From positions 124,001-188,000 of the forward strand of contig QPGO01000131.1 of assembly GCA_008632985.1 (NCBI GenBank): a stretch of DNA of 64,000 nt. Direction: 5' to 3'. The position numbers were made by a program, and so were the translations under genes. Within the stretch, counting starts at the first letter, position 1. Every line of letters starts with the position of its first letter. The notes under the pieces are model-generated. The model was not told where the DNA came from. It was given only the letters and a program-made list of their open reading frames with translations, and made no database searches. Positions 1 through 64,000 of this stretch are shown here, one piece after another. This DNA is from Psammoneis japonica. Lineage: Eukaryota.

Positions 1-284
1 ACATCACTCTCATTGCTCGCGGGCATGCGGTGCATCCACAGCCAATGCTGCTGCTGGTGGTGTGGTGGCAAGCAAAAGAAAAGTTGTGCTGTCAAAGCCA
101 AGTTGGCCACCCTGTCACCACACATCCAAGTCACCAAGTCATGGTGTGCAGGACCCTCTTGGGGGTGGTGCATGATGGGGGGCAAAACATCACAAGAAAA
201 ATGTCATCTTGTGCCAGGGGCATGCCAGCAGCTGGCACACATCAGGGCACCTTCCCGCACAATGGCCACTGTCTTGTCTTAAAT

Positions 285-866
285 GGTGACAAATGCTCTC
301 ACCAGTTGGCCCCTCCTGACATGGGCCAATGCTTCAAGTGATGAGAAACACCATGCTTTAAACACCATGAGTTCCTTGCTGCAACTCCTTGCTGCGCAGC
401 TTGAGAAAGTGACCTTTTTCTTTTTCTCACAGACAAGTGTTGCCTCATTTCAGAGAAACATTCAGCACCAACATGTGTGGGTTGAGAGAAGAGAGTGTTG
501 CAAGCCCATCCTCAATTCTCTTGCAATGCTCCTCACACCTCCAGCACTGTGATGAATCACCTCTCTTTCATCTGTGCCCAGAGAGGCAATGCTGAGAAAA
601 AGAAAAGTCTTGGCATTGAGCACACAGTGCACCCCCCAAACAGCAAAGTTGCCACTGGCATGTCTGCATGCACCCTGCCCAATCTTGAGAGATGAGCCAC
701 ATGAACAACAAGTGGGTGCAAAGAGTGGGACCTCAACAAAAAAGCACAAATGTGAGAGGTGCGCAAGAGTTTGTTGGGTCCAGCTGCCAACTTTGGGTGC
801 AAAACCAAAGCTGCCTCTGCCCCCTGCACACAAACTTCCAGCTCTTGACCAAGAGTTGGCAGAATG
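285..866. repeat. Old degenerate repeat, copy A left part (continues at 7760-8110 after the Copia insertion)
   Basis: Collinear similarity to 8980-9640, e.g. CCCTGCCCAATCTTGAGAGA vs CCCTGCCTGATCTTGAGAGA; GCACAAATGTGAGAG and CACAAACTTCCAGC shared. Confidence 0.8.
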
Positions 867-1053
867 TGTCAGCCCACCTGTTGTGCGATGGACAGACTGT
901 GTGCGGATGATGACCGGACCATTTGGACAGACGAGCAGATCTCTCTGAGATCTGCCTCTCACTTTCTCATCTGCTGGCACTCGTGTTGTCACAGTCCCAG
1001 TGCTCAGGGAGTCTTTCACACCTCTGTCATCATTGACCTTCGGCATTCTGTCA
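867..1053 (+). repeat. 5' LTR
   Basis: Direct repeat of 7568-7754 with 12 mismatches, all transitions; starts TGTCAG, ends CTGTCA; internal inverted repeat GCAGATCTC-TCT-GAGATCTGC. Confidence 0.97.
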
Positions 1054-1065
1054 GGTTGTGGCCTT
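1054..1065 (+). other. Putative primer-binding site (half-tRNAi-Met type, degraded)
   Basis: GGTTGTGGCC directly follows the LTR and resembles the copia-type GGTTATG(A/G)GCC PBS with TA->TG. Confidence 0.5.
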
Positions 1066-1233
1066 ACGCTGTGCCACAGAACTCTGCGCCAAGCTTTCCA
1101 TCTCGATTCATTTGTTTTGTGAGCTGACCGAGCAAGCCTCATCTTCTGTTCCAACAACAATTTTTTTCTCGCTTTCCCGGCATTTTTCACGATCGCAGAA
1201 ACATGCCAGATTTCTTCATGTGCATGACCAAAA

Positions 1234-4200
1234 ATGCCCTCATCAAGTGAAACCATGGCGTCTCCCGACCTTGCAAAGGCCGCTCCGACGTCCATTGCAG
1301 AGATCCACCATGAGTTTCAAGAACACACAATGACACCTCATTTCCATGCGACCTTGAACAAGATGCGCGCCGATTCAACATTTGATCTGGACCCGTTCTT
1401 TGATGATCCAGAACATGCTCAACCGAAGAAAGATTTTGTTGATGTGTTTCGAGATCACCTCGTCCACACGGCGTTCCCACCTTGCACGGTCCATCCTGTG
1501 GACATGCAGGCTGTCAAGATGATTGTGGATGAAGCTGCGCTCCGCATTGTTGACTCTGCCAGGCCTCGTGCGATCCGCATGACGCCCGCATCTCTCTCGT
1601 TGATCATCAAGACCAATCTCTGGGGAGCCACGATCAAATCATGTGCGTTGTCATCTCCACACACCACATTGATGATGACCCCGACATGACATGGAACTGT
1701 CAGGATTGGAAGGAGTTCTCCCTCATGCCCCACCCGCAGAACCCACAGCCTGCACCATCATCTACGACTGCTTCAGGACCTGCGACAGTTGGTGTGAATG
1801 ACTCAATCACCACCCTCAACAAGTTTGCGTCAAGCCACGCTCCGCCTTCCACTGCCTCTGGCAAGACCTCTGGAACTCCCGCAACTTCCACAGCATCCAA
1901 ATGTCTCTTCAATCCCAACACCCTGCCTCCCGATGTTTGCACACGCTGCGACCGCAAAGAAAGTGGTGCCGTCACCCTGAAGAGCTCTCTGGTCCCTTGT
2001 GACCATGGATTCCACCACTGTGTTGATGCGTCAGACCGCATCATTCTCAGTGATGGCACCCCCTTTGTCATGAGCTCGGCCCCCGACCAGAAGATGCCAT
2101 TCAGAGAACCTCCGATCTGCCATGATGATTCTCCCGCTGGGATGCGTGCATGGCACCAAAATTTTCAACGTCACTCCTTTGACTCGGGACACTGCGTGCA
2201 TCCTTTGTGGTGCTTCACCAAGGACCATGGTGGTGAGAAGGGTTTTGAGATTGGCAACGGCAAAGACGATGACTTGCCCCAACGAATGTATGTTCATTGT
2301 AAAGAAGCACAAAGTTCCCTTCACAAGATCCTTTCCAAGTCGGATGTGTTCCCCAAGAACAGCAAGCATCATCGGATTGTTGCATCATGCTGTGGCAATG
2401 GCTGCAAGGCTCTCAAGCAAATTGTCTGTGAGAACCACCTGGCTTTCGACCACGAAGCTGCTGGGTTGGTAGATTCCCACCCTGTTCAAGGAAATCTGTC
2501 CTTGATGCACTGTCACTCACATTTCAAGGATTTTCTGCAGCTGCATGCTCACATCTTCAATGCAGACTCTACGTTAGATGACTCTCGAGAGATGACTGTT
2601 TTTGTCAAGAACACCAAATGCTCTAAGTTCTCATCCCGTGCTGTTGGAGACAAAAGGAAGTCCCCTGCTGTGCTCAAGAAGCACACGGATGCACAGATTG
2701 TTGAGACCCTGTCTGACTTCCTTCATCAGTCGGACAGTCCATCTCTTGCAACTCACACGAGTCCTTGCAATCCATGCCACACATGGGATTGACACCCAGG
2801 GGACACACGTCGCACAACTGCTGATGTCAATTCCTTGACTGTCCTGGATGTCCCTCCCATTGCAGAGGATGCGGATGAGCCGCCAGAACCTGCCGATGTC
2901 GATCACTCCCCCGAGGACACCTTTGACTCCCTCTGTGCTGAATTGCATGACCTTGATGCACCTTCTGCAGATGAAGATCATCTTCTTCATCATGCTCACT
3001 CTGCTTCAGTGTACAAACTCAAGGTTGCTCCCACAGAGGCCTCCAAGAAACCATGCCTTGTTTGTTCTGAAGAACACTTGTTCCATGAGTGTCCTGTCTT
3101 GAATGACAACCCACACATCAAGGGCTTCCACACACGTTTTTGTCAATTCTTGAAGTGTGAAGTGGCTGTGCAAGCCTCTGAATTTCAAGGACCACAAGGT
3201 TTGTTGCCGCCTCATCAAGGACCATCTGATTCTCCGCCCAGCACTGGTGTCCAGTCTCCGGATTTTCAATCGGGCCATCGCAGCCAGTTTCGGATCTCCG
3301 ACGCAGCCCATTCTCTGCCCACCGAGACAAGACCAATGTCAGTGGGGGATGACCACGAAAGAGGGACCAAATGTCTGGTCATCTGCCGCTGCACTGCCTC
3401 TTTCTTTGATGACTGACACAGACTGCACAATGGTGTCAAGTTTGCCCCAAATGAGCGATGTGCTCAACTTAACACTGGCGCTGACATTGCTTGCACTGGA
3501 GATCGTGATCTCCTGCATCGATGCCAGGCATTTGCTCCTTCCGCCCCGTGCCCGCTTGCTGTTGATCCAGCTCTTGGACATGAAGCTGTCCCAGTCGGTT
3601 TTGGACATCTCTGCATCCCTGCGGAGAACTCCAATGGCTGTGTTGAGATTTGTGCACATCACCACCCACAACTCCAATCCACCTTGGTTGATGAGCGTTT
3701 GCTGCTCCGTCAGAATGGTGCACGTCACACGGATTGCAATGTTGATTGCATCCTCAAGTTCCATGATCTCGGCACTTGCAAGTTTGTTGCACGGCATTGT
3801 TTGCGCAAGAGTCAGGACATTGTTGTTCATGGGAAACTGATCAATGGCAAGTGTCACACTCACCCACTCATTCTCCCAGAATCACATGATGAGCTGGATG
3901 CATCAATCAAGTGCCTCAAGGCAAGTGACTCCTCCTTTGCAGATGAATGTGAAGCAGTCTCGGTCCACATGATTGAAACACATCGTGAATGCCAACATGA
4001 TGCTCTCTGCATGGAAAGAGAGTTGATCCCCCGAGCACATCAAGACACCCCGTTTGAGCAGTGCACCGAGAAGAACATTCCCGTCCAATCCCTCAAGGCT
4101 GATGCGGAGCACCTTTCATGGCATCAACATCTTGGACACCCCAGTGATCACTGTCTTTGCCATGCTCACGAACATGTTGATGGTGTCCCCAAGTTTGCAC

Positions 4201-7200
4201 ATGGTGCATCCCCCCTTGACACTTGCCCCACATGTGTCCGGGCTAAACAGACAAAGGAACCTGCTGGACCCAATGCCACTTTGACAGCCACCCAACCCCA
4301 CCAAGGTCTCACCGCAGACTTTTCTTTTTCTGGTCTCTGCTCCAAGAACACTGAGCGTGTCAAAGACTGTGTTGGGTTGAATGGCGAGACGTGCTGGATC
4401 ACCGTTTATGATCACGCAACGAAGCGCCTCCATGGTGTGACTCGTGTCTCGAAGGCTGCCCCCTTGAATTGGATTCGCCACTTTCTGGAGGAGCACTCGC
4501 CAAAATGTCCTGACAAACATGTTGTTCTGGATCAAGGAGGTGAACTGTACAATGATCTGGCGGTTTGGCGACTCTTCGAGGATGACTTTCATCATGCAAT
4601 TTGTCCCACTGGAAAAGACGCTTCGAGTCAGAGTGGCCCAGTTGAATGGAGTCATTTGACTGCTGCTGGTGCCATTCGGGCGATGCTTGTCGGTGCCAAT
4701 TTACCCGTCAAGTTCTGGCCCTGTGCTTTCCATCACTTCACTCGGATCAAGAATGCTGTGCCATCCCGGGGGCAGACTGCTGCTCCGATTGCACTTGCTG
4801 CTGGCCGGAAGGATGACTTTCGGAACTTCCACACATTTGGTTGTCGCGTTTGGGTGCTTGCTTCGAATCACCGTCCGGCAAAATTCGGGACCGTCTCACG
4901 CAAAGGGATTTTCTTGGGACACCTCCCGGACACCACCAAGAATGTTTTGTGGTGTGACACCAAGACATCGCGTGTTAAGCTGGCCAAGCACATCAGATGT
5001 GATGAGGGGATGAATGATTTACCCCACGAATCTGTTCCCCCGAATGTTGTTCATTTGCAACGCACTCAGGCTGGTGATGCCCTCCCTGCCGACACTGAAG
5101 AGACTGCCATGGATGAGCTCCACTTTCATGGCAACCCTTTCGCCAAGACCATCACACGCATCATGAAAGGACCTTTCACGGATTCCACTTTTGGCTTTTC
5201 ATTGGCCATGGATGATCCATGCCAACATGTTTTCGTCTCAGACATTCAACGTGGTTCCCCCGCTGCTCATCTCTTCTCGAACTTGAAGGTGACCCGCACA
5301 ACAAGATCAAAGGCGCGTGCACAGCATCGATTGATCATCAACCAGTTTTTACCCGTGACAATGCTGTCAAGCGTTTCCAGCAGTTGCGCGAGTCTGGCAA
5401 GACACATTTTGAAATGGAATTCATGCCAGAACGTCACTTGGACTCTCAGGCTCTCCAACGTGCTCTGATGGAACACAACATGTTCTCCCCTGCCCCGGAC
5501 CCTGACGATGAGCATGTCCCGGAGCTTGCACAAGCCGACACACGTGCCATTGCTGTGATGCGCCATCCTGATGCTGATTTTGAAGCCATTGACAATGATG
5601 ACGTCCTGCCACCTGTCCATGTTGACTGTGACAATGGTGTCGTCCACATCCATGGGATGTCCACCCGCACAATTGCCCCAGAGGAACAAGCCTTGGGTGC
5701 CTTCACTCGCCATCACCTCAAGAAATTGGATGCTTGGCCTGAATGGCATGCGGGCGAATTCAAACAACTTGACCAGTTTCATGAGTTGGGCATGTTTGGT
5801 GCTCCCATCAAACGTCCGAAGGACACAGTTGCACTGAGACCACACTGGCAATGTGACCTCAAACATGACGGTGCGCGATGCTCTCGTCAGTGTTGCGACG
5901 GATCCCCTCATGCTGCATCCATTCTCCACCGTCTTTGTTCAACATGCTCCTCCTGTGTTGAGCAACCCATCCAATGGATGTTCTTTGCCCTGGCAGCTAC
6001 GATGGGTTGTCTGGTGTGTGGCGGTGATGCCCGCGATGCCCATGCCCATTCTCCCCGCCCATCACATCCTGTCCACATTGCCGTTGACAATGCATGTGCG
6101 ACTTGGCACAAGTCTTGCTTTGGAAAGGAATTGGACAGGAGTGCGGCACTTCCTGTGCAACATGCTCTTCAAGGACACCCAGAAGCCGGCGTGCTCTGGG
6201 AGAATCACATCAATGGCATCTTGTCTGATGTGAATCTTTTGTTCCGGAACACTGCTCATGACAAATGCATCTGCTCTGCTGTGTTTGAAGGACACAAAAT
6301 TTTGCTCCTTCAACAGGTTGATGACTTTGCCATTGCTTGCCCTGAGGAGTCCATTGCCAAGACGATCTGTGACAGGATCGGCAAAGCCCTTCAATTGGAC
6401 TCGGAAACTGCTCCCCTTTCAAGCACCTTGGTCTCTTAGAGGAATTCAATGGTGTGGACATCCATCAGCATGATGATTCGATTGGTGTTGCCATCCACAA
6501 TTGCATTGATTGTGCTCACCTCTCACACGGTTGGTCCACACCAAGTGATGACAAACCACTTGATGACTTCAAGGCGACTCCGATTCCGGTGGATTCCATT
6601 CGAGATCTTTGCACTGACATTGGTCCTGCTGAAGGCACACCGGAACATGCGGAGCCACAACAAGCTGCTGGATTTGGATGCCGCACCCTCCTTGGTGAGC
6701 TGTTGCATGCATGTGTTGTCTGTCAACTCGACATTGGCTGTGCCATCACTGCCCTTTCCAAGTTCTCCACTTGCCCTGCGGCGGTGCATTGCAATGCACT
6801 CAAGGGTGCATGCAAGTGTCTCCGATGCACCAAACATTGGGAATTGAGCCACAAGAAATCTAAACGTGACCCGAGCCTCCCTGCCTGTCCGCATGAACGC
6901 TTGAGTCCCAATCCGTCTCTCCCATCATTCCCTGCTCCTGAGCATGACCATCAACTTGTTGCCTTCCTTGATGCTGTGCATTCTACGATGGGATGTGCTT
7001 GCATGTTGGCTGGTGCTGCTGTCTCCTTTCGTTGCAAGATGCAGTCGGTGACCGCTGCGAGTTCTACAGAAGTGGAATTCTGTGCTGCTGGTGCCACCGC
7101 CAAGCATGTTCTTTGCCTTTGCCATGTGCTGCATGACCTTGGTTGTTCCCAAATGAAGCCGACCCCATTGCATGTTGACAACGAATCGGCCATCAAGATC

Positions 7201-7398
7201 ATCAATCATTCGATTCCGACCGAGCATTCACGCCACATTGAGACTCAGTTTTTCGCGATTCAAGAATGGAAGGAAGTGGGCAAGATTGTCGCTGGACATG
7301 TCCCTGGCATTGTCAACCCCAGCAATGACCTTGCCAAGGCTCTTGGGTGGGTGCTCCATGCTCGCCACGCTCGACGCATGATGGGACACTGCCGTTGA
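1234..7398 (+). pseudogene. Copia gag-pol polyprotein, disrupted
   Basis: Zn knuckle CLVCSEEHLFHEC; protease-like LNTGA (~3468); GAG-pre-integrase WHQHLGH...CPTC; integrase DQGGE and FWP; RT QQVDDF; RNase H SSTEVE, DNESAI, RHIETQF, NPSNDLAK. In-frame TGA stops at 2790 and 3414 and frameshifts near 1670, 5295 and 6420. Confidence 0.95.
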
Positions 7399-7557
7399 TG
7401 TTTTTTCTGCGGTGGCCTCCCCTGCTGCGCATTGCCCCGTCATTTGACACGTGTTGGGCTCGGACACCTTTGGTGTCCTCTTTCTGGTTGCTCTGTTTGC
7501 ATCATCCCTGTTCTTGTTTTGATCTGCACTGCCTTCCATTTTTGAGATGTCACAGAT

Positions 7558-7567
7558 CAGGGGAGGG
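7558..7567 (+). other. Polypurine tract
   Basis: AGGGGAGGG abuts the start of the 3' LTR. Confidence 0.85.
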
Positions 7568-7754
7568 TGTCAGTCCACCTGTCGCATGATGGACAGACTG
7601 CACACGGATGATGACCGGACCATTTGGACAGACGAGCAGATCTCTCTGAGATCTGCCTCTCACTTTCTCATCTGCTGGTGCTCGTGTTGTCACAGCCCCA
7701 GTGCTCAGGGAGTCTTTCACACCTCTGTCATCATTGACCTTCGGCATTCTGTCA
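7568..7754 (+). repeat. 3' LTR
   Basis: Direct repeat of 867-1053, followed by the TSD GAATG. Confidence 0.97.
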
Positions 7755-8979
7755 GAATGTCATGCTTCATTGTTTGCAGAGACTTTGCTGTGGTGCAAGG
7801 GCAGAGCAACAATGATGGCTGCCAGACACCAGGACCAACAGCAAGACAACACATCATCTTTTGCTCTCAGCTTGCTCATGCAGAGTCAAACCTGAGTCTC
7901 ATCAACAACAACAATGTCAGCTTTTTTTCTTTCTCTGCCTGTTTGCAGCCAGGAGAGTTGTTGTCATCCCCAAGCCTGGGGCTTCACACCAGGGCTTGGT
8001 TTTTCCCTGCCAGAAGGTGTGCAGCCACCCTGGGCAAAAAATTTGCCAGAGGTGGGGGTGGTTTTTCTGACCAAGATGTGCAGAAGGAAGAGGGCTGGGG
8101 CACTCATGAGCATGGCCACTCTGGGCAGGGCTTTGTCTTCATCATCTGAAAAATGTTGTGTGGCTCTTGCTCAGATTGATCTGTGCTTGATGAAATTTGT
8201 GTGCTCTTGACAAGGGACAAGGGCTCATCAAATGTGGCTGAAGGGCCTTTCACAATTGGCGTGAATGGCAAAGCAGGTGAGGAAGTGATGCTTGACAAAA
8301 ATTTGTCTTGATGGGCACGTCATTTTGACAAGATGATCTTTGCACACATTGAGAGTGATTTCAACATGACTTGTTTTTGTTTGCAACCAATGTGGTCAGC
8401 GAAGCAGGAGGAAATGATGATGAACAAAACTTGTGACTTGCAAGTGTTCGTTCTTGACAACAGCGCAATTGCAACAAATTTCTGACATGGCTCATGTCTG
8501 ACAACAACAACAACAACAACACTCATTTGTCTCATCAACCTGCTTTTGCACTGGCTGCATGCTGTTTGCAATCTGATTTGCATGTGCCACAATTCATTTT
8601 TTCTTTTTGCCAAATCTTCTTTGCTCTCCATTTCCTGCTCTTTCCTTTTTGCTTTGTTGGCTCTTCTGCTGATGCTCACATCATCCTTTGCTGTCTGCAC
8701 ATGATGTTTTCCCATTGTGACAGTGCTGTTGCCTGCTGTCACCCTCCACAACCATTGTTCACAACCTTCTGTTTTGCATCATGGCCCCCCTGTTCTTCAT
8801 TTTGCTGGGTTGGCTCAACCAAGCTTTGCCAGCAAGAAAAGAAGAGAATTGTGACAGATCTGAGTTTTGCACATGCAGAAAATGTTCTTGCATTGTGTGC
8901 AGTGTGCACCAGCACATCTCTGGAACCACCACCCACACACATGCACACAACACAGCTGTGTCTGATGTTGTTTTGAGTT

Positions 8980-10030
8980 GTGACAGACACCTGCTGCCAG
9001 CTCTCCTGTCATTGGCCAATGTCCCAAGTGATGTCAAATGCCATGAGTTGCTGTCAGCTCCTTGCTGCTCAACTTGAGAGTGCCCATGCCTTTCCATTTC
9101 TCAGAAAAAATGCTGTGCTGTCTCATTTTTGTGCAACATCCAGCACTGGCATGTTTGGGTTGACAAGAAGCAAGTGCTGCAAGTCCACCCTCAAGACACT
9201 TGCAGCACTCTTTACATTTCCAATGTGGTGACAAACCAACTCTCATCTGGGCCCACAGAGGCAATGTGTTGAGAAACAGAGAAGTCTGGGCATTGGTGCA
9301 ATGAATGCAGCAAATTGATGCTGACACATCTGTGCACACCCTGCCTGATCTTGAGAGACAAGCTGCTGGAGTGATGAGTGGACACAAAGAGCAGCACTTC
9401 TGCAAAACAGCACAAATGTGAGAGACACATGAGAGCTTGCTGGGCCCAGCTGTTTGCTGATCTTTGCTGGCTGAGGTGGCTTGCTTGACATGTGTGTGTG
9501 TGTGGTGTGTGTGGAAAAGAAAATTGTTGCCAATCTTGGGTTTAAAACAAAGCAAAATTTTTGCCTTGAAAAGCATTTTTTCTGTTGCTGCAAAGCTTTT
9601 GCCTGTGCACAAACTTCCAGCCCTTCAGCAACAGCTGACGGTGTCATGGTCAGTTGTTTGCAGAGACTTTGTGCTGTGTGAGGACAGAGCAACACTGACA
9701 GCTGTCATCAGAGCCACCCCCAGGACACAACAAGTCAGCTTTTGCTTCTTTTGGCTTTCTTGTGCAGAGTCAAACCCCCGCCTTTTTTTTTGCTTTCTTG
9801 TGCAGAGTCAAACCCCCACTTTGTTCACAATGGCATCAGCTTTTTTTTCTTTCTCTGCCCATCTGCAACCAGGAGATGTTGTCACCCCAAATCTTTTGAA
9901 ACACCAGAGGGCTTGGTTTTTTCCCACTGCCACCAGCACAAGGCAGGCACTGCCACCCCTGGCAAAGATTTCCAGGTGGGCAGCTCTTCTGATGCCAAGA
10001 CTTGCAGGGGACAGAGTCGGTGAACTCATG
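8980..10030. repeat. Old degenerate repeat, copy B (uninterrupted paralogue of 285-866 + 7760-8110)
   Basis: Shares TTGTTTGCAGAGACTTTG, TGCAGAGTCAAACC, TCAGCTTTTTTTCTTTCTCTGCC and AGGGCTTGGTTTTT blocks in the same order. Confidence 0.8.
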
Positions 10031-11194
10031 AGCACCTGGTTGCTCTGTGAAGGGAAGTTTTTTCACCATCTTCCTTTGAACAGCATGAACTGGATCATTT
10101 GCTCATGTTTTTTGTGCTCCAGCTGAAGACAGCACTCTGCCTCCTTGCCTTTGATGTTCTTGGGAGTCTCATTCTTGAAGAACCTTCTTTCATGTGGTTG
10201 TTCTTGAGATTTTTCTCAACTTTCTTGTGAAACAGATGCTGCTCCTGCAAAGACATGTGCCAAGAAAAAGTCAACAAGGAACTTGTCCACAACTGCCTGG
10301 CCTCATTCTGTGGCACACTCCACAGTTTTTCAACTCTGGGCATGCAAGGAGTCATCAGAGGCAGCAACACAGTGGCCTCCACTTTCCTTTGTAAAATTTT
10401 GAGTGTGCATCGTTAAAATTGTCAACAAGCAGAACTTAAAAAATGCCAGCAAAAGTGCTTGACAAAATGAAGCTGTTTTTCGCATTTCATCTGATGTCTC
10501 ATTAACTTTTCTTGCACAAGCTTCAATCAAATGCATGCAATGTTCAGTTCAACTGGGATCAAAATCTGTTTTTTGCCATGCATGGCTTGGTTTCCTTTTG
10601 ATTGTGATCAATTTGAACTTGGTTTTAACTTTGTCCTCCTCACTCACGTGTGTGTGTCTTTGCACGTGTGCAGTCTGCAGCACTTCACATGCACGCATGT
10701 GACCCACCTTCATTTTTCTTCACTTTTGCGCAGCCTGTTGGTCCATGGCATTTTCATCACATGTTTTGCATGCACAATTTTCTGCACATTTCACAACAAT
10801 GCACGCTCTCCCCAAAGTTTGAAAAATGAGAGTGTGTGCTGTTGTGATTCACGTGGATCCTGCGTGTGGTCGCAAATCTGCAAATCAACAACCGGCCATG
10901 GCGGTGAAAGACTTCACCCCATTGGCCGATGACAGCAGCTCAACGCATGGTGACACCTGCCATCCTTCTGGTTGGTCAAGATGGGGTTTTATTTGGGCAC
11001 AGCTTGAATTTTGTGATCGCGAGTGTGCTGTCACGAATCTGCCACATCCAGAATGCTGAGCTGCTGGCGTGTTGTTGTGTGTTGTGTGCACGCACGTCAC
11101 AAACTTGCTTTTCTGCAGCATTGTCATGATCACGCATGTCAGAGTTTTGCATCCAGAATCATCACAAGTCACCATAAATTGCACTGTTCAAACA

Positions 11195-11465
11195 AGGCAT
11201 GTGCAAAAAGAGGTTCATTGGTTTTTGACACATTCGCCAACAACACATCCGTCTTCTCCAATTTCTGCATCCAGACCCAGAAAGACTGCAGGCGGTGCTT
11301 GTTCCTGCAGCTCTCAGAACCACACATGTGAAAAGTTCTTTGCCATGTGTGACAATCTTCAAAAAAGGCATGCACAAAAAGAGCTTCATTTGTTTTTGAT
11401 GTGTTCACTTGCGTTGCATCCATCTTCTCCAATTTCTGCATCCAGATCCAGAAAGACTGCAGAGG
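11195..11465. repeat. Two diverged direct repeats ~170 bp apart
   Basis: AGGCATG..CAAAAAGAG.TTCATT and TCTTCTCCAATTTCTGCATCCAGA.CCAGAAAGACTGCAG each occur twice. Confidence 0.8.
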
Positions 11466-11616
11466 CAGAGAGTGGGGAGGCAACCCATTGGAGGTTGCCT
11501 CTGAGTTGTTGGGCTCATTTTTAAAGGCTTCCCAAGTCTCTCTGCTGTTTGTGGTCAAGAGCAGCAGGGGGGGGGTCGACTGCAACAACCGCAGCAGCTG
11601 CCAATTCCATGTCGAT

Positions 11617-12295
11617 GGGTCGGGAACTGGTGGCAGAAGCTCCCGAATCGGTGGTGGCGGACGCACCTGCAAGCCTGCATTGAGGTTTCAATTGGTTGCT
11701 GTTGTTGTCCCACACACTCTCACAAAGTGTTTTACATTTCTTTGCAATGAATGAGGTGGATCAGAGCAATGTTGCTTCACATGGTCCTGAATCGGCTTCG
11801 CGGGGTCGGGAACCGGCGGCAGAAGCGACCGAATCGGCCGCGGCGGATGCACCAGTGAGCCCATGTTGCGGTTTCAATTGGTTGCTGTTGTTGTCCCACA
11901 CACTCTCACAAAGCATTTTGCACTTCTTTGCAATGAACAAGGTGGATCAGGGCAGCGTTGCTTCACCTGGTCTGGAGTCAGCGGCGCTGGGTGCACAGGC
12001 AAGTCCACACATTGACATCTCCATTGGCTGTGGTTGGCTCATCTTTGTCATGCTCTCACAATGTTTTCTGCACCGTTCGGCAATGAATGAGGTGGCTGCC
12101 AGCACTGGCAGTGGCTCTTCAAGAAAGAGAGCTGGGCAGCTGCTGCAAACTTGCCTGCTCCAGAATCGGCGGCGCCGGATGCACCGGCAAGTTTGTGTTG
12201 CTGTTCCTGTTGGTGGTGTCAGTTCATCCACATTGCACTCTCACAACGCATTCTGCACTTTTTTGGCAATGAACAAGGTGGCTGCAAGCAGCGGC
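11617..12295 (+). repeat. Four degenerate tandem units (~145-190 bp) with fossil exon/intron structure
   Basis: Repeated GCAC..G(C/T)(A/G)AG ... CTCTCACAA ... GCAATGAA(T/C)(G/A)AGGTGG. Confidence 0.75.
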
Positions 12296-13219
12296 ACTTA
12301 AAGAAAGTGAGCTGCAACTGCTGCTGCAGACTCCAGGGTGTTGTCTCCGTCGGCGTCATTCAACTTAAATGTGGACAACAAAGTGGAATGTTCATGGTGC
12401 AATGCAAATGATTTCAATTTACAGGTTTTGCAGGGATGGAGGGTGGGCACTCTCATGGAGAAAACGTGCCCCTGTTTCATGGTGAAACATTTTTTCTCGT
12501 GGGGAGGGGGGGTCTGATCCCACAGCACAAAACATTGATCTGTCACAGTTGACACATCATTGCCAGCTGCACAACCAATGAGGTTTGAAACCACAAAAAA
12601 TTTGTCCATGAAAGGAACAAAAATCACAATGAAAAGATGTGTGATGATCACTGTGTTGCGTGCTCTGATGGTCTTGCAAAGCTCTTGTTGCTTCTTTTGC
12701 TCTTTGACATGTGCCACAAGGTCTTGACAGCTCACATTGTCTGTGTCAGCTTCACAACAAAGAGGCAGGACCTCATTGACTGTGTTGTGCTTGTGAGTTT
12801 TCCAGAAAAAAAGAAGCCACCCTTTTTGGGATCTGCTGGGCTGTGCCCCTGGCATTTGCAGAGCGGCTTCTTTGGCCATTCCATGGCCCATGCAATGACA
12901 GACAATTGCTCTCATCACCACAAAGTGTGTCATTTGCGGGGCTCTGCTGTCATGTGTTTGGTTGTCAAAGAACAAAGCACAACAGTGAATGAGTCGTTGT
13001 CAAGGAGCCCACACTCTAGAGAGCAGAGTCATGATTGAAGCATTTTGTGAGCATGCCAAATTGGTCAACCAAAAAGCAAGTCGTGCATCTGCCAAAAATT
13101 TCAATGATGCATGGAACCAATCAGAGATGCATCGGCAAGAAAATTTTCAAGCAACTGCTGCAGCCGTGTGCAGCAAGTAAAAAATGACAACATGTGCTTT
13201 TTAAGACACCTGTTTTTTC

Positions 13220-14050
13220 TTGAACTTCCAAATTCCAAAGTGAAAGGATCCCATGACGGCACCCCAACCAACCTCACAACTGCAAGCAGACCCCAAGGAC
13301 AGTTTGAGAATTGCATCTGAGTGCTGCAAGGTTAATCCAACGGCATTGTGGGGTGCCATGTGACCTTGTCCCCAACAGCAGTGGACTTGCTAAACTTCCA
13401 AACTCCCAGAAAGTGCAGGGGTCCCATGGCAGCACCAACCAACCCAACAACTGCTGGCAAAGAGCAGCGGTGGTGTCTGCCAAACCCCAGGTGGCACTTT
13501 AAGAACCATGGCTGGGTGTTGCAAGGTTGTTGTGGTGTTGTGGCCCCATGTCACCATGTGCCCAACTGCAACAGACTTGAACTTCAAAAACTCCACAGCC
13601 CCACTGCAGTGCCAACCAACCTGACAACTGCAAGTTGAGGGCATTGGCAGTGTCTGGTGCACACCAGGTGTGACTTCAAGAATTGTGGCTGGGCATTGCA
13701 AGGTTGATGTTGTGGCATTGTGGCCCCATGTTGCAACCTTGCGCCCAACCACAGCAGACCAGAACTTCCAAATTCCACATTTTGAGGATCCCATCATGGC
13801 ACTGACCAACCTGACAACTGACAGCAGAGGGCAAGGTGATTTTTGGTGAACCCCAGATGAGACTCAGCTCAAGAGCCATGGTTGGGCATTGAAGTGTTGA
13901 TCTTGTTGTGGTGCTGTGGGCCACACATGACCTTGTCACCAACAGCAGCCAACTTGGCCAAAGGTCAAGGATCCCATCATGGCACTCTGGTGGACACCCC
14001 CCAGAGAAAGGCTTCAAGAGCTGTTGTTGAGCATTGCAAGGTTGATCTTG
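13220..14050. repeat. Degenerate tandem array, ~170-190 bp unit, about 4.5 copies
   Basis: Recurring AACTTC(C/A)AA, CCAACC..ACAACTG, GCAAGGTT and CCAAC motifs with units starting near 13222, 13392, 13579, 13762, 13950. Confidence 0.75.
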
Positions 14051-17000
14051 TGACAAGGATTGAATGCGATCCTGTTTTTCAAACAGATCTGGTGGCAACA
14101 AACTCTCACATCTCAGGCCAAACATGTCTCAGGCAAAAGGCAACCTTTCAATCAACTTGGGACATCAGTGGCACCTGCACAAGGAGCAGATTGTTTGGTT
14201 TGAAAAGCAAAGTGCTCTTGCAAGTGTTCTTTCCTGAAAAGCTTTCCTGGAAAGCATTCTTTGCAACCACTTTTGGCGAGGGATCCTTTGGTCAATGATG
14301 ATGAAACTCAATGACAAAGGTCAACATTGACCAGAGTTGCCCACAGGTCAAATGCATTGTGTCATCTGTTTGGCCCAAAGAATGTTCTGACAAAAAAAGC
14401 TTCGTTGAGTGCCAGCAGTGTGGCACCAGTCACTCTGCTTGTCCAATCTCTTGACGTCATTTTGGTGCTCAGTTCATCCATTGCCAAAGCACCTTTTAAA
14501 AGGATGCTGTGATGACTGTGGACCTTTGTGGTGCCTCTGCTGCTGGCTTGCACTTTTTGTTTCTGGAAGAGTGCCTGCACAGAGCATGTTCTGACACTGA
14601 TGCTCATTTGCATCAGCAACAACATGAAGTGTGTGGCAAACCTTGGGCACGTTGTTTTGGACAAAAAATGTGCCATGTTGGTGGGAAAACACTGAAGAAT
14701 GAGGCAGTGCTGCATGGAGAATTGGGCAACATGAAATGTGCAACATCCAACAAAAATGCTGGAGAAAATTGAGAGTTGGCAGGATCATGACACAACATCA
14801 GAGTGCAAATTTGTTGAAGAAAAAAAAAACTGTGACAAAATCTCACTGCAGAGGATGTGGCAACATTGAGTGATTTCCTTGTCTGGATTTGTTGTTTCTT
14901 GGCTGTGGAAACAAGACCCAAACTGCTGTCATTTCCTGGATGTGTTGCTGTGGTCACTCTTCACATGCTGAGATTGGAAGTCATTTGCAGCGCCACTGCC
15001 AAGAAAAGGAGCACGAGCTTCACAGCTCCACACCAAACCATTGCAAAGCCCTCTGCTTGGCAAACCCATGTTGTGTGCAAAGAGGCTCAAGCTGTCAAGC
15101 CTGCTGGCTTGCCGCACATGCTGGCTGGCTGGCTTCAAACTGGCTTGTCTTGTGGTGCTTGTCTTCAAAAATGGCCTGGCACAAACACCCCTCAGCTTTG
15201 TTTTACATGTCATCAATGTGGAAGCTTCAGTTGTGGCCTTTTGCTCTGGGATGTGAGCAAAATTTGCACTCTCTTCTTGTGCAGAGTTGTTGTTGGTGAC
15301 ACAAGGTCAAAAAGCTTTTGGAGAGTTGTTTCTTGGGTCTGCCTTCCTCAAATGTGCAGAAAGCAGCTCTGATCTGCTTGGTCTTGAAACATGATGAGGA
15401 AAGGCAATCTTCACACCAAGATCCATGCATGGTTGTGCCAAGAAAAGGAATTGTTTGTCTCATTTCTGTGAGTGTGTGCAGACATGTTGAGCACACACGC
15501 AGGGCTCACCGCCCTCCAACAGAGAGCATGAGATTGTGCACTTGGATGGACCTGGAGCACCATTTTTGTCTGATGACAATGGCCTCCTCTTCTGCAATGT
15601 CTTCAAAAAAGCAACACATTTTCTGGTGCAGACTTTGCAGACCTCAAATTCCAAAATGTGCAGAGGGCTGTGGCTTCCAACTTTTTCCTGTCAAGGTGCA
15701 AACCTGCGCAACTTCCAACCACCAGATTCACAGTTGCTGAGAGCAAGCTTTCTGCAAATTTGCTGCAGTTGTGCCACTCACTGTCAGATTCACAGTGCTG
15801 TCTCTCACGGCAACCCCAGTTTTGTTGCCTCTGTTTTTCTTGCCAAACAAACCCCATTTGTGATGTTCTTTGGTTTTGCTTTGCCCAGGCACATGAGTCC
15901 TGGAAGTGGTGCAAGCTTGCAGAACTTGCCAGATGCTGGAGAGAGCAAAAAGCTGCTGAGCAGATCATCATCCTTTTGAGGCACAAATGGCAGGCCAGGA
16001 GATGAGTCAAGTTTGGACTCTGGTGGGCTTTGTGAGCCACCACACCAAGTGCAAAAACACCAGCACCTCTGTTTGCTCCTCAGACAAAGGGCCAGCTGCC
16101 AGATGTGATGGGAGCGCCAATCCTTTGCTCAAATTTGCATTTTTCCCTTGTGCAGCATTGACAGGGCTCTGCCTTTAGCACAAAAGGCCAGCCCATGGTG
16201 TGTTTCTCATTGTTTGTGATGTTTTGCTCACAAAGTTCTCTTGCTTCCTGTGCTGTGCTGTTGCAAAACCTGAGCTGGATGGCCTCCAAAACACCAAAAA
16301 TTGGTCCTCAAGACCCCATCTCTCTTCTCATTCTTGGCTTTGTCCCAATGTTCAATTTGCTGCCAATTGCACGGCATCTCCCTTCTCACCCAACAACACC
16401 TCAAGGTCACACGAGTGCAGAAAAATCCACCCCAGAAAATTCCACTCTCCTCCTCTCATCTGTCATGTGCTGAGCTCCACCTCCTTTGCTTCCATCTGCA
16501 CACCATTTCCAATCTTCCAACTTGTCTTGTTTTGTTTTGTGTTGCCTGCCTTCCCAACTGCCACTCATTTGGTCTGCTTGTGAGCTTGCAGCACACCGAG
16601 CCATGCATCTGCTGATGACATGCACAAGCAGGCAAGCAAGCCCTTCTTGCTTCTTGCACCACCACATCCTGGGCTTGAACTTGTGCTGCTCTGAGATGAT
16701 TGCTGGCATCTTACACATGATCCTCTGAATGTGCAGAAGCTGGAACAGACAGAGCCAACAATGCCAAGCACACAATGTCATTTGAGGCACAAAAGGTGGT
16801 TGTCAGCTGGGGCAAAGAGGCATTTGGTGCAAACAAACAAAATTCTTGCAAACTTCAGGAGAAGCAACAACCAATTTGCAAGTCAATTTTTGCCATTTCT
16901 GGGCATGGCTTGGTTGAGGAGAAATGACACCAAGAGGCAGTGAGAGTGGTGTGGTGGTGTTGTGAACAAAAAAGTGCGTCTTTCTTTGTTTGTTTCTGCG

Positions 17001-18651
17001 CTTGCATGTGTGTTCACTTTTTCCTGGAGCACCAATGCCGGGTGAGCTGTGCAGCACAAACAATCTGGGATGCAGGCAATGGGTGGTTGAATGGAAGACC
17101 TGCTGACCAAATGAACAAATTCTCAACAAGATCAAAATTGTTTGTAAAATGGGGCATTGCAAATTTGATGCATTGCACGGCCATCATCTGAAACATTGGC
17201 CACCACAAAGAAAGCACCAGATGTGTGATTTTAAAGAGGCAATCACAACAAAAATGTTCACAAATCAAATGACAGAACAAAGCACAGTTGACATTTGCAA
17301 AAATTGTGCATTGGCGGAAACTGCAATCACAAATGTGAAAATTGCTTGTGGCCATTGTTCGCCATTTTTCTCATCAAGAATCAAGCATGGAAACACACCA
17401 CACAGACAACATCTTTGCTTTGCAGGGGGGCTCACAGCAAGCTGACACACAAAATCTTGCTGTTTTTTCATGCTGCTGACAATGGCGCTGTTGGCGCTGC
17501 GATGCAGCCTTGCCTTTTTTCCCAGGAGCTGTGCATTCCATGTCTTCACACAGTTGTTCTTGAGGCTTTGTCTCAACTTTTTTGTGAAACAAATGTGGCT
17601 CCTGCCAAGGAGCATTGGAGATTGTCAAAAAGAAGCAAAAAGAAGCTCTCAGGGCTCTTTTTGAGGCTCTTTCAGTGGCGGCAGCCAGAGCACAGCCCCA
17701 AGAACCTGTGCACAAGTCCTGCGAAGCTCTTGTTGCTTTTTTTGCTCTCTGACACATGCAACTCACACCATCTGCATTGGTTTCACAGCAACAAAGCCTG
17801 AGCAAAGTTAAAAGGGGGGCACAAAAGCTCTTTCTCTGCTTGGCCTTTTTCAGCTCAGGCAGCACAAAGCTCAGTTTCTAGCTTCTTGTGCGAGAGAGTC
17901 TTGCAAAATGCTTTTTTGTTGCCTTTTTTGCTCTCTGACATGTGCAACTCACATTGTCCATTTTGGCATTGCAGCAAAAAAAAAAAAACCAACTGCAGAA
18001 TTTGCCAGCTTTTTAGAAAGAAAAGAGAAAAGCTGTCTTGCTGTCTCGTCTCTGCAGCTGCAGGCACGCCACCAGCTGAAGGCCAAAGCCCAGCTTCTTT
18101 GGCCGTGTGTTCCACCACTGCACCATGTGACAAGAGGTGATTGTTCTCTTCACCAAGGAGAACAGAGCACGACAGTCGAGTCCCCACAAGTCCGTTAAAG
18201 CATTTGTGATCGCGTGAAATTGGTCACCAGACTGTGTCATCCAAAAATTTCTACAGCAAGTGGGGATGCCAGCCCGCCCCACCGGCACACGGTAAAACCA
18301 AGCAGAGAGCAAAAAAATTTCGGGCTATGTACTGTATTAGTGGCCTAATGCAAGTACTAACTTATAAATATAAATGCATACTTCTTCATTCTTTTATTCA
18401 TTACTGACATCAGTATATTTGGTTAAAACAATTTTTGATACCCCTGTTAACGTCGAAATGCGTTGAATCATCGTTCCCGCAAAACTAAATTTTCAATTTG
18501 AATTCACACGATCAAAAACAATACCAGGTTCTCCGTAGGATTCTACAGGCATTGGCTGGTTGCGCGGGAAGACGGCGGCTTGAACGGATCACAACAGCAA
18601 CTCACAATTGGAAGTCAATCACTCTCTTCGCTCATTTTCGGCAGAGCAGAC

Positions 18652-21600
18652 ATGGCGACTGCAGACGACATCTCGGTTGACCCATCGCTCTTTATAGAGG
18701 ATGAGTCTGTATCAACGATCGCCGATAGCGTGAGAGCACCGTCCGTGAAAAGTGTACCTCCTATGGCTGCCGAACCACCCCAGGACGAAGAGCCTACGGA
18801 GCCGGAAAAGCCTGAAGAACCGCAAGAGCAAGCGGACGAGAAGGCTGCGGTAGAAGAGGAAGAGATGAAGGAACAAGTTACTGCTGAATCTGCAGCAGAA
18901 GAATGTGAGCAGGAGGAACATGCGGAAGAGAAATCTGCTTCGGTGGATGAAGAAGATCAAAAGGAGCCAGCAGAAGAAAATTCTGGAGCTGCAGTAGAAG
19001 AAGAGCCAAAGCACCAAGCAGAAGAGGCTGATGAAGAAGATCAGACAGAAGCAAAGTCTGCAGTAGTGGAAGAAGTAGAAGACCAGGAAGAGCCGCCAGC
19101 AGAAAAGTCTGTAGTAGTGGAAGAGGTGGAAGAACAGGAAGCGCCACCAGCAGAAAAGTCTGTAGTCGTGGACGAAATAGAAGAACAGGAAGATCCACCC
19201 GCAGACAAGTCTATAGTAGCGGAAGAAGTAGAAGAACAGGAAGAGCCACCAGCAGAAAAGTCTATAGTAGCGGAAGAAGTAGAAGAACAGGAAGAGCCAC
19301 CAGCAGAAAAGTCTATAGTAGCGGAAGAAGAAGGCCAGACAAATGAAAAAGGAAAGGAACAAGCAGAAGAGGAAACCTCGGTTGTGAACGTTGATACAAT
19401 TGACGATGAAGAGGAAGAAATTGACGTGGACGCACTCGATGCTGAATCCCAAGCAACTGCGTCAGTTATTACATCAGTCCAAGACGATGCTTCAGTCCGT
19501 CAAACTCTCACGCAAGCATCGTTTCATTCCATCTCATCCTCTATTCACGAATCTGTAAGGAACGAATCTTTTCACTCGGCTCCAAGCGCTGCATTCTACG
19601 ACTATGCCACCGATGACAAGACCCACAAGTCTTATCTTGACGAACCGGATAGCTCGGTGAATCCCTACGACACTGAAGATGATCCATCTTATTTGGCTGG
19701 GGCGAGGAACCGCGATGTTTCTGCTGAGGAAGAGTCGGCTTATGCCATTGACGGAGAGTTTGATAAGAGCGTGATTTCGGCTGAGGAGGGCGTTCGACCC
19801 AAGTCACCCGCACCCACCTCGTCTGATACTTCACAGGACTCTCCTCTGGGCCTAGGTGGAGCTGCAATTATTCCCTTGGACCCTGTCAAAAAACGCAAGC
19901 GCCGCTTAATTTTTGTCGGAGTCTTTTTGCTGGTGATTGTTGCCGTTGTCATTCCTATTGCAGTCATTTCGTTTGGAGGCAACGGCGGAGACTCATATGA
20001 TCCCAATCGGGCTCCACCTCCGACCGATCGAGAAAAGGAACTCAACGTCCTTTTCGCCGGCGTGTCGGATTCACACCTCCTGGAGAGATTGAACTCGCCG
20101 CAGAACTTGGCGAGGCAGTGGATTGCCAACATTGATCCATTGCAACTGTCGACTATTACTGATTCTCCCGATCGAATCATTCAGCGTTATATCTTGGCAG
20201 TCTTTTGGTATGCTACCAGTGGGGACTCGGCTTGGCTTAACAATGATTGGCTACAGGGCACCGATGAGTGTGCTGGATCCTTTTGGTTTGGTCTCAACTG
20301 TAACGAGATTGGTCAAGTGCGTGCCATAGTTTTTGGTAAGTTATTTGCAACGTTATATGCTTCTTCTGTTTATTGAACATTGCCACTTTCTAACCGCTCC
20401 TTGATGTTTCACTTGGCATTTCAGACAAAAACTCTCTCGAAGGAACTATTCCACGTGAAATTGGATATCTACCCGAACTGGAGAACATCATTCTCAAGAA
20501 CCACCCACGCCTCAAGGGACGCATTCCTGGAACCATTGGAAACCTATCAAAGTTGCGCCAATTGGGTCTCTACAACAACAAGCTCGAAGGTTTGATTCCC
20601 AAGCAGATCTACTCATTAACAGAACTGACCTACATCAATCTGTCGGGTAACATGCTGCAGGGAGGATTGGACATTGCCGTCGAGAATCTGGTCAAGCTGG
20701 AAAAGCTTATATTAGCGAACAACAAGTTGAGCGGTGCCTTTCCAGCTCGCTATCTCGGAAGGACAGCTCTTCGATTTCTTGATCTGAGCAACAACCATTT
20801 CGCAGGCCCCATCCCGGGCGCCATTGGAAGCGTTGACACACTTGAGTACATTAACTTGTCCTCTAACAATCTGGATGGGGAAATCCCCTTTCTGGGACAA
20901 CTTTCTAACCTCAGTAAGTTCCTCTGTAGCGAAATCAATGTAATACCGATGCATTGTGCATCGAGTAGCTCACTTTTACTGTTTTGTACTGATCTCAGAG
21001 TCGCTTATTGTGGGGGGAAACAACTTTTCCGGTTTTCTACCCCCAAGCATGTCGAAACTGAGGAATCTGACGTACGCGTCTTTCCAGGACAACGAATTCA
21101 CGGGAGAGCTTCCATCGGAATATAATACGCTGTCGAATCTGGGTATGTAGCGGATATTATGTAGCGGATATGTCTATTGGTGAAACATGTTATCGTCTTC
21201 GTTTTGTTTTACTCACCTTTCTCTCTCATCTTTTGTCATTTCAGAAACGCTCAATGTTGGCAACAACGATCTGTCCGGGCCAGTTCCAGATTACTCGGGG
21301 ATGACTTCGCTGGTCAATTTCCATGTCCACCAGAACCAGCTCGACGGACAGTTTCCTGAATTTCTCATTTTCCTTAAGAATCTAGGTGCGTTTTGTCGTT
21401 TCTCGGACTGTCTGAAGTATATGTTGTCTGTTTATTTCTCACACCTTTGCCCGTTGTCCTTCCTTATCCTTCAGAGGTCATTTTCCTCAGTTCGAACAAA
21501 TTTGTCGGCCCCATTCCGAACAGTCTTACGTTCTTGTCCGACTCGTTGAAGGGTCTGTATTTGTCGGATAATCAGTTTGACGGTCTTCTCTCATTGAGCC

Positions 21601-21995
21601 TCTGCGGACTGTCACAGTTGGAAGCATTGTTCCTCGATGATAATATGCTTGAAGGACAGATTCCAGCTTGCTTTGGCGACTTGTCAAACTTGCGCCAACT
21701 CTATCTGTTTGGAAACAAGCTTTCCGGAGACGTGCCTGCTGAACTAGGCAATTTGTCGTTGCTCAGTAAGTCATTATATTGTTATCGGTGCTTCCAGCGT
21801 CATTTCATTTTTCTATCTAACTCGGTTGTGTCGCCCCTTGCAGCCGGTCTCGGTTTGGAAAATAATGACTTGGTTGGCGACGAGGTTCCTGTGTGCGGCC
21901 TCACGCCTTCGCCCCTCGATGATTTGTGGGCGGACTGCGGCGAGATTGGATGCAGTTGCTGCACGGTGTGCTGTCCAGGACCATCATGTATGTAG
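18652..21995 (+). CDS. Leucine-rich repeat membrane protein (acidic N-terminus, one TM helix, LRRs, Cys-rich end); 6 exons
   Basis: KKRKRR then hydrophobic helix; QRYILAVFWYAT..W pre-LRR motif; LxLxxNxLxGxIP repeats; GT-AG introns 20336-20424, 20914-20998, 21143-21244, 21386-21474, 21766-21843. Confidence 0.92.
19050..19330 (+). repeat. Coding 51-bp tandem repeat (EEVEEQEEPPAEKSIVA, ~5 copies)
   Basis: Directly visible in DNA and translation. Confidence 0.95.
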
Positions 21996-23095
21996 ATGTC
22001 CTCGTCCTCGTTGTAGAATAATATTCTTTGTTCCCCTGCTTGGAACTGTGAATTGGTGCCAACATATACTTTTGGGCACCGTAACAAAACATAGCCTAGT
22101 TTGAAGATGACCTAGTCCTCCAATAGTATCACTTCCTCTCCTGCAAGCTTTTCCTTGCTGCCGTATCTCACCAGGCAAGCTTCAAGAAACGTGAGGTGTC
22201 AACACCACTTCAGTGACTTATGCTTGTTCCATGGAGAAGCACCCACTCGCAACTCATCCAATATTACGTCAGAAGTTAGACCCGCTTTTTGTTCGGTTGC
22301 TCTACATTTACGTGTGGCTGTTGCATTGCCGAAGTTCTCCTTTAGCGCGCGGTCTCCAGGCCATGTCCAGCGACTGCAAGGCATGCTTTATTAGCACTAT
22401 TGCGTATCATAAGCTTTTTCAGAAACGTTATTATACTTGGTTTGTTTAGTAGTTGTCGGATTTCTAGCAAAGATTTTTCTCTAAGGTTTCAATGCATAGG
22501 TAGCCCTAGATTGGTCGTTATTCCTCATGAAGAAAGCAAGTAGGAAATGCTCTAATTTCCAACGACCATAAACCACATATCGTAGTCCGACTGCTCGTGA
22601 AAGCGATATGCCATGAAACAATGATGAGTGCAAAGACGAAAACCTTTCGAATGACACGAAAGAGACGTGACAAGCACTTACGTTTCCAAGCCACTTCTCC
22701 CAGTAGTCTGAGTCCCTTGTTTTTCGATGAGTGATATCTCCTTTTTCGGGTGGGAATGGCGTTGCTGAGGAACTTATTTCTCTGCTCGTCGTGGTTGACG
22801 TTGATCCGACGCTATTTCTACCCCCCGCGTTGGCCATGTTTCTTGCCCGGACTGCACTGTTTCGATAAGTGTTGGAAAACAATCCCCAAGGCATGATCAG
22901 TTCAAAGAATTCACTCGCAGGCTCTGTGTTGGGTTTTCTCTTTGTCGTCAATTGTCTCTACAAGTACAAGTATTATGGATTATGGCACACGATTTTGCAC
23001 GAGCGATTCGCAAAAAAAAAAAGAGAAGCGCGATGTCATCGGGATGTCAACATCTTCTTTCGCGTGAGGAAATGCGCGGAAACAAAAAAAGCTGA

Positions 23096-23105
23096 ATGAC
23101 GTCAT
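23096..23105. promoter_or_regulatory. CRE/bZIP-type palindrome ATGACGTCAT upstream of SHMT
   Basis: Perfect 10-bp palindrome ~135 bp upstream of the ATG; function not shown. Confidence 0.35.
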
Positions 23106-23239
23106 ACCGCTGACGCATGCGTATCTTTTGGATCAATCGTTCGAATGAATCAACTGTATCGCGCCGTCTTGTTTCTTCTATCTCTTCTCGTTTCAAGAGG
23201 CACAATCTCTCGAACGTTCTCGACGTGACAGAATCAATC

Positions 23240-25061
23240 ATGTTATCGATTCGGTCGTCCCTTACGAGCACCGCTCGTCGTTGCGGTGTCCGTTTTGCCT
23301 CTTCAATGGGTGCTGATCTGAACAAACCTCTCACCGAGACGGATCCGGAGCTCTGCAAGCTTATTGAACAGGAGAAGGCTAGGCAGCGTTCGAGTTTGGT
23401 CTTGATTGCCTCAGAAAACTTCACATCGAGGTCTGTTCTTGACGCTCTTGGTTCCGTACTCTCCAATAAATACAGTGAAGGATACCCCGGTGCTCGTTAC
23501 TACGGCGGGAATGAGAATATTGATAGGGTTGAACTTCTCTGTCAAACAAGAGCGCTGGAGGCGTTTCATTTGGATCCAGAGGAATGGGGTGTGAATGTGC
23601 AGTCCCTTTCGGGATCCCCAGCAAACTTCCAGGTACGAGAAATATCCAGCTTTATTTGATACTTTGCTGAAAAGGTGGACTGGTGTCGGATCTTGCCGCA
23701 TCATGCATCATTGCCTTCTTTCTTCCGCGTCGTTTTCGGCCCATTCTTTCGATCGACCTCACGTAATGCTGACATCAGCATTGGGTTATCAGCGTGAACC
23801 ACGTCATCATCATTTGTCCTTCTCTTAATTGTTGTGACGTGGAAGAATCCTTTGTGTTCTTTTTGAACATATATCATAGTTGGACTAACTTCACTCGTTT
23901 CAATCCTTGCTATTTTTCACGGACCGTATTCTAACTCTTATGCAGGTGTACACGGCTCTTTTAGAGACCCATGATCGCATCCTTTCCCTCGATCTTCCTC
24001 ATGGCGGCCACCTTTCCCATGGCTACCAAACTGCCAACAAGAAGATCTCTATGGTCTCTCGGTACTTCGAGTCTATGCCATACCAGCTCGACCCAAGCAC
24101 TGGCGAAATTGACTACGATCAGATGGAAAAGAGCGCCGAGCTTTTCCGCCCAAAAATGATTGTTGCCGGAGCTTCTGCCTACTCTCGTCTCATTGATTAC
24201 GTTCGTATCCGCAAGATTGCTGATAGCGTCGGGGCTTACGTAATGGCTGACATGGCACACATTAGTGGTCTTATTTCCGCTGAAGTTATCCCGTCTTGCT
24301 TCCCGTACGCTGATGTAGTCACTACGACCACACACAAGAGTCTCCGCGGCCCCCGTGGTGCTATGATTTTCTACCGTAAGGGGCAAAAGGGCACAGACAA
24401 GAAAGGAAACCCGGTAATGTACGACCTTGAGAATAAGATTAATTTTGCGGTGTTCCCAGGACTACAAGGAGGACCGCACAATCACACAATTGGCGCGCTT
24501 TCGACATGCCTAAAGCAGGCAAACACGCCCGAGTTTGTAGAGTACCAAAAGCAGGTTCTCAAGAATTGTGCTCGCTTGGCAGACGAACTTACCAGCAAGG
24601 GCTACTCGCTTGTCAGTGGTGGCACGGACAACCACCTCGTTCTTGTAGACCTCAAGGCATCCCGTGGAATCGACGGTGCTCGTGTTGAACGCATTCTTGA
24701 GCTGGCTTGTATTGCAAGTAACAAGAACACCATTCCTGGAGACACCTCGGCGCTCACCCCTGGTGGCATTCGTATGGGTACACCAGCTCTTACTTCACGA
24801 GGTTTCGATGAAGATGACTTTGCTAAGGTTGCCGAGTTCTTTGACAGGGCGGTTGCAATTGCTGTCAAGCTTAAGAATACCGAGCACGGAAAGAAACTTA
24901 AAGGATTCAAGGAAATGTGCGCCGTTGGCCCTTCCGTCGACCCGGATCTTGTGCAGCTTCGAAAGGATGTATCAGAATTTGCTTGCTCATTCCCTACGGT
25001 AGGATTCACCGAGGACGAGATGTCTTTTGAAGGAGAGTACAACGTAGATTTCGTTGCATAA
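23240..25061 (+). CDS. SHMT: Serine hydroxymethyltransferase, probably mitochondrial; 2 exons
   Basis: [29 protein letters not shown] and the PLP-lysine motif [12 protein letters not shown]; Arg/Ser-rich presequence; intron 23633-23945. Confidence 0.97.
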
Positions 25062-26029
25062 AACTAGACGACTAGATGTGACGTATAAAGATGATAGTCG
25101 CGGAATGCACAAAAAGTCGTGTTTCATACTGAACGGGTTGAGAAAACCTCCGGACTCTGATCTCTGGTACATGTAGGTAGATGCCGGGTTGAATGCTTTA
25201 GAGCACCATGTGTAGCTTGGAAAGAATCGGACTCATGTTCTAGTATGCGCACAGGGTATGAGAGCACAGATGAAGATGTGATGTCATGGATCCTACTAAT
25301 TAAGATACCTGTGGATACCGATATGAATCGAATACAAGAAGGAAAAGAGAGCGTTTGTAAGGAATATAGTCATCACATGCCATGTGCCACAGAAGGTGTG
25401 ACGTGATTCCTTTGCTTGCTGGTTCATCTCATGCGCTCCCTCCTTTTGTTTCCAGCTACAGTACTGTTGGATGTGCACTATAAAGAATAAGAAAGATGCT
25501 ATTGGAAGATGCACGCCTCGTTTCTTCTCCATCGCTTTCTAACCATAAAAGAGTTTAAATGCAGTAAGAAATTGTGTCGAATTCCTGTGTAGCATGACAA
25601 GCAAAACGGATTAGAGTGAGCACGATCGTTTGGTCCTCTAGACTCTGCACGTCTATGGAAACAAGTTCTGCGTACATCCAAGACATCGTCGCCCCACCAC
25701 TTCTCAGACTTTCCACCCTTGTCTACCTTCTCTTTTCTGACGGAGTCTTCACGCCTGTTCGAAGATTGGGTACCTATCGTCCTGTTGGTAGCTGTCCCTG
25801 TTTGAGAAGACGCGCTAGCTGTCAATCTCTGAGCGCCTGCGATACCGCCACGTCTAGTTGTAAGGAAAAGTGCACCCCAAGTCATCGCTTTCGTTGTTTG
25901 CACGAGAAGGTACCTTTGTCAAATACACTCTACTCTAACCCAGCTATTCAACCTCAACAGCGAATCAGAACACTGCTGTCACGATTCTCGATCTTTATGT
26001 GGGATGAAAGTGCGGGCTTTCAGCTTTCA

Positions 26030-27398
26030 CTCGTCGATCCATCAGAACCTGACACAGTACAAATCCATGTACATTTCTACGTACGGCAAAGCTGGGCCCT
26101 TACAGCCAGATTAGATGCCCGGCAGCCTAGGGCCCTAATCCTTTGCGCTGCAGAGTCCACTTCTACAGCAGGACTGCTCCTGCTCTCTACTGCTCTCTAG
26201 AGTAGCTATAGTGCTACAGCAGCTAGTTGCAGTAGAGTAGAGAGCAGAGCACCCTCTCCACAGCAGAGTGGAGCCGAGCTGGAGTGGGTTCCACCAGAAA
26301 GCAGAGAGCGGCCAGAGCAGGTGTGACCAGCTCTGAGCTCCAGCTGGCTCAAAAGGGAAAGAGCAAGTTGGAGTGCAGGAGAAAATGGTGGGGACAGGCT
26401 CCCACAGTTGACAGTGTTTGACCCACCAGATCTCGATCACTTCAACACTTTCGAGTCCGTGTAGCATGTCCATGTCCGAATTTTGGATCTTGTCAGATCA
26501 AACGACGCGACACAAAGTGAACAACAACACGCTTTTTCCAATGCTGCACGTGTCAAAAGGATGAGTTCCGTCAATTGTGGAGTCACTGTGTGCCTGGTGT
26601 GAAACATCAAGGACGAAAACAAGAGTGCATCGCAAGTGAGGAGCCAGTCTGATGTGCGTGTGGTTGGTCTCTTGCAACTTTTTCTTCTCGTCGATCCATC
26701 AGAAATCAGAACCTGACAGCACAAATCCATGCACCGGTGCATTTCTACAGCACGCAACGCAAAGCTGATTCGAAAGAAGGCGTGCAGGTGGGGTCCTCTG
26801 CTGCCACTGCTGCTGCTCTCTCTCTCTCTCTCTCTCTGCTGGGTGTGTCTGCATTGTGACAGAGGGATGCCAGCCCAATCCTTTGCGCACAGAGTCCACT
26901 TCTACACCACTCTTGCGCTCTCTAGCTGCAGCACTGCAGCAGCCAGTGACAACAGAGTGGAGAGCAGAGCAGAGCAGAGCAGAGCACCCTTTCTACAGCA
27001 GAGTTGAGCCGAGCTAGAGCAGGTTCTACTGGAAAGCACTGGTAGAGAGTAGCTAGGTACGACTAGCTCTTGCTAGCTCAAAAGGGAAAGAGCAAGTTAG
27101 AGTACAGTAGAAAATGGTTGGGGACAGGCTCCTGCAGTTATTATAGTGCTTGACCCGCCAGATCTCGATCGCTTCAACACTTTCGAGTCCGTGTCAGCAT
27201 GTCCATGTCCGAATTTTGGATCTTGTTAGATCAAACGACAACGATATAAAGTGAACAACAACACGCTTTTTTTCCAATGCTACGCGCATCAAAAGGACGA
27301 GTTCTATCAATTGTGGAATCGCTGGGTACCTGGTGTGAAACATCATCGACAAAAACAAGAGTGTAAGGAGCTAATCTAATGTGCGTAAAGTTAGTCTC
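26030..27398. repeat. Non-coding tandem duplication (copy 1 ~26030-26672, copy 2 ~26687-27398)
   Basis: Shared blocks CTCGTCGATCCATCAGAA, AATCCTTTGCGC, GCTCAAAAGGGAAAGAGCAAGTT, AGCATGTCCATGTCCGAATTTTGGATCTTGT, CCTGGTGTGAAACATCA. Confidence 0.93.
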
Positions 27399-28413
27399 AC
27401 GGATCTTCTTTTTTAATTGTTTGCCCAACCGTGTTGCCCGTCGCCGAGTATCGTCAAGTTCTATATTATCGCTCTTTGAACAAATCGAATTCATGTATCT
27501 AAATGCAAGTTGTATGCAGCTGTTATGTCTTTTTCGTCGGATATTTGCTCTTGCCGCTTTTCTCATCTCGTACCGGCCATTTTATGTACATGTGTAATTG
27601 GTAGCATCTTTCGTCTAAATACAGTAGGAAACAATGTCAAAATCCTGCAAGAACGAAGAAAGTTGCGGTGTTGAGTTTGAAGCTCAAGAGGGTATCATAA
27701 TGACCGCAAACCAGCAATCAAAAGCACGTACCTCAACAATATTCTCGTTCCACCACTTGGGGCTATTGTCTTTGTCTCTTCCTGCATTAGAATTCTTACG
27801 TTCCGGCAACTTTGGAGATTGCGCAACAATCTCTTTCTTCTCGCGGCGTTCCGTCACGAATCGTTGCACTGTTTGTGCATGCTTCTGGGTTCCTTGTCGA
27901 AGTTCGAAAGCAAATTCACCCCACGTCATTCTGCTGTTGGCTCTTGGTCGGTATGGAAATTCAAGTGTGGTAACAATAGCTTCAAAGCTGCTCTTTGACA
28001 GGATGAAAATGATACTCTGGACTGCACCTTGTAGTGTTTTTCTTTGTGTGACGAACTCGTGACGAAAGCCTCCTTCAACATTCGATCCAACCCGGTTTGC
28101 TGGTGTTGTTCTTTTTCTTAATTTTTCTGGTTTTGATTTTTGATTCGTCAAAACTTGACACCGACCGTGACACGATACCAGAAAGGTGACGACAACATTT
28201 GAAGTATTTAATACTGAATATTTTATTCACAGACGGTAAATCGTACAGTAAAATCGATACATTACGAATCAAAACATTCACAATACTTCAAGCACATAGA
28301 CAAGCAATCCATCGCCCGCCACCAAAATCTCGCGGGCATCTCGCCAAGCTCCAAAGCAGTCATCGGCATTTGAGATGAGAAGAGAGCGGAGCTAACTCTC
28401 GTTTGCCGTCACC

Positions 28414-30164
28414 ATGTCGTTCCCTCCTCCACTGTCGGCTTCACCAGTTGCCTGTATCTTCCCCTTGATTAGCGATGCAAAGTCGGGCGGCAGAGACCCG
28501 TTGTCAAAGTTCAATTTGTCGCCTCAAGAAAAGTCCGCGTTACGAAGCGCCGAAGCCAATCCGCTAGAATACACACTTGCCGACGCTACCGAAGCACAGG
28601 CGTATATTTCGCTCTTGTTGAGAGTACTAGACGAGTGTGCTGGGCCTCGCGGTCCGTCTTCCAAGCTATCTCGGTTTACGGAGGTTTTGAGCGACAAAGA
28701 GGCGTCAGAAGTGTTGGGGATTGATCCGAAGGGGGTATTGACTCACTTTGCCGTGAGCAAGCTGTACGAAGTACTACATTGCCTCAAGGAAAAATCTGAA
28801 AAGTCCAGCGTCACGATACCTTCAATCTTTTACGACGATAATGGTGATCTCAGGATGGATTTGTGTAAGCCGTTTTATGCTATTTTGCATCTAGGAAAAG
28901 CGGGGGACAAGTTTGCTCAGCGAGGAACATCGGTATGTTTGTCGTTTATCCTCATGGCAGCGTGCGGTGCTTCCAAAGTCAAAACGAAATCCGCAAAGAT
29001 GCTCAATTCTAACACTGTTAAGGAACCGCTGCGAACATTGGTGTCGTGGATATCCTCAGAGCTACATTCGTTTGTCAGCTCATCTCTCTGGACGGCAACG
29101 CCGTCACTAGTCACAATTATGGACTCGTCGGACGCCCGAACCATGTTTGCCGACGACGGTGGCATTGCCTTTCTCTCTCGCCATTTACGCATGGGACACA
29201 AACCGGCGTCTCCTCGAACGGGAGTAGAAGCAAGCGGTGCTTCGGCCCAGCAAGTGTATGAACTTGTGTATTGCATGTGGACCATGACGTATGAGTGCAA
29301 CAGCTCGCCACTCGTGTCGGCTCACTTTGCTCGTGATGGTGCCGTGGCGGCGCTCGTGGATCTCGTGGGAAGTGCGCCTCGTGAAAAGGTGGTGCGTGTC
29401 GCCTTGTCGGCGTTGCGAAATCTAGCCACAGTCAAGCCCATGGAGGAGATATCCGATGCTTCCATCTCGAAACGACCCATTAGCGGAAGGTTCTTTCTGA
29501 ATGAAATGATTGGCTGTGGTCTCATTAAATCTGTAGACCTTTTGAAGGAACGTCAGTGGACTGACCCTGATATCCTTGAAGGTAAGAGGCAACGTGATTG
29601 CCATCACGCGCCCCTCTGTTGATACTGTTGGTTTCTTACAGTTACGTTTTGGTTTCCTATCCTAGACCTGGATGTGCTTTATCAGCTTCTTCACGAGAAC
29701 TACAAAGAAATGACTCGTTGGGATGTCTACAAGGCCGAAGTCGAATCGGGACACCTCCAATGGGGAATTACACACACGGAAAAGTTCTTCAAAGCCAATG
29801 CCAAGAATTTTGAAGGACCCGACGGCGACTTTGAGCTCGTAAAGAGCTTGATCAAGCTTGTCCTTTGTGATGACGACGACGTTATTTCAATTGCATGCTA
29901 TGATATCGGCGAATTTGTACGCCACTATCCGAATGGTCGGTCTATTATCAAGCGTCTGGGTGCCAAGGAGGTTGTAATGAAACTTATTGAGCATGAAAAT
30001 GACGAAGTAAGCCGACATGCATTGCAGTGTGTCTCCAAAATGATGGTTCAGAATTGGACGGTGAGTATACATATGTCGTTTAGACTTTTACTCGACTTTT
30101 ACTATACTGGTAAGTGTGGACAAGCTAATGCCGTTTCTTTGTCTCGTTCCAGGCTATCAACTGA
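28414..30164 (+). CDS. ATP6V1H: V-type H+-ATPase subunit H; 3 exons
   Basis: Q..YEL..CMW, REKVVRV.L..LRNL, W.DPDI.ED, Y.AEV.SG.L.W...H.EKFF..N, ACYDIGEFVRHYP.GR; introns 29582-29665 and 30061-30152. Confidence 0.93.
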
Positions 30165-30739
30165 TAACATGGTCACGAAGAGTATCGAGTATCGAGGGTG
30201 TGGAGGATCAGCACACGCACCTACCTGCGTGCGGGCATATGTGCTCGTGCACCTGCCAATCGCTTTTTTTGCTCTTTCTGAGCTGTAACAATGAGTACAA
30301 AACTTAGTCTACTCTCTAATAGACCTCTAGAGTAGAGTGCTTCCTTCCTAACCTACAAGAAATACAGTAGACGATGACAGGTCAGTCCTAGAGAGCTCGG
30401 AGTGGCTACTCCATGCAGAAAAGATTGTCTCCGGGCTTCCAGAGGAAATCACCCAGATCTTCAGACACTGCGACACAGACAAAATTCTGTCGGCATTCTA
30501 TTCTGCCTGCGGATTCGCCACCTTGAAGCTCGCATTGAAGCAGAAGAGCAAAGAGAGAAAGAGCTTCCGACTGTGGTTTGTTACATCACCGGGAAACATT
30601 GAAGGACCCCGTTTTGCTGAGAGAAAATCGGTGCTAGAGTTTATTGTGCGAGAAGGAAGCAGTAGAATTGCCAATGAACTTCTCGTTTTGATTCGAGTCA
30701 GTCTTGCTTCAGGAACCCGAGTCGGTGCACATTAGAAAA

Positions 30740-32244
30740 ATGTCAAAGATTGCCTCATCCTCGACACTCCGACGACGATGCCCTGGTACACTGAAAAGAA
30801 GAATCCGTCACCATTCAGCACCGTCAAAGTGCGAAGATTTTTTGACCAATGGCGGAGTTGTTGAAGGTGTTTTTGTTTTCTGTCGTCACGGAGATAGGAC
30901 ACCATCGAGATCGCTTTCGGCTGAGCATATGGTTCAAGTTGAAGCAGAGTTCTGGAGAACAAAATTGCCGACACCAAATTCTATTGCAGCTTCGAAGCCT
31001 TGTCGGAATGCTTTCCACCTGAAATCCATCCCTCTAATGCAGGAACATTCCTCGACTCGAAGCGAGAGCCATTCGGGTTCCTTACTCTTCGCGGTATGGA
31101 TCAGTTGCGAACAATGGGACGGCGATTCTTTCTAAGATACGACCAGTACGGGCACCAAGCACAAGGACAGTGGACTCCTCATCGTACCGAGGAGTTTTTG
31201 TTGAATTTTTCAAAGTACTGGAACGTTCAGGCCATCTCGACAAACTACCTCCGAACAATCATGTCTGCGCAATGCTTTCTCGATGGCCTTGCTGGTACCA
31301 ATTGTTATATTCCGTATGGCCAGCCCGCCCCATCGGATCCCCATGTAGATAGAAAAGGCATTCGAGTGGCAGTCAATGTTCGAGATAGGTCGCAGGATAC
31401 CCTGAATGCGTTTGACAAGAATCCCGAAAAAATGCTGAGCTTGGTGTCCGACGTGGTAAGCACGCAGCAATTCCAAGAACGGGATGCAACTGCTGCACCC
31501 TTGGCTGCTCGCTTGGCTAACTTTTTACCAGGACTAACGAAAAAGGGACAAAAGGTGTTTGGAGGTCCGTCGGGTATCAACTGGATCCATGCTACCGATC
31601 ATTTTGTCTGCCGATCGGCTCACAATGCCAAGTTTTCTCAATTCTCGGTCTTTGAGAATGACGACCGAGTTGAGCATACCCTTGTAGCTATGGCCCATCA
31701 AACTGTGGCTCATTTGGCATGGCGTTTCCGACAATGGTATCAGAGTCCACCTCTATTGGCAGCCATTGCGGCACCGCCGCTGCGAGAAATTGCAACGCAA
31801 CTACAGTCGGCTTGCAGTCTAGGAGTGCATGAGCCGCGACCTTTTGTCATTTACAGTTGTCACGATGTGACTATCCTTGCCCTACTCTATGGAATTGGAG
31901 CGGAGTTCTTGGTAGATGAAGAAAAGGGCGACTGGAGGTTCTGGCCTTCGTATGCAAGCTCCCTTGTGTTTGAGCTAGTTCGAGTTGAGGAGGGTCTCAG
32001 CGCAAGCTCTCACGTAGTTCGGGTGTTGCTCAATGGTCAGCCAGTGCGAGCCGTCAGGTTTGAGAGGCAAAAAGTAGCTAATGCTGATGACTATGTAGGA
32101 GAGGGACCGCTGCGAATGCTCCGAGTGTCGGATCTGTTAGCCATCATCTCAAATCTCGAAGAACGTGGACAACTGGCAAAGCAGCAGGATACGTCGGGCA
32201 GTGACGACACCGCAGAGAGGGACATGACGGGATGGACTGGTTAA
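30740..32244 (+). CDS. Histidine phosphatase superfamily (branch 2, acid-phosphatase-like); one apparent frameshift near 30990
   Basis: RHGDRTP catalytic motif, G.LT..G..Q, STNYLRTIMSA, CHDVT, YASSLVFEL. Confidence 0.85.
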
Positions 32245-32439
32245 GAAAGCCATTTTCTTAGTTGCTGAACATGACTCAAGGACAGTGCTGATGAGTCAAG
32301 TACAGTTGAAGGGAGAACCGTCATCTGACGACTTTGTGCAAAGACGAGCGTACCACACAGCGATAAGTGATTTTAAGGTAGACTCATTTTGATGGCCTTC
32401 TACAAGAGGCGCTATTTCTTCAGTTTCCTTTTGTGTAAC

Positions 32440-34600
32440 ACCGTCTTCTCTGTGTTGATCCAGTTTGAGTGAAGACTGATTCAAGAGCACACCAGCACTG
32501 ACATGGACTGTGCTCACCCCCCATGGTTGCACAGGTCCTGGGTTGGTCTTTTTGATGGGCCACATGCCTGGTGGTCATGTCCTCATGATGGCCCAGAAGC
32601 TGTGCCTGTTCTCAATTAGATGCCCAGCCTGGGTGACAGCATCTGTGTGATGCCAAAAGTCAGTGTCTGAGGTCATGCTCTGCCATGGCATCACAATGAG
32701 GCGATGTTGTCAATGGTGCATTGATGTGTCAGATCCAGCACTTTCATTTTCACATGAGCAGGGCTGTGTGCAGCACAGTGGCAGCTCCTGAGTTTGTGAG
32801 GCACAGGTGGGAGCTCTCTCACAGATGAAGAGAGTGCTGTGCAACATGCCATCAAATGAGCAACAAGATGACACAGCATGCAGATGAAGCTGTTGGCAGC
32901 TCCTTGGGCATGAAACTTGTGTTCAACATGGGCACAAATGCAGCGCAAAAGGGAATGATGACAAAAATCATGTTGACATGGCAGACAGTCAGTTGGTTGG
33001 AAACACAGCAACCCTGTTCTTTGTCACCACCAAGAGTGCAAAACCACCATCTGTGTTGACGTTTTCACATGTGTGCTGCAAATGTGATTGCTGAGAATGT
33101 CAACTCTGCAGACAGTCACTTGGTTGGAAACACAGCAACCCTGTTCTTTGTCACCACCAAGAGCGCAAAACCACAATCTGAGTTGACATTTTCACATGTG
33201 TGCTGCCAATGTGATTGCTGAGAATGTCAACTCTGTGGGACACTCAAGATCACCACAAGAGCAAATTTGGTTTTGCCTGCCTCAGAGAAGGGAAGCAGGT
33301 TTGGACTGGTGGCAGACAGGAGTGCACTGCAAAGCAACAACCCAAGGATGGGGGGTCACTGACATTGTGCAAAAATGGTGCAACACCACACAAACTGACA
33401 AGGTTGTGGGAGAGCAGATCCATGCTGGCACAAAACTGTTGAAAAAAGAAGGGTCAAAGGCAAGGATTGTGCGGAACGAAGAGGAAGGTTGCACAAAAGA
33501 ACAGGTCAGAGAAGAGGGCAGTTGTTGGTTTTCATGATGATCAGCTGCCACCCAGTTTTCAATGTGCACAGATGGATTTTTGGGCACTTCTAGAAATGCA
33601 AAATTTGCAGTTGACAGGCATGTGTCAGACAATTGTGCCTTGGCCACCAGGACCACTCACATTTGTTGAGTGTTGTTTTGAGAAAAACCGCGTTTTGGTT
33701 TTGCTTTTGGAAGCTTTGAGTGGTGCGGAGATGCCACAGCTGCTGAGCTGGCAAATGCTTGCTTCAGTGTGCCATGCTGTGCTCAAAAGGGACAGTCATC
33801 AAGGGAATGCCTTGATGTCACAAAGTCGCCATGTGTGGTTTGAAAAATGCAGGTTGCTCTTGGAAGTTGCACCTTGCTTCCATTGTTTGACACTTGGAGC
33901 TTCAGTCAGCTGCTGCTGACCCCAACAATGCATCAACTCTCAGCACAAACTTCAAAGAATGTGTTGTTGTTTGCACCATGGTGCTGGCCCCGCATTGGCC
34001 TCCTCCTCTTTTTGGTGCGCTGTGTGCATTGCTGTTGCTCTCTCTGAAGCCATCAGCAAGAATCCTTTACAGCCAGCATGTGTGCTGTTCAGCCGTGCTC
34101 TCAGGCACTCCAGAGGGCTTTGCAACAACTCCTCCAGCACTCCTTTTCAAATGCTGGTGGGCTGACACATGTCTGGATGAGCACCTCTGTTGGGGTGGTC
34201 CCAGATTGGTTGGACATTGCATGCTCTTGAGAGCCCCAATCAACATTCTCAATTTTTTCTGTGCTGGGAAGAAGTCTCCGTTCATCCACCCATCTTTGAA
34301 GCAACTTCTTCCCATCAACGGTGCAACACACATGATCAGCAGCCAGGAGGTTTGAGCTGGTCTTCCTCTCTCCTGTCTAATGGGGCCACATTTCACCCTG
34401 TGCCCATTGCTTGTCTCTGCACTTCTGACAATCTCTGCCAGCCTCTCCATTCTTGCTCCAGTGTCCACATCAGCTTCAATTGTGGGGGGCAGCCAAGCTC
34501 CTCACACCAGGACACAGGATTGTCAACACAGCCTTCTTTGACATCAATCATGGGCACCCACCACAGTGGAGACTGTGCACAGCCATTGACACCCCACTAA
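32440..34600. other. TpA-depleted degenerate repeat or pseudogene island of unknown family
   Basis: Near absence of TA and scarcity of CG; Tyr-free spurious ORFs; flanked by normal genes. Confidence 0.7.
32981..33235. repeat. 127-bp tandem duplication
   Basis: Units start at 32981 and 33108 (GCAGACAGTCA.TTGGTTGGAAACACAGCAACCC...GAGAATGTCAACTCTG) with about 6 mismatches. Confidence 0.95.
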
Positions 34601-34983
34601 CTTGCTCAGTGTCCGGTTGTGAAATTAAAATCTTTTGCATGTTTGTAGGATTTTCTATTTTTATTTCATTCAAAAATCGATGATTTGTTTCTCAGTTTCT
34701 CGGAGATGGTCCCAACATTCAAAGTAGGTAGGGTCTAACAGTGAGAGCAATGCATTTAGCTACAGTGAATCCTCTAACCAGTTTGACATTTTTCGGCCTT
34801 TGCGGCAATTGATAAGGGCCTTACTTGGACGCAAGTCACTCATGGCTCTTCAGCTAAGGCCCTCCGCACTCTAGAGATACCCATTGAGTATTTTCTTCGA
34901 AAGACACAATGTGGACGCCTTAGTAGAATGAAGTCACCAGGTACATGATCAAGGCGATCACGAGGATATCCCTGAATCATGTA

Positions 34984-35589
34984 CTACTCGGCTACTCTTC
35001 CCTGCTCGGTAATGATTCCCATATCTCTAAGTCTTGCTGTTGACAAGTAAGTAGATGAACCATCTTTATCAGTCGCATCTGGATCCACCATCATCGAATC
35101 CACTCGGCAAATGGCAACGTCGTGAGATCCACAGTCCACAAGGTCGCCTTGCAGCGTTAGTTTTAGGTAACTCGCACATTCTGGTAGCAACAAGAATGGT
35201 TTTTCCTCTTTGATCGTCCAAGGGAATCCCAGCTTTGCGCACTCTTGTTGCTTGTTTACATCTCGTCCTGAACATCCTCCCAACACTTTTACCAGAGGAG
35301 CATGCGGTTCCCTCAAAAGTTGCAGCACACCGGAGCCATTGCGAGAAAAGTTCTCGTGTGACACGGTTCCCTTGAAGAGACCAATAGACCATATACGATC
35401 TGGACGAATGCTTACGGGTGTTGCATAAGTTACAATATTCATGTTTGTTGTCTTCCCATCATGAGTAGCCAAGGAGTATGTGGGCACATCCAGAAGCGGT
35501 GGTGTGTCTGTGGGTTGAAGAAGTGCATCGACCAGAGCATCCGACAGAACCAGTATTAGTATAAGAGTAAGGTATACATACAGCGCCAT
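34984..35589 (-). CDS. Flavin reductase-like (FMN-binding split barrel) protein with N-terminal signal peptide
   Basis: NMNIVTYATPVSIRP, LG..SGRDVNK, L.C...GSHDV.ICRV pattern; hydrophobic N-terminus. Confidence 0.75.
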   Translation of the reverse strand: MALYVYLTLILILVLSDALVDALLQPTDTPPLLDVPTYSLATHDGKTTNMNIVTYATPVSIRPDRIWSIGLFKGTVSHENFSRNGSGVLQLLREPHAPLVKVLGGCSGRDVNKQQECAKLGFPWTIKEEKPFLLLPECASYLKLTLQGDLVDCGSHDVAICRVDSMMVDPDATDKDGSSTYLSTARLRDMGIITEQGRVAE

Positions 35590-35888
35590 GGTAAACGTCC
35601 GTTTTTACAAGTATGGAGATTATGAAGAGACCACTGTCACGTCGTGATGACGGCATGTGTGCCCATGGTGAATTTTTTTATTTCACGTGAGAGTGCTCCG
35701 ACTTCGCTGCTCGGGAACCAAAGTTGATCGTGACCGCCACGAAGACACACATACCTTTTCTACTGAATTTTAGACGTATAAGTTGTACTAAGAAGTTTCC
35801 ACGACAGCGCCGTATTGATTTCACGTGAAAAAGTCCAACTGCTGCGTGCGAAATTCCCACGAAACACAGCAAAGAAAAAGCATTCACC

Positions 35889-37550
35889 ATGGTACGTATG
35901 CCGTTTACAAGTGTTGTCAGAACAGACTGTACAGTGATTAGGTTCATCGAAGTTGTCTGTAATTGACTGGTTCACTTCTGCATGAGTTTGGTTGAGCGAT
36001 CGTGACGGACAATGTGCAAAACTATGTTCAACGTGTCGGCATGTTCTCATGCTTGCTGAATTCGGTATGTTTGATCGCAGGGTTCTACTTTATCGTTAGC
36101 CTTTACGTACTGCGCTTGCTCTGCAGTGGGCAGTCTATGTACATCTTGTTTTGGTTCGACAGCGCCAGGAACGACCGGTCGGAAGCGCTCCGTTCTGCTG
36201 CTAAGTGTGGCTATTGCCTTGGCACTGTGGTTTCAGTACTGGGTGGGACCGTCTGTTGTCAAGCACGAGGGTTGGATTTGGAAGACGTATCGTGCTATAC
36301 CTGGGTCGGGCAAAGCAGTCTATCACGCGTGGTACGATCCTTGTCAAAAGTATGCGGACGACGAGGACCTTTTAGTACAGTGTGCAGGAAACGCTGGAGT
36401 TTACCGACCCACTTTTTTGGCTAGTCTCTTTTTCGCCGCCTCGGCTGTGGGAACGAGGATTGTTCCAGGATTGAACCGAGAAGCGTGGCCTGCAAAGTAT
36501 GCCGTTTTTGGTATCTTGGTTCTGGTATCCATGTTCATCCCCAACGATCCGCTCTTTAGCAGCTTTTACTTGTGGGTGGCGCGGCTTGGAGCTACTTTCT
36601 TTGTGGTGTTGCAGCAGATCATTTTGATTGACGTCGCATACAACTGGAACGAGGATTGGGTCGAGAAGTCAAATGCGTGCGACCGAGTTTCCTTTGGAAG
36701 TGGACAGGGATGGTTGAGGGCTATTATTGCAACCTGTGTCGCATTCTATAGCGCCTCGCTGGTTGGAATTTCGCTCTTGTATTCCTGGTTTGACGACTGC
36801 CCAGAGAACAAAGCTGTCATTACCTTGACTCTGTTGGGTGTGATTGCTCTTACCGCGATCCAATTGTCGGGTACCGAGGGAAGTTTGCTCACATCGTCCG
36901 TCATTAGCATGTACGTGACGTATCTTGCGTATTCGATCTGTTCCAAGAACCCAAATCCCGAATGCAATCCGCATCTTGGACACAATGATGTTTGGGGAAT
37001 TATCGTTGGACTTACCTTGACAGCCATTAGTCTTGCGTGGACGGGATGGAGCTGGACTGCCGAACAACGTCTAAACACCGAAGGGTAAGAGAAGCGCGAC
37101 TTTTGATGCATTTGCTGTTTTGCGTTCTTTCAAGATGCTCACCATCTTCCTGCATTCCGCGACATTTTCTCCTGCAGTGTTCAGTCCACGAGGACAATGA
37201 CTCCCCAGCAGCTTCAGAGACCCACCAATCCCGAGGGCCTCGGGGTTCCATTCTTGGATCCGGAAGATCAGCCTCCCGCAGGAGTTGTTGCCGACACGGA
37301 CACGACGCCTTATACGGGAACAGAGCTTTGGAAGCTTAACGTTGTCATGGCTCTCATTTCGTGCTGGGTGGCCATGACTTTAACGGGATGGGGCACACTG
37401 GAGTCTGTGGAAGACACACCGACTGCGGCAAATCCTACTGTAGGACGGTTCAATATGGCCATGCTTGGCATCAGTCAGTGGATTGTGATTCTGTTGTACG
37501 TCTGGACTCTGTTGGCGCCGCGTCTCTTTCCGGATCGGGACTTTTCTTGA
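35889..37550 (+). CDS. SERINC: Serine incorporator (Serinc/TDE/TMS) membrane protein; 3 coding exons
   Basis: C.GNAGVYR, LQQIILIDVAYNWNE.W, GSLLTSSVIS.Y..YL, NP..ECNP, LY.WTLLAP.LFPDRDFS; introns 35892-36080 and 37085-37177. Confidence 0.92.
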
Positions 37551-37639
37551 GCTTATCATCAGGCCGTTAGGTAAAAGCCTCTGTACATTGTTTTAAAATA
37601 GGTTGGTTGCATATTTCAAAACACAGTCATTACAAATTA

Positions 37640-39160
37640 CTATTTTGATTCTGTCCATGCGATGTCAATCGGTGACGAGAAGTTCACATCCGAAAGCGCC
37701 CCTTGCGACTTCTTCTTTTTCAGCCCGAACATAGATAATACGTTGCCGACATTCTGAACAAAGACAATGCCGACCAAAGTCACTATCGCTGCGGTTCCTG
37801 CGATCTTCTTCGCCTTTTGAAATCGATCAGGACCGTAGCCTTCAACGTACCAATTCCAAGGCATACCTTCGGCCGGTCTTTGGATTCTCTTTTCCGCAAC
37901 CACCTCGGCAATTCCGGGTTTCATTCTATTCACTTCATAGCGATGATATCTAAGTTCTTTTCGTAAGATTCGACGTAGCGAATCGTCAATTTCGTCAGGC
38001 ACTCTAGAGGGTGGTTCGGCGGCGGCTTCCTTTTCTGGCTCCTCTTTTCCCGTCTGATCAGCTTCACTGGTCCGGACGGGATTGATTCCATTCGATTCCC
38101 GAACGGTTGGCGCTGATGCTGCAGGAGAATTCGCTTGAACAGCTTCAGGTTGCCGTTCTTCGTGTATTGTATAAGAATCACCGTAGCCTCCAGCAGTTGT
38201 TTCCCCCTCATCTTCTGCATCAGCAAGCTCCATCCGGTCCACAAATGCAGTGCTATCATCGTCCGTACTGTGCTGGGTCATTGCTATAACTTCTTCATCT
38301 TCAGCAGAGACAAAGACAGAACCACTTTCAACTTTTGTGACGTCTATCGAAGGATCTAGTCTCGCATCAGGCTCTTCGGGATATATCTCTGAGGGGCTGC
38401 TTCCTTCGTCGTCCTCCGAAGGCTCTACTTCATTGACGCTTTCCGCATTATCAGGCTGAGCGATCTCTGAAACAAACTCATCCATCTCTAAATTTTCTAC
38501 AACTTGTTGCGGTGAGCTAGATCTCGATACCTCGACTTCTGCAAAGGGAACGTCTTCGTCGTTTCTCTCTTCAGCGGAATCTTCTTCGTCGCTAAGGTCA
38601 ATGAAACTTTCCTCTGAAACTGCATCAGAGTCATCATCTGACTCTTCAAGAGTGGCGCCACTACTCAGATCTACATTGACGCTTTCTTTATTTTCTTCTT
38701 CTGAACCTTCTTCGAACCACGACTCTGCATCTACCTCATGCTGACGCCTATTCACCGGTTCTTGCCAATCGTCCTCGTCTTCCTCACTTTCTCGCGTTGC
38801 GTCAAAAGACTCAGATTCATCATCCTCTTGTTCTTCTTCACTCCCAACGCACATGGCTTCATCTTTATCGTCCAATTCCTCTGTGTCGACTGTTTCTTCC
38901 CCTTCCATGCTTGTTGTATTTATGTCACTCATTTGTTCGCTGCCGCCTCTTGGCGGGAAATGCATTTCAGAGACGAACATATCCTTCTTTGCAATCAAGA
39001 ATGGTCTTGGACGTGGAAGCCAAGAAGAGATGCTCGGATGTGAAGATGCCAATATTCTGGTTGAACTTAAAAGTAGAGTCCCTGCAATCATTATAAACGC
39101 AACAGGCAGAGACGTGGGCCATCTGGAACAACAAGTTCCACGTGATTTTGCGTTTGCCAT
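37640..39160 (-). CDS. Hypothetical acidic protein with signal-like segment, RGG motif and C-terminal hydrophobic helix
   Basis: Long open frame, Asp/Glu-rich, normal dinucleotide content; start codon uncertain. Confidence 0.7.
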   Translation of the reverse strand: MANAKSRGTCCSRWPTSLPVAFIMIAGTLLLSSTRILASSHPSISSWLPRPRPFLIAKKDMFVSEMHFPPRGGSEQMSDINTTSMEGEETVDTEELDDKDEAMCVGSEEEQEDDESESFDATRESEEDEDDWQEPVNRRQHEVDAESWFEEGSEEENKESVNVDLSSGATLEESDDDSDAVSEESFIDLSDEEDSAEERNDEDVPFAEVEVSRSSSPQQVVENLEMDEFVSEIAQPDNAESVNEVEPSEDDEGSSPSEIYPEEPDARLDPSIDVTKVESGSVFVSAEDEEVIAMTQHSTDDDSTAFVDRMELADAEDEGETTAGGYGDSYTIHEERQPEAVQANSPAASAPTVRESNGINPVRTSEADQTGKEEPEKEAAAEPPSRVPDEIDDSLRRILRKELRYHRYEVNRMKPGIAEVVAEKRIQRPAEGMPWNWYVEGYGPDRFQKAKKIAGTAAIVTLVGIVFVQNVGNVLSMFGLKKKKSQGALSDVNFSSPIDIAWTESK

Positions 39161-40004
39161 TCTTGTATGGAGAAAAAAATTCTGACACCTATCGAAAAGA
39201 AGAGAATGAAAACACTGTTTACCAAAAGTAAACCCTAGGAGTCCACGACGAACACAATCATTTAGCACGCTGCAGTCTAATCAGCGGCATGCAGTCGGCG
39301 GGAAGTCAACGACATATACTCACTCACCATGTTGATCATCATCCACAACGCCTCCCGCCGGCCCTCCGCCTCCCGCTCCCGCGCCGCACGATGCGCGCGT
39401 TTTAGCCGTCTGTGACGTACGGTACTTACGTGATTTTCAACGTAGACAGCAGTACCGACTGTCCGACACCCGTCATTGAATGCGCCTTCAGCCAAAGTCA
39501 CAAGAATGAATTTTGATTCATTCACGAGTTGCACATCGCGTACGTCAGCAATCCCAACACACGACACACGTTTGGTGGCGCCACGAGTGATGACCAAGCA
39601 TCTTGAAGCGTGCTGGGTCATGTTGTGGTGGTGGCTCAAGACTTGCTCAGCGCGTTCACTTTTTGCACCTTCTGCTCACTCATTGAGGGCCTAATACGTG
39701 GGCTACATTTTGTACGTGGGTACGTGTCCATCGGATCACAATCTACGTGTCGTGACATCATAGTCACTACTGAAAGTCGGCTGACACTGTTATAGCAACC
39801 AACTGCTCATAATATCGACAAGCATCGTTGAACGCAAAGGTGTGTTGAAACTATCTTCCGACTTGCGATGGCAAAGCTGTTGCGAGTGGGTCGCTGTTGT
39901 TCTGGAATCGGCAACTAGGAATAAAAATGGAGCGGTCGCCTTGTGTTTTTGCGTGCTGACACTTTTCTCTGCGTTCTTTACTTGACTGCAGGTTAAATCT
40001 TGCG

Positions 40005-41983
40005 ATGTGCACTAATCCGCAGCTAAAGTCCAAGGGACAACTAAAGAAGCCTTCACAGCGAAGGAGCAAGTCATCAAGACGCCACGTAGCAAAACCCAAC
40101 ATTCAATCGATAGGAGCGAATGGGTAGACTTCGCGGCTTTCCTTGTTCCGGCTCTCTTTTGTGGGGTGACTAATGTCGTCCCGATATATCTGACCGCCGT
40201 AGCTCGTATGCTTGCGGCCCACACTTTTCTGACGCTTCACTACATCTTCGTCGACAAAGACAACTACAACATGAAGCTTAGCGAGCGACAGCTGAAACGA
40301 GAGAAGAAGGATTACCTCGTCGGACCAATCTTGCATATGTGGGCGCAAGTCGTTCTTCAGCTCATCTTCCCAAGTATGTTTTTCACGAGTAACGATCAAA
40401 TTGCGAACTGTGGGTGGAACACCTTCCTTGCCCACGTTGCCATCGTCGAGCCGCTCTACTACTTCGCTCACGTCTGGCTTCACAAGCCTGAAGTAATGAA
40501 AGTGATGCACAGCTTTCATCATATGTCTGTGAAGACTCTTCCTTCCACATCTTTGGTACAAGACTTTAAGGAACACTTCATCTACATTGCCACTTTTGGC
40601 CCAGCCTTTCTCGTTCCCTTTCTCGTCACGGGGCAGAATCATTGGGTGGTGATCTGCTTATACTTGGTTCTATTCGACGTTATCAACGCCTATGGACACA
40701 CAAATATCTCCATCAACAACTGGGTTTTCGAGAGCAAGTGGTCGCCTATGCGTTACCTCTTCTACACGCCCGAGTTTCACCTTGGACATCACAAATACTA
40801 CAACAACAATTTTGGTCTTTTCATGCCAATCTTTGATCACATGTTCGGCACTTACAGAGAATACAAGATCCCCGGCCCATCCAAACAAGCCTTGCTCCCG
40901 AGCGAACAGCAGAACTTTGTCTTTATTGGGCACAACGGTGGACTCGGTCACCTAATGACTTGTCCCGAGTGGTCAGTTTACAACGTTTACGACCAGTACC
41001 GCAGGACGTGGCTGCCCATTCAAGTTGAGTTTCTCCTTGTTGCGGCTGTCAGTGCAGTTGCGCGTTTGTTTGCCAAGTCCTACAAGGTTTCGCGCTACTT
41101 GGTCAACGAGATGTACATTGGTCGCATCATTTGCGTGCTTCGTACCCCCATTGACTACATCAACCCAAAGCGTTATGACGCTGTCAACAAGGACATTGTG
41201 AAGCTTATCGAGAACGAGCACAAGGCATGCGGTACCCGCTACTTCGGTCTGGGGAACCTTAACAAGATGAAGCAGCTCAACGACGGCGGAACCGAAGTAG
41301 TACGCCTTGTGAAGGAAAACGAATACCTCAAAGATAAGAACATCCGGATCTGGACCGGAGACACAATGACTGCGGCTTCCATCTATCATCAGATCGCTAG
41401 CATTCCCAACCTGAAGAAGATTTTTTACATTGGGGCAAGCGGAAAGATTGGAAAGGCTGTGGTGCAGCTTTTGGTTGAGAAGGATATCGAAGTTATGATC
41501 TACTCCAGGTATATGAGCACGGTTCACCCAAACATCAAGTACACTCAAGATCTCAGTGACATGGCGGGGTACAAGCACGTGATTATCGGAAAGCTGTTGA
41601 GTCCCAAGGTCTACCAGAAAGCGGTCAGCACCATTCGTAACAACAAGGCACAGTCTGAAACCAAGTACCTTCTTGACTACACGGTTCCTTTCATCCCATT
41701 GAATCTTGGTAAAGACATTCATCACATACAAATCGGTGTGTTGAGCGTTGGCGCCAAGAAGAACTCCACCAAGCCGTTGCTGCGAGGACATTTCGATGTG
41801 TGCATGGGCCACAATGAGAATCAAATCTACCCTTGCCATGCAGGTTGCATTGTGAACATGATGGAGCAGAGGGAAACGGATGAGATCGGCGAAATCAACG
41901 TGGACGACATGTTGAGACTATGGGAGGTGGCAAAAAGCTACGGACTCAAGAACAGAACACCCGAAATCGCCATTGAAGGGTGA
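40005..41983 (+). CDS. CER1/CER3 (WAX2)-like protein: fatty-acid hydroxylase domain plus C-terminal SDR-like domain; intronless
   Basis: His boxes HVWLH, HSFHH, HLGHH; N.YGH.N; GL.MP.FD..FGT; LGNLNK..QLN.GG; GDTMTAA; GASGKIG; CHAG. Frame is open from 40016; the ATG at 40005 needs one restored base. Confidence 0.88.
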
Positions 41984-42929
41984 GCTACTTCTTCACAGCC
42001 AACGCCAAGCACACTCCTGTTACGCTTAGTCAGGAAAGACATCACAAATTTTCAATAGAAACAAGGCCAGAAGAGAACGCTTCTTGCTACACGCAACTAA
42101 GTACACAGAAATACATTTGAGTAATAATAGCATAAAACCATTTATCATTTTCTACTGTCGTAGTTCAGAAGAGTAGAGAAAGAACGATATTTTGTTATCG
42201 TACTTAGACGAAAAGAACTCTCTCAGCCCCGCTACCAGTACAAACTCTGATTAGCATGTTCCCCCGCGGTAAAAATCATCTAGTGCACAAGCTAATGTAG
42301 ACTCAAACTATTAATCTCTACTTACAGCCTAGAGAGAGAGAGAGAGAAGGAGTGCTCTAGAGAACGCATCTGCACGCCATCAGGCATGAACATAGTGACG
42401 AAGGTAGGTCTGCGCAGATGTCTACCGTACCTACCTAGAGTTGATTCATGCTCCACTCAGAAATCTTTATGCAGCAGGGAGTGCCAGGTACAAGTAGAGG
42501 ATTGGCGGCGGCTGCTGCGGATTTCAAGCTTTCGGATGTTGCTGAGTGAGCCACTCTAGCAACACCAGGAAAGACTCAACGAAGGGTGGTCACAAGAAGA
42601 AATGCGAACCTGTGGTTTGATGACCAACGAGGTTAAAGATCAACGATGGACTGAAGTTGCCACCGTCGCGAGCTGCTTATATAGGTTTTGTGGATTCTCT
42701 TCGTCTATGATAAAACATTTAAGCTAGTGGAGTAAAGGTTTTTTCGTTGAGTACGAATAGGTGCCTACAGAAAATGCTTTTCTTCACCTCGGAGCCGCAA
42801 GACCATGACAGGCGTGCATCTAGCTCTAGTAGAGAGTGACAAAGAGTTTTGGCTTCAAGACATGCTGCGGTAGGGCGAAGAACTCAAGAAATCATACTTT
42901 AGAGATAACTGCTGCACTTAAATCGAGTC

Positions 42930-43140
42930 CACTACTCTAGAGTAGGCCCTCTCTACTCTCTAGAGTAGAGCTCTCTAAGCTACTTTCTACTCTAGCTAGT
43001 AGAGCTCTACTCTAGAGCTACCGGTAGTATCTACTCTCTACTCTAGAGCTAGAGTAGAGAGTGGAGTACCGGTGGAGAGTACTACATACAGCTAGCTAGA
43101 GAGCGGTACCGGGCGGTAGATAGAGAATACCGGTATGAGA
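42930..43140. repeat. TA-rich palindromic low-complexity tract
   Basis: Concatenated TACTCTA, TAGAGTA, TAGCTA, TACCGGTA, CTCTAGAG. Confidence 0.85.
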
Positions 43141-43459
43141 AAGAGTATTGTAGAGTGCGACAAGACACGACACACGGCAAGACGATGACACCAGCATTCG
43201 CTCGGAAATTATCTCAACCAATCAAAACGCTCTAAACCACTGTGTGCGAACAGCGAACTCTTCCAAAAAAAGGCGGGAAAAGCAGCCACGACAAGATGTC
43301 TCGTGTTCTTCACGGGCGGGGTGTGAATAACTGTTACACGCATTCCCAAGATCCGAGGAAGACACAACAGGTGTCACCAGTGCGAACGCATTCTCCCATT
43401 TCAGGAGCTCTTCACAGATCGCATCACGTTCCACAAGTTGATCGGGAACGAAATGAACC

Positions 43460-45105
43460 ATGAGGAATATCTTCTGCTGGTTCACCATGGCGTTTCTGCC
43501 TCTTTTCGGACTTGTAGTCCTCAATTCGTTTGCCAATGCTGAATTGCACTTTAGCAGCGTCACGAACAATGACGCAGTGCAAAGCTCGTTTCTCTTCTTC
43601 TATGGGGAATGTCTTTGATTCTTTACTTGATCTGGAACTCCATCAGGCCGCATGATATTCCTGCGTCAAAAGTACCTGGTCCTCCTCGGACTCCTGTTGT
43701 GGGTTGCCTTCCGTATGTGCTGGAACGGTGGACGACCTGGCCAACGCATGTCTTGGAATTGTCGGAAAAATACAACCGTACTTGGTGCTGTCCTGTACCC
43801 AACATTGGCGGATTAGGTGGAGCAGCGTTCTTTCTTGTTGATGAGAAATGTGTTCGTCACGTTCTTCAAGATGCCTTCGATACTTATGAAAAGGGTGAAA
43901 GCTTCAGGAGCTGTCTATCTGATTTTCTCGGCAATGGCATTTTCGCAGCCGATGGCGAACCGTGGAGAATCCATAGGAAGCTAGCGTCCCATTACTTTTC
44001 TCGAAACCTCTTGCGAGAATCGAGCGAGATCAGCAAGGCGAAGCTACGCCAAATAATCACTCTTCTGAACGACCGGGCCCAAGACAAGACCAACAACACG
44101 ATTGACATGCAAGACCTGTTCTACAGAATGACTATTGACATAATCTCTTCCATTGCCTTTGGTGTAGAGTTGGACAGTATCCGACGCGAAAGCCAGCACC
44201 CCTTTACCATGGCTTTGATCAAGCGCAGAAGCTCTGCCATGACCGCTTTGTTGATCCCACCTTTCGAGTCAAGCGCTACTTCCAGCTATCTCAAGCAGAG
44301 AGAAACATCACTGCGTGTCTAAGACTCTAAATGATTTCACAGAACGCATGATTCAAGAAAAGCGTCGTACGAGCGAAGAAGGTGGCAAGCTTGGTCCAGA
44401 CCTTATCAGCCGCTATCTGGAAGCATCGAAAAAGAGCGGGGATGTCCCACCGACCAGTAAGGAACTCCATGACGTGATTATGAATTTCGTTATCGCTGGA
44501 CGGGACACGACAGCGTGTGCTCTGTCCTGGACCTTTTATGAGTTGTCCAAAACACCTCGAGTTGTGGATAGAATTGTGGAAGAAGTGAATGCCGTTTGTG
44601 GGGAAGGCGAAGATGCAGAATACACGTACGAGAAGATGAACAAGCTTCCGTATACACACGCCGTTGTCATGGAAGCCCTTCGCTTACATCCCAGTGTTCC
44701 AGGAGATGCCAAGTACGCCGTCAAGGATGATATACTTCCCGATGGAACGTTCATTCCAAAAGGGAGCATGGTGAACTACTATCCATACTATTTTGGTCGA
44801 AGCGAGCGCATCTGGGGACCAGACGCATCAGAGTTTCGGCCAGAGCGGTTCCTGAACGCTACGGAGCCATCACCGTGCATGCTTCCGTCTTTAACGCGGG
44901 ATACAGGCTATGTCTCGGTAAGCCGCTGGCCATTATGAACATGAAGTTGACGTTGGCACACCTACTGCCCAGGTTTGAGTTTGTGGATGCCGACAACCAC
45001 TCGGGTTCTTACGTTTGGACTCTGGTAATGTCCATGGACGGCGGGTTTCCTGTGCAAGTTAGGACTAGGTTTGAAGTGATAGTAGAACAAGTTACTGTAG
45101 GGTAG
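43460..45105 (+). CDS. Cytochrome P450, CYP86 clan (CYP704/CYP94-like); four apparent 1-bp deletions
   Basis: DFLG.GIFAADGE.W..HRK, I-helix AGRDTT, EALRL.P.VP, PERF, heme motif FNAGYRLCLG; frameshifts near 43605, 44215, 44315, 44885. Confidence 0.88.
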
Positions 45106-45319
45106 GATGCATGCGATGACACTACAGTATTGTAGCATCAAGTTTTAGTCGAAGTATTCAGTTAGAAATGACGTGTCATATTGCGGAGGTACGTACGTAT
45201 CTACGTGGTACAAACTACGCATTCGATCGTGGCGCGATGACCACCACACAAAATCAGCATCACCTCAAACTTTGCAGATGACTTCGTGTTGATTTATTAA
45301 AACTAACACAAAGATAAAC

Positions 45320-47632
45320 ATGGCAATGCTGGAACCTCCCCAGGACGTGTTGAAGCTTCTCAGGGAAGCCCTTGGACGTGAGGAGCAACCGGAAGAAAAT
45401 CAGAACGACGACGGATCGGAGGAAATTCTCGCCTATGTTTCATTTCTCGCTTCGTCTTTGGCTGATGCCAAAGAATACGATCAGTCCGTATGGAACGATA
45501 CACTCCATCCTTATCTAACCATGTTGGAAGATTATGAGACGAAGGATGAATCGCCCGAGGAGCGCTTTCTTGCTCTCGTCAAGAAGAACCAAGGTGATGA
45601 TGACGATGCTGATTCATACGGCGAGGATGATTCTGGGGAAGAAATCTGCAACATTCGCTTCAACCTGGCTTATGGAGGAAAGATCCTACTCCATAACACC
45701 AAGCTTCACCTTCGTCGTGGACATCGTTACGGGCTTGTAGGTCAGAATGGTGCGGGTAAAACGACGCTCATGACCGCCATTAACAATGGAAAGCTCGACG
45801 GTTGGCCCACGGAGTTGACGTCGGCGTATGTGGACTCGGGAAGTAACGTAGACCCCGTATACGAGGCGAATATTGTATTGCCTCATCTCCAAGAGAGTAC
45901 CAATAAATCACTTGAGGAATGTGTCAAAATGTTGGAGAGTCTGAAGTTCACAAAGGCCATGATGGACGGGACCATTGGAGAACTGTCTGGAGGTTGGCAG
46001 ATGAAACTCCGTCTCGTTCGAGCTGTGTTGTTGGATGCCGATATTCTTTTGCTTGACGAACCAACCAATCATTTAGATGCTGGTACCGTCACGTGGCTGC
46101 TAGATTACTTATGTGGGCTGGATGGGACAACTGTGATCTGCGTCTCCCACGACACGGCATTTATGAATCAGCTTTGCTCGGATATCATTCACTACGAACA
46201 GAGGGACGTCTGGGGCCCTCATCGTAAGCTCGTGCATTATCATGGATCAATGGCTGCCTTTGTCGAACGTCAACCACAGGCTAAGCACTACTTTGAGCTA
46301 GCTACAACTGATACGCTCAAATTCAAATTCCCCGACCCAGGTCGATTGGAGGGAGTCAAGACATCGACCCAGAAGTTCTTGGAGATGGACAATGTCAGCT
46401 TTCGCTACCCCGGTAATGACAAGGATACATTGACCGCGGTTAATCTTAAGATGACTCTATCATCTCGAGTGGCAATATTGGGAGCGAACGGTGCCGGTAA
46501 GTTCTATGTCGCGAAAATTTTATTCTCTTTGGTTCATACAATATTGTGTGTTTTCTTACAGACTTCTCGTTGTTTGGTCTCCAGGTAAAACGACTCTGGT
46601 AAAGATGATTGTCGGGGAGACCCAGCCAACCAACATGGGCGCATGCAAGTTCTTCTGTCACCACAACCTCCGTGTGGCCTATGTGGCGCAGCATTCGTTT
46701 CACCATGTTGAACAACACATTGAGGATAGTCCGGTATCCTACATTCAGTGGAGGTTCAAAGACGCTTATGACAGAGAAAAGATTGAGTCTGAGCGCTACC
46801 GCATTTCGGAAGAGGAACAGAAGGCGCTTGATGACTTTGGACTCGAGGACATTTGGAGTCGCCGCGTCCGAGCCGGAAAACTTGAGTACGAGGTAAAGAA
46901 GAAGAATGTTCCTGAAAAAGATAACAAGTACTACACCAAGGATGAGCTGCTTGCCTTGGGTTTTGTAGGGCTACTGAAACAATCAGATGAAAAGATTGCC
47001 GCCAGGGAAGCTGGACTTGACCTGCGCCCCGTCACTACGTCGGAATTCAAAGGCATTTGGATGACTTTGGTTTGGCACAAGAGTTTGGTACTTATGGAAA
47101 GATTCGCGGACTATCTGGAGGCCAAAAGGTCAAGTTGGTCTTGGCCGCTGCCATGTGGAATTGTCCACACCTGTTGGTTCTTGACGAACCAACAAACTAC
47201 CTTGATCGTGAGGCCCTAGGTGCTCTGTCAGCGGCGCTCAATGCATGGGGTGGGGCCGTCCTCATGATTTCTCACAATCGAGAATTTTACAGTTCGGTTT
47301 GTAGAGAAGAATGGATTGTTGCTGATGGCCAGGTTAAGATTGAAGGAATGTCAACGGAACGTGCCATGAAGGCCGTGGCAAAGAAGAAAAAGTACGAAAA
47401 GGAGTTGGGAACTGAGCAGGTTCTGGAAAAGGCTGGTGGCAACGTGAATGCTGACGGAGACAAGTACAAGGATGCAACCACAAACTTCTGGGGACAAACT
47501 GTTAGTAAAAAGGAAGTACGCCAGTATGACAAGGCGAGGAAGAAGGGAGATGTTGCTCTCATGCGCAAGATCTTGCAGATCCCCAAGGGGAAGGTTATGC
47601 CTGGCTACGAAGATCTTGGCGATGGTAATTGA
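45320..47632 (+). CDS. eEF3/New1-like ABC-F ATPase lacking the N-terminal HEAT region; 2 exons, one apparent frameshift near 47046
   Basis: LAYGGKILL, GQNGAGKTT, LSGGWQMK, QHSFHH.EQH...P..YIQWRF, chromo-like insert RR.....EYEV, IRGLSGGQKVKLVLAA, DEPTNYLDR; intron 46497-46584. Confidence 0.88.
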
Positions 47633-48509
47633 AGCTTTTATTATAGTGATTTTATCCTTTACATTGGGGTCTATGCCTGACAAAAGCTTGCTGTGCTAAG
47701 AGAAATGCGAGTGAACCACTGGACGACAGGACGATCGTAGTTCGCTTCTTTGCAACCAGCGCATCGTCTCGTTCATATCTGGCGACTGGTGTGATGACAA
47801 CTCATGCCATCGCTGGCGTAAAGGTGCAGCTAGGAGAAGAGTCCCGCTGGATGCCCCCGAACGACTGAAGATCTTGTACGAGTTGGCGGGACGGTATCCA
47901 GAAGGCAGACTGCTACGTTCTTCGAACGAACCATTACTAAGCACATAGTACGTAATCGTCTTGCGATGAGCCTCAAAGTTGGGATGACTCACAAACTCAA
48001 GCTTTGAGTAGGGCCGGAACCAGACGAAAAGTCAAGAAAGGCAAAACCTAGGGTCTGGGCGGTGCTTCCTGATTCCTGGTGGGTGTATTCGGTACGTGTA
48101 TGTTTAGATATATGACGACTAGCTGCGAGTAGTTGCGAGGACCTTTACAATAGTATACGGAAGAGAGTGTAATAGAGCTACTTTTGTCATGGTCCTCGAA
48201 ACGGAGATGTTTTCTAGGGAAGAATTGCGAGACGAAGTTTACCATCGTCATGGCTGCTTTTGTTCACTACACATGTGCATTTGAACAAAACGATTCAGCA
48301 GTCGGCTGAAAGAATGACTGTTTTCTACAATGATAGAGAGCGAAGAGAGACACCAGAATCAGCTCAGTTGTAACTAGTCTACGCCAGTTGGACTACCGCT
48401 ACATGGCACGCCTATCAGCCAAATACCTCCTCTGTTATAAAAAAAGCAGCTTCGCAAAGAATGTTCAAAGAAACAAATGCCGACCGGCAAAAGCACGCGG
48501 AACAACTTT

Positions 48510-49163
48510 TTAAAAAGGACCGACCGCCATTTCAGCAGCCTGACTAATGATGGGTATCTCGTTTGGCTTCTTCCCATTAAGGTTCGACCAGAAACTGTAG
48601 ACAATCATTGCAACATACGTGTACCACACAAAGTTGGCGCACGGCTCGACAATGTATCGTGGAATGGGTTGACCTTCGGCCGTGTTTGCAATCAGTTCAG
48701 GGAAAATCAAAGCAACATCGATAAGAGCTGCCTGTTGGGCATTGAAGCGAACGCCTTTGTTGATGTTTGTGGCGCCTCTGGTTCCCAGAGTTAACGCGAC
48801 AAAGAGAATGAGTCCCAAGAAAGGTACCGAGTGATAAATGTTGACAAGAGGACCGAGAAGGACATCGTTGACCGCACCCAGAGGAGGAATCCGCATATAG
48901 ATATATTTTCCAAACTGATCACCATCTAACATTGGAAGAATATAGGGAATACAAGCCTTGAATCTATCAGCGCCTCTGATCTCGTCATCATTACTCCACA
49001 TCCCGTGCAGTGTCGTGGTAGTCGTCGACGGAAGGACATTGTTCCTGACTTCTGCAGCAAATCCTGTTGGTTTCAACGATCCCGAAACAAACGCCGTTGC
49101 AAGGTTACAAGCGAGTGCAGCTATTATGACACAACAAAGGAAGGGTCGCGGCATCGTTGTCAT
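48510..49163 (-). CDS. TIC20: Tic20-family plastid import protein with bipartite presequence
   Basis: Signal peptide ending ATA-F; DR..AC.PY.LP.LDG..FG; VRFNAQQA.LID. Confidence 0.85.
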   Translation of the reverse strand: MTTMPRPFLCCVIIAALACNLATAFVSGSLKPTGFAAEVRNNVLPSTTTTTLHGMWSNDDEIRGADRFKACIPYILPMLDGDQFGKYIYMRIPPLGAVNDVLLGPLVNIYHSVPFLGLILFVALTLGTRGATNINKGVRFNAQQAALIDVALIFPELIANTAEGQPIPRYIVEPCANFVWYTYVAMIVYSFWSNLNGKKPNEIPIISQAAEMAVGPF

Positions 49164-49466
49164 GGTCAGAACGACGGCGGATTGAATCCCTTGATCGAAT
49201 GGAGAAAATTCCAAAATGTGAGGCCAGCTTGAACCTTCGTCGCTGCTGACGTCACAGATCGTCGCAAAGAATGTCGCGCGATCGTGGACGCGCATCCCTG
49301 TCATGATGAGCAACATAAATGTCTTAGTGAATGAACATTATGATGAGAAAGATACTCATCCAAAGAGGCGATGGAGCATGATGAGAGCCGCCGCTCCGTG
49401 CAGGTTCTTCTCTCTTTCTTTTGATATCCTTATATCCTGGCAGCGTGAAAAGTCGTGATTGGACTC

Positions 49467-51948
49467 ATGGATACAGGCAACAGCAGCAATGAGCCGAGAG
49501 GTAGAGATGCCTCGCTTCAGCCAGGTTGTTCTATCACCGGTGCTTGTAGCGAACTCTCTGCAACCCCACCACGAAGCTACTCGGAAAGCTCACTCACGAA
49601 TAACTCTACAAGCACTCCAACTCGCAACGAGACGGTAATTAAAATAGTCTCAGCTACATACGGCCCTACGGAAGGAAGTCGGCTGCTTACAGGCGAACTT
49701 AGCAACACACAAGAAGCACGCATACCCTACACGCGTGACGTGACACCTTTTGTTCGAGCTCTTTTGGTTGCAGCACGGCAAAAAGACATTGACGAAAATA
49801 TGGAAGATGGAGATGATGAGAGCAATCAAACACCTTCCAGCGCGGCATGGTCCAACAGTGATGATGAGGACGGAGAGGAGAACGGTAGTAGAAGAAACCG
49901 AGAGTTTGTAAGAATGAACAACGCCGTCGGGGGAACGAACCAGAACTTTATCGCGATCATGCATGGAAAAGCTATGAATGCAATTTTTGGTGATCCTTGT
50001 CCAGGGACGTCAAAGAAATTAAGGATTCACTATGTCTTGTACGAATCTGGATCATCAACTATTCGACATCGAGCTGCTACTTCAGAAGTACACCGAACGT
50101 CCTTTGCAGAGCACGAGCCGGTGTTGCTAAGACGCAGAGTCACGTTCTTTCAAGATGATTCAAAGCTCAGACAAGCAGTAGCTAAGGCTGCAAAGGCAAA
50201 TGCAATTGGTGTTTCGTCTCGGAATTCGATCACCTTCAACACACACCTCCAAGTTGACGAAGAAGAACAACAGACGCTTCAAATTGCAAAAAGAATGGGG
50301 AGATCTCAGTCCATTGCCGAATTTGTGGAAGCCACAAAGAGCTGTAGCATCTCATCCTCGCCGATCTCTTCGCCAAAGGCAACATTACCATTACCAAATT
50401 TACCAGAGATTGCAGAACCGAACGGCGATGGCAAACCGTCACCGGTTTCTCGAAGCCGTCAGTCACAATTGGGTATGCTCCCTCCGTTGCCGAGAAAATG
50501 GCGATTACGATCTGCAATATCTGAAATGGTGTTACCAATTGTCTTGCCATTTCTAGACGTGACACAGCGTGTCCAGTGTCAGTTCGTTTGCAAAGTTTGG
50601 CGATTTGTGGTCAAGGACTGGGGTGTTGCCTACAGAGTGGATGCCAACGATGAGGAGTCCTTCCCCAACATGAGCATTCCTTTTTTGAGAGGTATCATGG
50701 CACACTCGTATTCGAGTTTGCATAGTCTGTTTCTCGACGGCTTCTCGTCACTTGAAAAGGAGGATTTGCACCCTGCGATTCCACAGTTTCGAAAGCTCCG
50801 CACCCTTGACATCAGTCGATGTACAGCCATGGACAACAGCACAATGGTGTTGATCGCTACTCACCTTCATCGAACGCTGGAGGTATTGTACATCAAGGGA
50901 CTAAAGAGTGTGTCAGATGAGGGCCTCATGGCTGTGTGTCGGTCTTGTCGCAAGCTTCAGGTGCTGGAAATTTCCAACGTACCCATCACGGATACTGGAG
51001 GAATTGCAATTGGCGACAATCTCACGAAACTCCGCGCATTGTACATGCGAGACAACTTCCAGCTCACGAATCGAAGTATCGATGTTATCACCGAGAAGTG
51101 CACCAAACTCGTACAGCTGACGCTCTGGGGGTGCATACGGCTTCGTCACTTGAGTTTTGGCGAAATGGGGGATGCAGGACTTGGCTGTGGAAAGTTGGTC
51201 ATGTTGAATTTATGGGGCTGCCACAGTCTAATGGACGACGCTGCGAATTCCTTGGGCGCCATGCAAAACTTGAGGACATTGGTGACAAGCGAATGCCATA
51301 AACTTACTGATGATTTCGTGGTAGGTTGGAATCAGTGAATCAAAGTTCAATGGGCTTTATCGACATTGCTTGTCTGACCTTTCGCCACGTTCTCTTCTTT
51401 GATGCTGGATCCGATCTTAGATTGGCCTCGGGCAGAATTGCCCGCAACTCAATCATCTGCAGTTGCGATATTGCAAACGAATTACGGATGTGGGACTGAA
51501 CGCAATCACTAACAGTATGCAGAACCTGTATTCTTTGGACTTGAGTTTCTGCGATAGAATCTCGACCGCGGCTTTGGCGAACCTCCTCGAAATTCGTCGC
51601 GACACATTGTTGGAGCTGAGGCTACTGAATTGTCGTCAGCTAGATATATCAATGACACAACCACATCCATTTCAGGGAGGCGGACCTACAGGTGGAAATG
51701 ATGGGAGGACCATCCTGCGAGTGCTGCGCTCTAACATGAACGGTAGCTCGCTAAATATCCTAGATTTGCGGAAGTGCGGTGGGGTATCTGTTGATGTAGG
51801 TGTCCCTGATGACGACCCTTTTGCCATTGGGATGACATCGCTTCAGTTTGAACAGAAAGTGCCTGGCTTTTTCTCTCGTCCAGCAAGATGGAACACTAAC
51901 GTACAGATACGTCTTCTGGATCAGATGATGCTTGACGAATTCAAGTAA
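49467..51948 (+). CDS. F-box/LRR (FBXL-like) protein; 2 exons
   Basis: F-box-like ILPFL......CQFVCKVWR; Cys-containing LRRs (LxxLxLxxCxxIT); intron 51321-51420. Confidence 0.85.
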
Positions 51949-52071
51949 TGCTTTCTAATCTTACAGACGATGCGTAATCATCGGCATGGCAGATCTATAT
52001 AGTAGAACGCCCGACTCCGCATAGGTGACAAGAGCAACGCACTTGAACGTTGAGGATACCGGTAGCATAGC

Positions 52072-53334
52072 CTATAATCCCGCCGTGGAGACGTCTGTCA
52101 TGGGGGCGAGGCCATAAGGGTTCTGGCACCCTTTGCATGTGCAAACGCTGGAGCAGGTGGATTCGGTAAAGAAGCATTCGCAATACTTCTTGAGACAGAA
52201 AGTCTTACGACATCTGCACCCTTTCCCCTCACGCACTTTGTTGCCGGGCTGGAGAAGTGATTCGCGTCTCTGTTTTCGATTGGGGCGCTCTGCGGAAAAG
52301 GCGTCTTTGTTTCGACTCAACGCAGTCTCAATTGCAATTTGCCGCTTAACGTTGTCGGCGTTCGCGTTGTGGCAATCTTTACATTTGCAACAACCTGGGT
52401 CGCAGAGCATGGACTGTATGATTGCATCGTTAAAGCAAAATCCACGAGATGCCGTGAGCAGAAGAGTACAAAAGGGGAAAGGTAGAGTCGCACACGGAAA
52501 ACTTACGGCAGCAAAGCATTCACAGTACAACTTCAAACACTTGCTTTTCTTGCAGCTACAAGTTCTATTTCGGAGTGAACAGAACGCATTTTGTGACGGA
52601 CCTGGTCGCTCTTGTTTTCGAGAGGTTGAAAGCGCAAGCAGCTTCGGATTCGCCGGAGAGGTATTTGGGACGTTGGCAACATTCTTGGAAATGGAAACTC
52701 TCCCGTAACGTCCCACAGAAACATTTGATGCACGGGGAGTAGTCGCCAATATTTGCTTGTTCCCAGCCAATTGCTCTCCAGCCAACGCCTTGCGCTTCTT
52801 GGTGTTGGTTGTGTCCTTCAAGATACTATTATCAAAGAGCGTACACTTGTGGGTGCCAAGGGCCCTGTCGTCCTTCGCAGTTGAATTCCCATTTCTCGAA
52901 AAGACTGGTGTAGTGCTGGGTCTAGAAATCTCAACGGGACATTTTCTCGGCAAGAACGGCTTGGACATGCAATACTGCTTGCCGATAGAGGAGAGTCTCA
53001 CGAGAGTCTGCTGCTCTGATTCGCTTAAAACCTCCTTTGGCTCTCGAGAAGGCACGGATGACACAGTGCGGTTTGATGGCATCGCGCCATTGTTCAACAA
53101 GTCATCGTTCGTAATTTCCAATTCGCTGCTACCGGAACTAGAGGCTTGAAAGAACAATTGATTCGGTGAATATGTAAGAGCCCCTTGCATTGAAATTAAC
53201 CGTCGACGGAGATCGTCTTCCGAGGTAGCAGGAGGGTGGACTATACCGCTCTCCGGTGGAGTCAAAAGAGGGCTGAGCCCAGTGCTACGATCAAAGATAA
53301 TGGGATACTCATCAACCTCGTTCGTTTGCACCAT
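52072..53334 (-). CDS. CRC/CXC-domain (tesmin/TSO1/LIN54-like) DNA-binding protein
   Basis: CSCKKSKCLKLYCECFA and GCRCRKTFCLKKYCECF with the RN..AF linker; in-frame intron 52414-52506; start uncertain. Confidence 0.9.
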   Translation of the reverse strand: MVQTNEVDEYPIIFDRSTGLSPLLTPPESGIVHPPATSEDDLRRRLISMQGALTYSPNQLFFQASSSGSSELEITNDDLLNNGAMPSNRTVSSVPSREPKEVLSESEQQTLVRLSSIGKQYCMSKPFLPRKCPVEISRPSTTPVFSRNGNSTAKDDRALGTHKCTLFDNSILKDTTNTKKRKALAGEQLAGNKQILATTPRASNVSVGRYGRVSISKNVANVPNTSPANPKLLALSTSRKQERPGPSQNAFCSLRNRTCSCKKSKCLKLYCECFAAVSFPCATLPFPFCTLLLTASRGFCFNDAIIQSMLCDPGCCKCKDCHNANADNVKRQIAIETALSRNKDAFSAERPNRKQRRESLLQPGNKVREGKGCRCRKTFCLKKYCECFFTESTCSSVCTCKGCQNPYGLAPMTDVSTAGL

Positions 53335-54030
53335 CGGTTGCAGTTGCCCCGCCTGTAATGATGGCCGTGACAGGCAATGGACTGATGCCGAAATCACGGC
53401 GCCTACGTCGTGCTTCGATTGAGATGGTCTACAAACAACAAATATCGTTCAAAAAGCGAAAGCTCGAACAAGAAGACAATGGATCTATGGCGCCTTGTAC
53501 GTACACGTACCTTCGCGTGGGTCGAATAGGGCTCATATTCCACTTCTTGTTATGACGACAGAATTCGGATGACTTCATCGGGGATATTAGTAGCTGGAAA
53601 ATGAAGAACGACGGCAGCAGCGATTAAAGATGCGTTGTGAAACTCATTTGTGACGTGCTACATCCACCGAAGTTTCTCATTCACTCACCTGCAGTGCTGG
53701 TTCGAAAGTCACTCTCTTCCGCCGGTGGATGGGTTGTGCGACATCACCATGCGACGGCCGCATCATTTTCTGCTTTCGGGGAAACTCCATCTTTGCCGCT
53801 TCATGCAATCGAGTATCGGTTCATGGCAAATGGCCGTTGGTGATGAGCATTTCCAAATCCGCATGATCCACGACGTTGCGTACAGGTAACACGTACGTAG
53901 AATTATACGAAGTGCATCATACTGTCGGTCCATCAACCGTACGCAAATCCGATTTCCCGCCAGCCCTCTCGCTCGCTCTTCCCGCGCCAAAAGTTTGGAA
54001 GTTAGGCCTAGTACCTGCACTCTTGTGCGT

Positions 54031-57000
54031 TCAAGAAAGTTTCAGACTATTTACATCCACTTGAAGATCATCAAAAGCCACTGTATCTTGTCGACTTCCC
54101 GAACTGCGCAACAATTTTGAAACCGGGTTTTCCTCTTCACCGTTCATCGCATCGAGAACAAGCTTTGCAGCAACGAGTACACCTTCATTCTCGAGTACTT
54201 CTCGGATCTCTATTGCCTCTCTGCAGCGACAAGCTGTCGCAGCGTCAAACGCCTTGCTTTCGTGACCGGCGGTGTCTATGTCGGTCCTGGCGGCGCAGCG
54301 CGACACGATAGAAAACACCGCCTCTTCTCCTGACTGCACCATCGCCATGGCAATCGATGAAACGTTCGTGCGTGTTTCGTTTCCTTCGAGCTTTTCAACG
54401 GTTTCCGTATATTCTCGGAGTACAGAATCATACAGTTCTCTACATAGTAAAGCCGCGCTTCGCCTGATTGGTCGCGACACGTCAAGCCGTAAAGCATTCG
54501 TAGCCAGCTTGACAAGATGAGGGCAGTAGCCTGCAACAATCGCAGGATGAGAGGCTGACACGAGTTCTGCAACGATCGTTATGCGAGATGCGCGCACAAC
54601 GTCTCCTTCTTCAACTTCAAACATAGGTCCTCCAGTTGCGACACGAAGCTTTTGATCGTTTCTTCCTTCCTCGGGCTCATCTTTTGGGGCATCTTCATGC
54701 CTGATTCCATGGAGAAAGTAGTTGTGAGTCTCGCTCTGGATCAAGAATCCCAAACTGTCGTCCTGTTTGCCGCGTGCCGTCTCGTTCCGACCAGTGCTCG
54801 GCCCAAACAGCATTACATTCATCAGGTATGGAACGTAATCGTGCAATGCGTGGCCTCTTCTACGGATTGTAAACAGTAAAGCCTCTGTAAGCTTCACTCT
54901 CTGTCCCTTGCTCAAAACACAATCTCCGTCCGTTTCATTGCACGATTGCTCGCCGAAGGAAATAACACCGGTAGACACCCCACGACCCAACATGGGAAGA
55001 ATTTGTCGCGGAGATACGTCGGCGAGAGACACAATTGTCTGTACTCCAGCTAGGTAGACGTAGGAATCGTTATCCAATAAAGACATGATCGAGAGCTTTA
55101 AAATGCGCTCGAAAGTCCCGTCAAGTGTGCCCTTCGTCTTGGTAACGCCTGAATCTGTAATGTCTTGAACGAGCGGTCCTTGACGAAAGTGGGAGCAACC
55201 ATTTTCTTTTTCCATCTTATCAACATAGCTGCGAGCAACGTGACGAAGGGTTACAACTCCACGTGCACGAAAGGGAGGCAAATCTGACTTCAAATCCCTT
55301 TCAGCTTGCTCTATAGTGTCTTCGACGGTCGTTGCTTTGAATACTGGAATGGACTCCTGTAGGCCTCCATCATTAAGGTCAATTGATCGGGAGGAGATGA
55401 GAGCAACAGCATGACTTGACATTTCGGCAAGCTCCGCACACGCAGCCCTTTGAGACGCTACTGAACCGGAGCTCCGCGAATGAGACATCTCTGTGCAGAC
55501 CGAGAGTGACTGCAGTGCCGAGATTGTTGACAGAACAAATTTTCTTCGGCTTCGGTTCGGCGGCTACTCCCTAGTTCAAGCAGGGCAATCAGCATACTTA
55601 TCACAAGAGAAGTAAGCAACAGCAACGTCTCATTTCCAGAGAAGTCATCAACTACATTTTCGTCGTCGCTTGAAGTCCAACTCTGTTTCTCGCTGTTCGT
55701 GTGTCCAAGCATCTCACAAAAAATGGAATCACATGCGGTGATGGCGGGGTTTGTTGGAGAGGGCCTGCCTGTGGGCGATTTGATGTTATCGCTGCCTCCG
55801 CCAAGAACAGCTTCTCCGCCAAAAGTGGAACTCGCACAGTCAAGGATCAGTCCAATCATGATCAATATTTGACAGCCGCCATCTCCCGTATTGTCGTTCC
55901 GTAGCAGAAGCAGTGGAGAGCACTCCTCACACAACCGGGGTAACAGGGTCATTGTAGCAAGCATAAAGCCACTTTTAAACCTAGAGAAGGCTATGGGTAG
56001 GAGAGATTCTGAGCCATGATTGCTGATAGATGTCGCCGAAAAGTAAACCAGCAACAACAACATGAAGAGACTTGGCGGCAACGACAAAGCCCGCGGATGC
56101 TGTTCAGCTTCGATTTGATCGTGATACTCTCTCCCCAAGCTCGCAATGAGGTCACATACAATCTTGGATCTCTGTTCCATGTCACTTGGTACAACATCGG
56201 CGATATTCTCGACACACTGAATCACTTTGATTGAATCAACTGTCCGATTCTCCTCCACGGGCGAGCTCATGTGATACTTATACCCACCCAAGTCCCATGC
56301 ACTTGGCGCAACAGCATGAAGAAATGTCATGGCCAGTATGTCAGATCCCTTTGCACTCTTTGTCTTTTCTCGCTTTGAACGAAATTCTGATTGACAAAAC
56401 GCACCAACAAGTAATCTGAGGCATACTCGTGCGTCCTCCCTTGCACTGAATTGAACAACACCCTCGACAGATGCCATTCTGAGCAGCTGACCAAAGAGCG
56501 TCATGGAGCCCCATCGACAAGATCCAATCCTGTTGATTTCTCCATAAAGGTCAAATCGCGAAGAAAGAGGCAGCAAAGCTTCGACGGGTTGCAGGATGGA
56601 GGCATACCCGACAAGAGTGTTACGAGGCGCGTCATTTGGCCTGAAGCAGTCGTGCTCGATTCGCTCAATAGCCCGTTGCAGAGTAGCGGCAGCAAGTTGG
56701 TGTCAAGAAGCTGCTGCGGTAGTTGATCAATGACTGCCCAAACAGTCGAAACGCCAGCATCGTTTTCAGTGTCGCTGCCGTGTGAAGGTGAGTCCAAAAG
56801 CCCAAGTAACTGCTGACAAAGCAATCCAAGATAGTTGGTTTGGTGATTGCCCGATGATGGATTCGCCGTCAAGGCAACGGCGAGCCTCATGCTAGCTCCA
56901 GTGACTTGTTCCTTGGTTGACGTCCTTCCTTACAAAGACTTGTACAATCGCGGATAGGTCCTGACAAGCCAAGGTGGTCAAGAGCTGCGATACGCGTTTT

Positions 57001-57941
57001 CGAAGCCATGCATGCGCCTTGGTTCCACGAAATAAGAGTGCTTGACAAGCACGTGCGTGATTATACGTATCGACGGCCTTTACACCTGATGATGGCTCAT
57101 GATTTGACCTCGAGTTGGATCCGCTGAGTATTTCATGTCGAAAGCGTCGGTATTCTGCTGAATCTCCAGTGCAAGACGTACTCTCTGCATTAGACAATTC
57201 TTGTTCCACTTGGAACACAGCAGCATACACGTCGACCACGTGTCTTGGTAAAAGCATTGGTCGGAATCTATCCAATAAAATCAAGCGTCCCAAAGTCATT
57301 GCCGTGTGCTGCAGCTCGTCCACTCGAACGGATTGCTGTGAGTCTTTCATTTTACTTATAGCCCACAAAAGACTCCGATAAGGTATACGACCCGCCAATG
57401 TTTTGGGTAGGGAATGCCGTACACGATCTTGAACAGAAGCCAATACGTGTGGTTGCAGATTGGGCAGAATGGATGTGCATACCAAAAACTCCAACAAAGC
57501 GGCAATGTCGGTGTAGTTCTGAATAGACAGCATACCCTTTGGTGGCAACGGTTTTCGTTTTGAAGCTACTGCTGGCTGAGCCTCTTGATCAAGTACTTCA
57601 TAGCAACAGTATAAAGAGTGTATCAGGGGGGTCAATACTTTCTGAACGACAAGAGAGCGCTCATCGGTTTCCTCTTCGACGTCGCGTGAGTTGCTGAAAC
57701 CATTTGAGGGGAGCGTTGACTGAACCAAACTCGACAGGCTTTCCACTTCCTTTACCAGTCCCTGAGACTCAAACTGATGATAGAGTTCTACATGCTGAAT
57801 GTTCTCCAACCTTGCCGTTGCCGCAAACTCTGGAATGGATCGAATCACGTGAACACACCGTTGAATCGAATTCACCACCTGCAAAGCACAATCTTCTACA
57901 CTGTCAACATTACTTCCTCCTTCTCGTATGCTTTCTGTCAT
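54031..57941 (-). CDS. TANGO6/Rtp1-like ARM-repeat protein; split by apparent frameshifts near 56890, 56540, 55490
   Basis: Abutting same-strand ORFs; C-terminal DNDSYVYLAGVQ and RVKLTEAL resemble TANGO6/RTP1 motifs. Confidence 0.7.
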
Positions 57942-58242
57942 TTCTATCTGCTACTGATGGTAGGATAAGGGAGAGATGATCAAAGACCGCAGACCTTTCC
58001 CAACTACGCTTTTAGTGTTGTTGAAGTAGTTAGTTTTGTCATGGTGGAGCAGCACAGCAAACATGCTTTGATTTTTTGCGGAATCTTGGAATTTCTAAGG
58101 TTCGTGAGCGGGGGGTGGACAGACACGTTTTCTCGCGCTATCGCTCGCTCGTATCGTTGCGAACGCGCGACAATCATGACTCATGACCCATCACCGTTTC
58201 ACTTTTTTTCTGGCGCAAGATGAGTTCACAATCTTGTCGACA

Positions 58243-59451
58243 ATGGTAGCTTCTTTTCCCTTTCATGTCATTTGGTTGGCTCTCCTCGTACCATACGTGT
58301 GTCACTCATTTCACACATCATTTAAAAAGGAGTTTGTCGGTTCGAGAATACGTAATTTCTCACGAAGACGGGCACTGCTCCAACTCTCGCAAAAAAGTGG
58401 CGAGCGCGACGACCACAGCGCCGACGACACACGACAGGGTCTTCGTCTCAATAAGGTCTTCAAGGCTACGCATTCTAGAAGAGCTGCCGATAAACTTATT
58501 TCGAGTGGAAGAGTGACCATAAATGATGAGCCGGTCTCGACCAAAGGAGGTTGTCTGGTTGTTCCCTACAAGGACGTAGTCAAGCTGGACGGACAAGTTG
58601 TCGCTGGATGGGAGGCGCTCAATGGCCTCTCGAAAGAGAATCCGGTCCGAAATGAGAGACAAACAAACAGTCATATAGTAACCGAAGGTGAGCTGCGTTG
58701 CTGTGGAATAGTCTAAGCTCAATTGTGTCAAGAGCTCATTTTCCGTTGTATGATCCTCGGCGACCGACTGATTCTAGCTTTCGAGTATGTCAAGTACTGG
58801 AAACCACGAGGTGTGACCTGTACAACTGATCAAAGAATACCTCACAATATCATTGATGAAATCCATAGAGATGGGTACAATCCCAAACATCGAGTTTATC
58901 CTGTTGGGCGACTTGACAAAGATACATCGGGTTTGATATTACTCACATCAGACGGTCGACTTCCCAACGCATCCTTGCGAAGTCGACAAAAGCAGCCAAA
59001 AGTGTATGAAGTGTTTGTGAACAGGCCATTTCAGAAGAATGATCTTGAACGACTACGAGTATGTACAGCATGCATGTGCTTTCTCGAAAAGAGAAACTGA
59101 AATCTCTTACGTTTGCATCTCCTCTGTTTCTTTTAGAATGGTATTGTGATTACAACCGTCGCACAACGAGATGGGAAGAAAGCACCACCGTTGACAGCGA
59201 AGACCAAGCCTTGTCGGGTGCGCCAAATCGATGACTATGGTGTTGAAATGACATTGTTCGAAGGAAGAAATAAACAGATTAGAAAAATGATGGATGCACT
59301 GAACTATGACGTCTTGGATTTGCATCGCGTGGAGTTTTCCGGAATATGTTTGGGCCCGCTACAGGGAGCTGGAAGCTGGAAACGACTGGATAAACGGGAG
59401 ATGAAGCTTGTCGAAGAGATTCTTGCGGATGCAAGTGACGAAGCAATTTAA
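58243..59451 (+). CDS. RsuA/RluB-family pseudouridine synthase with S4 domain, likely organelle-targeted; 3 exons
   Basis: RLNK....[40 protein letters not shown]; introns 58688-58777 and 59059-59136. Confidence 0.92.
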
Positions 59452-59835
59452 AGAATTTCAAACCGTATTACGTATAGCGGAGTCACGAAACTTTCAGATT
59501 TGACAGCAAAAAAGCGTTGACCGTCGTTATTACCACCCGGTTCCTCTTGACCTCTCAGAGTAGAGAGTAGATTTCAGATTAGCTACATGTACTCTCGATC
59601 TCGGTATCCTCACATCGCGTTCCCTTTTTTTCCTTCCTCTATTACGTTCTGCAGTCTGATAATGACGGACGATGAGCTGACGTGTCAGTACTTCTCTACG
59701 TGATTCTACGTAAACAAGACTGACTGTCGCCATGGCCGCTGAGTTGTTCTCACTTTTTGACGAGAAACAACACGAGAGCGACCAGGCAATATTCAGCTTG
59801 AATACACGTTCCCACAAACCACTTCAATTACTACA

Positions 59836-61517
59836 ATGAAGCCTCGACGACAAAGACTACTAAACGGTCTGCCACTGCTTCTCATTCTTTTCTCAGATGA
59901 TTGTTACCGCAGTGTCGTCACAACTGCCGCTTACCAACAACCATGGGGCCTGAGATCCCGCAGGCACCATTTGATGCGCACATCACTTTCAGAACAATCT
60001 CATTATCCTGGATTTGTCGAAACAGAAGTTGCTCCAGCGATTGAGGCGCCTGACGAGGTAGAAACTGTGACTCAATATACGAAAGAGGCATTGAAATCGA
60101 GAGGCAAAGATAGCGGGTTACGAGCACTGGAACACCTTGGACAGATGTGCGCTAAACGCCAGTCTTTTGATTTTTCTGCCAAGAGAATCCACGCGGACGG
60201 AAGCGTACTCAGTAAAATACCCGAGCTTATTCCTCGAGAAGTGACGAACGAGGTGTTTACCCGGGTCCAAGAAATGCAAGATAAGGGTTGGATGAGTACA
60301 AATCCAGACTCCGTTGACGGGCTGCCAAGTTTCCACCTCAATCTGATAAGCAACAGCACCCCGGTTGTAGACATGACACCGGGCGCTGAACTGAGTGAAT
60401 TTCAATCTGCTCTAAAGGACTTGACGGAATCCGTTTCGCCATATGTATACAATCGTTTACTACCTCGTGTGCACAAACTCATGAATTCAACCAACGTTTC
60501 CGTTTCGGATGTTTTTCTTCGCCGATATGGTGAGGATGTGATTGATGGAAAGTCTCGAAACGGTATTTCGGCACATTATGATGTGTTTTCGAAAGTAACA
60601 TCTGTCATTGCCATGGATGACGTCGCAAAAGACGGAACTAATGGATTATTCACTACCGCGGTTGTCTCTCGCGGGGATGGAGAGGGATCGCCCGGGGCGA
60701 CGTCGAATCATGCTTCACTGAGAAGATACTTCCCGTTATCCTGCGGAGATGGGGTTGTGCATACCTGGGATGTCCTTCACGGTGTCGATGTTGAACCAGG
60801 CTTGGACCGTACTAGTCTCATTGTTTGGTTCACGTCGGAAGAGGAGGAAGGAGGTGATGGTGTCTCGAACGCACCCTGGTTGTCAACGCGCGACGACTTG
60901 GATACGAACGATGTTGCTCAATTCGTACTGGCAAGTGCTCTGGAGAGCTGTTCAACCTACAACCGCAACGGAAATTCGGCACCAACAGAATCAATGCACT
61001 TGCATTCTCCTGGCGGCACCGCAGATCGGGTAGCTTTCGACTTTCAAAAGCTGTACCTGGAAAGCGCGTCAAGAGGGAACGCATTTGCTCTCTCAAGGCT
61101 TGGAAATCTTTGCGCAAACAACGAGCTCGATCCATCTCTGAGGAATCAAGCAGCTTCGGTTTTGACTGCAATCTCTGACATAGACAGCCAGCGACCATTC
61201 AGGTTGAATGATCGTACGGAAGCCATTGACCTTGCCAAAGCCTTCTGGTGGGAAGGAGCAATTCGCGGTAGTCCCTTGGCGCAAATGACCTGGCAGATGA
61301 GCTAATGTCTGAAGCTTCAGAATCTGGAGAGGAGGATAAGCGACTGCTCGCAGCAGTACTCTTCGGCTTGGCCGCCCAGCAGGGCAACCATCAGGCGGTT
61401 GAATCGTTGCATCGAGTGGTTCAATTTGAGCTTTCCCAGCGAAATATTGAGAGTGAAAACGAATTCTCCGAGCTGCCTGTCGTGCAAACAGTGACTGCTG
61501 CACTCTCCTGCATATAG
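59836..61517 (+). CDS. 2OG-Fe(II) oxygenase-like protein with Sel1-like C-terminal repeats; apparent frameshift near 61290
   Basis: FLRRY, H.D (AHYD), distal HGV and R.SLIVW; Y..SA..GN..A...LG and AA.QG...A patterns; signal-like N-terminus. Confidence 0.7.
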
Positions 61518-61543
61518 TAGACATTGATCATTTTTGCAACTGC

Positions 61544-62211
61544 TCACTGCGTCAGTGAACCGTCCCATTCTACAATTGCGTTTGGTAATCCCTTCCATTC
61601 TCCGAACTTTTTATCCCGGAGTGAAATACACTTTCATCGTAAATTCCTCCTGGACAATGAACACAAAGAACACCTAGCTCACTAACCGAAATACAATTTC
61701 CATACTTGCCGTCACGGCTGTCGTCGAAGAAGATCATGTTGCGAAACGGTATTCCGCTTTTTTCGCGCAGAGCTTAAAGTGACGCTGCTTATCTCCAGGG
61801 TATATTTCCTTGTAATCAAAGAAATCATACAGCGCAAATTGATGCAAAAGGTCCATAGCCCATGGTCCCGACTTTGTTCGCGAGGCAACCGCAAACTCAG
61901 TGTTGCTCCATTTATCATGAACCTGTGGTTCTTCCTGGATCGACTTAGCAACGTTTCAGCTCCCTTGAATAGCTCTACATCCCTTCCAGCGATAGGAACC
62001 ACGTCATTTCTTTGATTTTCCTTAATTGGTAAAGTTCGGGAGTCCAGAGAGTGTTGTCAAGGTCAAACACCACCAGGGCAGGTAAGGCTTCCAACCTTGG
62101 AGAATCGTGGCGCAGCTGACAGCAGCGCGGCGAAAAACCACTGCCAAGTTTCAACACGAAAACAAGTAGCCCGGAAACAATGTATGTCGTCGCCCGGATG
62201 GCTGATGCCAT
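61544..62211 (-). CDS. MDP1: Magnesium-dependent phosphatase 1 (MDP-1, HAD family); several apparent frameshifts
   Basis: P.LVVFDLDNTLW, VASRT, EIYPG.K..HF, M.FFDD...N...V..LGV spread over adjacent frames; 3' end approximate. Confidence 0.78.
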
Positions 62212-62299
62212 TGCCGTTTGCCTGCTAGTTCCGGGTATTGTCGATTTCAGCATCCGTTGACAAACAAGTAACTACTCATCAGTAAGGTACAAAGGCATC

Positions 62300-64000
62300 T
62301 CAAGTTGGGAGCGTGATGCGAGTTGGGAGTGCGTCCGTCCGTCTGAACCGCGCAAACTGCCATCATGCCATCATTGCCGCAATCTCCACCTTCTCTTTTT
62401 TTGTGGCTGATCTTTGACTGAAACCCAGCCCAGCCCAGCCAAGGAAAGATCAGGGACTTTGCTTGCGGGGGGATGGCTGGGCCTTGTCAGTGTGAAAAGC
62501 TGTTGTGTGGTGTGTTTTCACAATGCGATCATCTGCTCTTTGCACCCGCTCAAAGTCTTCGCACTCTCTGGCTGACTGGCTCTCCAGTGATGCCTTCGCA
62601 CCAGCGCCAGCCAGTTGGCAGAGGAGGTCCACAAAATGGTTTGAGAGCCACTCTTTGGCTGCCACCATCAGAAGCAAGCACTTCCAAGGGAGGCGACAAC
62701 ACAACATGGCACTGCACTGCTCTGAAATCTGTGCCAACTTTCCAGAGCTTCATTGTTGTCACCCGCAACACTGTTGTTCCTTGAGGATTGAGGACAACCA
62801 CTGCTTTTCTACCACAGTCTCTTGGCTGGCAGCTGCTGGCATGTGTGGGCTGCTGTTGTTTTTTTTTTTGCTGGCCTCCTCCTCTGTCACTGAGCTCTCT
62901 CAATCTTTCTGGCTTGTCTTCACCCTGACGGTGAGCCCACCCATGCCATCCTCTGTCCTTGTCAAAGGATGTGTTGCATCACATCATTCTCACTTCCTCT
63001 TTGCTGTCTCTTTTCTCTCTTTTGAAGCCATGAAAGAAACAGCCAAAGCAGCTCAAGTCACACGAGCCACGTGCCTCATCTTCAAGAGACATCTCTTCCC
63101 TTTTGTCTTGCTCTCATCAAGACTTGTCAAGGAGGTCTGCATCAATGCAGCATGCACAGACTCCACTGACAAAGCAACAGCTGTCATTGTGGAAATGTTG
63201 CTCCATGTGACTGGGCAAATGTGCTGGTGCATGAAGGCACTGACATTTTGGGGTGCGATGAGAGCTCCTCATTTGTGGTGGGTGCTGCAAGCAGCAACTC
63301 CGGTCAGATGGTTGGCCATCCCTGTGGTGCTGGTGTGGCTGTGCTCAGGCACCAATCCCATGGTCAACAAAGCCTTGCACTTGCTCCCATGGTGTGACAA
63401 GAGTCACAAAGAACCAACTTGCCAAGGTGCTTTGCCAGCTGCCAGTGCCCAATGCTGTGGCAGATGCTGGGCAAAGCTCCAAAGCACACATGCAATGTCA
63501 GGGTGTTCCTGCCAATTGGAAGCTGTTGCACCACTCACTGGCAAGGGCACCCTGGCTGAAACTCCAGACTCCCCCAGTTGGGCAGTGTGGTCACTCAAAC
63601 AGCAAACAGGCAAACTCTGTGTGTTTCCACATTTCCAACCACAGCTGGAGCTGTTCTTAATTTGGGTGATGGCATTGCCCCCCCCTGTGTGCAGACCAAG
63701 ACTGCTGCTGGACATTGCAACAACAGTGCTCCACAGGCATCAAAGCACTGTCAGGCACAGGCAAAGTCAGTGATGGCATGTGCAAGAGGGGAGATTCCTT
63801 GCAGCAACGTTGCCCAGAACACCCAGCAATCACCCCTGAGGAACATGATTGAAGGGCTGCCAAAGACAAAGATGCAGCATCCTCAAATTCTTGTCAAGGG
63901 TCCAACAGCATGATGACAGTGATGATGATGATGATGCAAATGTGTTCTTGGAGTGAAAAACCAAGAGACCAGTTGTGGAGAGCACGCCCACAGAGCCACC
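62300..64000. other. TpA-depleted degenerate repeat block running off the window end
   Basis: Almost no TA and few CG; Tyr-free, Cys/His/Trp-rich spurious ORFs. Confidence 0.75.

Follow-up and report, generated by a model that had tools for sequence, protein, structure and literature searches.

What process removes a single dinucleotide, TpA, almost completely from particular stretches of a genome and leaves the adjoining host genes unaffected? The question is raised by the window, that is, the whole 64-kb stretch of DNA analyzed here, in which dinucleotide counts place near-total TA loss in four sharply bounded islands totaling 22.5 kb (22,463 bp). Several kinds of sequence make up the main island (1-17950), namely a nested Copia element, an old repeat in decay, a repeat present at high copy number (~10400-12700), and other decayed stretches without recognizable domains. 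The second island (26239-26975), delimited by a TA scan and by comparison of copy with copy, is a hypermutated tract in a tandem duplication; the third (~32445-34598) has no recognizable domain; and the fourth (62289-64000) is cut by the end of the window. A 425-residue stop-free frame in the fourth island had no Pfam match, and among the 79 ORFs scanned of the 104 island ORFs of at least 90 amino acids, no Pfam family scored above its curated cut-off outside the Copia ORF. The islands, like all features described below except the Copia element and its parts, carry no strand assignment.

Pooled over the islands, 62 TA steps are left, amounting to 0.27% of dinucleotides and an observed/expected ratio of 0.04, compared to 4.08% and 0.60 in the remaining 41,537 bp of the window; at the flank rate, the binomial probability of 62 or fewer is ~1e-309. 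The TA ratio stays between 0.01 and 0.07 in every 2-kb bin of 1-18000, and the main island as a whole has ratios of 0.05 for TA, 0.35 for CG, 1.72 for CA, and 1.78 for TG. TA makes up 0.19% of dinucleotides in the third island (CG 0.70%, TG 12.08%, CA 11.84%) and 0.12% in the fourth (CG 1.34%). AA, AT, and TT are undepleted (observed/expected 1.23, 0.85, and 1.17), and TG and CA are raised to 11.22% and 10.77%, compared to 7.16% and 7.08% in the rest of the window; with 2530 TG and 2429 CA, both strands are about equally affected. These counts confirm the observation underlying an earlier sequence-only reading of this DNA, which had described near-absence of TA over ~18 kb and in three further islands, with AT, AA, and TT spared and TG and CA in excess. 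That reading was right about the TA loss but missed a concurrent depletion of CpG (1.96%, observed/expected 0.32, versus 5.55% and 0.97 in the rest), which behaves as a separate, slower process and is graded, from slight (CG 3.82%) in the Copia element, which is young, to severe (0.3-0.75%) in older parts. TA, CG, TG, and CA together account for 24.22% of island dinucleotides and 23.87% of those elsewhere in the window, and this match indicates that island composition is fully explained by transitions inside this class. GC content is 0.495 in the islands and 0.478 in the rest. As a separate observation, the motif TTAA survives the TA loss.

The host DNA beside the islands (18326-26238) has ordinary TA and CpG content, at 4.32% and 5.22% of dinucleotides over 18300-26000, and contains an SHMT gene (23889-25061) whose frame is 87-91% identical to proteins from diatoms, including Nitzschia inconspicua, Fragilariopsis cylindrus, Bacillariaceae, and others. 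The homology of the flanking genes places the window in a pennate diatom. Hypermutation is limited to mobile or extra DNA, as had been proposed together with the sparing of neighboring genes, and the transition to normal composition is abrupt, occurring within tens of bases at the edges of the second, third, and fourth islands and within up to ~300 bp overall.

It might be argued that the islands are not mutated at all, either because a TA-free state is native to them through selection against TA/UpA or because modified bases have caused a base-calling or assembly artifact. The sequencing platform is not on record for the assembly or for a public run, X1, used for comparison. Separately assembled X1 contigs contain 96% of the sampled words of 14001-23000, and those over the TA-free segments 7726-8449, 8438-10406, 14035-15480, 15991-17294, and 17282-19236, at ~60-75x, differ from the window by 0-2 letters each (per 0.7-2 kb), although X1 may be the very sample from which the window was assembled and its agreement is then possibly not independent. 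Several unrelated metagenome projects also yielded contigs in the TA-free state, and a strand-symmetric miscall should give mixtures of TA and CG rather than clean TG or CA. Given also the protein-level evidence that follows, an unmutated or artifactual origin appears scarcely credible.

The best-characterized part of the main island is a decayed full-length Ty1/Copia-type LTR retrotransposon (867-7754, + strand). LTR alignment defined a 187-bp 5' LTR (867-1053) and a 187-bp 3' LTR (7568-7754), flanked by identical copies of the 5-bp target-site duplication GAATG (862-866 on the left, 7755-7759 on the right), all on the + strand. The insertion split an older TA- and CpG-free repeat into a left half (313-866) and a right half (7758-8147), and a second copy of this repeat, 68-72% identical, lies at 9003-10071. 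An ORF at 3417-5468 encodes gag_pre-integrs and SH3_retrovirus domains. In tblastn comparisons, the RVT_2-bearing homologs P0134, P0141, and P0142 cover 3963-7389 in three frames; such homologs align at 5300-7389, 3' of the integrase part, so that the order gag, integrase, reverse transcriptase is kept as in Ty1/Copia. Frameshifts at ~5300-5357 and at 6415 leave no intact coding capacity, which also argues against a native TA-free state, and neither the rve nor the RVT_2 profile finds a match in the element at an E value of 0.05.

The encoded protein records what was lost. Tyrosine accounts for 0.3% of residues, whereas 73 of 76 integrase-region homologs are ordinary at 1.9-5.0%. Relative to P0134, the closest intact homolog, 1 of 43 tyrosines is kept, with 20 changed to cysteine and 15 to histidine, whereas tryptophan is kept at 15 of 16 positions and glycine at 80%. 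At 11 columns with tyrosine in at least 70% of 25 homologs, the window has histidine six times (CAY), cysteine four times (TGY), and tyrosine once. Arginine codons have likewise become histidine, cysteine, glutamine, or tryptophan codons through changes of CG to TG or CA. The substitution of tyrosine by cysteine and histidine, together with the tandem-copy and metagenome comparisons described below, upholds the claim that TpA is destroyed by A->G or T->C changes, the reverse of fungal repeat-induced point mutation (RIP).

The LTR pair indicates when and on what substrate the change took place. The two LTRs are identical at 175 of 187 positions, and all 12 differences are transitions, eight of which form four adjacent pairs, TG in one LTR and CA in the other. 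Neither LTR contains a single TA, and CpG survives in both at five sites and in only one LTR at two (2 of 14 copies lost). The four discordant pairs imply that the change struck double-stranded DNA once both LTRs existed; taken with the survival of CpG, the LTR differences further imply that TA loss was separate in each LTR, complete, and far quicker than CpG decay. With every TA gone while ~1.3% of other sites differ, the excess in rate at TA would, as a rough estimate, be at least a few-hundred-fold. The target at the time of TA loss could have been unintegrated linear cDNA instead of the chromosomal copy.

These properties bear directly on editing at the RNA level, whereby ADAR-like or fungal-type A-to-I changes in retrotransposon transcripts would be fixed by reverse transcription. 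Known A-to-I editors share the preference for a 5' U, and the best-characterized island is indeed a retrotransposon. However, the model predicts LTRs identical at edited sites and is largely refuted by the four discordant pairs; the near-equal involvement of both strands and the mutation of a non-retroelement tandem duplication also speak against it. ADAR prefers a 3' G, the opposite of the preference found in the metagenome copies described below, where G is least favored. RNA editing is therefore very improbable as the source of the islands.

The tandem duplication addresses whether repetition itself is the signal. It consists of two units, U1 (26030-26686) and U2 (26687-27398), and the mutated tract, 26239-26975, is exactly one period long. 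U1 is unmutated over its first 209 bp and U2 over its last ~400 bp, though both parts are equally duplicated. Beyond the switch point, placed in both copies between 26238/26958 and 26259/26994, U2 has 24 aligned TA sites, at which U1 reads TG in 12, CA in 8, and something else in 4; ahead of it, the nine TA sites of U1 read TA (2) or TG/CA (7) in U2. If a defense that senses new or unpartnered DNA exists, a doubtful possibility considered below, the one-period tract would mark the "extra" copy, perhaps a hemizygous stretch looped out in a diploid or a circular copy that re-integrated.

A RIP-like mechanism, in which recognition of duplicated sequence leads to TpA mutation in every copy, would account for the fact that most island DNA is or was repetitive: word depth within the main island is ~60-125 in some parts and reaches 5669 at 10673-11339, compared to ~70 for single-copy DNA, and old repeat pairs are present. 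It would also fit the predominance of transitions among copies (282 of 329 variant places in X1). By contrast, the mutated tract in the duplication is one contiguous period, and the sparing of half of each tandem copy leaves the designation "repeat-targeted," or "inverse RIP," unsupported; this part of the sequence-only reading is not established. In addition, the main target in Bigelowiella natans, discussed below, is reported as single-copy (bioRxiv 10.64898/2026.01.13.699255). Homology sensing is, on balance, quite unlikely.

To resolve the spectrum by context, a related Copia family was compared with its consensus in 38 copies from 80 metagenome loci, on contigs from several unrelated projects. 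The contigs are probably of diatom origin, judged by their named relatives, all of which are diatoms bar one labeled as a bacterial MAG; the copies are related to one another, and hence non-independent, and may derive from different genomes. Retention of consensus TA sites is graded from 93% to 0%, which is a further point against a mechanism that mutates every copy, though the copies may not share a genome. The most extreme copy, L056, keeps 0 of 203 sites, with 53% now TG and 36% CA (89% together). Across copies, neither CpG retention (41-80%) nor divergence at other sites (3.5-12.8%) tracks TA loss. Per adenine, A>G changes in L056 reach 47% at TpA, compared to 8.1% at ApA, 11.9% at CpA, and 5.4% at GpA; the corresponding values in 11 TA-retaining copies are 4.7%, 5.0%, 4.2%, and 2.7%. 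The raised CpA value in L056 is probably due to bias of the majority consensus at sites derived from CpG. C>T at CpG is similar in L056 (13.2%) and in the TA-retaining copies (12.1%). The TpA-specific excess of A>G over the family consensus that the earlier hypothesis called for is thus found.

TG and CA outcomes are intermixed as in shuffled controls in 7 of 7 copies by a runs test, with no strand-coordinated runs, and no clustering of mutated versus unmutated TA sites was detected in the seven metagenome copies examined. In L038 and L067, both partly mutated, the TA sites lost are not the same, which indicates independent hits. Strand use is uneven in some copies: L056 has a TG:CA ratio of 107:73 (p 0.014) and L038 one of 51:20 (p 0.0003). 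The base at +1 influences the outcome in the order T (0.39), C (0.33), A (0.22), G (0.16), in weak agreement with the pattern of residual TA in the window (Spearman -0.40, p 0.26). As reconstructed from these copies, the process in this family is specific to TpA, does not depend on CpG decay, and picks the strand at random at each site.

The same spectrum bears on a WA mutator of the Pol eta type, put forward earlier as a candidate, which would introduce errors while silenced DNA is being repaired. The Pol eta hotspot includes TA, but such a mutator is disfavored because ApA is spared in L056, where A>G at ApA is 8.1% versus 5.0% in the TA-retaining copies, compared to 47% versus 4.7% at TpA. 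AA is also not depleted in the islands (1.23 versus 1.10 in the rest of the window), and no clusters or patches are seen. We consider this explanation highly unlikely.

Taken together, the islands are probably dead mobile-element or otherwise "extra" nuclear DNA of a pennate diatom, driven to saturation by transitions that are specific to TpA and targeted locally. Each TA step would have one of its A:T pairs converted to G:C, yielding TG or CA, and the converted site would no longer be a target. The substrate would be element DNA that is double-stranded and already made, with copies affected one by one. The strand would be picked at random site by site, and the process would cover the whole element and halt at its edge or within ~300 bp of it. 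In the same islands, ordinary decay of presumably methylated CpG would act as an independent and slower process that removes CG and adds to TG and CA. The trigger may be a recent insertion or the lack of a partner, or else the silent chromatin of such DNA, rather than sequence repetition as such, and the function may be the irreversible inactivation of invading DNA. Enzymatic deamination of an adenine preceded by thymine is the suggested chemistry, with an ADAT2/TadA-type deaminase as the candidate; enzymes of this type act on U33-A34 of tRNA.

Alternatively, the thymine could be the modified base. A TET/JBP-type dioxygenase or another thymine modifier would mark the T of TpA in silenced DNA, and a derivative, for example of the formyl-uracil type, would pair with G and give T->C, with targeting and biology otherwise as proposed above. 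Oxidized thymine mispairs, and some protists modify T preferentially at TpA. TA->CA and TA->TG are a single event viewed from two strands, so that all sequence results fit this chemistry equally well, and no result of this analysis tells directly against it. The authors of the B. natans study prefer adenine deamination, a preference that derives solely from the presence of an ADAT2 homolog (bioRxiv 10.64898/2026.01.13.699255). Thymine chemistry is the less favored route, and an unlikely one, though it is slightly less so than homology sensing. Adenine deamination of the kind outlined above is retained as the preferred chemistry.

More generally, it is possible, if still doubtful, that a dedicated base-editing defense of double-stranded DNA is present in diatoms and perhaps, with B. 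natans included, across much of the SAR supergroup. It would sense new or unpartnered rather than repeated DNA and convert all TpA to TpG or CpA, one site at a time and on either strand. Such a defense would eliminate every tyrosine codon and leave only one of the three stop codons, and its enzyme would be a natural context-specific adenine (or thymine) editor of duplex DNA. To our knowledge, sequence-context-specific editing of this kind has so far been known mainly from engineered editors. A literature search found no report of TpA-erasing hypermutation in diatoms.

Among known systems, RIP in ascomycetes resembles the process in that transitions accumulate irreversibly and to saturation, kill mobile DNA, and leave a sharp-edged dinucleotide footprint. 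It differs in direction: the C->T changes of RIP, most of them at CpA, generate TpA and reduce GC, whereas TpA is destroyed and GC raised in the islands; RIP also mutates both copies of a duplication, in contrast to the half-spared copies at 26030-27398. Methyl-CpG deamination decay of silenced transposons matches the CG loss in the islands but is unable to remove TA, is much slower here, as the LTRs attest, and is uncoupled from TA loss in the metagenome family. The AID/APOBEC enzymes of animals offer a parallel for a putative host deaminase acting as an innate defense against retroelements through context-specific transitions; APOBEC, however, acts on C in single-stranded DNA and leaves strand-coordinated G->A runs, whereas here the A:T pair at TpA is changed on both strands without runs.

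The closest counterpart is B. natans, the one unrelated alga from which TpA->TpG/CpA hypermutation had previously been reported; that preprint supersedes the earlier statement that no such system had been described, and the sequence-only interpretation as a whole is partly supported. In mutation-accumulation lines, integrated NCLDV and virophage DNA is hypermutated in this manner (Mettrop et al., bioRxiv 10.64898/2026.01.13.699255). There, 230 of 231 mutations in hypermutable regions (210/211 in NCLDV, 20/20 in virophage) were A->G or T->C, all at TpA and at ~1000x background, and the process was active only in some lines (bioRxiv 10.64898/2026.01.13.699255). The candidate enzyme, Bn78255, is an ADAT2 homolog proposed from homology and predicted fold only (bioRxiv 10.64898/2026.01.13.699255). 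Both cases share near-exclusive A->G and T->C changes restricted to TpA, confinement to particular foreign-derived regions with normal neighbors, a GC content raised counter to the usual mutational bias, and a long-term footprint of TpA depletion and CpA/TpG gain, seen there in clusters that hold an excess of reverse transcriptase and DDE transposase domains. The host there is a chlorarachniophyte (Rhizaria) and here a diatom (Stramenopila); the targets there are viral insertions with much TA left (region Rho 0.45), whereas here they are transposons and a duplicated segment, saturated at 0.04; and the rate was measured there in living lines, whereas here the process is known from its footprint alone. 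The independent action on two LTRs, the lack of strand-coordinated clusters, the independence from CpG decay, the survival of TTAA, and the one-period tract are additions of the present analysis, unaddressed in the available part of the B. natans text. Judged by this footprint, the process is of the same kind as that measured in B. natans, here in a stramenopile and directed at transposons.

Dinucleotide counts along the window bear out the near-absence of TA that a sequence-only reading had described for a main island and three further ones. In the four islands (1–17950, 26239–26975, ~32445–34598, and 62289–64000; islands 1–4), which together amount to 22,463 bp, there are 62 TA (0.27% of dinucleotides; observed/expected, 0.04), compared to 4.08% (0.60) in the remaining 41,537 bp; the binomial probability of this scarcity is ~1e-309. 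TG rises from 7.16% outside to 11.22% in the islands and CA from 7.08% to 10.77%, with AA, AT, and TT undepleted and GC content marginally raised (0.495 versus 0.478). CpG is also scarce in the islands (observed/expected, 0.32, versus 0.97 elsewhere in the window), and its loss is uneven, with CG at 3.82% in a Copia element of island 1, 2.78% in a high-copy repeat at 10401–12700, and 0.3–0.75% in older parts. The sum of TA, CG, TG, and CA is nearly the same inside (24.22%) and outside (23.87%), which indicates that the entire anomaly consists of two conversions, TA to TG/CA and CG to TG/CA. Two edge zones, 18015–18325 (4 TA versus 12.7 expected, P = 0.005) and 62289 to ~62480, are poor in TA and normal in CpG, and may represent either a slight spread of TA conversion into flanking DNA or element ends that are unmethylated. 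By eye, islands 3 and 4 showed no evident terminal inverted repeats or target duplications at their edges. Short internal tandem duplications occur within the TA-free islands at 32981–33235 (95% identity), 11617–11992 (83%), and 13223–13986 (66%).

Genes of an ordinary eukaryotic kind lie in the frames flanking the islands: SHMT, V-ATPase H, a histidine phosphatase, Serinc, a CER1-like hydroxylase, an ABC protein, and RTP1/TANGO6-like proteins. The SHMT frame is 87–91% identical to diatom proteins, the named matches being from Nitzschia inconspicua, Fragilariopsis cylindrus, a Bacillariaceae MAG, Cylindrotheca, Seminavis, and Pseudo-nitzschia. None of the matches listed is exact, and they point to a pennate diatom, probably close to Bacillariaceae, as the origin of the window. 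A 624-aa host-side frame (18502–20376) of ordinary TA content and without a Pfam match carries in-frame tandem repeats of ~100 bp at 19017–19333 (81–87% identity). Island 1 contains a Ty1/Copia retrotransposon (867–7754), delimited by two LTRs of 187 bp (867–1053 and 7568–7754) and a perfect 5-bp target-site duplication (862–866 and 7755–7759), with gag-pre-integrase and SH3 domains. In tblastn comparisons, homologues bearing RVT_2 cover 3963–7389 of the element in three frames, implying two frameshifts. Its insertion split an older TA-free repeat (313–866 and 7758–8147), a second copy of which lies at 9003–10071 (68–72% identity). Outside the Copia ORF, no island ORF reached the curated score of any Pfam family among the 79 scanned (E 0.05) of 104 ORFs of at least 90 aa, the 25 omitted being mostly short overlapping antisense frames. 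Sub-threshold matches to PDZ, Telomere_reg-2, and Cnd1_N were weak and were taken as chance.

Several comparisons establish the direction of change. In the Copia frame of 683 aa, Tyr makes up 0.3% of residues, Cys 4.8%, and His 7.5%; Tyr accounts for 1.9–5.0% in 73 of 76 homologues. Of 11 alignment columns in which Tyr is found in at least 70% of 25 homologues, six are His (CAY), four Cys (TGY), and one Tyr in the window; other conserved residues are largely retained (Trp 6/6, Pro 26/28, Gly 26/28). Relative to P0134, the closest intact homologue, a single Tyr of 43 is retained, 20 being replaced by Cys and 15 by His. Arg is retained at 42%, chiefly replaced by His and Cys, as expected from CpG decay. 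A further comparison is provided by a tandem duplication with units of ~660–710 bp, U1 (26030–26686) and U2 (26687–27398), each of which is mutated in part. Beyond the switch point, 24 aligned TA sites of U2 correspond in U1 to TG (12), CA (8), or other dinucleotides (4); ahead of it, nine TA sites of U1 are TA at two and TG or CA at seven in U2. TA is therefore the ancestral state, subsequently converted, rather than the elements being natively TA-free, and the proposed direction, TpA to TpG/CpA, is confirmed.

The same duplication speaks against the "inverse RIP" proposal that the process senses repeats. The mutated tract, 26239 to ~26975, comprises exactly one contiguous period, sparing half of each copy. 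U1 turns from unmutated to mutated, and U2 from mutated to unmutated, at the same position of the unit, adjoining an (AGAGC)n run. Since the spared halves are as duplicated as the mutated ones, RIP-like recognition of repeats is not upheld. A tract of one period would fit a mechanism in which the "extra" copy is singled out, as judged from this one case. In a diploid, such a copy could correspond to a segment that loops out where the homologue is unduplicated, or it could have existed outside the chromosome before re-integrating through a single crossover.

The LTRs of the Copia element bear on timing and substrate. The two LTRs of an element are identical when its DNA is synthesized. Those of the window show 12 differences over 187 positions, each of them a transition; eight of the differences form four adjacent pairs reading TG in one LTR and CA in the other, and another two represent loss of a CpG from one LTR. 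Both LTRs keep five CpG, and neither contains a TA. Only 2 of the 14 LTR CpG copies have changed, making it very unlikely that the discordant pairs are derived from CpG; they are ancestral TA sites struck separately in each LTR and in opposite senses. Editing at the RNA level is excluded by such independently struck, discordant pairs. The LTRs thus show the substrate to be double-stranded element DNA, either chromosomal or, at the earliest, finished linear cDNA. The loss of TA was complete while other sites diverged by ~1%, from which the TpA rate can roughly be estimated at no less than a few hundred times background.

A graded series of related copies was recovered from public metagenome contigs. 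A scan with the Copia integrase-region alignment yielded 80 loci, most with a TA observed/expected ratio of 0.55–0.8, about ten at 0.16–0.4, and one, L056, at 0.01 (4 TA in 5.5 kb). Of these loci, 38 belong to one family and were aligned, with sites scored against the majority consensus. The fraction of consensus TA sites kept ranges from 93% (L042 and L043) through 50% (L031), 28% (L065), and 22% (L038) to none of 203 in L056, where 53% of these sites read TG and 36% CA. Across the family, CpG retention (41–80%) and divergence at other sites (3.5–12.8%) are unrelated to TA loss, and two partly mutated copies have lost different TA sites. The context-resolved spectrum bears out the suspected TpA specificity: in L056, A-to-G change per adenine is 47% at TpA, for which 50% is the maximum, versus 4.7% in eleven TA-retaining copies. 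At ApA, CpA, and GpA it is 8.1%, 11.9%, and 5.4% in L056 and 5.0%, 4.2%, and 2.7% in the TA-retaining copies, the raised value at CpA probably being a consensus artefact at decayed CpG sites. C-to-T change at CpG is similar in both (13.2% and 12.1%). The taxon of the contigs was inferred from named relatives, which are Cylindrotheca, Nitzschia, and Pseudo-nitzschia, together with one labelled as a bacterial MAG. In L038 (991–4749), the right edge of the TA-poor tract (~4250) lies inside the element, within a region still homologous to other family members.

Tyr-free relatives are also found among database proteins (3 of 76 in one search, 3 of 41 in another); the Tyr-free, Cys/His-rich entries in public protein collections are P0146, P0187, P0188, P0210, P0211, and P0221. 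They are probably translations of hypermutated Copia copies, in which long stop-free frames arise because TGA is the sole remaining stop.

Sequencing data agree with the assembled state. X1, a public run whose contigs match the window, contains 96% of sampled 31-letter words of 14001–23000. Its contigs, built separately at ~60–75x word depth, show 0–2 differing letters across the TA-free pieces that they cover (7726–8449, 8438–10406, 14035–15480, 15991–17294, and 17282–19236); X1 is possibly the source of the assembly itself, so this agreement is not fully independent. Independent support is provided by the unrelated metagenome projects showing the same state. Word depth in X1 peaks at 5669 across 10673–11339, indicating a high-copy repeat. 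Other copies in X1 show 329 variant places, 282 of them transitions, including adjacent CA/TG pairs at 3242/3, 4558/9, 4920/1, and 6017/8.

Clusters of strand-coordinated changes would indicate a single-stranded intermediate. None were found in seven metagenome copies, in all of which TG and CA outcomes are intermixed as in shuffles; nor do mutated and unmutated TA sites cluster in the copies tested. In some copies, TG moderately outnumbers CA on the coding strand (L056, 107:73, p = 0.014; L038, 51:20, p = 0.0003), a possible sign that transcription or replication direction plays a part. The window islands overall (TG 2530, CA 2429; p = 0.16) and other metagenome copies are balanced. In partly mutated copies, the 3' neighbor matters in the order T (0.39), C (0.33), A (0.22), and G (0.16), and ATAT (0.79), ATAC (0.59), and GTAC (0.53) are mutated earliest. 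TTAA accounts for 19 of the 62 surviving island TA sites (Fisher p = 1e-12), with an island/rest ratio of 0.62 versus 0–0.12 for the other nine contexts. TTAA is the sole context that reads T-T-A-A on both strands. Context rankings of window and metagenome copies correspond in the expected direction, weakly and non-significantly (Spearman -0.40, p = 0.26; -0.56, p = 0.12 without TTAA).

This signature had been thought undescribed, which does not hold. A preprint on Bigelowiella natans (Mettrop et al., bioRxiv 10.64898/2026.01.13.699255) reports that, in mutation-accumulation lines, 231 of 302 nuclear mutations fall in an integrated giant-virus region and a virophage region, and that 230 of these 231 are A to G or T to C, all at TpA, at a rate of ~6e-7 per site per generation and in some lines only. 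The B. natans genome contains 124 clusters that are poor in TpA and rich in CpA+TpG and in which reverse transcriptase and DDE domains are enriched, and an ADAT2-like adenine deaminase is proposed by homology alone (bioRxiv 10.64898/2026.01.13.699255). The preprint was the sole description of the signature in a full-text literature search whose coverage lay outside subscription journals, and no report from a diatom was found.

Based on these data, the window most likely records an editing process of the B. natans type that is targeted, distributive, and specific to TpA and acts on double-stranded DNA, mobile or extra, accompanied by independent CpG decay; the enzyme and the trigger of the editing we only infer. 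The natural target of ADAT/TadA enzymes is A34, preceded by the invariant U33, so that a TpA preference of an enzyme of this type is plausible. Modification of thymine cannot be told apart by sequence from deamination of adenine.

Should the editing be a host function, it would constitute a second eukaryotic, irreversible "mutate the invader" defence, with chemistry the reverse of RIP and APOBEC. Its occurrence in a diatom and a chlorarachniophyte would shift the process from a one-species curiosity toward a system that spans lineages. Since diatoms, which dominate ecologically, are diploid and sexual and in some cases transformable, trigger and enzyme become testable. More practically, TA-free tracts, with TGA the only stop left, inflate open reading frames and place Tyr-free "proteins" in databases, and they distort transposon dating and composition-based detection of foreign DNA. 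A natural TpA-specific editor of duplex DNA would also be of interest to the base-editing field.

Among known systems, RIP is the chemical opposite of the process seen here. APOBEC editing affects the other base and leaves strand runs, which are missing here. ADAR editing is at odds with the discordant LTRs of the window and with the disfavored 3' G in metagenome copies, and a Pol eta WA mutator with the sparing of ApA. The process described in the B. natans preprint is of the same kind, the window differing in its supergroup lineage, in having transposons as targets, and in being saturated.

Follow-up and report, generated by a model that had tools for sequence, protein, structure and literature searches.

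Among the closest described systems is fungal RIP (RID and DIM-2 pathways; Neurospora and other Ascomycota), in which integrated repeats and transposons are hypermutated in place by C>T changes, mainly at CpA, which make TpA and lower GC. In Neurospora, mutation by a heterochromatin-related branch of RIP extends into the linker that separates closely spaced repeats. A second system is the decay of methylated CpG in silenced repeats through deamination of 5-methylcytosine; in diatoms, the methylation of transposable elements is maintained by DNMT5. APOBEC3 (on cDNA) and ADAR (on double-stranded RNA, A>G) kill retroelements by context-dependent transition hypermutation, acting on one strand before integration and leaving strand-coordinated runs, as is usual for single-strand deaminases. 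Known adenosine deaminases prefer T at -1, and ADAR prefers G at +1. TadA and ADAT2-ADAT3 deaminate adenine only where U/T stands directly 5′ of it; bacterial TadA reads U-A-C, and laboratory-evolved TadA works on DNA.

Here we describe a window (the whole 64,000-nucleotide stretch analysed) of a diatom genome that contains a mutated Ty1/Copia element of the diatom kind (CoDi groups). A literature search gave no report of TA-free copies in the CoDi-type Copia group.

Results

The window contains four sharply bounded TA-depleted blocks, 22.6 kb in total, in which the TA density is 1-5 per kb instead of 41. The blocks and the repeats associated with them are:

1-18013, no strand, TA-free block A: Copia element and other repeats
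10006-12673, no strand, high-copy repeat in block A, with 186-bp internal tandem units at 11612-11983
26132-27413, plus strand, tandem duplication: copy A 26132-26686, copy B 26873-27413, 77-81% identity
26239-26993, no strand, TA-free block B: 3′ part of copy A, spacer and 5′ part of copy B; 4 TA in 755 bp
32437-34597, no strand, TA-free block C, intergenic: 4 TA (1.9 per kb)
62289-64000, no strand, TA-free block D, continuing past the window end: 2 TA (1.2 per kb) and 23 CG

The first-pass annotation had placed the signature at 1234-7398 and tied it to a Copia polyprotein. TA loss is indeed found there (o/e 0.06 vs 0.60 in the unaffected 41.4 kb), but these limits are too narrow, as the loss extends over 1-18013 and recurs in the other three blocks; nor is the signature specific to the Copia element, as a non-Copia duplication, flanks and intergenic blocks are in the same state. 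Block A has 52 TA (2.9 per kb, o/e 0.04) and 379 CG (o/e 0.35), with TG and CA at o/e 1.78 and 1.72; its final sparse TA is at 17879, and a dense TA series follows from after 18014. Block C, with 16 CG (o/e 0.12), TG at o/e 1.86 and CA at 1.97, has no Pfam match inside; it is flanked by a His_Phos_2 ORF that ends at 32241 and by a Flavin_Reduct ORF at 34987-35604. The open frame of block D (62496-63770, 425 aa) has no homologue and no Pfam match. Also without a Pfam match is the repeat at 10006-12673, whose summed contig depth is 2300-5700 vs ~70 for unique DNA; its 186-bp units are 82-85% alike, and TG/CA swaps make up 5 of their 8 adjacent double differences. Next to normal genes, block edges can be placed to within 100-200 bp, and a Pfam/ORF scan of the window places ordinary genes in normal-TA DNA and none in the blocks.

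Pyrimidine-purine steps total 232-248 per kb in the blocks vs 238.8 per kb in normal DNA, the gain in TG plus CA equalling the loss of TA plus CG. Because the sum is held constant, TA and CG have been converted rather than lost. CG o/e is 0.11-0.58 across the blocks, so that CpG decay accompanies the loss of TA; the Copia element has 38 CG per kb (normal, 56) and 3 TA per kb (normal, 41). Its GC content is 0.52, and that of the metagenome locus L047 (below) 0.54, vs ~0.48.

One might ask whether the real DNA has TA, modified bases in repeat chromatin having caused systematic base-calling or polishing errors. The sole read set in which the window is found has no library type on record and is probably the one from which the window came, and it is therefore not independent support. 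Nevertheless, contigs assembled from its exact 31-letter words, at a depth of 58-74 (that of unique DNA), differ from the mutated blocks at only 0-2 positions per 0.7-2 kb, and one of them (17282-19236) bridges the edge of block A. The signature is shared by metagenome contigs from separate assemblies and by three database proteins of other origin (P0026, P0067 and P0068), and an error process would not fix the choice between TG and CA copy by copy at every site. We reject an artefact as having almost no chance of being correct.

The Copia element lies inside block A and is organized as follows:

862-866, plus strand, target-site duplication, left copy GAATG, directly outside the LTR end
867-7754, plus strand, Copia element: two LTRs and a 5-bp target duplication
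867-1053, plus strand, 5′ LTR, with TG..CA ends
1228-3416, plus strand, presumed gag region: three open segments, 1228-1689, 1554-2792 and 2793-3416
3447-5296, plus strand, pol part 1, protease/integrase region (Pfam and relatives)
5297-6414, plus strand, pol part 2, reverse transcriptase region, preceded by a frameshift at 5296/5297
6415-7389, plus strand, pol part 3, RT end/RNase H region, preceded by a frameshift at 6414/6415
7568-7754, plus strand, 3′ LTR, matching the 5′ LTR
7755-7759, plus strand, target-site duplication, right copy GAATG, the same 5 bp as 862-866

The region at 1228-3416 has no Pfam match and no aligning relative, and is presumed to be gag from its position upstream of the integrase. 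Pfam gag_pre-integrs and SH3_retrovirus are found in the ORF at 3417-5468, and a search gave 76 relatives, diatom Copia with a best identity of 49%, the top ones being Copia proteins from Nitzschia inconspicua, Cylindrotheca and Pseudo-nitzschia; tblastn coverage spans 3447-5402. Although the window's own ORF for pol part 2 has no Pfam match, four RVT_2-bearing relatives (P0014, P0021, P0022 and P0032) align to its frame at 43-53% identity, and in tblastn to pol part 3 at 44-49%. Some of the other copies among the read-set contigs are 2 bases shorter at 5297, and some carry an additional A after 6414.

The six gag-pol ORF segments (1228-1689, 1554-2792, 2793-3416, 3417-5468, 5216-6439 and 6373-7398) contain, as noted at first pass, only four Tyr, here among 2209 codons (0.18%), with an excess of Cys (106, 4.8%) and His (163, 7.4%). 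Tyr content is 1.9-5.0% in 72 of the 76 relatives, and those from Nitzschia inconspicua, Cylindrotheca and Pseudo-nitzschia are normal in this respect, unlike the element. These 72 were aligned by tblastn, leaving out P0026, P0067 and P0068 (Tyr at most 0.4%, with Tyr columns reading His or Cys) and P0009 (1.88%, just below the cut-off); a column counted as conserved when at least 60% of at least five relatives agreed, which gave 736 columns. The relatives have Tyr where the window now has Cys or His: at 34 conserved Tyr columns it reads Cys 22 times, His 9, Phe 2 and Tyr once. Control columns are retained in 79/83 cases (Trp 15/15, Gln 21/21, Cys 13/14, His 30/33), and Arg columns in 25/50, the remainder being chiefly His (8), Cys (6), Trp (2) and Gln (2). 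At codon position 1, A>G is seen in 21/26 A-or-G cases when T precedes (29 columns), and in 6/98 after other bases.

Four motifs had been cited as having lost Tyr, and all four are present, although two of the assignments need amendment. The bracketed site of FWP[C]A is Tyr in 43/51 relatives, and that of DA[H]AHS is Tyr in 10 and Phe in 7; at GIFLG[H], however, relatives have Phe (26) or Tyr (20), and in VL[C]L[C]H, where the first Cys is Tyr in 8/8 relatives, the second is Arg in 7/8 and is thus CpG decay rather than a lost Tyr.

That the ancestral state was TA follows from the Tyr of the relatives and from other copies, which show the alternative outcome at the same site: positions 6017-6018 are TG in the window and CA in other copies of the same read set, and the single surviving conserved Tyr codon, at 4548, is TGC elsewhere. 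The direction TA to TG or CA is shown directly by the tandem duplication. The 26 TA of the unmutated part of copy B correspond in copy A to 12 TG, 8 CA, 1 CG, 5 other steps and no TA, while CG is retained at 10/18, TG at 19/24 and CA at 23/29. The limits of block B differ from those of the duplicated unit.

Among 80 metagenome Copia loci, TA o/e is at least 0.55 in 61, 0.16-0.43 in twelve (two of them near-duplicates) and 0.01 in L047; in some of these related contigs the change is thus seen as well, whether in full or in part, and no additional CpG loss accompanies it. In L047, 190 ancestral TA have become 104 TG, 67 CA, 4 CG and 14 other steps, with 1 TA left, so that transitions account for 171/189 changes. 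Its A>G rate is 0.57 after T vs 0.02-0.11 after A, C or G, its CG retention is 73% (controls L014 and L042, 72% and 71%), and C>T before A, at 0.04-0.05, is no different from controls. Partial loci retain 24-39% of TA, a range taken from metagenome contigs, which may be chimeric, with ancestral states assigned by majority rule. Control copies retain TA at 79-83% vs 87-94% for AT, AA and TT.

An ordinary compositional origin, whether through biased use of codons or dinucleotides, selective removal of TA, GC-biased gene conversion or CpG decay by itself, could draw on the mildly low TA throughout the window (the o/e of 0.60) and on the CpG decay in the blocks, but comparison with the paralogue and with the relatives contradicts it. 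Conserved Tyr codons have been lost from an element that is dead; gene conversion lacks the dinucleotide specificity that the T-dependence in L047 would demand; and CG decay cannot remove TA or, as had been argued from the outset, Tyr codons. In L047, the TA loss is complete at control-level CG. We reject this explanation, which has next to no probability.

Both outcomes are interleaved as first described, in a mix that is random: L047 has 82 runs vs 82.5 expected, and runs match random expectation in 6/6 loci. Context-adjusted sense and antisense rates are equal (0.36/0.33 and 0.21/0.20), with no one-stranded ADAR-like spectrum. The reading of TGY and CAY as A>G on the plus and minus strands stands insofar as both strands are affected, although A>G is indistinguishable from T>C on the opposite strand. 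A>G rates by +1 base are T 0.36, C 0.33, A 0.23 and G 0.19. The process is strand-symmetric and site by site, with 5′-TAY-3′ favoured (A>G), and Cys exceeds His at Tyr codons because of this 3′-pyrimidine preference, not a strand bias. Pooled over 13 loci, TA is retained at 21% in RTAY, 42% in RTAR and 43% in YTAR; among the 62 surviving TA of the window, 32 are in YTAR vs 17% in normal DNA (Fisher, 6e-10), and 19 are in TTAA.

Editing of retrotransposon RNA or cDNA before integration (ADAR-, ADAT- or APOBEC-like) would be in keeping with the T at -1, with the fact that the clearest cases are retroelements, and with the normal TA density in the flanks of L056, a partly mutated metagenome relative. 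It is opposed by the equal sense and antisense rates and interleaved outcomes, and by the +1 base, G being least favoured here, opposite to ADAR. Moreover, TA sites distinguish the two LTRs of a single element, with changes going either way: in L056, where TA mutates at ~80 times background, such sites account for 11/13 differing LTR bases, TA being retained 3 times in the 5′ and 4 times in the 3′ LTR. In the Copia element, a 189-nt match to 7567-7755 (94% identity) has 12 differing bases, comprising 4 adjacent TG/CA swaps and 4 C/T singles, with no TA in either LTR; because the swaps distinguish the two LTRs, the change postdates integration. The signature is also present in mutated flanks, the non-Copia duplication and intergenic blocks without retroelement homology. 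The earlier view that integrated DNA was the substrate is thus upheld, and editing of RNA or cDNA, for which we see very little chance, is rejected.

It is also conceivable that no dedicated enzyme is involved, and that TpA is a damage-prone step (UV thymine-adenine photoproduct, oxidative damage) left unrepaired in compact repeat chromatin. The site-autonomous, strand-symmetric pattern and the lower retention of TA than of AT, AA and TT in control copies are compatible with this. We nonetheless find it improbable given the 0/26 TA retained in block B, where TG and CA stay at ~80% and CG at 10/18, the rate in L056, the sharp edges adjoining normal genes, the defined flanking preference, and the near-exclusive transitions in L047.

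Discussion

We consider it very likely that this genome, which resembles that of a raphid pennate diatom, has a DNA-level mutation process acting on integrated transposons and repeat islands. TpA becomes TpG or CpA through an A:T to G:C transition at A or the paired T, each site being hit independently and the strands equally, within domains with edges sharp to ~100-200 bp. TA mutates at ~100 times the background rate, which brings it near zero, separately from the slower CpG decay; because the latter yields the same products, old blocks are poor in both TA and CG. The Copia element transposed normally, with its 5-bp target duplication, into a block mutated beforehand, and was then mutated in place, 31/34 conserved Tyr codons becoming Cys or His. 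In-place repeat mutation with adenine deamination is, as a whole, our best explanation, with a probability of roughly 0.6.

For the chemical step we tentatively propose, from sequence context, enzymatic conversion of adenine to hypoxanthine in DNA at 5′-T-A-Y-3′, which the next round of replication would copy as G. The preference for T(-1) and pyrimidine(+1) is probably akin to U33-A34-C35, the site used by TadA-type tRNA adenosine deaminases. To our knowledge, no deaminase found in nature takes adenine in double-stranded DNA as its substrate. Deaminase lineages predicted in stramenopiles, some restricted to them and some fused to Tudor arrays, are candidate enzymes (Iyer et al. 2011, PMC3239186).

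The sequence fits A or the paired T as target, and we favour adenine deamination over thymine modification. The alternative is a symmetric oxidised thymine (5-hydroxymethyl- or 5-formyl-uracil, or of the base-J kind) at TpA of silenced repeats, laid down by a TET/JBP-type dioxygenase at 5′-R-T-A-3′ and mispairing with G, to give T>C on either strand much as 5-methylcytosine becomes T at CpG. Mispairing with G is a property of 5-formyluracil, and hydroxymethyluracil and base J are preferentially placed at a T that precedes A. Outcomes that are autonomous by site, strand-symmetric and interleaved at random are as expected of a mark on both strands of a palindromic step. The absence of strand-coordinated runs, which tells against a single-strand deaminase, fits a lesion or mark per symmetric site at least as well. 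The graded partial states suit slow decay, the products and the constant pyrimidine-purine sum parallel CpG decay, and, since T and 5-methylcytosine are both 5-methylpyrimidines, one oxidase could touch both. Such a shared oxidase is, however, unnecessary, as L047 lost TA without extra CG loss; a search of the literature for 5-hydroxymethyluracil in diatoms gave only papers on dinoflagellates; and organisms with such thymine modifications are not known to lose TA. We regard thymine modification as rather unlikely.

Adenine deamination in repeats would be a transposon-directed DNA mutation with a chemistry that we did not find described; a literature search gave no account of such TA-directed repeat mutation. 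APOBEC3 and ADAR share with it context-dependent transitions that kill retroelements, and ADAR shares A>G, but the changes here are strand-symmetric, interleaved and post-integration, and extend to non-retroelement DNA. TadA and ADAT2-ADAT3, and the ADAT-derived enzymes that edit mRNA A-to-I in filamentous fungi during the sexual stage, have the 5′ T/U neighbour in common with this process, although their known natural substrates are RNA; the resemblance may be taken as a lead only.

Methylated-CpG decay is similar in that a palindromic pyrimidine-purine step is changed on either strand, site by site, to TG or CA, in silenced repeats, and both processes occur in the same blocks. The differences are that an A:T rather than a G:C pair is changed, that TA loss is faster and more complete, and that L047 loses TA without further loss of CG.

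Fungal RIP likewise hypermutates integrated repeats in place, by transitions only, in a single dinucleotide context, on both strands and up to saturation; in both, sharply bounded mutated domains adjoin intact genes and copies of a family are mutated independently. The inclusion of the spacer of the duplication in block B is reminiscent of linker mutation in Neurospora. Unlike RIP, the process destroys TpA and raises GC, with C>T before A no higher than in controls, and a cytosine methyltransferase-like enzyme cannot perform an A:T>G:C change. Diatom DNMT4 is related to RID (PMC9998398), but is discounted as a candidate for this chemistry. We suggest instead that a putative deaminase recruited to silenced repeat chromatin would be the adenine counterpart of fungal RIP.

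TA-depleted blocks across the window

Four stretches of the window, blocks A to D (1–18013, 26239–26993, 32437–34597 and 62289–64000), are strongly depleted of the dinucleotide TA. They total 22,641 bp and contain 1.2–5.3 TA per kb, compared with 40.9 per kb in the other 41.4 kb; their observed/expected ratio (o/e) for CG is 0.11–0.58, while TG and CA are raised to 1.5–2.0. Because the sum of the four pyrimidine–purine steps is unchanged (232–248 per kb inside the blocks, 238.8 per kb elsewhere), TA and CG have become TG and CA and did not disappear by another route. The block edges are sharp to within 100–200 bp, with the adjacent genes a few hundred bases away. The first-pass annotation had described this change in a single Copia element; its overall reading is supported, but the phenomenon is wider, extending to all four blocks.

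DNA of normal composition carries ordinary eukaryotic genes (SHMT, V-ATPase subunit H, Serinc, P450, an ABC protein, TIC20 and others). SHMT exon identity is 89% to Nitzschia inconspicua, 87% to Fragilariopsis cylindrus and 88–91% to further database proteins, and by its sequence the window looks like nuclear DNA from a raphid pennate diatom. Just outside block A, a 624-aa open frame (18502–20373) with no Pfam match includes ~6–8 tandem 51-bp units that are 66–88% alike (18985–19380).

The mutated DNA comprises both multi-copy elements and DNA that is now unique. Outside the Copia element, a Pfam search of 137 further ORFs of at least 110 aa across the window gave no match in the TA-free blocks, and scanning the window for tRNAs and Rfam families found nothing. 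A 425-aa ORF in block D (62496–63770) has no homologue and is taken as a chance frame in stop-poor DNA. The stop codons of block A number 27 TAA, 6 TAG and 430 TGA; since TA-free DNA is almost without TAA and TAG stops, long open frames occur in all six frames, with 87 ORFs of at least 60 aa in the 9 kb at 1–9000. Block A also includes a very high-copy repeat (10006–12673; summed depth 2300–5700 compared with ~70 for unique DNA), which has internal tandem units of 186 bp, is TA-free with moderate CG (11–24 per 500 bp), and gave no Pfam match.

The Copia element and its lineage

The dead retrotransposon within block A has the following features:

867–1053: 5′ LTR, with TG..CA ends, 94% identical to the 3′ LTR
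7568–7754: 3′ LTR, with TG..CA ends
862–866 and 7755–7759: target-site duplication GAATG, 5 bp, perfect, flanking the LTRs
3447–5296, 5297–6414 and 6415–7389: pol, in three frames

The direct LTR pair with TG..CA ends and the 5-bp duplication are as in Ty1/Copia elements. So is the order of pol, with integrase ahead of reverse transcriptase/RNase H: Pfam matches to gag_pre-integrs and SH3_retrovirus fall in 3417–5468 (the first pol piece), and relatives bearing RVT_2 align downstream of the integrase region, at 5297–7389. In the Pfam search of the six Copia ORFs, the remaining pieces, including the element's own reverse transcriptase segment, gave no match. The element lacks the intact gag-pol frame of an autonomous copy: it has frameshifts at 5296/5297 and 6414/6415, and among its conserved positions 33 of the 34 Tyr and 25 of the 50 Arg have been replaced. 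The 76 protein relatives found are diatom Copia, with best identities of 49–57% (49% over most of the query); those named are from Nitzschia inconspicua, Cylindrotheca fusiformis and Pseudo-nitzschia, and a further named match is labelled as a bacterial metagenome bin (P0022). These closest relatives place the element among the diatom CoDi Copia at the level of the lineage rather than of a numbered CoDi group.

Both flanks of the element (365–618 and 7758–7892) are ~75% similar to 9041–9295 and 9642–9776, a stretch 1.3–1.9 kb downstream, so the element inserted into an older repeat that was already duplicated, in one of its two copies. CG is also more frequent in the element (38 per kb) than in its flanks (7–11 per kb), from which it follows that the insertion was into already mutated DNA, after which TA was lost fast and CG partly.

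Loss of tyrosine codons

The near-absence of Tyr noticed in the first pass, with an excess of Cys and His, is borne out: the six ORF pieces have 4 Tyr in 2209 codons, with 4.8% Cys and 7.4% His, and the Tyr content of 72 of the 76 relatives is 1.9–5.0%. These 72 were aligned to the window DNA with tblastn, leaving out three nearly Tyr-free proteins (P0026, P0067 and P0068) and one just under the cut-off (P0009), and 736 columns with at least 60% agreement among at least five relatives were kept. At 34 conserved Tyr columns the window reads TGY 22 times, CAY nine times, TTY twice and TAC once, as expected if the ancestral step was TA and Tyr became Cys or His. The codons that contain the product dinucleotides are stable, being kept at 15/15 Trp, 21/21 Gln, 13/14 Cys and 30/33 His columns. 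Four motifs had been cited as having lost Tyr; three are indeed Tyr or Tyr/Phe in the relatives, whereas the second Cys of VLCLCH replaces Arg. Arg columns are kept in 25 of 50 cases and have otherwise turned mostly into His, Cys, Trp or Gln, which indicates that CpG decay is also present in the element.

The rule extends across codon borders. Columns with Ile, Met, Thr, Asn or Lys in the relatives show this at the first base of the window codon. Of 29 such columns that follow T, 26 have A or G at this base, and G accounts for 21 of these, compared with 6 of 98 after other bases.

Independent evidence comes from the three nearly Tyr-free database proteins, which are from other sources and have 0–0.4% Tyr. 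At 20 of their 29 Tyr columns the residue is His or Cys (9/10, 6/12 and 5/7 for P0026, P0067 and P0068, respectively).

Direction and timing of the change

A tandem duplication that straddles block B (copy A, 26132–26686; copy B, 26873–27413) shows the direction of change without an outgroup, through comparison of its own two sequences: copy A has undergone the change in its 3′ part, and the counterpart in copy B has escaped it. Where copy B has 26 TA, copy A has 12 TG, 8 CA, 1 CG and 5 other steps, and no TA; over the same stretch 10/18 CG, 19/24 TG and 23/29 CA are kept. The single CG, at 26574–26575, implies a hit on each strand. Sites hit twice in this way are rare (1/26 in the duplication and 4/190 in L047, a metagenome Copia locus) and would create a new CpG. 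The limits of block B are not those of the tandem copies: it takes in their inner parts and the spacer between them.

The two Copia LTRs differ at 12 bases, eight of which make up four adjacent TG/CA swaps, so that at each swap the two LTRs resolved a shared ancestral step in opposite ways. The same swap is the commonest double difference in three of four other repeat pairs within the blocks. The proposal that integrated DNA was the substrate is thereby supported, given that LTR pairs differ at TA-derived sites and that flanks and non-retroelement blocks are mutated as well. As read from these copies, the change is one that occurs after integration and separately in each copy.

Three sequencing runs from one sample of one study match the window, and none of the runs listed for it is RNA data. 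This read set, X1, is probably the window's own source. Over unique parts of the blocks its contigs have the depth of normal DNA and differ from the window at 0–2 positions per 0.7–2 kb, and they bridge the block edge at 18013. Inside the blocks, single-site differences between unique-depth contigs and the window were seen at 12743 (TG in the window, TA in the reads), 13011 (CA, CG), 395 (CG, TG) and 16248, and may be allelic or strain variation at mutating steps.

Over the Copia element the summed depth is 10–60 times that of unique DNA, and the family therefore has many copies. Among 329 places where other copies vary from the window, 282 are transitions; 40 of the 329 were inspected individually. 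Among the variant places listed, another copy has the opposite outcome at 3242–3, 4558–9, 4920–1 and 6017–8 (the last a Tyr column), the sole retained Tyr codon, at 4549, reads TGC in another copy, and TA is still present in most other copies at 1196 and 5034. A base-calling artefact is ruled out by contigs built from exact read words, by independent assemblies and by fixed, copy-specific outcomes. The two pol frameshift sites are also places of indel variation in the family: at 5297, contigs at 86/264 of the depth are without two bases, and after 6414, contigs at 102/810 of the depth have an extra A. Judging by these variants, some other copies are probably in frame at both sites.

Mutated loci in metagenomes

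Scanning metagenome contigs with the family alignment yielded 80 Copia loci. TA o/e is at least 0.55 in 61 of them, 0.01 in L047, and 0.16–0.43 in twelve others, two of which are near-duplicates. Changes were polarised by the majority of at least three normal relatives. The 190 ancestral TA of L047 have become 104 TG, 67 CA, 4 CG and 14 other steps, with one kept, compared with 79% and 83% of TA kept in two control loci analysed alike. CG is retained in L047 at the control level (73%, compared with 72% and 71%), and the loss of TA is thus a process of its own rather than a by-product of CpG decay. Six other loci keep 24–39% of their TA, so that graded states exist.

The locus L056 is a complete, partly mutated element with normal TA density in its flanks. 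Its two 201-bp LTRs differ at 13 bases: at seven, one LTR retains TA where its partner has TG or CA (three retained in one LTR and four in the other), four form two TG/CA swaps, one is TG/CG and one is a transversion. This corresponds to ~0.34 events per TA site and ~0.004 per other site. The LTRs (2298–2498 and 10407–10607) have 11–15 TA per 250 bp, compared with 1–8 in the interior, and many of their sites are in slow YTAR contexts (R, purine; Y, pyrimidine). L035 (near-duplicate L037) changes along a single stretch of Copia homology: most of the first ~100 ancestral TA have mutated and most of the final ~40 survive, reflecting either a domain edge inside the element or a chimeric contig.

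Sequence context and strand symmetry

A T at position −1 is essentially required: in L047, A changed to G at a fraction of 0.57 after T and 0.02–0.11 after any other base. At +1 there is a ~1.7-fold preference for a pyrimidine, the fractions mutated being 0.36, 0.33, 0.23 and 0.19 before T, C, A and G, respectively (12 partly mutated loci, both strands collapsed). There is no preference at −2 and a mild A/T preference at −3. Worded for the other strand, T-to-C change is favoured in R-T-A. In the 12 loci pooled with L047, the TA kept amounts to 21% for RTAY, 42% for RTAR and 43% for YTAR. The 62 TA that survive in the window blocks show the same trend independently, with 32 in YTAR (52%, compared with 17% in normal DNA; Fisher 6e-10), only three in RTAY (5%, compared with 30%) and 19 in TTAA. 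Composition bias, selection, biased gene conversion and CpG decay cannot strip a dead element of its conserved Tyr codons with such a context rule.

It had been proposed that mutation acted on both strands, with TG and CA outcomes interleaved. Once context is allowed for, sense and antisense rates of A-to-G change are equal (0.36 and 0.33 in the hot context; 0.21 and 0.20 in the cold context). A transcription-strand bias was considered and rejected, in that the apparent excess of TG vanishes once the +1 base is considered; Cys outnumbers His at Tyr codons (TAY) because of the +1 preference rather than strand. The outcomes are interleaved at random along six loci (82 runs in L047, with 82.5 expected, and similar values for the five others), which means that sites are hit singly and not in one-strand sweeps, and processive one-strand action is rejected for want of clustering. 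Kept and mutated TA likewise showed no clustering in the loci tested, with a weak exception in L035 (P 0.05; one end lightly mutated). RNA or cDNA editing is ruled out by the strand symmetry, together with the LTR differences and the non-retroelement blocks.

Discussion

The process is a repeat-directed, in-place, strand-symmetric and site-autonomous change of A:T to G:C at TpA, with a flanking preference and a rate about two orders of magnitude above background, and is distinct from CpG decay. We suggest, with a probability of roughly 0.6, that raphid pennate diatoms have a genome defence that writes this change, through either a DNA adenine deaminase or a heritable modification of TpA.

Among possible chemistries we tentatively favour a reaction in which an enzyme would deaminate adenine to hypoxanthine at T-A-Y. 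Deaminases typically combine an absolute requirement for the −1 base with a milder preference at +1. TadA-type enzymes act at U-A-C, a site that the T-A-pyrimidine footprint would recall by analogy. Stramenopiles have deaminase lineages, described as of unknown role, that include deaminase-SAM-Tudor fusions (Iyer et al. 2011, PMC3239186). Candidate enzymes would be TadA/ADAT paralogues, the Tudor and Rossmann-deaminase fusions from that study, and TET/JBP. The main rival, a less likely one, is a mutagenic thymine modification at R-T-A that is kept on both strands like 5mC at CpG; the random interleaving of TG and CA and the graded states suit it at least as well as they suit deamination. A third explanation, plain unrepaired damage at TpA, is weaker still, and we consider it improbable.

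To our knowledge, repeat-directed hypermutation has so far been known only as cytosine chemistry (RIP, methyl-CpG decay and APOBEC). Repeat-directed A:T to G:C change at one dinucleotide would be a new genome-defence chemistry, and implies an undescribed enzyme or DNA mark. If deamination is correct, the system would be a natural chromatin-targeted adenine base editor, the mirror image of RIP, and a DNA adenine deaminase would matter directly to base editing. If modification is correct, TpA would carry a palindromic and mutagenic mark of silenced repeats, as 5mC does at CpG. For diatom epigenetics, the question arises whether CpG is the only palindromic step to be marked in silenced DNA or has a second one beside it. 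There are practical implications as well. Gene callers would be misled by long false ORFs in TA-free DNA, and mutated elements such as the Copia reverse transcriptase segment escape domain searches, so that the transposon content of such genomes is likely under-annotated. Insertions can be dated relative to one another by setting how much TA they have lost against how much CG.

Our search of the full-text literature, which largely excludes subscription journals and does not cover supplements, found no account of TA to TG/CA conversion in diatom or other repeats; the matches were papers on fungal RIP, ADAR and dinoflagellates, and a SPLASH preprint (PMC9258296) was, in the part available, unrelated. 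Diatoms carry DNMT4, related to the fungal RIP enzyme and of unknown function, and DNMT5a maintains transposon methylation in Phaeodactylum; the accessible part of that account makes no mention of a RIP-like signature (Hoguin et al. 2023, PMC9998398).

Finally, the process can be set against known systems. ADAR hyperediting is expected to change A to G on the sense strand only, whereas the rates here are equal on the two strands and Tyr columns include nine CA along with 22 TG; it also predicts changes made before integration, with identical LTRs and untouched flanks, unlike those observed. Methyl-CpG decay is confined to CG, but here TA is lost more completely than CG. Fungal-type RIP changes C to T mainly at CpA and so produces TpA, the very step that is removed here, and C-to-T change before A is as low in L047 (0.04) as in a control locus, L014 (0.05). 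RIP is also set off by duplicated sequence ahead of meiosis, by way of a RID/DIM-2 enzyme; the mutated DNA here is partly multi-copy and partly now unique. The process works like a RIP-type genome defence, and yet RIP, ADAR/APOBEC editing and CpG decay are each defined by features that it does not show.

Follow-up and report, generated by a model that had tools for sequence, protein, structure and literature searches.

A tandem duplication between two paralogous genes

The window (the whole 64-kb stretch of diatom DNA that was analysed) contains an intergenic spacer that lies between two paralogous small genes, L and R, and carries a tandem duplication with a unit of about 735 bp (Table 1). 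A small tandem duplication had been proposed here in a sequence-only reading, and local alignment shows that it is real, pairing 26017-26686 with 26671-27413 and giving firm homology between 26030-26670 and 26688-27398; the repeat families within it recur at spacings of 720-739. We refer to the two parts of copy 1 as A1 and B1 and to those of copy 2 as A2 and B2, such that A1 and B2 are the outer parts and B1 and A2 together make up a tract depleted of TA. The intron of gene L is seen in a contig of run X2 that joins 25583 to 25675, with CT..AC ends, and that of gene R has GT..AG ends on the minus strand, with X2 contigs having loose ends at 27646 and 27731.

Table 1. Coordinates of the duplicated spacer, its neighbouring genes and the TA-free blocks within the window
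Feature	Position	Strand	Basis
Copy 1 (A1 + B1)	26030-26670		local alignment and repeat-family spacings
Copy 2 (A2 + B2)	26688-27398		local alignment and repeat-family spacings
Junction of copies, T-rich, weakly like both outer ends	26671-26687		alignment ends
Outer part A1, TA kept (18 TA), immediately upstream of gene L	26017-26238		TA counts, copy comparison
Outer part B2, TA kept (26 TA), immediately downstream of gene R	26994-27413		TA counts, copy comparison
TA-depleted tract (B1 + A2), length one repeat period, 4 TA, CA/TG o/e 1.5-1.6, GC 0.53	26239-26993		TA counts, copy comparison
Short (GAGTA/GAGCA) run, left edge of depleted tract	26235-26251		sequence reading
(GAGCA)5 run, right edge of depleted tract, homologous to 26235-26251	26962-26986		sequence reading
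(CT)n microsatellite, A2 only, within insertion block relative to A1	26817-26837		sequence and alignment
Gene L, two exons, 79 aa, intron 25585-25675, paralogue of gene R	25557-25885	-	run X2 contig and translation/alignment
Gene R, two exons, 75 aa, intron 27645-27731, paralogue of gene L	27617-27929	-	intron ends, X2 contig ends, alignment
First large TA-free block	1-18200		for 1-18000: TA o/e 0.04, CpG o/e 0.35, CA/TG o/e 1.7-1.8
Second TA-free block	32437-34597		TA o/e 0.03, CpG o/e 0.14; no family found
Third TA-free block, continues beyond window	62288-64000		TA o/e 0.03, CpG o/e 0.20
Copia-like pol, three frame-shifted pieces, Tyr replaced by Cys or His	3417-7398	+	homologue alignment
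LTR-like repeats	866-1059 and 7567-7760		repeat alignment

Searches of Pfam, of Rfam and of the window for further copies gave no sign that the depleted tract is of viral or transposon origin. Six ORFs that lie in or overlap the unit, and likewise the two first exons, gave no Pfam family (one match, at 0.0024, is below the gathering score, the default cut-off), Rfam gave no match up to E = 0.1 across 25000-28500, and no further copy of the unit is present within the 64-kb window.

TA depletion in the duplication and in the TA-free blocks

The duplication was described in the sequence-only reading as having a TA-poor centre and outer edges that keep TA, and the counts agree. The centre (26251-26985) has only 4 TA in 735 bases (o/e 0.10), compared with 18 in the 234 bases of outer A1 (26017-26250, o/e 1.30) and 26 in the 428 bases of outer B2 (26986-27413, o/e 0.79), such that a delimited region with 4 TA lies beside 662 outer bases with 44. 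The flanks have 37 and 31 TA per 717 bases (o/e 0.56-0.70), and in the background at 35000-50000 the o/e values are 0.63 for TA, 1.15 for both CA and TG, and 0.96 for CpG. Outside the three large TA-free blocks, the duplication is the only place in the window where long TA-free gaps follow one another (224, 284 and 157 bases).

The two copies differ by 97 mismatches, 35 of which are bases where one copy has TA and the other CA or TG. Up to 26238 the TA is in copy 1 at all 11 such positions, and from 26259 (paired with 26994) it is in copy 2 at all 24, so that in the pairwise alignment, with substitutions placed by position, every one of the 35 fits a partition with a single switch (chance about 2e-9). 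The earlier observation that each copy carries TA where the other has CA or TG is thus borne out, and the five sequence pairs quoted for it are all present at their positions. Of the 44 outer TA steps, 16 are matched in the inner copy by CA, 14 by TG, 2 by CG, 3 by TA, 6 by a gap and 3 by other states; the claimed mix of TA->CA, TA->TG and occasional TA->CG changes is therefore seen, and 32 of the 38 alignable steps are CA, TG or CG in the inner copy. The changes are confined to TpA steps, in that TA steps differ between copies at 35 of 38 aligned positions, compared with 114 of 540 for other dinucleotides, and 32 of the 35 differing TA steps are CA, TG or CG. Both TpG and CpA are found as outcomes, i.e. 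either strand is hit, and these are interleaved on either side of the copy junction, with 17 CA and 14 TG outcomes falling into 17 runs, against an expectation of 16.4 (z = 0.24).

Three of the TAs retained in the tract are common to the outer copy, all as CTAC, and the fourth, at 26462, is GTAG. In the B part there are four steps at which one copy has CA and the other TG, each of which requires a hit in both copies, suggesting that outer B2 may also have been hit and leaving room for light hits in both copies. The proposition that the outer edges are untouched may thus be too strong. There is also a hint of CpG decay in the depleted tract, with six CG>TG/CA changes in inner B1 compared with two in outer B2; the CpG o/e of outer A1 is likewise low, at 0.40.

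The depleted tract is a step function with a length of one repeat period and without a gradient. On the left, eight intact TA steps at 26198-26238 are followed by mutated sites from 26259, and on the right mutated sites extend to 26970 and intact TA steps begin at 26994, so the transition takes place within 21 bases on the left and 24 on the right. The sequence-only reading had the intensity peaking centrally, which is wrong: TA is intact to 26238, mutated over 26259-26970, and intact again from 26994. Both edges fall at the same point of the unit, within an interval of about 20 bases (26239-26258 and 26972-26993), and one unit's worth of sequence (A1+B2) is consequently spared. If the two ends were independent, the estimated chance of such a coincidence is about 0.03 (a 20-base interval in a 735-base unit).

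The earlier reading also supposed a TA-removing process in the window, and this is seen in the copia-like element of the block at 1-18200, a target of foreign origin. Opposite 1002 Tyr residues of 20 copia homologues the window has Cys at 449 and His at 332 (781 together), Phe at 109 and Tyr at just 19, and Tyr makes up 0.15% of the aligned residues compared with 3.7% in the homologues. TA>CA/TG is thus the direction of change shown in the transposon block. The LTR-like repeats in the TA-free block have CA-versus-TG discordances (4 in 194, 18 in 472 and 8 in 431 aligned bases), indicating that the process acts on copies once they are separated. Within the transposon blocks TTAA survives, and CTAC and GTAG are only moderately resistant. 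All of the TA-free blocks have internal repeats, a transposon is identified in just one of the three large blocks, and 31 ORFs in the other TA-free DNA have no real Pfam match; no clear terminal repeats bound the block at 32437-34597. The first block extends to about 18200, with the next ORF beginning at 18502, and the second opens at 32437, with the preceding ORF ending at 32244. In composition the depleted tract of the duplication resembles these mutated blocks and not the background, with a TA o/e of 0.10 (0.03-0.04 in the blocks) and CA and TG o/e of 1.5-1.6 (1.7-2.0 in the blocks).

Relation to known mutation systems

The closest known system is the TpA-only AT>GC hypermutation of Bigelowiella natans, for which a 2026 preprint (10.64898/2026.01.13.699255) describes de novo mutations of TpA alone to TpG or CpA in two integrated viral regions, with an adenine deaminase acting on DNA as the proposed cause. 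A long-term loss of TpA with gain of CpA and TpG is also reported there, with reverse-transcriptase and transposase genes among those depleted. The two cases are alike in the confinement to TpA, in the outcome of TpG or CpA according to strand, in the delimited region beside normally mutating DNA, in the loss of TpA with CpA and TpG gain, and in the depletion of transposon-type genes. They differ in that the depletion here is far deeper (TA o/e 0.03-0.10, against 0.45 in the Bigelowiella viral region), and in the size of the region, which is 25-186 kb there but 0.75 kb for the tract here, whose edges are sharp to within 25 bases. De novo mutations were seen in Bigelowiella, whereas the changes in the duplication are read from one assembly and the contigs of one sample, and the TA>CG double hits and TTAA-sparing context seen here are not among the results reported in the available part. 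In the literature searched, near-complete TpA removal from chosen DNA has so far been reported only in this one preprint on a chlorarachniophyte, and there is no report of a TA-erasing signature in diatoms. The same TpA-removing signature is now seen, in far deeper form, in a diatom (a stramenopile), and its target in the duplication is a low-copy host spacer without viral or transposon signature; host DNA of this kind can evidently be struck while one unit's worth stays intact.

RIP of fungi turns CpA into TpA (C>T). The change here is probably the opposite, from TpA to CpA or TpG (A>G), and in place of a TpA excess the repeats and blocks have TA o/e of 0.03-0.10 with an excess of CA and TG, and Tyr codons have become those for Cys or His. 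According to PMC2621366, RIP alters both copies of a duplication, whereas here the CA or TG form is always in the inner copy at the 35 informative bases and one unit's worth is left intact. The two are nevertheless alike (PMC2621366 and PMC7296669) in having dense transitions at one dinucleotide, degradation of repeats and transposons, and sharp limits. As with fungal RIP, the site here has a duplication, of under 1 kb.

A-to-I editing of the ADAR type can become fixed in retroelement copies, which then persist as fossil copies. Edited RNA that is copied back to DNA should give A>G on one strand only, so the mixture of CA and TG outcomes (17 and 14) is unlike ADAR-type editing, as is the target, which is not a retroelement. 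There is a similarity in the A>G change with T (U) preceding the edited A, ADAR-type editing having a 5' U preference (10.64898/2026.01.13.699255). Decay of methyl-CpG in silenced DNA (CG>TG/CA) has the same end products, CA and TG, and accompanies TA loss in the blocks (CpG o/e 0.14-0.35, and Arg opposite His or Cys in the copia alignment), but it cannot turn TA into CA or TG, and 32 sites in the duplication have TA, not CG, as their partner. Kataegis-like clusters made by a deaminase on single strands at breaks show strand-coordinated runs that switch at the breakpoint, and the run count given above is that expected by chance. The duplication offers what the transposon blocks cannot, namely an unmutated twin beside each mutated site, from which the spectrum, the completeness, the absence of strand bias and the sharpness of the edges (within 25 bases) can all be read.

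Origin of the depleted tract

We tentatively favour the explanation that a gene-distal period with sharp bounds was silenced and mutated in situ. The outer parts, together one whole unit, hold TA at about the level of the flanks. The tract would have been struck in place, subsequent to the duplication, by the same TpA-directed A:T>G:C hypermutation as the transposon blocks; the likeliest chemistry would be adenine deamination at TpA on either DNA strand, with inosine read as G, so that a hit leaves TpG, or CpA if it falls on the opposite strand. The extra, gene-distal period is proposed to have become a silenced domain like the transposon blocks, perhaps CpG-methylated, with both of its edges fixed by one and the same point in the unit's sequence, beside the (GAGCA)n run that is found once per copy. 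The domain would thus be one period long, sparing the promoter-side piece at gene L and the downstream piece at gene R, and the mutator would track the silenced state and not homology as such. The low CpG o/e of the blocks and the six versus two CpG changes weakly favour this explanation, and it also fits the way the large blocks end a few hundred bases from neighbouring ORFs; that the (GAGCA)n run acts as a boundary is a post hoc guess. A chromatin edge fixed within about 20 bases through near-complete TA loss is atypical of spreading silencing and counts against in-situ mutation, as do the sign that outer B2 was also hit and the TAs retained in the tract in only moderately resistant contexts (CTAC and GTAG). 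Other intergenic DNA in the window is undepleted, so a gene-distal position alone is insufficient, and the duplication may be the trigger. Exposure of single strands at a break or in a slipped loop is rejected for lack of strand coordination, and we judge that selection by itself did not protect all 44 of the outer TA steps.

An alternative in line with the earlier reading is that the duplicated DNA is itself recognised, in a RIP-like manner, and that the TA mutator is directed to it, most strongly around the junction. This seems unlikely to us, although the only depleted island in 64 kb outside the three blocks is indeed the only sizeable non-coding duplication, the TA-free blocks all have internal repeats, and the segment struck is that between the two copies of any given unit point. 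In Neurospora, when repeats lie close together, the linker between them undergoes mutation via a heterochromatin-linked pathway. However, the copies are equally duplicated and yet just one is depleted at each position (35/35 sites), with sharp edges in place of a gradient, and TA is retained in a coding tandem repeat at 19046-19333 (19 TA in 497 bases, 18944-19440), although this repeat is much shorter than the duplication. The hypermutated giant-virus (NCLDV) region of Bigelowiella is, moreover, single-copy according to the preprint. That a non-coding duplication is enough for targeting does not follow from a single case in which the outer halves are equally duplicated yet undepleted. A different route, also improbable in our estimation, is that a copy of the unit was stripped of TA elsewhere, as a circular or separate copy that was extrachromosomal or in a silenced site, and then entered a single-copy spacer through one homologous crossover or ectopic conversion. 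Such a recombined patch would by itself yield a tandem duplication with exactly one foreign period whose edges lie at the same unit point and are steps and not gradients, as observed; the microsatellite beside the edges is a plausible crossover point, and the route would also suit the TA-free state of a retrotransposon, an element whose cycle includes an extrachromosomal DNA copy. It requires, however, two rare steps (a circle with a joint of B-end to A-start, and then integration), and the near-complete TA loss on both strands (32/38) must have occurred during the separate phase. The higher CpG decay in inner B1 is not predicted by mutation before integration, no second copy of the unit is in the window, and mutation in Bigelowiella takes place in situ, according to the preprint. 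A related and doubtful conjecture is a diatom, adenine-directed counterpart of RIP that reacts to duplication or extrachromosomal DNA, edits exactly one repeat period and always spares one intact unit's worth in its original gene context (A1 at gene L, B2 at gene R). If this were true, a 0.7-kb host duplication would have been neutralised without harm to the neighbouring genes, and a trigger in duplication or in an extrachromosomal past would bear on how diatoms limit repeats, on the survival of gene duplicates, and on the fate of transgenes and episomes in engineering.

These accounts, like the favoured one of in-situ mutation, all take TA as the ancestral state, and within the duplication itself the TA>CA/TG direction is only indirectly supported, by composition and parsimony. 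An exact 28-base pattern common to both copies matched 0 metagenome stretches, and a scan guided by the protein of the neighbouring V-ATPase H ORF gave 120 pattern matches, none of them a relative; the best protein relatives have 50-53% identity, which puts an alignable orthologous spacer out of reach. No alignment with the unit is obtained for the spacers next to genes L and R, which score 23-24 where shuffled sequences reach maxima of 29-34. We regard it as very unlikely that the unit was originally TA-poor and that its outer parts gained TA by C>T at CpA/TpG, as in fungal RIP. The TA o/e of A1, and to a slight extent that of B2, exceeds that of the flanks, and the CA forms in copy 2 give a perfect (GAGCA)5 run, possibly the older state, but two processes would be needed, a TA-free ancestor and then restoration of TA with the same two sharp edges. 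The one process demonstrated in the window runs in the opposite direction (Tyr to Cys/His), and no region of the window has a clear TA excess of the RIP type with loss of CA and TG; the highest TA o/e of any 1-kb segment is 0.95 (42001-43000). Only one copy is changed per position, moreover, whereas RIP changes both (PMC2621366). An artefact of assembly, in which two haplotypes were joined into a chimera or a stretch was falsely doubled, is more improbable still. Among the contigs listed none bridges the copy junction (near 26686; between 26705 and 26791), and run X1 has several single-base differences from the window in the duplication region; the gaps in cover (26009-27052 for X2 contigs and 26705-26791 for X1) are holes that carry no evidential weight. 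Both edges of the tract, however, are crossed by independent contigs from a public run, 26138-26459 with one other letter and 26917-27222 with none. In mean word depth these contigs (51 and 64) resemble the flanking ones (57 and 60), and not the two arms of a bubble at 27506-27625 (27 and 29), although this is a hint only, as depth is not copy number. Like real old copies, the two also differ by indels and, in the B part, by background substitutions at about 3%.

The duplication and its depleted tract

The spacer between two small paralogous minus-strand genes, L and R, is filled by a tandem duplication with a period of about 735 bases, in which 26017-26686 pairs with 26671-27413 and homology is firm between 26030-26670 and 26688-27398. 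The sequence-only reading had described this duplication from a series of quoted sequence pairs, and all of these are present. Dividing the unit into parts A and B, such that the order is A1 B1 A2 B2, the two copies have 97 mismatches, with 35 bases being TA in one copy and CA or TG in the other. Within part A the TA is in copy 1 at all 11 informative bases (26058-26238), and within part B it is in copy 2 at all 24 (26994-27393); the probability that 35 sites would divide this cleanly at a single switch by chance is about 2e-9. TA differs between the copies at 35 of 38 aligned places, compared with 114 of 540 for all other dinucleotides.

Features of the duplication, its flanking genes and the TA-free blocks (o/e, observed/expected)
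Feature	Position	Strand	Description
Outer part A1	26017-26238
Depleted tract, B1+A2	26239-26993
Outer part B2	26994-27413
Gene L	25557-25885	-	ATG 25885, intron 25585-25675, 79 aa
Gene R	27617-27929	-	ATG 27929, intron 27645-27731, 75 aa
Background	35000-50000		TA 646 in 15001 bases, o/e 0.63; CA and TG o/e 1.15; CpG o/e 0.96
TA-free block	1 to ~18200		TA 52 in 18000 bases, o/e 0.04; CA and TG o/e 1.7-1.8; CpG 0.35
TA-free block	32437-34597		TA 3, o/e 0.03; CA and TG o/e 1.8-2.0; CpG o/e 0.14
TA-free block	62288 to window end (64000)		TA 3, o/e 0.03; CA and TG o/e 1.8; CpG 0.20
Copia-like pol	3417-7398	+	three frame-shifted pieces; gag-pre-integrase and SH3 domains; 76 long homologues
LTR-like repeats of the copia-like element	866-1059 and 7567-7760

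At the 44 TA steps of the outer parts, the inner copy has CA at 16, TG at 14, CG at two (double changes within the tract), TA at three, a gap at six and other dinucleotides at three. The CA and TG outcomes, corresponding to changes on different strands, are interleaved (17 CA and 14 TG in 17 runs, with 16.4 expected). TA loss is near-complete inside the tract, the centre (26251-26985; GC 0.53) having four TA (o/e 0.10) with CA and TG at o/e 1.5-1.6, and there are no informative sites of reverse polarity outside it; A1 and B2 contain 18 and 26 TA respectively, with 37 and 31 per 717 bases in the flanks. A2 exceeds A1 by about 100 bases between 26760 and 26880, some of them forming a (CT)n run (26817-26837).

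The earlier interpretation, that a non-coding duplication of about 1.4 kb is targeted by a TA mutator with intensity highest centrally, holds in part: its polarity is very likely right, but the central peak is wrong, as the switch from intact to changed is abrupt at both edges. On the left, eight TA steps are intact at 26198-26238 and all informative sites are changed from 26259 on; on the right, changed sites run to 26970 and TA is intact throughout from 26994, such that both edges are narrowed to 21-24 bases. Both lie in the same interval in unit coordinates, adjoining short (GAGCA)n runs (26235-26251 and 26962-26986), and the tract is thus one period, with the spared A1 and B2 constituting exactly one intact unit. 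Independent ends would coincide this closely in an estimated 3 or so cases in 100 (an interval of about 20 bases in a 735-base unit), although as a single post hoc observation this counts as a hint.

Because both genes are on the minus strand, A1 lies immediately upstream of L, and B2 immediately downstream of R; the depleted B1 and A2 form the part of the spacer distant from both. The L and R proteins both begin with MTWG and end with SYCI, and have an intron at the equivalent place. One contig from X2, a sequencing run, joins 25583 to 25675 across the gene L intron (CT..AC ends), and loose contig ends from the same run agree with that of gene R. Both genes have normal TA content, and their first exons match no Pfam family. 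Pfam at its default cut-off and Rfam likewise gave no match for the duplicated unit, and there is no further copy in the window.

Contigs from a public run span both tract edges, at 26138-26459 (one other letter) and 26917-27222 (none), and the copy junction is bridged by none of the contigs listed. The edge-spanning contigs have mean word depths of 51 and 64, the flanking contigs 57 and 60, and the two arms of a nearby bubble 27 and 29; these depths, which are not a copy number, hint that the mosaic is not limited to one haplotype. That the mosaic is an assembly artefact is very unlikely. Contigs of run X1 depart from the window at full depth at 26102, 26129, 26425, 26461, 26507, 26528-26529 and 27467; among these departures are two one-base insertions, A>G at 26129 (TA>TG in outer A1) and CA>TG at 26528-26529, and they may reflect variation between strains or errors in assembly.

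TA-free blocks and the direction of change

The window is diatom nuclear DNA. Its ORFs are long and nearly intron-free, encoding serine hydroxymethyltransferase, V-ATPase subunit H, a histidine phosphatase and a CER1-like fatty-acid hydroxylase among others, and the best relatives of the V-ATPase H ORF (50-53% identical) are among the centric diatoms Cyclotella, Coscinodiscus, Detonula and Thalassiosira. TA is mildly under-represented over most of the window, and three large blocks are nearly devoid of it. TGA is the sole stop possible in these blocks, long meaningless ORFs are common there, and 31 of their ORFs (the copia-like element aside) are without a real Pfam match; the blocks end a few hundred bases before adjacent genes. 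TTAA is the commonest surviving context (18 of 54 TA steps, compared with 32 of 1042 in 35000-61000), followed by TTAC/GTAA, and ATAT, ATAG/CTAT and ATAC/GTAT are nearly lost. The predominance of TTAA indicates that the process has a wider sequence context, and a T before TA, or an A after it, seems to be avoided by the mutator. An acidic ORF (18502-20376) contains a coding tandem repeat of several copies of about 51 bases (19046-19333), around which TA is kept (19 in 497 bases, 18944-19440), so short coding repeats escape depletion. The 1-kb stretch with the highest TA in the window is 42001-43000 (o/e 0.95, TA/AT 1.4), with a short inverted repeat just outside, at 43020-43073.

Polarity was examined using the copia-like element, to which 20 of the 76 homologues (P0121-P0140) were aligned by tblastn. 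Opposite 1002 Tyr residues of these homologues the window has Cys at 449, His at 332, Phe at 109 and Tyr at 19. Tyr is encoded by TAY, Cys by TGY and His by CAY, and the Tyr to Cys and His replacements constitute a protein-level outgroup, showing TA to be the older state in this genome and TG and CA to be derived. Homologue Arg also lies opposite window His (217) and Cys (183), and CpG decay therefore accompanied TA loss in this element. CA-versus-TG differences between LTR-like repeats in the TA-free block number 4 in 194 (the pair belonging to the copia-like element), 18 in 472 and 8 in 431 aligned bases, indicating that separated copies mutated independently. An outgroup was also sought for the duplication itself, and none was found.

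Origin of the tract

We infer that the adenine of TpA would be deaminated on either DNA strand. Exposure of a single strand at a break or slipped loop, and RNA editing fixed via cDNA, are both argued against by the mixture of CA and TG strands. The reading that we favour, tentatively and from sequence patterns, is that the tract was mutated in place as a silenced domain, on the basis of the combined loss of TA and CpG in the large blocks, a weak excess of CpG decay in the tract within part B (six, against two in the other copy) and the gap left between the large blocks and adjacent genes. Were the edge of such a domain fixed at one point in the unit's sequence, the two copies of that point would enclose exactly one period. 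Sparing of B2 is perhaps not complete: at four part B steps (26285-26286, 26295-26296, 26403-26404 and 26551-26552) the copies disagree as CA versus TG, which requires that each was hit independently, starting from TA or CG. These steps exceed the number expected from the level of plain substitution, as the 399 bases that contain them have only five other plain transitions and eight transversions.

Exactly one period, with its edges matching in unit coordinates, would likewise result if a circle or separate copy lost TA elsewhere and was then integrated by one crossover, although this requires two rare steps and near-complete TA loss before integration, and we regard it as quite unlikely. RIP-like homology sensing is also unlikely; the sole depleted island outside the large TA-free blocks does sit in the sole sizeable non-coding duplication, but the copies are equally duplicated and yet just one is changed at each position, with no gradient. 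Reverse polarity, with TA gained in the outer parts, is very improbable: A1 is somewhat TA-richer than the flanks (o/e 1.30), but a second, opposite process would be needed, of which the window has no other sign.

The tract would belong to a recently described kind of system, and the closest known case, described in a preprint, is Bigelowiella natans. There, of the 231 new mutations recorded across two integrated viral regions, 230 are A>G or T>C changes, each of them at TpA; clusters poor in TpA and rich in CpA and TpG genome-wide are enriched in reverse-transcriptase and transposase domains (10.64898/2026.01.13.699255). The two cases share the dinucleotide, both outcomes, local confinement and the proposed chemistry, the preprint's authors proposing this same deamination, and differ in lineage, depletion depth, target (here a low-copy host spacer), scale and edge sharpness. 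No diatom report of this signature was found among titles and abstracts. The main value of the duplication is as a natural before-and-after pair, giving a per-site spectrum together with a step-edged tract of one period. Compared with fungal RIP, the diatom process is reversed in base and direction, and it spares one copy's worth of sequence.

What the first reader, a model, noticed from the sequence alone, without database searches (positions are those of the whole stretch)
26060..27060. Indels between the duplicate copies are TA-duplicating micro-insertions resembling Tc1/mariner footprints
Seen, allowing for later TA conversion: ATGTACATTT (26068) vs ATG-CACCGGTG-CATTT (26732), i.e. TA->TACCGGTA; TTCTACGTA vs TTC-TACAGCA-CG (26746), TA->TACAGTA; CTC-TAGAGTA-GCT (26198) vs CTCTAGCT (26923), TA->TAGAGTA; AAG-CACTGGTA-GAGAG (27037) vs AAGCAGAGAG (26302); GC-CAGAGCA-GG (26313) vs GCTAGG (27052). 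Established: Tc1/mariner elements insert at TA and leave TA + terminal bases + TA on excision (Sleeping Beauty leaves TACAGTA/TACTGTA). Inference: several families with ends CAG, CCG and CTC repeatedly visited this locus. TpA is their obligatory target, so the TA-erasing process may be linked to this pressure.
Basis: partly seen in the sequence, partly recalled or inferred. Interest (0 to 1): 0.8.

Follow-up and report, generated by a model that had tools for sequence, protein, structure and literature searches.

The report
TA-anchored micro-indels between tandem duplicates
Two side-by-side copies of a 735-base non-coding stretch in a diatom-like genome differ by small insertions or deletions that sit at TA steps, some of which look like scars left by a jumping gene, but no such element was found here, so the case stays open and fairly ordinary.

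Summary
All ten quoted strings are in the window, within two bases of the stated places. They lie in a true tandem duplication, copy A 26025-26671 and copy B 26681-27398. It sits in untranscribed intergenic DNA and has normal read depth.

Gaps between the copies are tied to TA. 8 of 13 gaps of 3 or more bases can be written TA/CA/TG-core-TA/CA/TG against a single TA/CA/TG, where 2.0 are expected (P about 2e-4). Six control dinucleotide sets gave 1-4 of 13.

One contiguous tract, 26246-26990, has lost nearly all its TAs, and the converted flanks of four of the five indels lie inside it.

The transposon reading is only partly supported:
- For: indel 1 is a clean TA to TA-CCGG-TA event in unique sequence. 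TACCGGTA occurs 3 times against 0.14-0.26 expected. This scan noted the same word in other diatom genomes.
- Against: no TA-flanked inverted-repeat element and no transposase were found in the window. Polarity is unknown. TA-N3/N4-TA spacing shows no general excess. Indels 3 and 5 are one unit of a local pentanucleotide repeat, and indel 2 is ambiguous.

A link between TA erasure and transposon pressure has no support here.

The parts
26025..26671 (.). Tandem duplicate, copy A
   Evidence: alignment. Contig depth is 70 against about 57 in the flanks, so this is not two alleles laid side by side.
26681..27398 (.). Tandem duplicate, copy B
   Evidence: Contig depth is 64.
26246..26990 (.). Contiguous TA-erased tract (right part of A plus left part of B), about one repeat period long
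   Evidence: It holds 4 TAs in 745 bases, observed/expected 0.10. The flanks have 1.37 (26025-26245) and 0.84 (26991-27398). TA is kept in A at 11 of 11 informative sites up to 26239, and in B at 21 of 21 from B 26994.
26732..26739 (.). Indel 1: CACCGGTG in copy B against TA (26070-26071) in copy A. It lies in unique sequence and is the best footprint candidate (TA-CCGG-TA after undoing TA erasure).
   Evidence: It lies in the erased tract. YACCGGTR occurs 7 times against 1.3-2.1 expected.
26746..26752 (.). Indel 2: TACAGCA in B against TA (26078-26079) in A. The alignment is ambiguous.
   Evidence: splits it into +1 and +4. An ACGCA-ACGCA tandem lies at 26752-26761. It fails the objective test.
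26198..26204 (.). Indel 3: TAGAGTA in A against TA (26923-26924) in B. Both TAs are intact.
   Evidence: TAGAG is also the unit of the nearby pentanucleotide array.
27037..27044 (.). Indel 4: CACTGGTA in B against CA (26302-26303) in A
   Evidence: One flank is CA in a part of B that otherwise keeps its TAs. ACTGG also occurs 10 bases upstream.
26313..26319 (.). Indel 5: CAGAGCA in A against TA (27054-27055) in B
   Evidence: It lies in the erased tract.
26628..26638 (.).
   Evidence: The core is not palindromic.
26698..26711 (.). Plain 7-base tandem duplication, ATCAGAA twice, in B. It is not TA-anchored.
26180..26199 (.). 10-base tandem duplication, CTGCTCTCTA twice, in A
26961..26986 (.). 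(AGAGC)n pentanucleotide array, three units longer in B than in A. It lies at the edge of the erased tract.
42954..43135 (.). TA island made of short cores between TAs (CTC, GAG, GAGC, GC, GAGCTC, CTCTC) with three YACCGGTR words at 43019, 43067 and 43128
   Evidence: Tandem Repeats Finder does not call it. A 25-base inverted repeat lies at 42958-43017.
52057..52064 (.). Isolated TACCGGTA in intergenic DNA

Best explanation
An old tandem duplication of about 735 bases, in silent intergenic DNA, has diverged in three ways.

(1) One contiguous tract of about 745 bases across the A/B junction has had its TpA steps turned into CpA or TpG. This is why several indel flanks now read CA or TG. This step is shown.

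(2) Ordinary repeat slippage has made 7-, 10- and 15-base tandem changes and microsatellite length changes. This step is shown.

(3) A set of 5-9-base gaps is anchored on TA, of the form TA against TA-core-TA. The association is shown; the cause is inferred.

My best reading of (3) is a mixture. The CCGG event (indel 1), and perhaps the CAG and CTGG events (indels 2 and 4), are excision scars of a TA-targeting cut-and-paste element of the IS630/Tc1/mariner superfamily, most likely a small non-autonomous one. Such an element would insert at TA and duplicate it. On leaving, it would leave the duplicated TA plus a few of its end bases.

The two TAGAG events (indels 3 and 5) may be the same kind of scar. 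They are explained equally well by the gain or loss of one unit of the local TAGAG/CAGAG repeat.
For: - TA-anchoring is beyond chance: 8 of 13 gaps against 1.99 expected, P = 1.7e-4, with controls at 1-4 of 13. Generic microhomology would give TA/CA/TG only 16-20% of the time.
- Indel 1 lies in unique, non-repetitive sequence. It is no tandem copy of its neighbours, and its core is the palindrome CCGG, as expected if two bases of each inverted end stay behind.
- The same 8-mer is over-represented. TACCGGTA occurs 3 times against 0.14-0.26 expected, and YACCGGTR 7 times against 1.3-2.1. At most 1 of 200 simulations reached these counts.
- Three of the seven YACCGGTR words lie within about 117 bases, in an island that is not a tandem repeat.
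- TA flanks CCGG at 15 of 150 sides. For GGCC, GCGC and CGCG together the figure is 20 of 588 (counts).
- Contig ends from other loci of the same sample show the same vocabulary, TA-CCGG-TA beside TA-CTC-TA-GAG (table 7).
- Published Stowaway and Osmar5 scars are TA plus 1-4 end bases plus TA (passages of PMC1925063; PMC3660474).
- Earlier notes of this scan describe TA-CCGG-TA micro-insertions, and a small element whose ends match them, in other diatom genomes. I did not check those notes.
- The converted flanks of indels 1, 2 and 5 lie in the erased tract, and indel 3 outside it has intact TAs.
Against: - No element was found with TA flanks and matching inverted ends. The only TA/TA-flanked pair outside the island, at 34982-35478, matches 13 of 16 and lies in a transcribed reading frame.
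- 0 of 109 reading frames of 90 or more residues in the repeat-rich parts hit a DDE transposase. The only hits of the retrotransposon kind are copia-type domains.
- Polarity is unknown. Every case could equally be a deletion between two TAs in the other copy.
- The 9-base TA-anchored gap has a non-palindromic core, TCGCAAG, which does not look like two inverted ends.
- Five to eight scars in 1.3 kb since the duplication would be a very high visiting rate. The 42 kb of normal DNA shows no general excess of TA-N3-TA or TA-N4-TA, 100 and 94 against 67-102 at other spacings.
- After conditioning on the flanks, the word excesses are 2.5-4-fold. Unrelated cores such as CG, GC and CT show about 2-fold.
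- TACTGGTA and TACCAGTA are not enriched once the CCGG words are removed.
- Indels 3 and 5 share the unit of an array that demonstrably slips.
Confidence: 0.45

Rival explanations
1. All the gaps are ordinary replication slippage or microhomology-mediated deletions in cryptically simple DNA. On this reading the TA link arises because the local repeat units (TAGAG, TAGC and the like) happen to contain TA.
For: - Plain tandem duplications of 7, 10 and 15 bases lie in the same alignment.
- TAGAG is the unit of the array at 26961-26986.
- Indels 3 and 5 both read YAGAG-YAG against YAG, a 3-base direct repeat.
- Indel 2 lies beside an ACGCA tandem.
- Indel 4 repeats ACGGG-free ACTGG found 10 bases upstream.
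- Control dinucleotide sets also pass slightly more often than expected, up to 4 of 13 against 2.2.
- There is no global excess of TA-N3/N4-TA spacing.
Against: - Indel 1 and the 9-base gap lie in unique sequence with no repeat to slip on.
- TA is the rarest dinucleotide here, at 0.41 of expectation over the window. Yet TA or its converted forms flank 8 of 13 gaps, and generic 2-base repeats would be TA/CA/TG only 16-20% of the time.
- This reading does not explain why TACCGGTA is over-represented and clustered.
Confidence: 0.33
2. The process that erases TpA also nicks or breaks DNA at TA now and then, and faulty repair adds or removes a few bases there. On this reading the indels are a by-product of the hypermutation, not of transposons.
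For: Every gap has one of its two alleles inside the erased tract, and the gaps are TA-specific.
Against: - At every alignment column one copy lies in the tract, so the first point carries no weight.
- TACCGGTA words at 43019, 43128 and 52057 lie in DNA that is not erased.
- In the passages I read of the one paper on TpA hypermutation, the hypermutable regions show only AT-to-GC single-base changes, and no link with indels is mentioned (bioRxiv 10.64898/2026.01.13.699255).
- A simple break would not duplicate the TA.
Confidence: 0.08
3. Several families with ends CAG, CCG and CTC visited this locus again and again, and the TA-erasing process evolved under, or is coupled to, the pressure from these TA-targeting transposons.
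For: The same evidence as for the footprint reading. In addition, erasing TA does remove potential targets.
Against: - Erased DNA in this window is the retrotransposon-rich block 1-18000 and two smaller blocks.
- The densest putative scar island, 42954-43135, lies in the 2-kb bin with the highest TA content, observed/expected 0.83.
- No element of any of the three proposed families was seen.
Confidence: 0.06
4. The gaps are errors of assembly or sequencing, or two alleles laid side by side.
For: Contigs of the public run break inside the duplication, and a few single-base differences from the window are listed there.
Against: - 87% of the sampled 31-base words of 25500-28400 are held by run X1.
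- Depth over both copies is 64-70 against about 57 in the flanks, not half.
- The copies differ at about 15% of aligned sites, with a structured pattern.
- Run X1 may be the sample the window was assembled from, so it is not independent.
Confidence: 0.03

Closest known systems
Excision footprints of IS630/Tc1/mariner elements and their Stowaway-type MITEs. Examples are the putative Stowaway scars in Triticeae beta-amylase introns and Osmar5 scars in yeast (passages of PMC1925063 and PMC3660474). The Sleeping Beauty TAC(A/T)GTA scar is recalled, not checked here.
   Same: - A TA at the site is duplicated.
- One to four bases lie between the two TAs.
- The net gain is 5-6 bases.
- Several different scars can lie at one locus.
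- The CCGG core is palindromic, as expected from two inverted ends.
   Different: - No element or transposase is in hand.
- Polarity has not been established.
- One TA-anchored gap has a 7-base non-palindromic core.
- Several flanks are seen only in converted form (CA or TG).
TA-CCGG-TA and TA-CC(A/T)GG-TA micro-insertions noted by this scan in other diatom genomes (e1-7547648, e1-7564075, e1-7548063)
   Same: The same 8-base word occurs, it clusters into TA-rich islands, and the host is also diatom-like.
   Different: - Those are unchecked AI notes on other genomes.
- Here TACCWGGTA was not found, 0 against 0.08-0.21 expected.
- No source element was seen here.
Microsatellite slippage and microhomology-mediated small deletions
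   Same: Tandem 7-, 10- and 15-base changes occur in the same alignment. Indels 3 and 5 are bounded by YAG direct repeats.
   Different: A generic process would not prefer the rarest dinucleotide.
TpA-to-TpG/CpA hypermutation of integrated viral DNA in Bigelowiella natans (bioRxiv 10.64898/2026.01.13.699255; abstract and passages read)
   Same: The base changes between the copies are mostly TA against CA or TG, on both strands, in a sharply bounded tract.
   Different: That work reports base changes only. The target here is one period of a tandem duplicate, not viral DNA. It explains the converted flanks, not the indels.

Membership tests
Tc1/mariner-type excision footprint | The site is a TA, and the scar carries a duplicated TA on both sides of the extra bases | tested here: met
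   Indel 3 shows this as it stands (TAGAGTA against TA). Indels 1, 2 and 5 and the 9-base gap show a true TA in the unerased copy, and CA or TG in the copy that lies in the erased tract. Indel 4 has CA...TA against CA.
Tc1/mariner-type excision footprint | The extra bases are the terminal bases of an element present in the genome | tested here: inconclusive
   No TA-flanked inverted-repeat element was found in the 64-kb window. The whole genome is not held.
Tc1/mariner-type excision footprint | An IS630/Tc1/mariner (DDE/D) transposase is encoded in the genome | tested here: inconclusive
   0 of 109 reading frames of 90 or more residues in the repeat-rich parts of the window, and 0 of 19 long frames elsewhere, match one. 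The rest of the genome could not be searched.
Tc1/mariner-type excision footprint | The empty TA is ancestral, so the long allele is derived | not testable with these tools
   No third copy exists in the window. Two metagenome scans found no orthologue.
Tc1/mariner-type excision footprint | The same scar words recur elsewhere more often than expected | tested here: met
   TACCGGTA occurs 3 times against 0.14-0.26 expected. TACAGTA with TACTGTA occurs 9 times against 2.2-3.0. TAGAGTA with TACTCTA occurs 14 times against 2.3-5.5. The excess is modest after conditioning on flanks (P 0.01-0.04), partly comes from two or three islands, and is measured in the window only.
Replication-slippage or microsatellite indel | The inserted bases are a tandem copy of adjacent sequence or one unit of a local array | tested here: inconclusive
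   - Met for the 7-, 10- and 15-base gaps.
- Arguable for indels 3 and 5 (TAGAG unit, 3-base direct repeat).
- Not met for indel 1 or the 9-base gap.
TpA-to-CpA/TpG hypermutated tract | Strong local loss of TA with gain of CA and TG, on both strands, with sharp edges | tested here: met
   In 26246-26990, TA is at 0.10 and CA+TG at 1.58 of expectation, against 1.37 and 0.84 for TA in the flanks. There are 15 TA/CA and 17 TA/TG differences.

The most novel reading that the evidence does not exclude
Diatom intergenic DNA may be shaped by a very active TA-targeting miniature transposon. Each visit would add a TA plus a fixed core (CCGG, GAG/CTC, CAG/CTG). Scars would then seed new targets and pile up into TA-rich islands in an otherwise TA-poor genome.

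Separately, the TpA-erasing mutator may recognise newly duplicated DNA. Here it rewrote a tract whose two edges fall at the same point of the repeat unit, to within about 20 bases, so that exactly one period of the tandem duplicate is erased.
Probability: 0.12. Interest if true: 0.7.

Novelty: new member of a known kind. Interest (0 to 1): 0.35.

Why it matters
If the CCGG-type events are real scars, this tandem duplicate gives a dated before-and-after record of a cut-and-paste transposon working in a diatom. It would also explain an odd class of TA-rich, palindromic, low-complexity islands between genes.

The locus is useful whatever the cause of the indels. It shows that TpA erasure can strike a single tract of about 745 bases inside a duplicate and leave the homologous DNA beside it untouched. 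That constrains how the mutator picks its targets.

The scan has already noted the TA-CCGG-TA phenomenon in other diatom genomes, so this finding is a further instance, not a first.

Tried and rejected
- **Whole-genome search.** No genome is held for this window.
- **Rfam.** No match in the window.
- **Other copies of the duplicated unit.** There are none in the window, only (CT)n similarity to 42325-42355. The contig "joint" 42347 to 26177 is therefore most likely low-complexity cross-matching.
- **Inverted-repeat scans.** Searches gave nothing that looks like a small transposon. The pair at 34982-35478 lies in a transcribed reading frame, and the rest is at chance level or inside the palindromic island.
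- **Pfam scan of the repeat-rich parts.** Only copia-type domains were found.
- **Outgroup search.** A 22-base conserved word of the unit and the V-ATPase H protein were sought in metagenome contigs, and both found nothing.
- **Reads.** Only contigs of one sample could be laid. The 12 indel rows shown are ten single-base insertions, one 3-base loss and one 4-base loss. 13 further rows were not shown, so nothing can be said about 5-6-base polymorphism. Several "differences" inside the copies match the other copy and are probably cross-mapping.
- **Literature.**
  - A search for TACCGGTA returned 509 papers. The 20 listed are unrelated by title and abstract start.
  - Searches for diatom mariner-like elements gave listings only, with none on diatom elements or scars.
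- **Strand bias.** I considered that the erased tract marks single-stranded DNA exposed at the duplication junction. The CA:TG ratio is 9:12 in the part of the tract in copy A and 6:5 in the part in copy B, so there is no strand bias and I dropped the idea.

Full report
**Context**

The window is eukaryotic. It has long reading frames for SHMT, V-ATPase subunit H, a CER1-like hydroxylase, an ABC protein and a copia-type retrotransposon. No Rfam family matches, and no whole genome is held for it. Earlier notes of this scan call the genome diatom-like and describe a TpA-to-CpA/TpG hypermutation of its repeats.

In this window TA stands at 0.01-0.07 of expectation over 1-18000. It stands at 0.14 over 32001-34000 and 0.11 over 62001-64000. 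Elsewhere it is 0.5-0.8.

**The duplicate**

The finding lies in the spacer between SHMT (23907-25061) and V-ATPase H (28414-29622). This spacer holds a tandem duplication with a period of about 735 bases, copy A at 26025-26671 and copy B at 26681-27398.

Contigs of a public run hold 87% of the sampled words of 25500-28400. They cover both copies at depth 64-70, against about 57 in the flanks. The duplication is therefore real and not two alleles laid side by side. The run may be the sample the window was assembled from, so it is not independent.

A second run of the same sample skips three GT..AG stretches of 84-93 bases, so it behaves like RNA. It has depth 0-1 over 26002-27335, so the duplicate is not transcribed.

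**The observation**

All ten quoted strings are present. The first begins at 26067, not 26068.

In a transition-tolerant global alignment, four of the five events are single gaps of 5 or 6 bases. The second splits into +1 and +4 beside a perfect ACGCA-ACGCA tandem, so it is ambiguous.

- a 7-base ATCAGAA tandem duplication;
- a 10-base CTGCTCTCTA tandem duplication;
- a 15-base difference of three AGAGC units;
- a 7-base gap at A 26335-26342;
- a 9-base gap at A 26627;
- an unalignable block (A 26094-26135 against B 26767-26875) with (GCT)n, (CT)n and (TG)n runs;
- about a dozen 1-2-base gaps.

**Is it more than chance?**

I tested all 13 gaps of 3 or more bases outside the unalignable block, allowing only placements that add no mismatch. 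8 of 13 can be written as TA/CA/TG-core-TA/CA/TG against one TA/CA/TG. Random pseudo-gaps of the same lengths in the same copies give 1.99 (P = 1.7e-4). Six control dinucleotide triplets pass 1-4 times.

Two of the eight are plain tandem repeats whose unit holds CA. One is the unlisted 9-base gap, CA-TCGCAAG-TG against TA. Generic 2-base direct repeats at these distances are TA/CA/TG only 16-20% of the time. The anchoring on TA is therefore real.

**The "later TA conversion"**

Between the copies there are 71 transitions and 14 transversions. 32 of the transitions are TA against CA or TG. Six further sites read CA in one copy and TG in the other. Only 3 TAs are shared.

The pattern switches once. 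Copy A keeps the TA at 11 of 11 informative sites up to 26239. Copy B keeps it at 21 of 21 sites from B 26994 onward. On the chromosome this is one contiguous erased tract, 26246-26990, with 4 TAs in 745 bases (0.10 of expectation). Its flanks stand at 1.37 and 0.84.

Indels 1, 2 and 5 and the 9-base gap have their converted flanks inside this tract and a true TA in the unerased copy. Indel 3 lies outside the tract and has both TAs intact. Indel 4 has one CA in a part that otherwise keeps its TAs.

**What made the indels**

For a TA-targeting cut-and-paste element:
- Indel 1 is a 6-base event at a TA in unique sequence (ATG-TA-CAT against ATG-CACCGGTG-CAT). It is not a tandem copy of anything nearby.
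- TACCGGTA occurs 3 times in the window against 0.14-0.26 expected. With converted flanks the count is 7 against 1.3-2.1.
- Three of these seven words lie within about 117 bases, in an island at 42954-43135. There the stretches between successive TAs are almost all CTC, GAG, GAGC, GC, GAGCTC, CTCTC or CCGG. Tandem Repeats Finder does not call this island.
- Loose contig ends from other loci show the same vocabulary.
- Published Stowaway and Osmar5 scars are TA plus 1-4 end bases plus TA (passages).
- This scan noted TA-CCGG-TA insertions, and a small element with matching ends, in other diatom genomes. These are unchecked notes, so they are a lead and not support.

Against it:
- I found no TA-flanked inverted-repeat element.
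- I found no DDE transposase. 0 of 109 frames match one, and the retrotransposon hits are copia-type domains.
- There is no third copy or orthologue to polarise the events.
- In the 42 kb of TA-normal DNA, TA-N3-TA and TA-N4-TA pairs number 100 and 94, against 67-102 at other spacings.
- After conditioning on the flanks, the excesses are CCGG 3 against 0.75, GAG 8 against 3.2 and CAG 6 against 2.3, with P of 0.01-0.02. Unrelated cores such as CG and GC are also about 2-fold up, because TAs cluster.
- Indels 3 and 5 are both YAGAG-YAG against YAG. That is one unit of the pentanucleotide array, which differs by three units between the copies.
- The 9-base core is not palindromic.

I conclude that the set is probably mixed. 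Indel 1 is the best footprint candidate, and indels 3 and 5 are undecided between scar and slippage.

**The link to TA erasure**

Nothing here supports it. Erasure sits on the retrotransposon-rich blocks. The densest putative scar island lies in the 2-kb bin with the window's highest TA content, 0.83 of expectation.

In the passages I read of the one paper on TpA hypermutation, the hypermutable regions show only AT-to-GC base changes.

**Verdict**

At best this is a further member of a known kind, transposon excision scars. It was already noted by this scan on other diatom DNA.

The most interesting by-product is that the erased tract spans just one repeat period.

Noticed in passing
window 26246-26990: The TA-erased tract starts in copy A and ends in copy B at the same point of the repeat unit, to within about 20 bases. 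Both edges lie at the (AGAGC)n array. Exactly one period of the tandem duplicate is therefore erased, while the homologous outer halves keep their TAs. The chance of such a coincidence is roughly 6%. There is no strand bias: CA:TG is 9:12 in the part of the tract in copy A and 6:5 in the part in copy B.
   Followed up: partly
window 26175, 26212, 26285, 26295, 26403, 26551 (copy A coordinates); also 26309-26310 against 27050-27051: At six aligned sites one copy reads CA and the other TG. This implies independent erasure of the same ancestral TA in both copies, including in the halves that otherwise keep their TAs. At one site TA in copy B faces CG in copy A, so both bases changed.
   Followed up: no
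window 42954-43135: A TA-rich, partly palindromic island lies in the 2-kb bin with the window's highest TA content. It has 29 TAs, and the cores between them come from a very small vocabulary. Most cores fit the start of GAGAG followed by the end of CTCTC. The reverse order, CTCGAG, never occurs between TAs there. Contig depth rises to 123-250 against about 57, so similar DNA exists elsewhere in the genome.
   Followed up: partly
window 27098-27110 and 26369-26381: The chain TA-GAG-TA-CAG-TA is present in copy B without any gap against copy A, where it reads TGGAGTGCAGGAG. These two "scar words" therefore predate the duplication.
   Followed up: no
window 1-18000, 32001-34000, 62001-64000: These are blocks with TA at 0.01-0.14 and CG at 0.06-0.63 of expectation. 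The first holds a copia-type retrotransposon with direct repeats at 866-1059 and 7567-7760 that are 93% alike. This is the same TpA/CpG-erased class that earlier notes describe for this genome.
   Followed up: partly
window 25583-25675, 29579-29664, 30059-30152, 37083-37177: Contigs of run X2 skip 84-93 bases at GT..AG (or CT..AC) borders. They are most likely short spliceosomal introns, and one of them marks a minus-strand gene just upstream of copy A.
   Followed up: no
window 19034-19333: A 51/102-base in-frame tandem repeat, about six units at 86-87% identity, lies inside a 598-residue reading frame that has no Pfam match.
   Followed up: no
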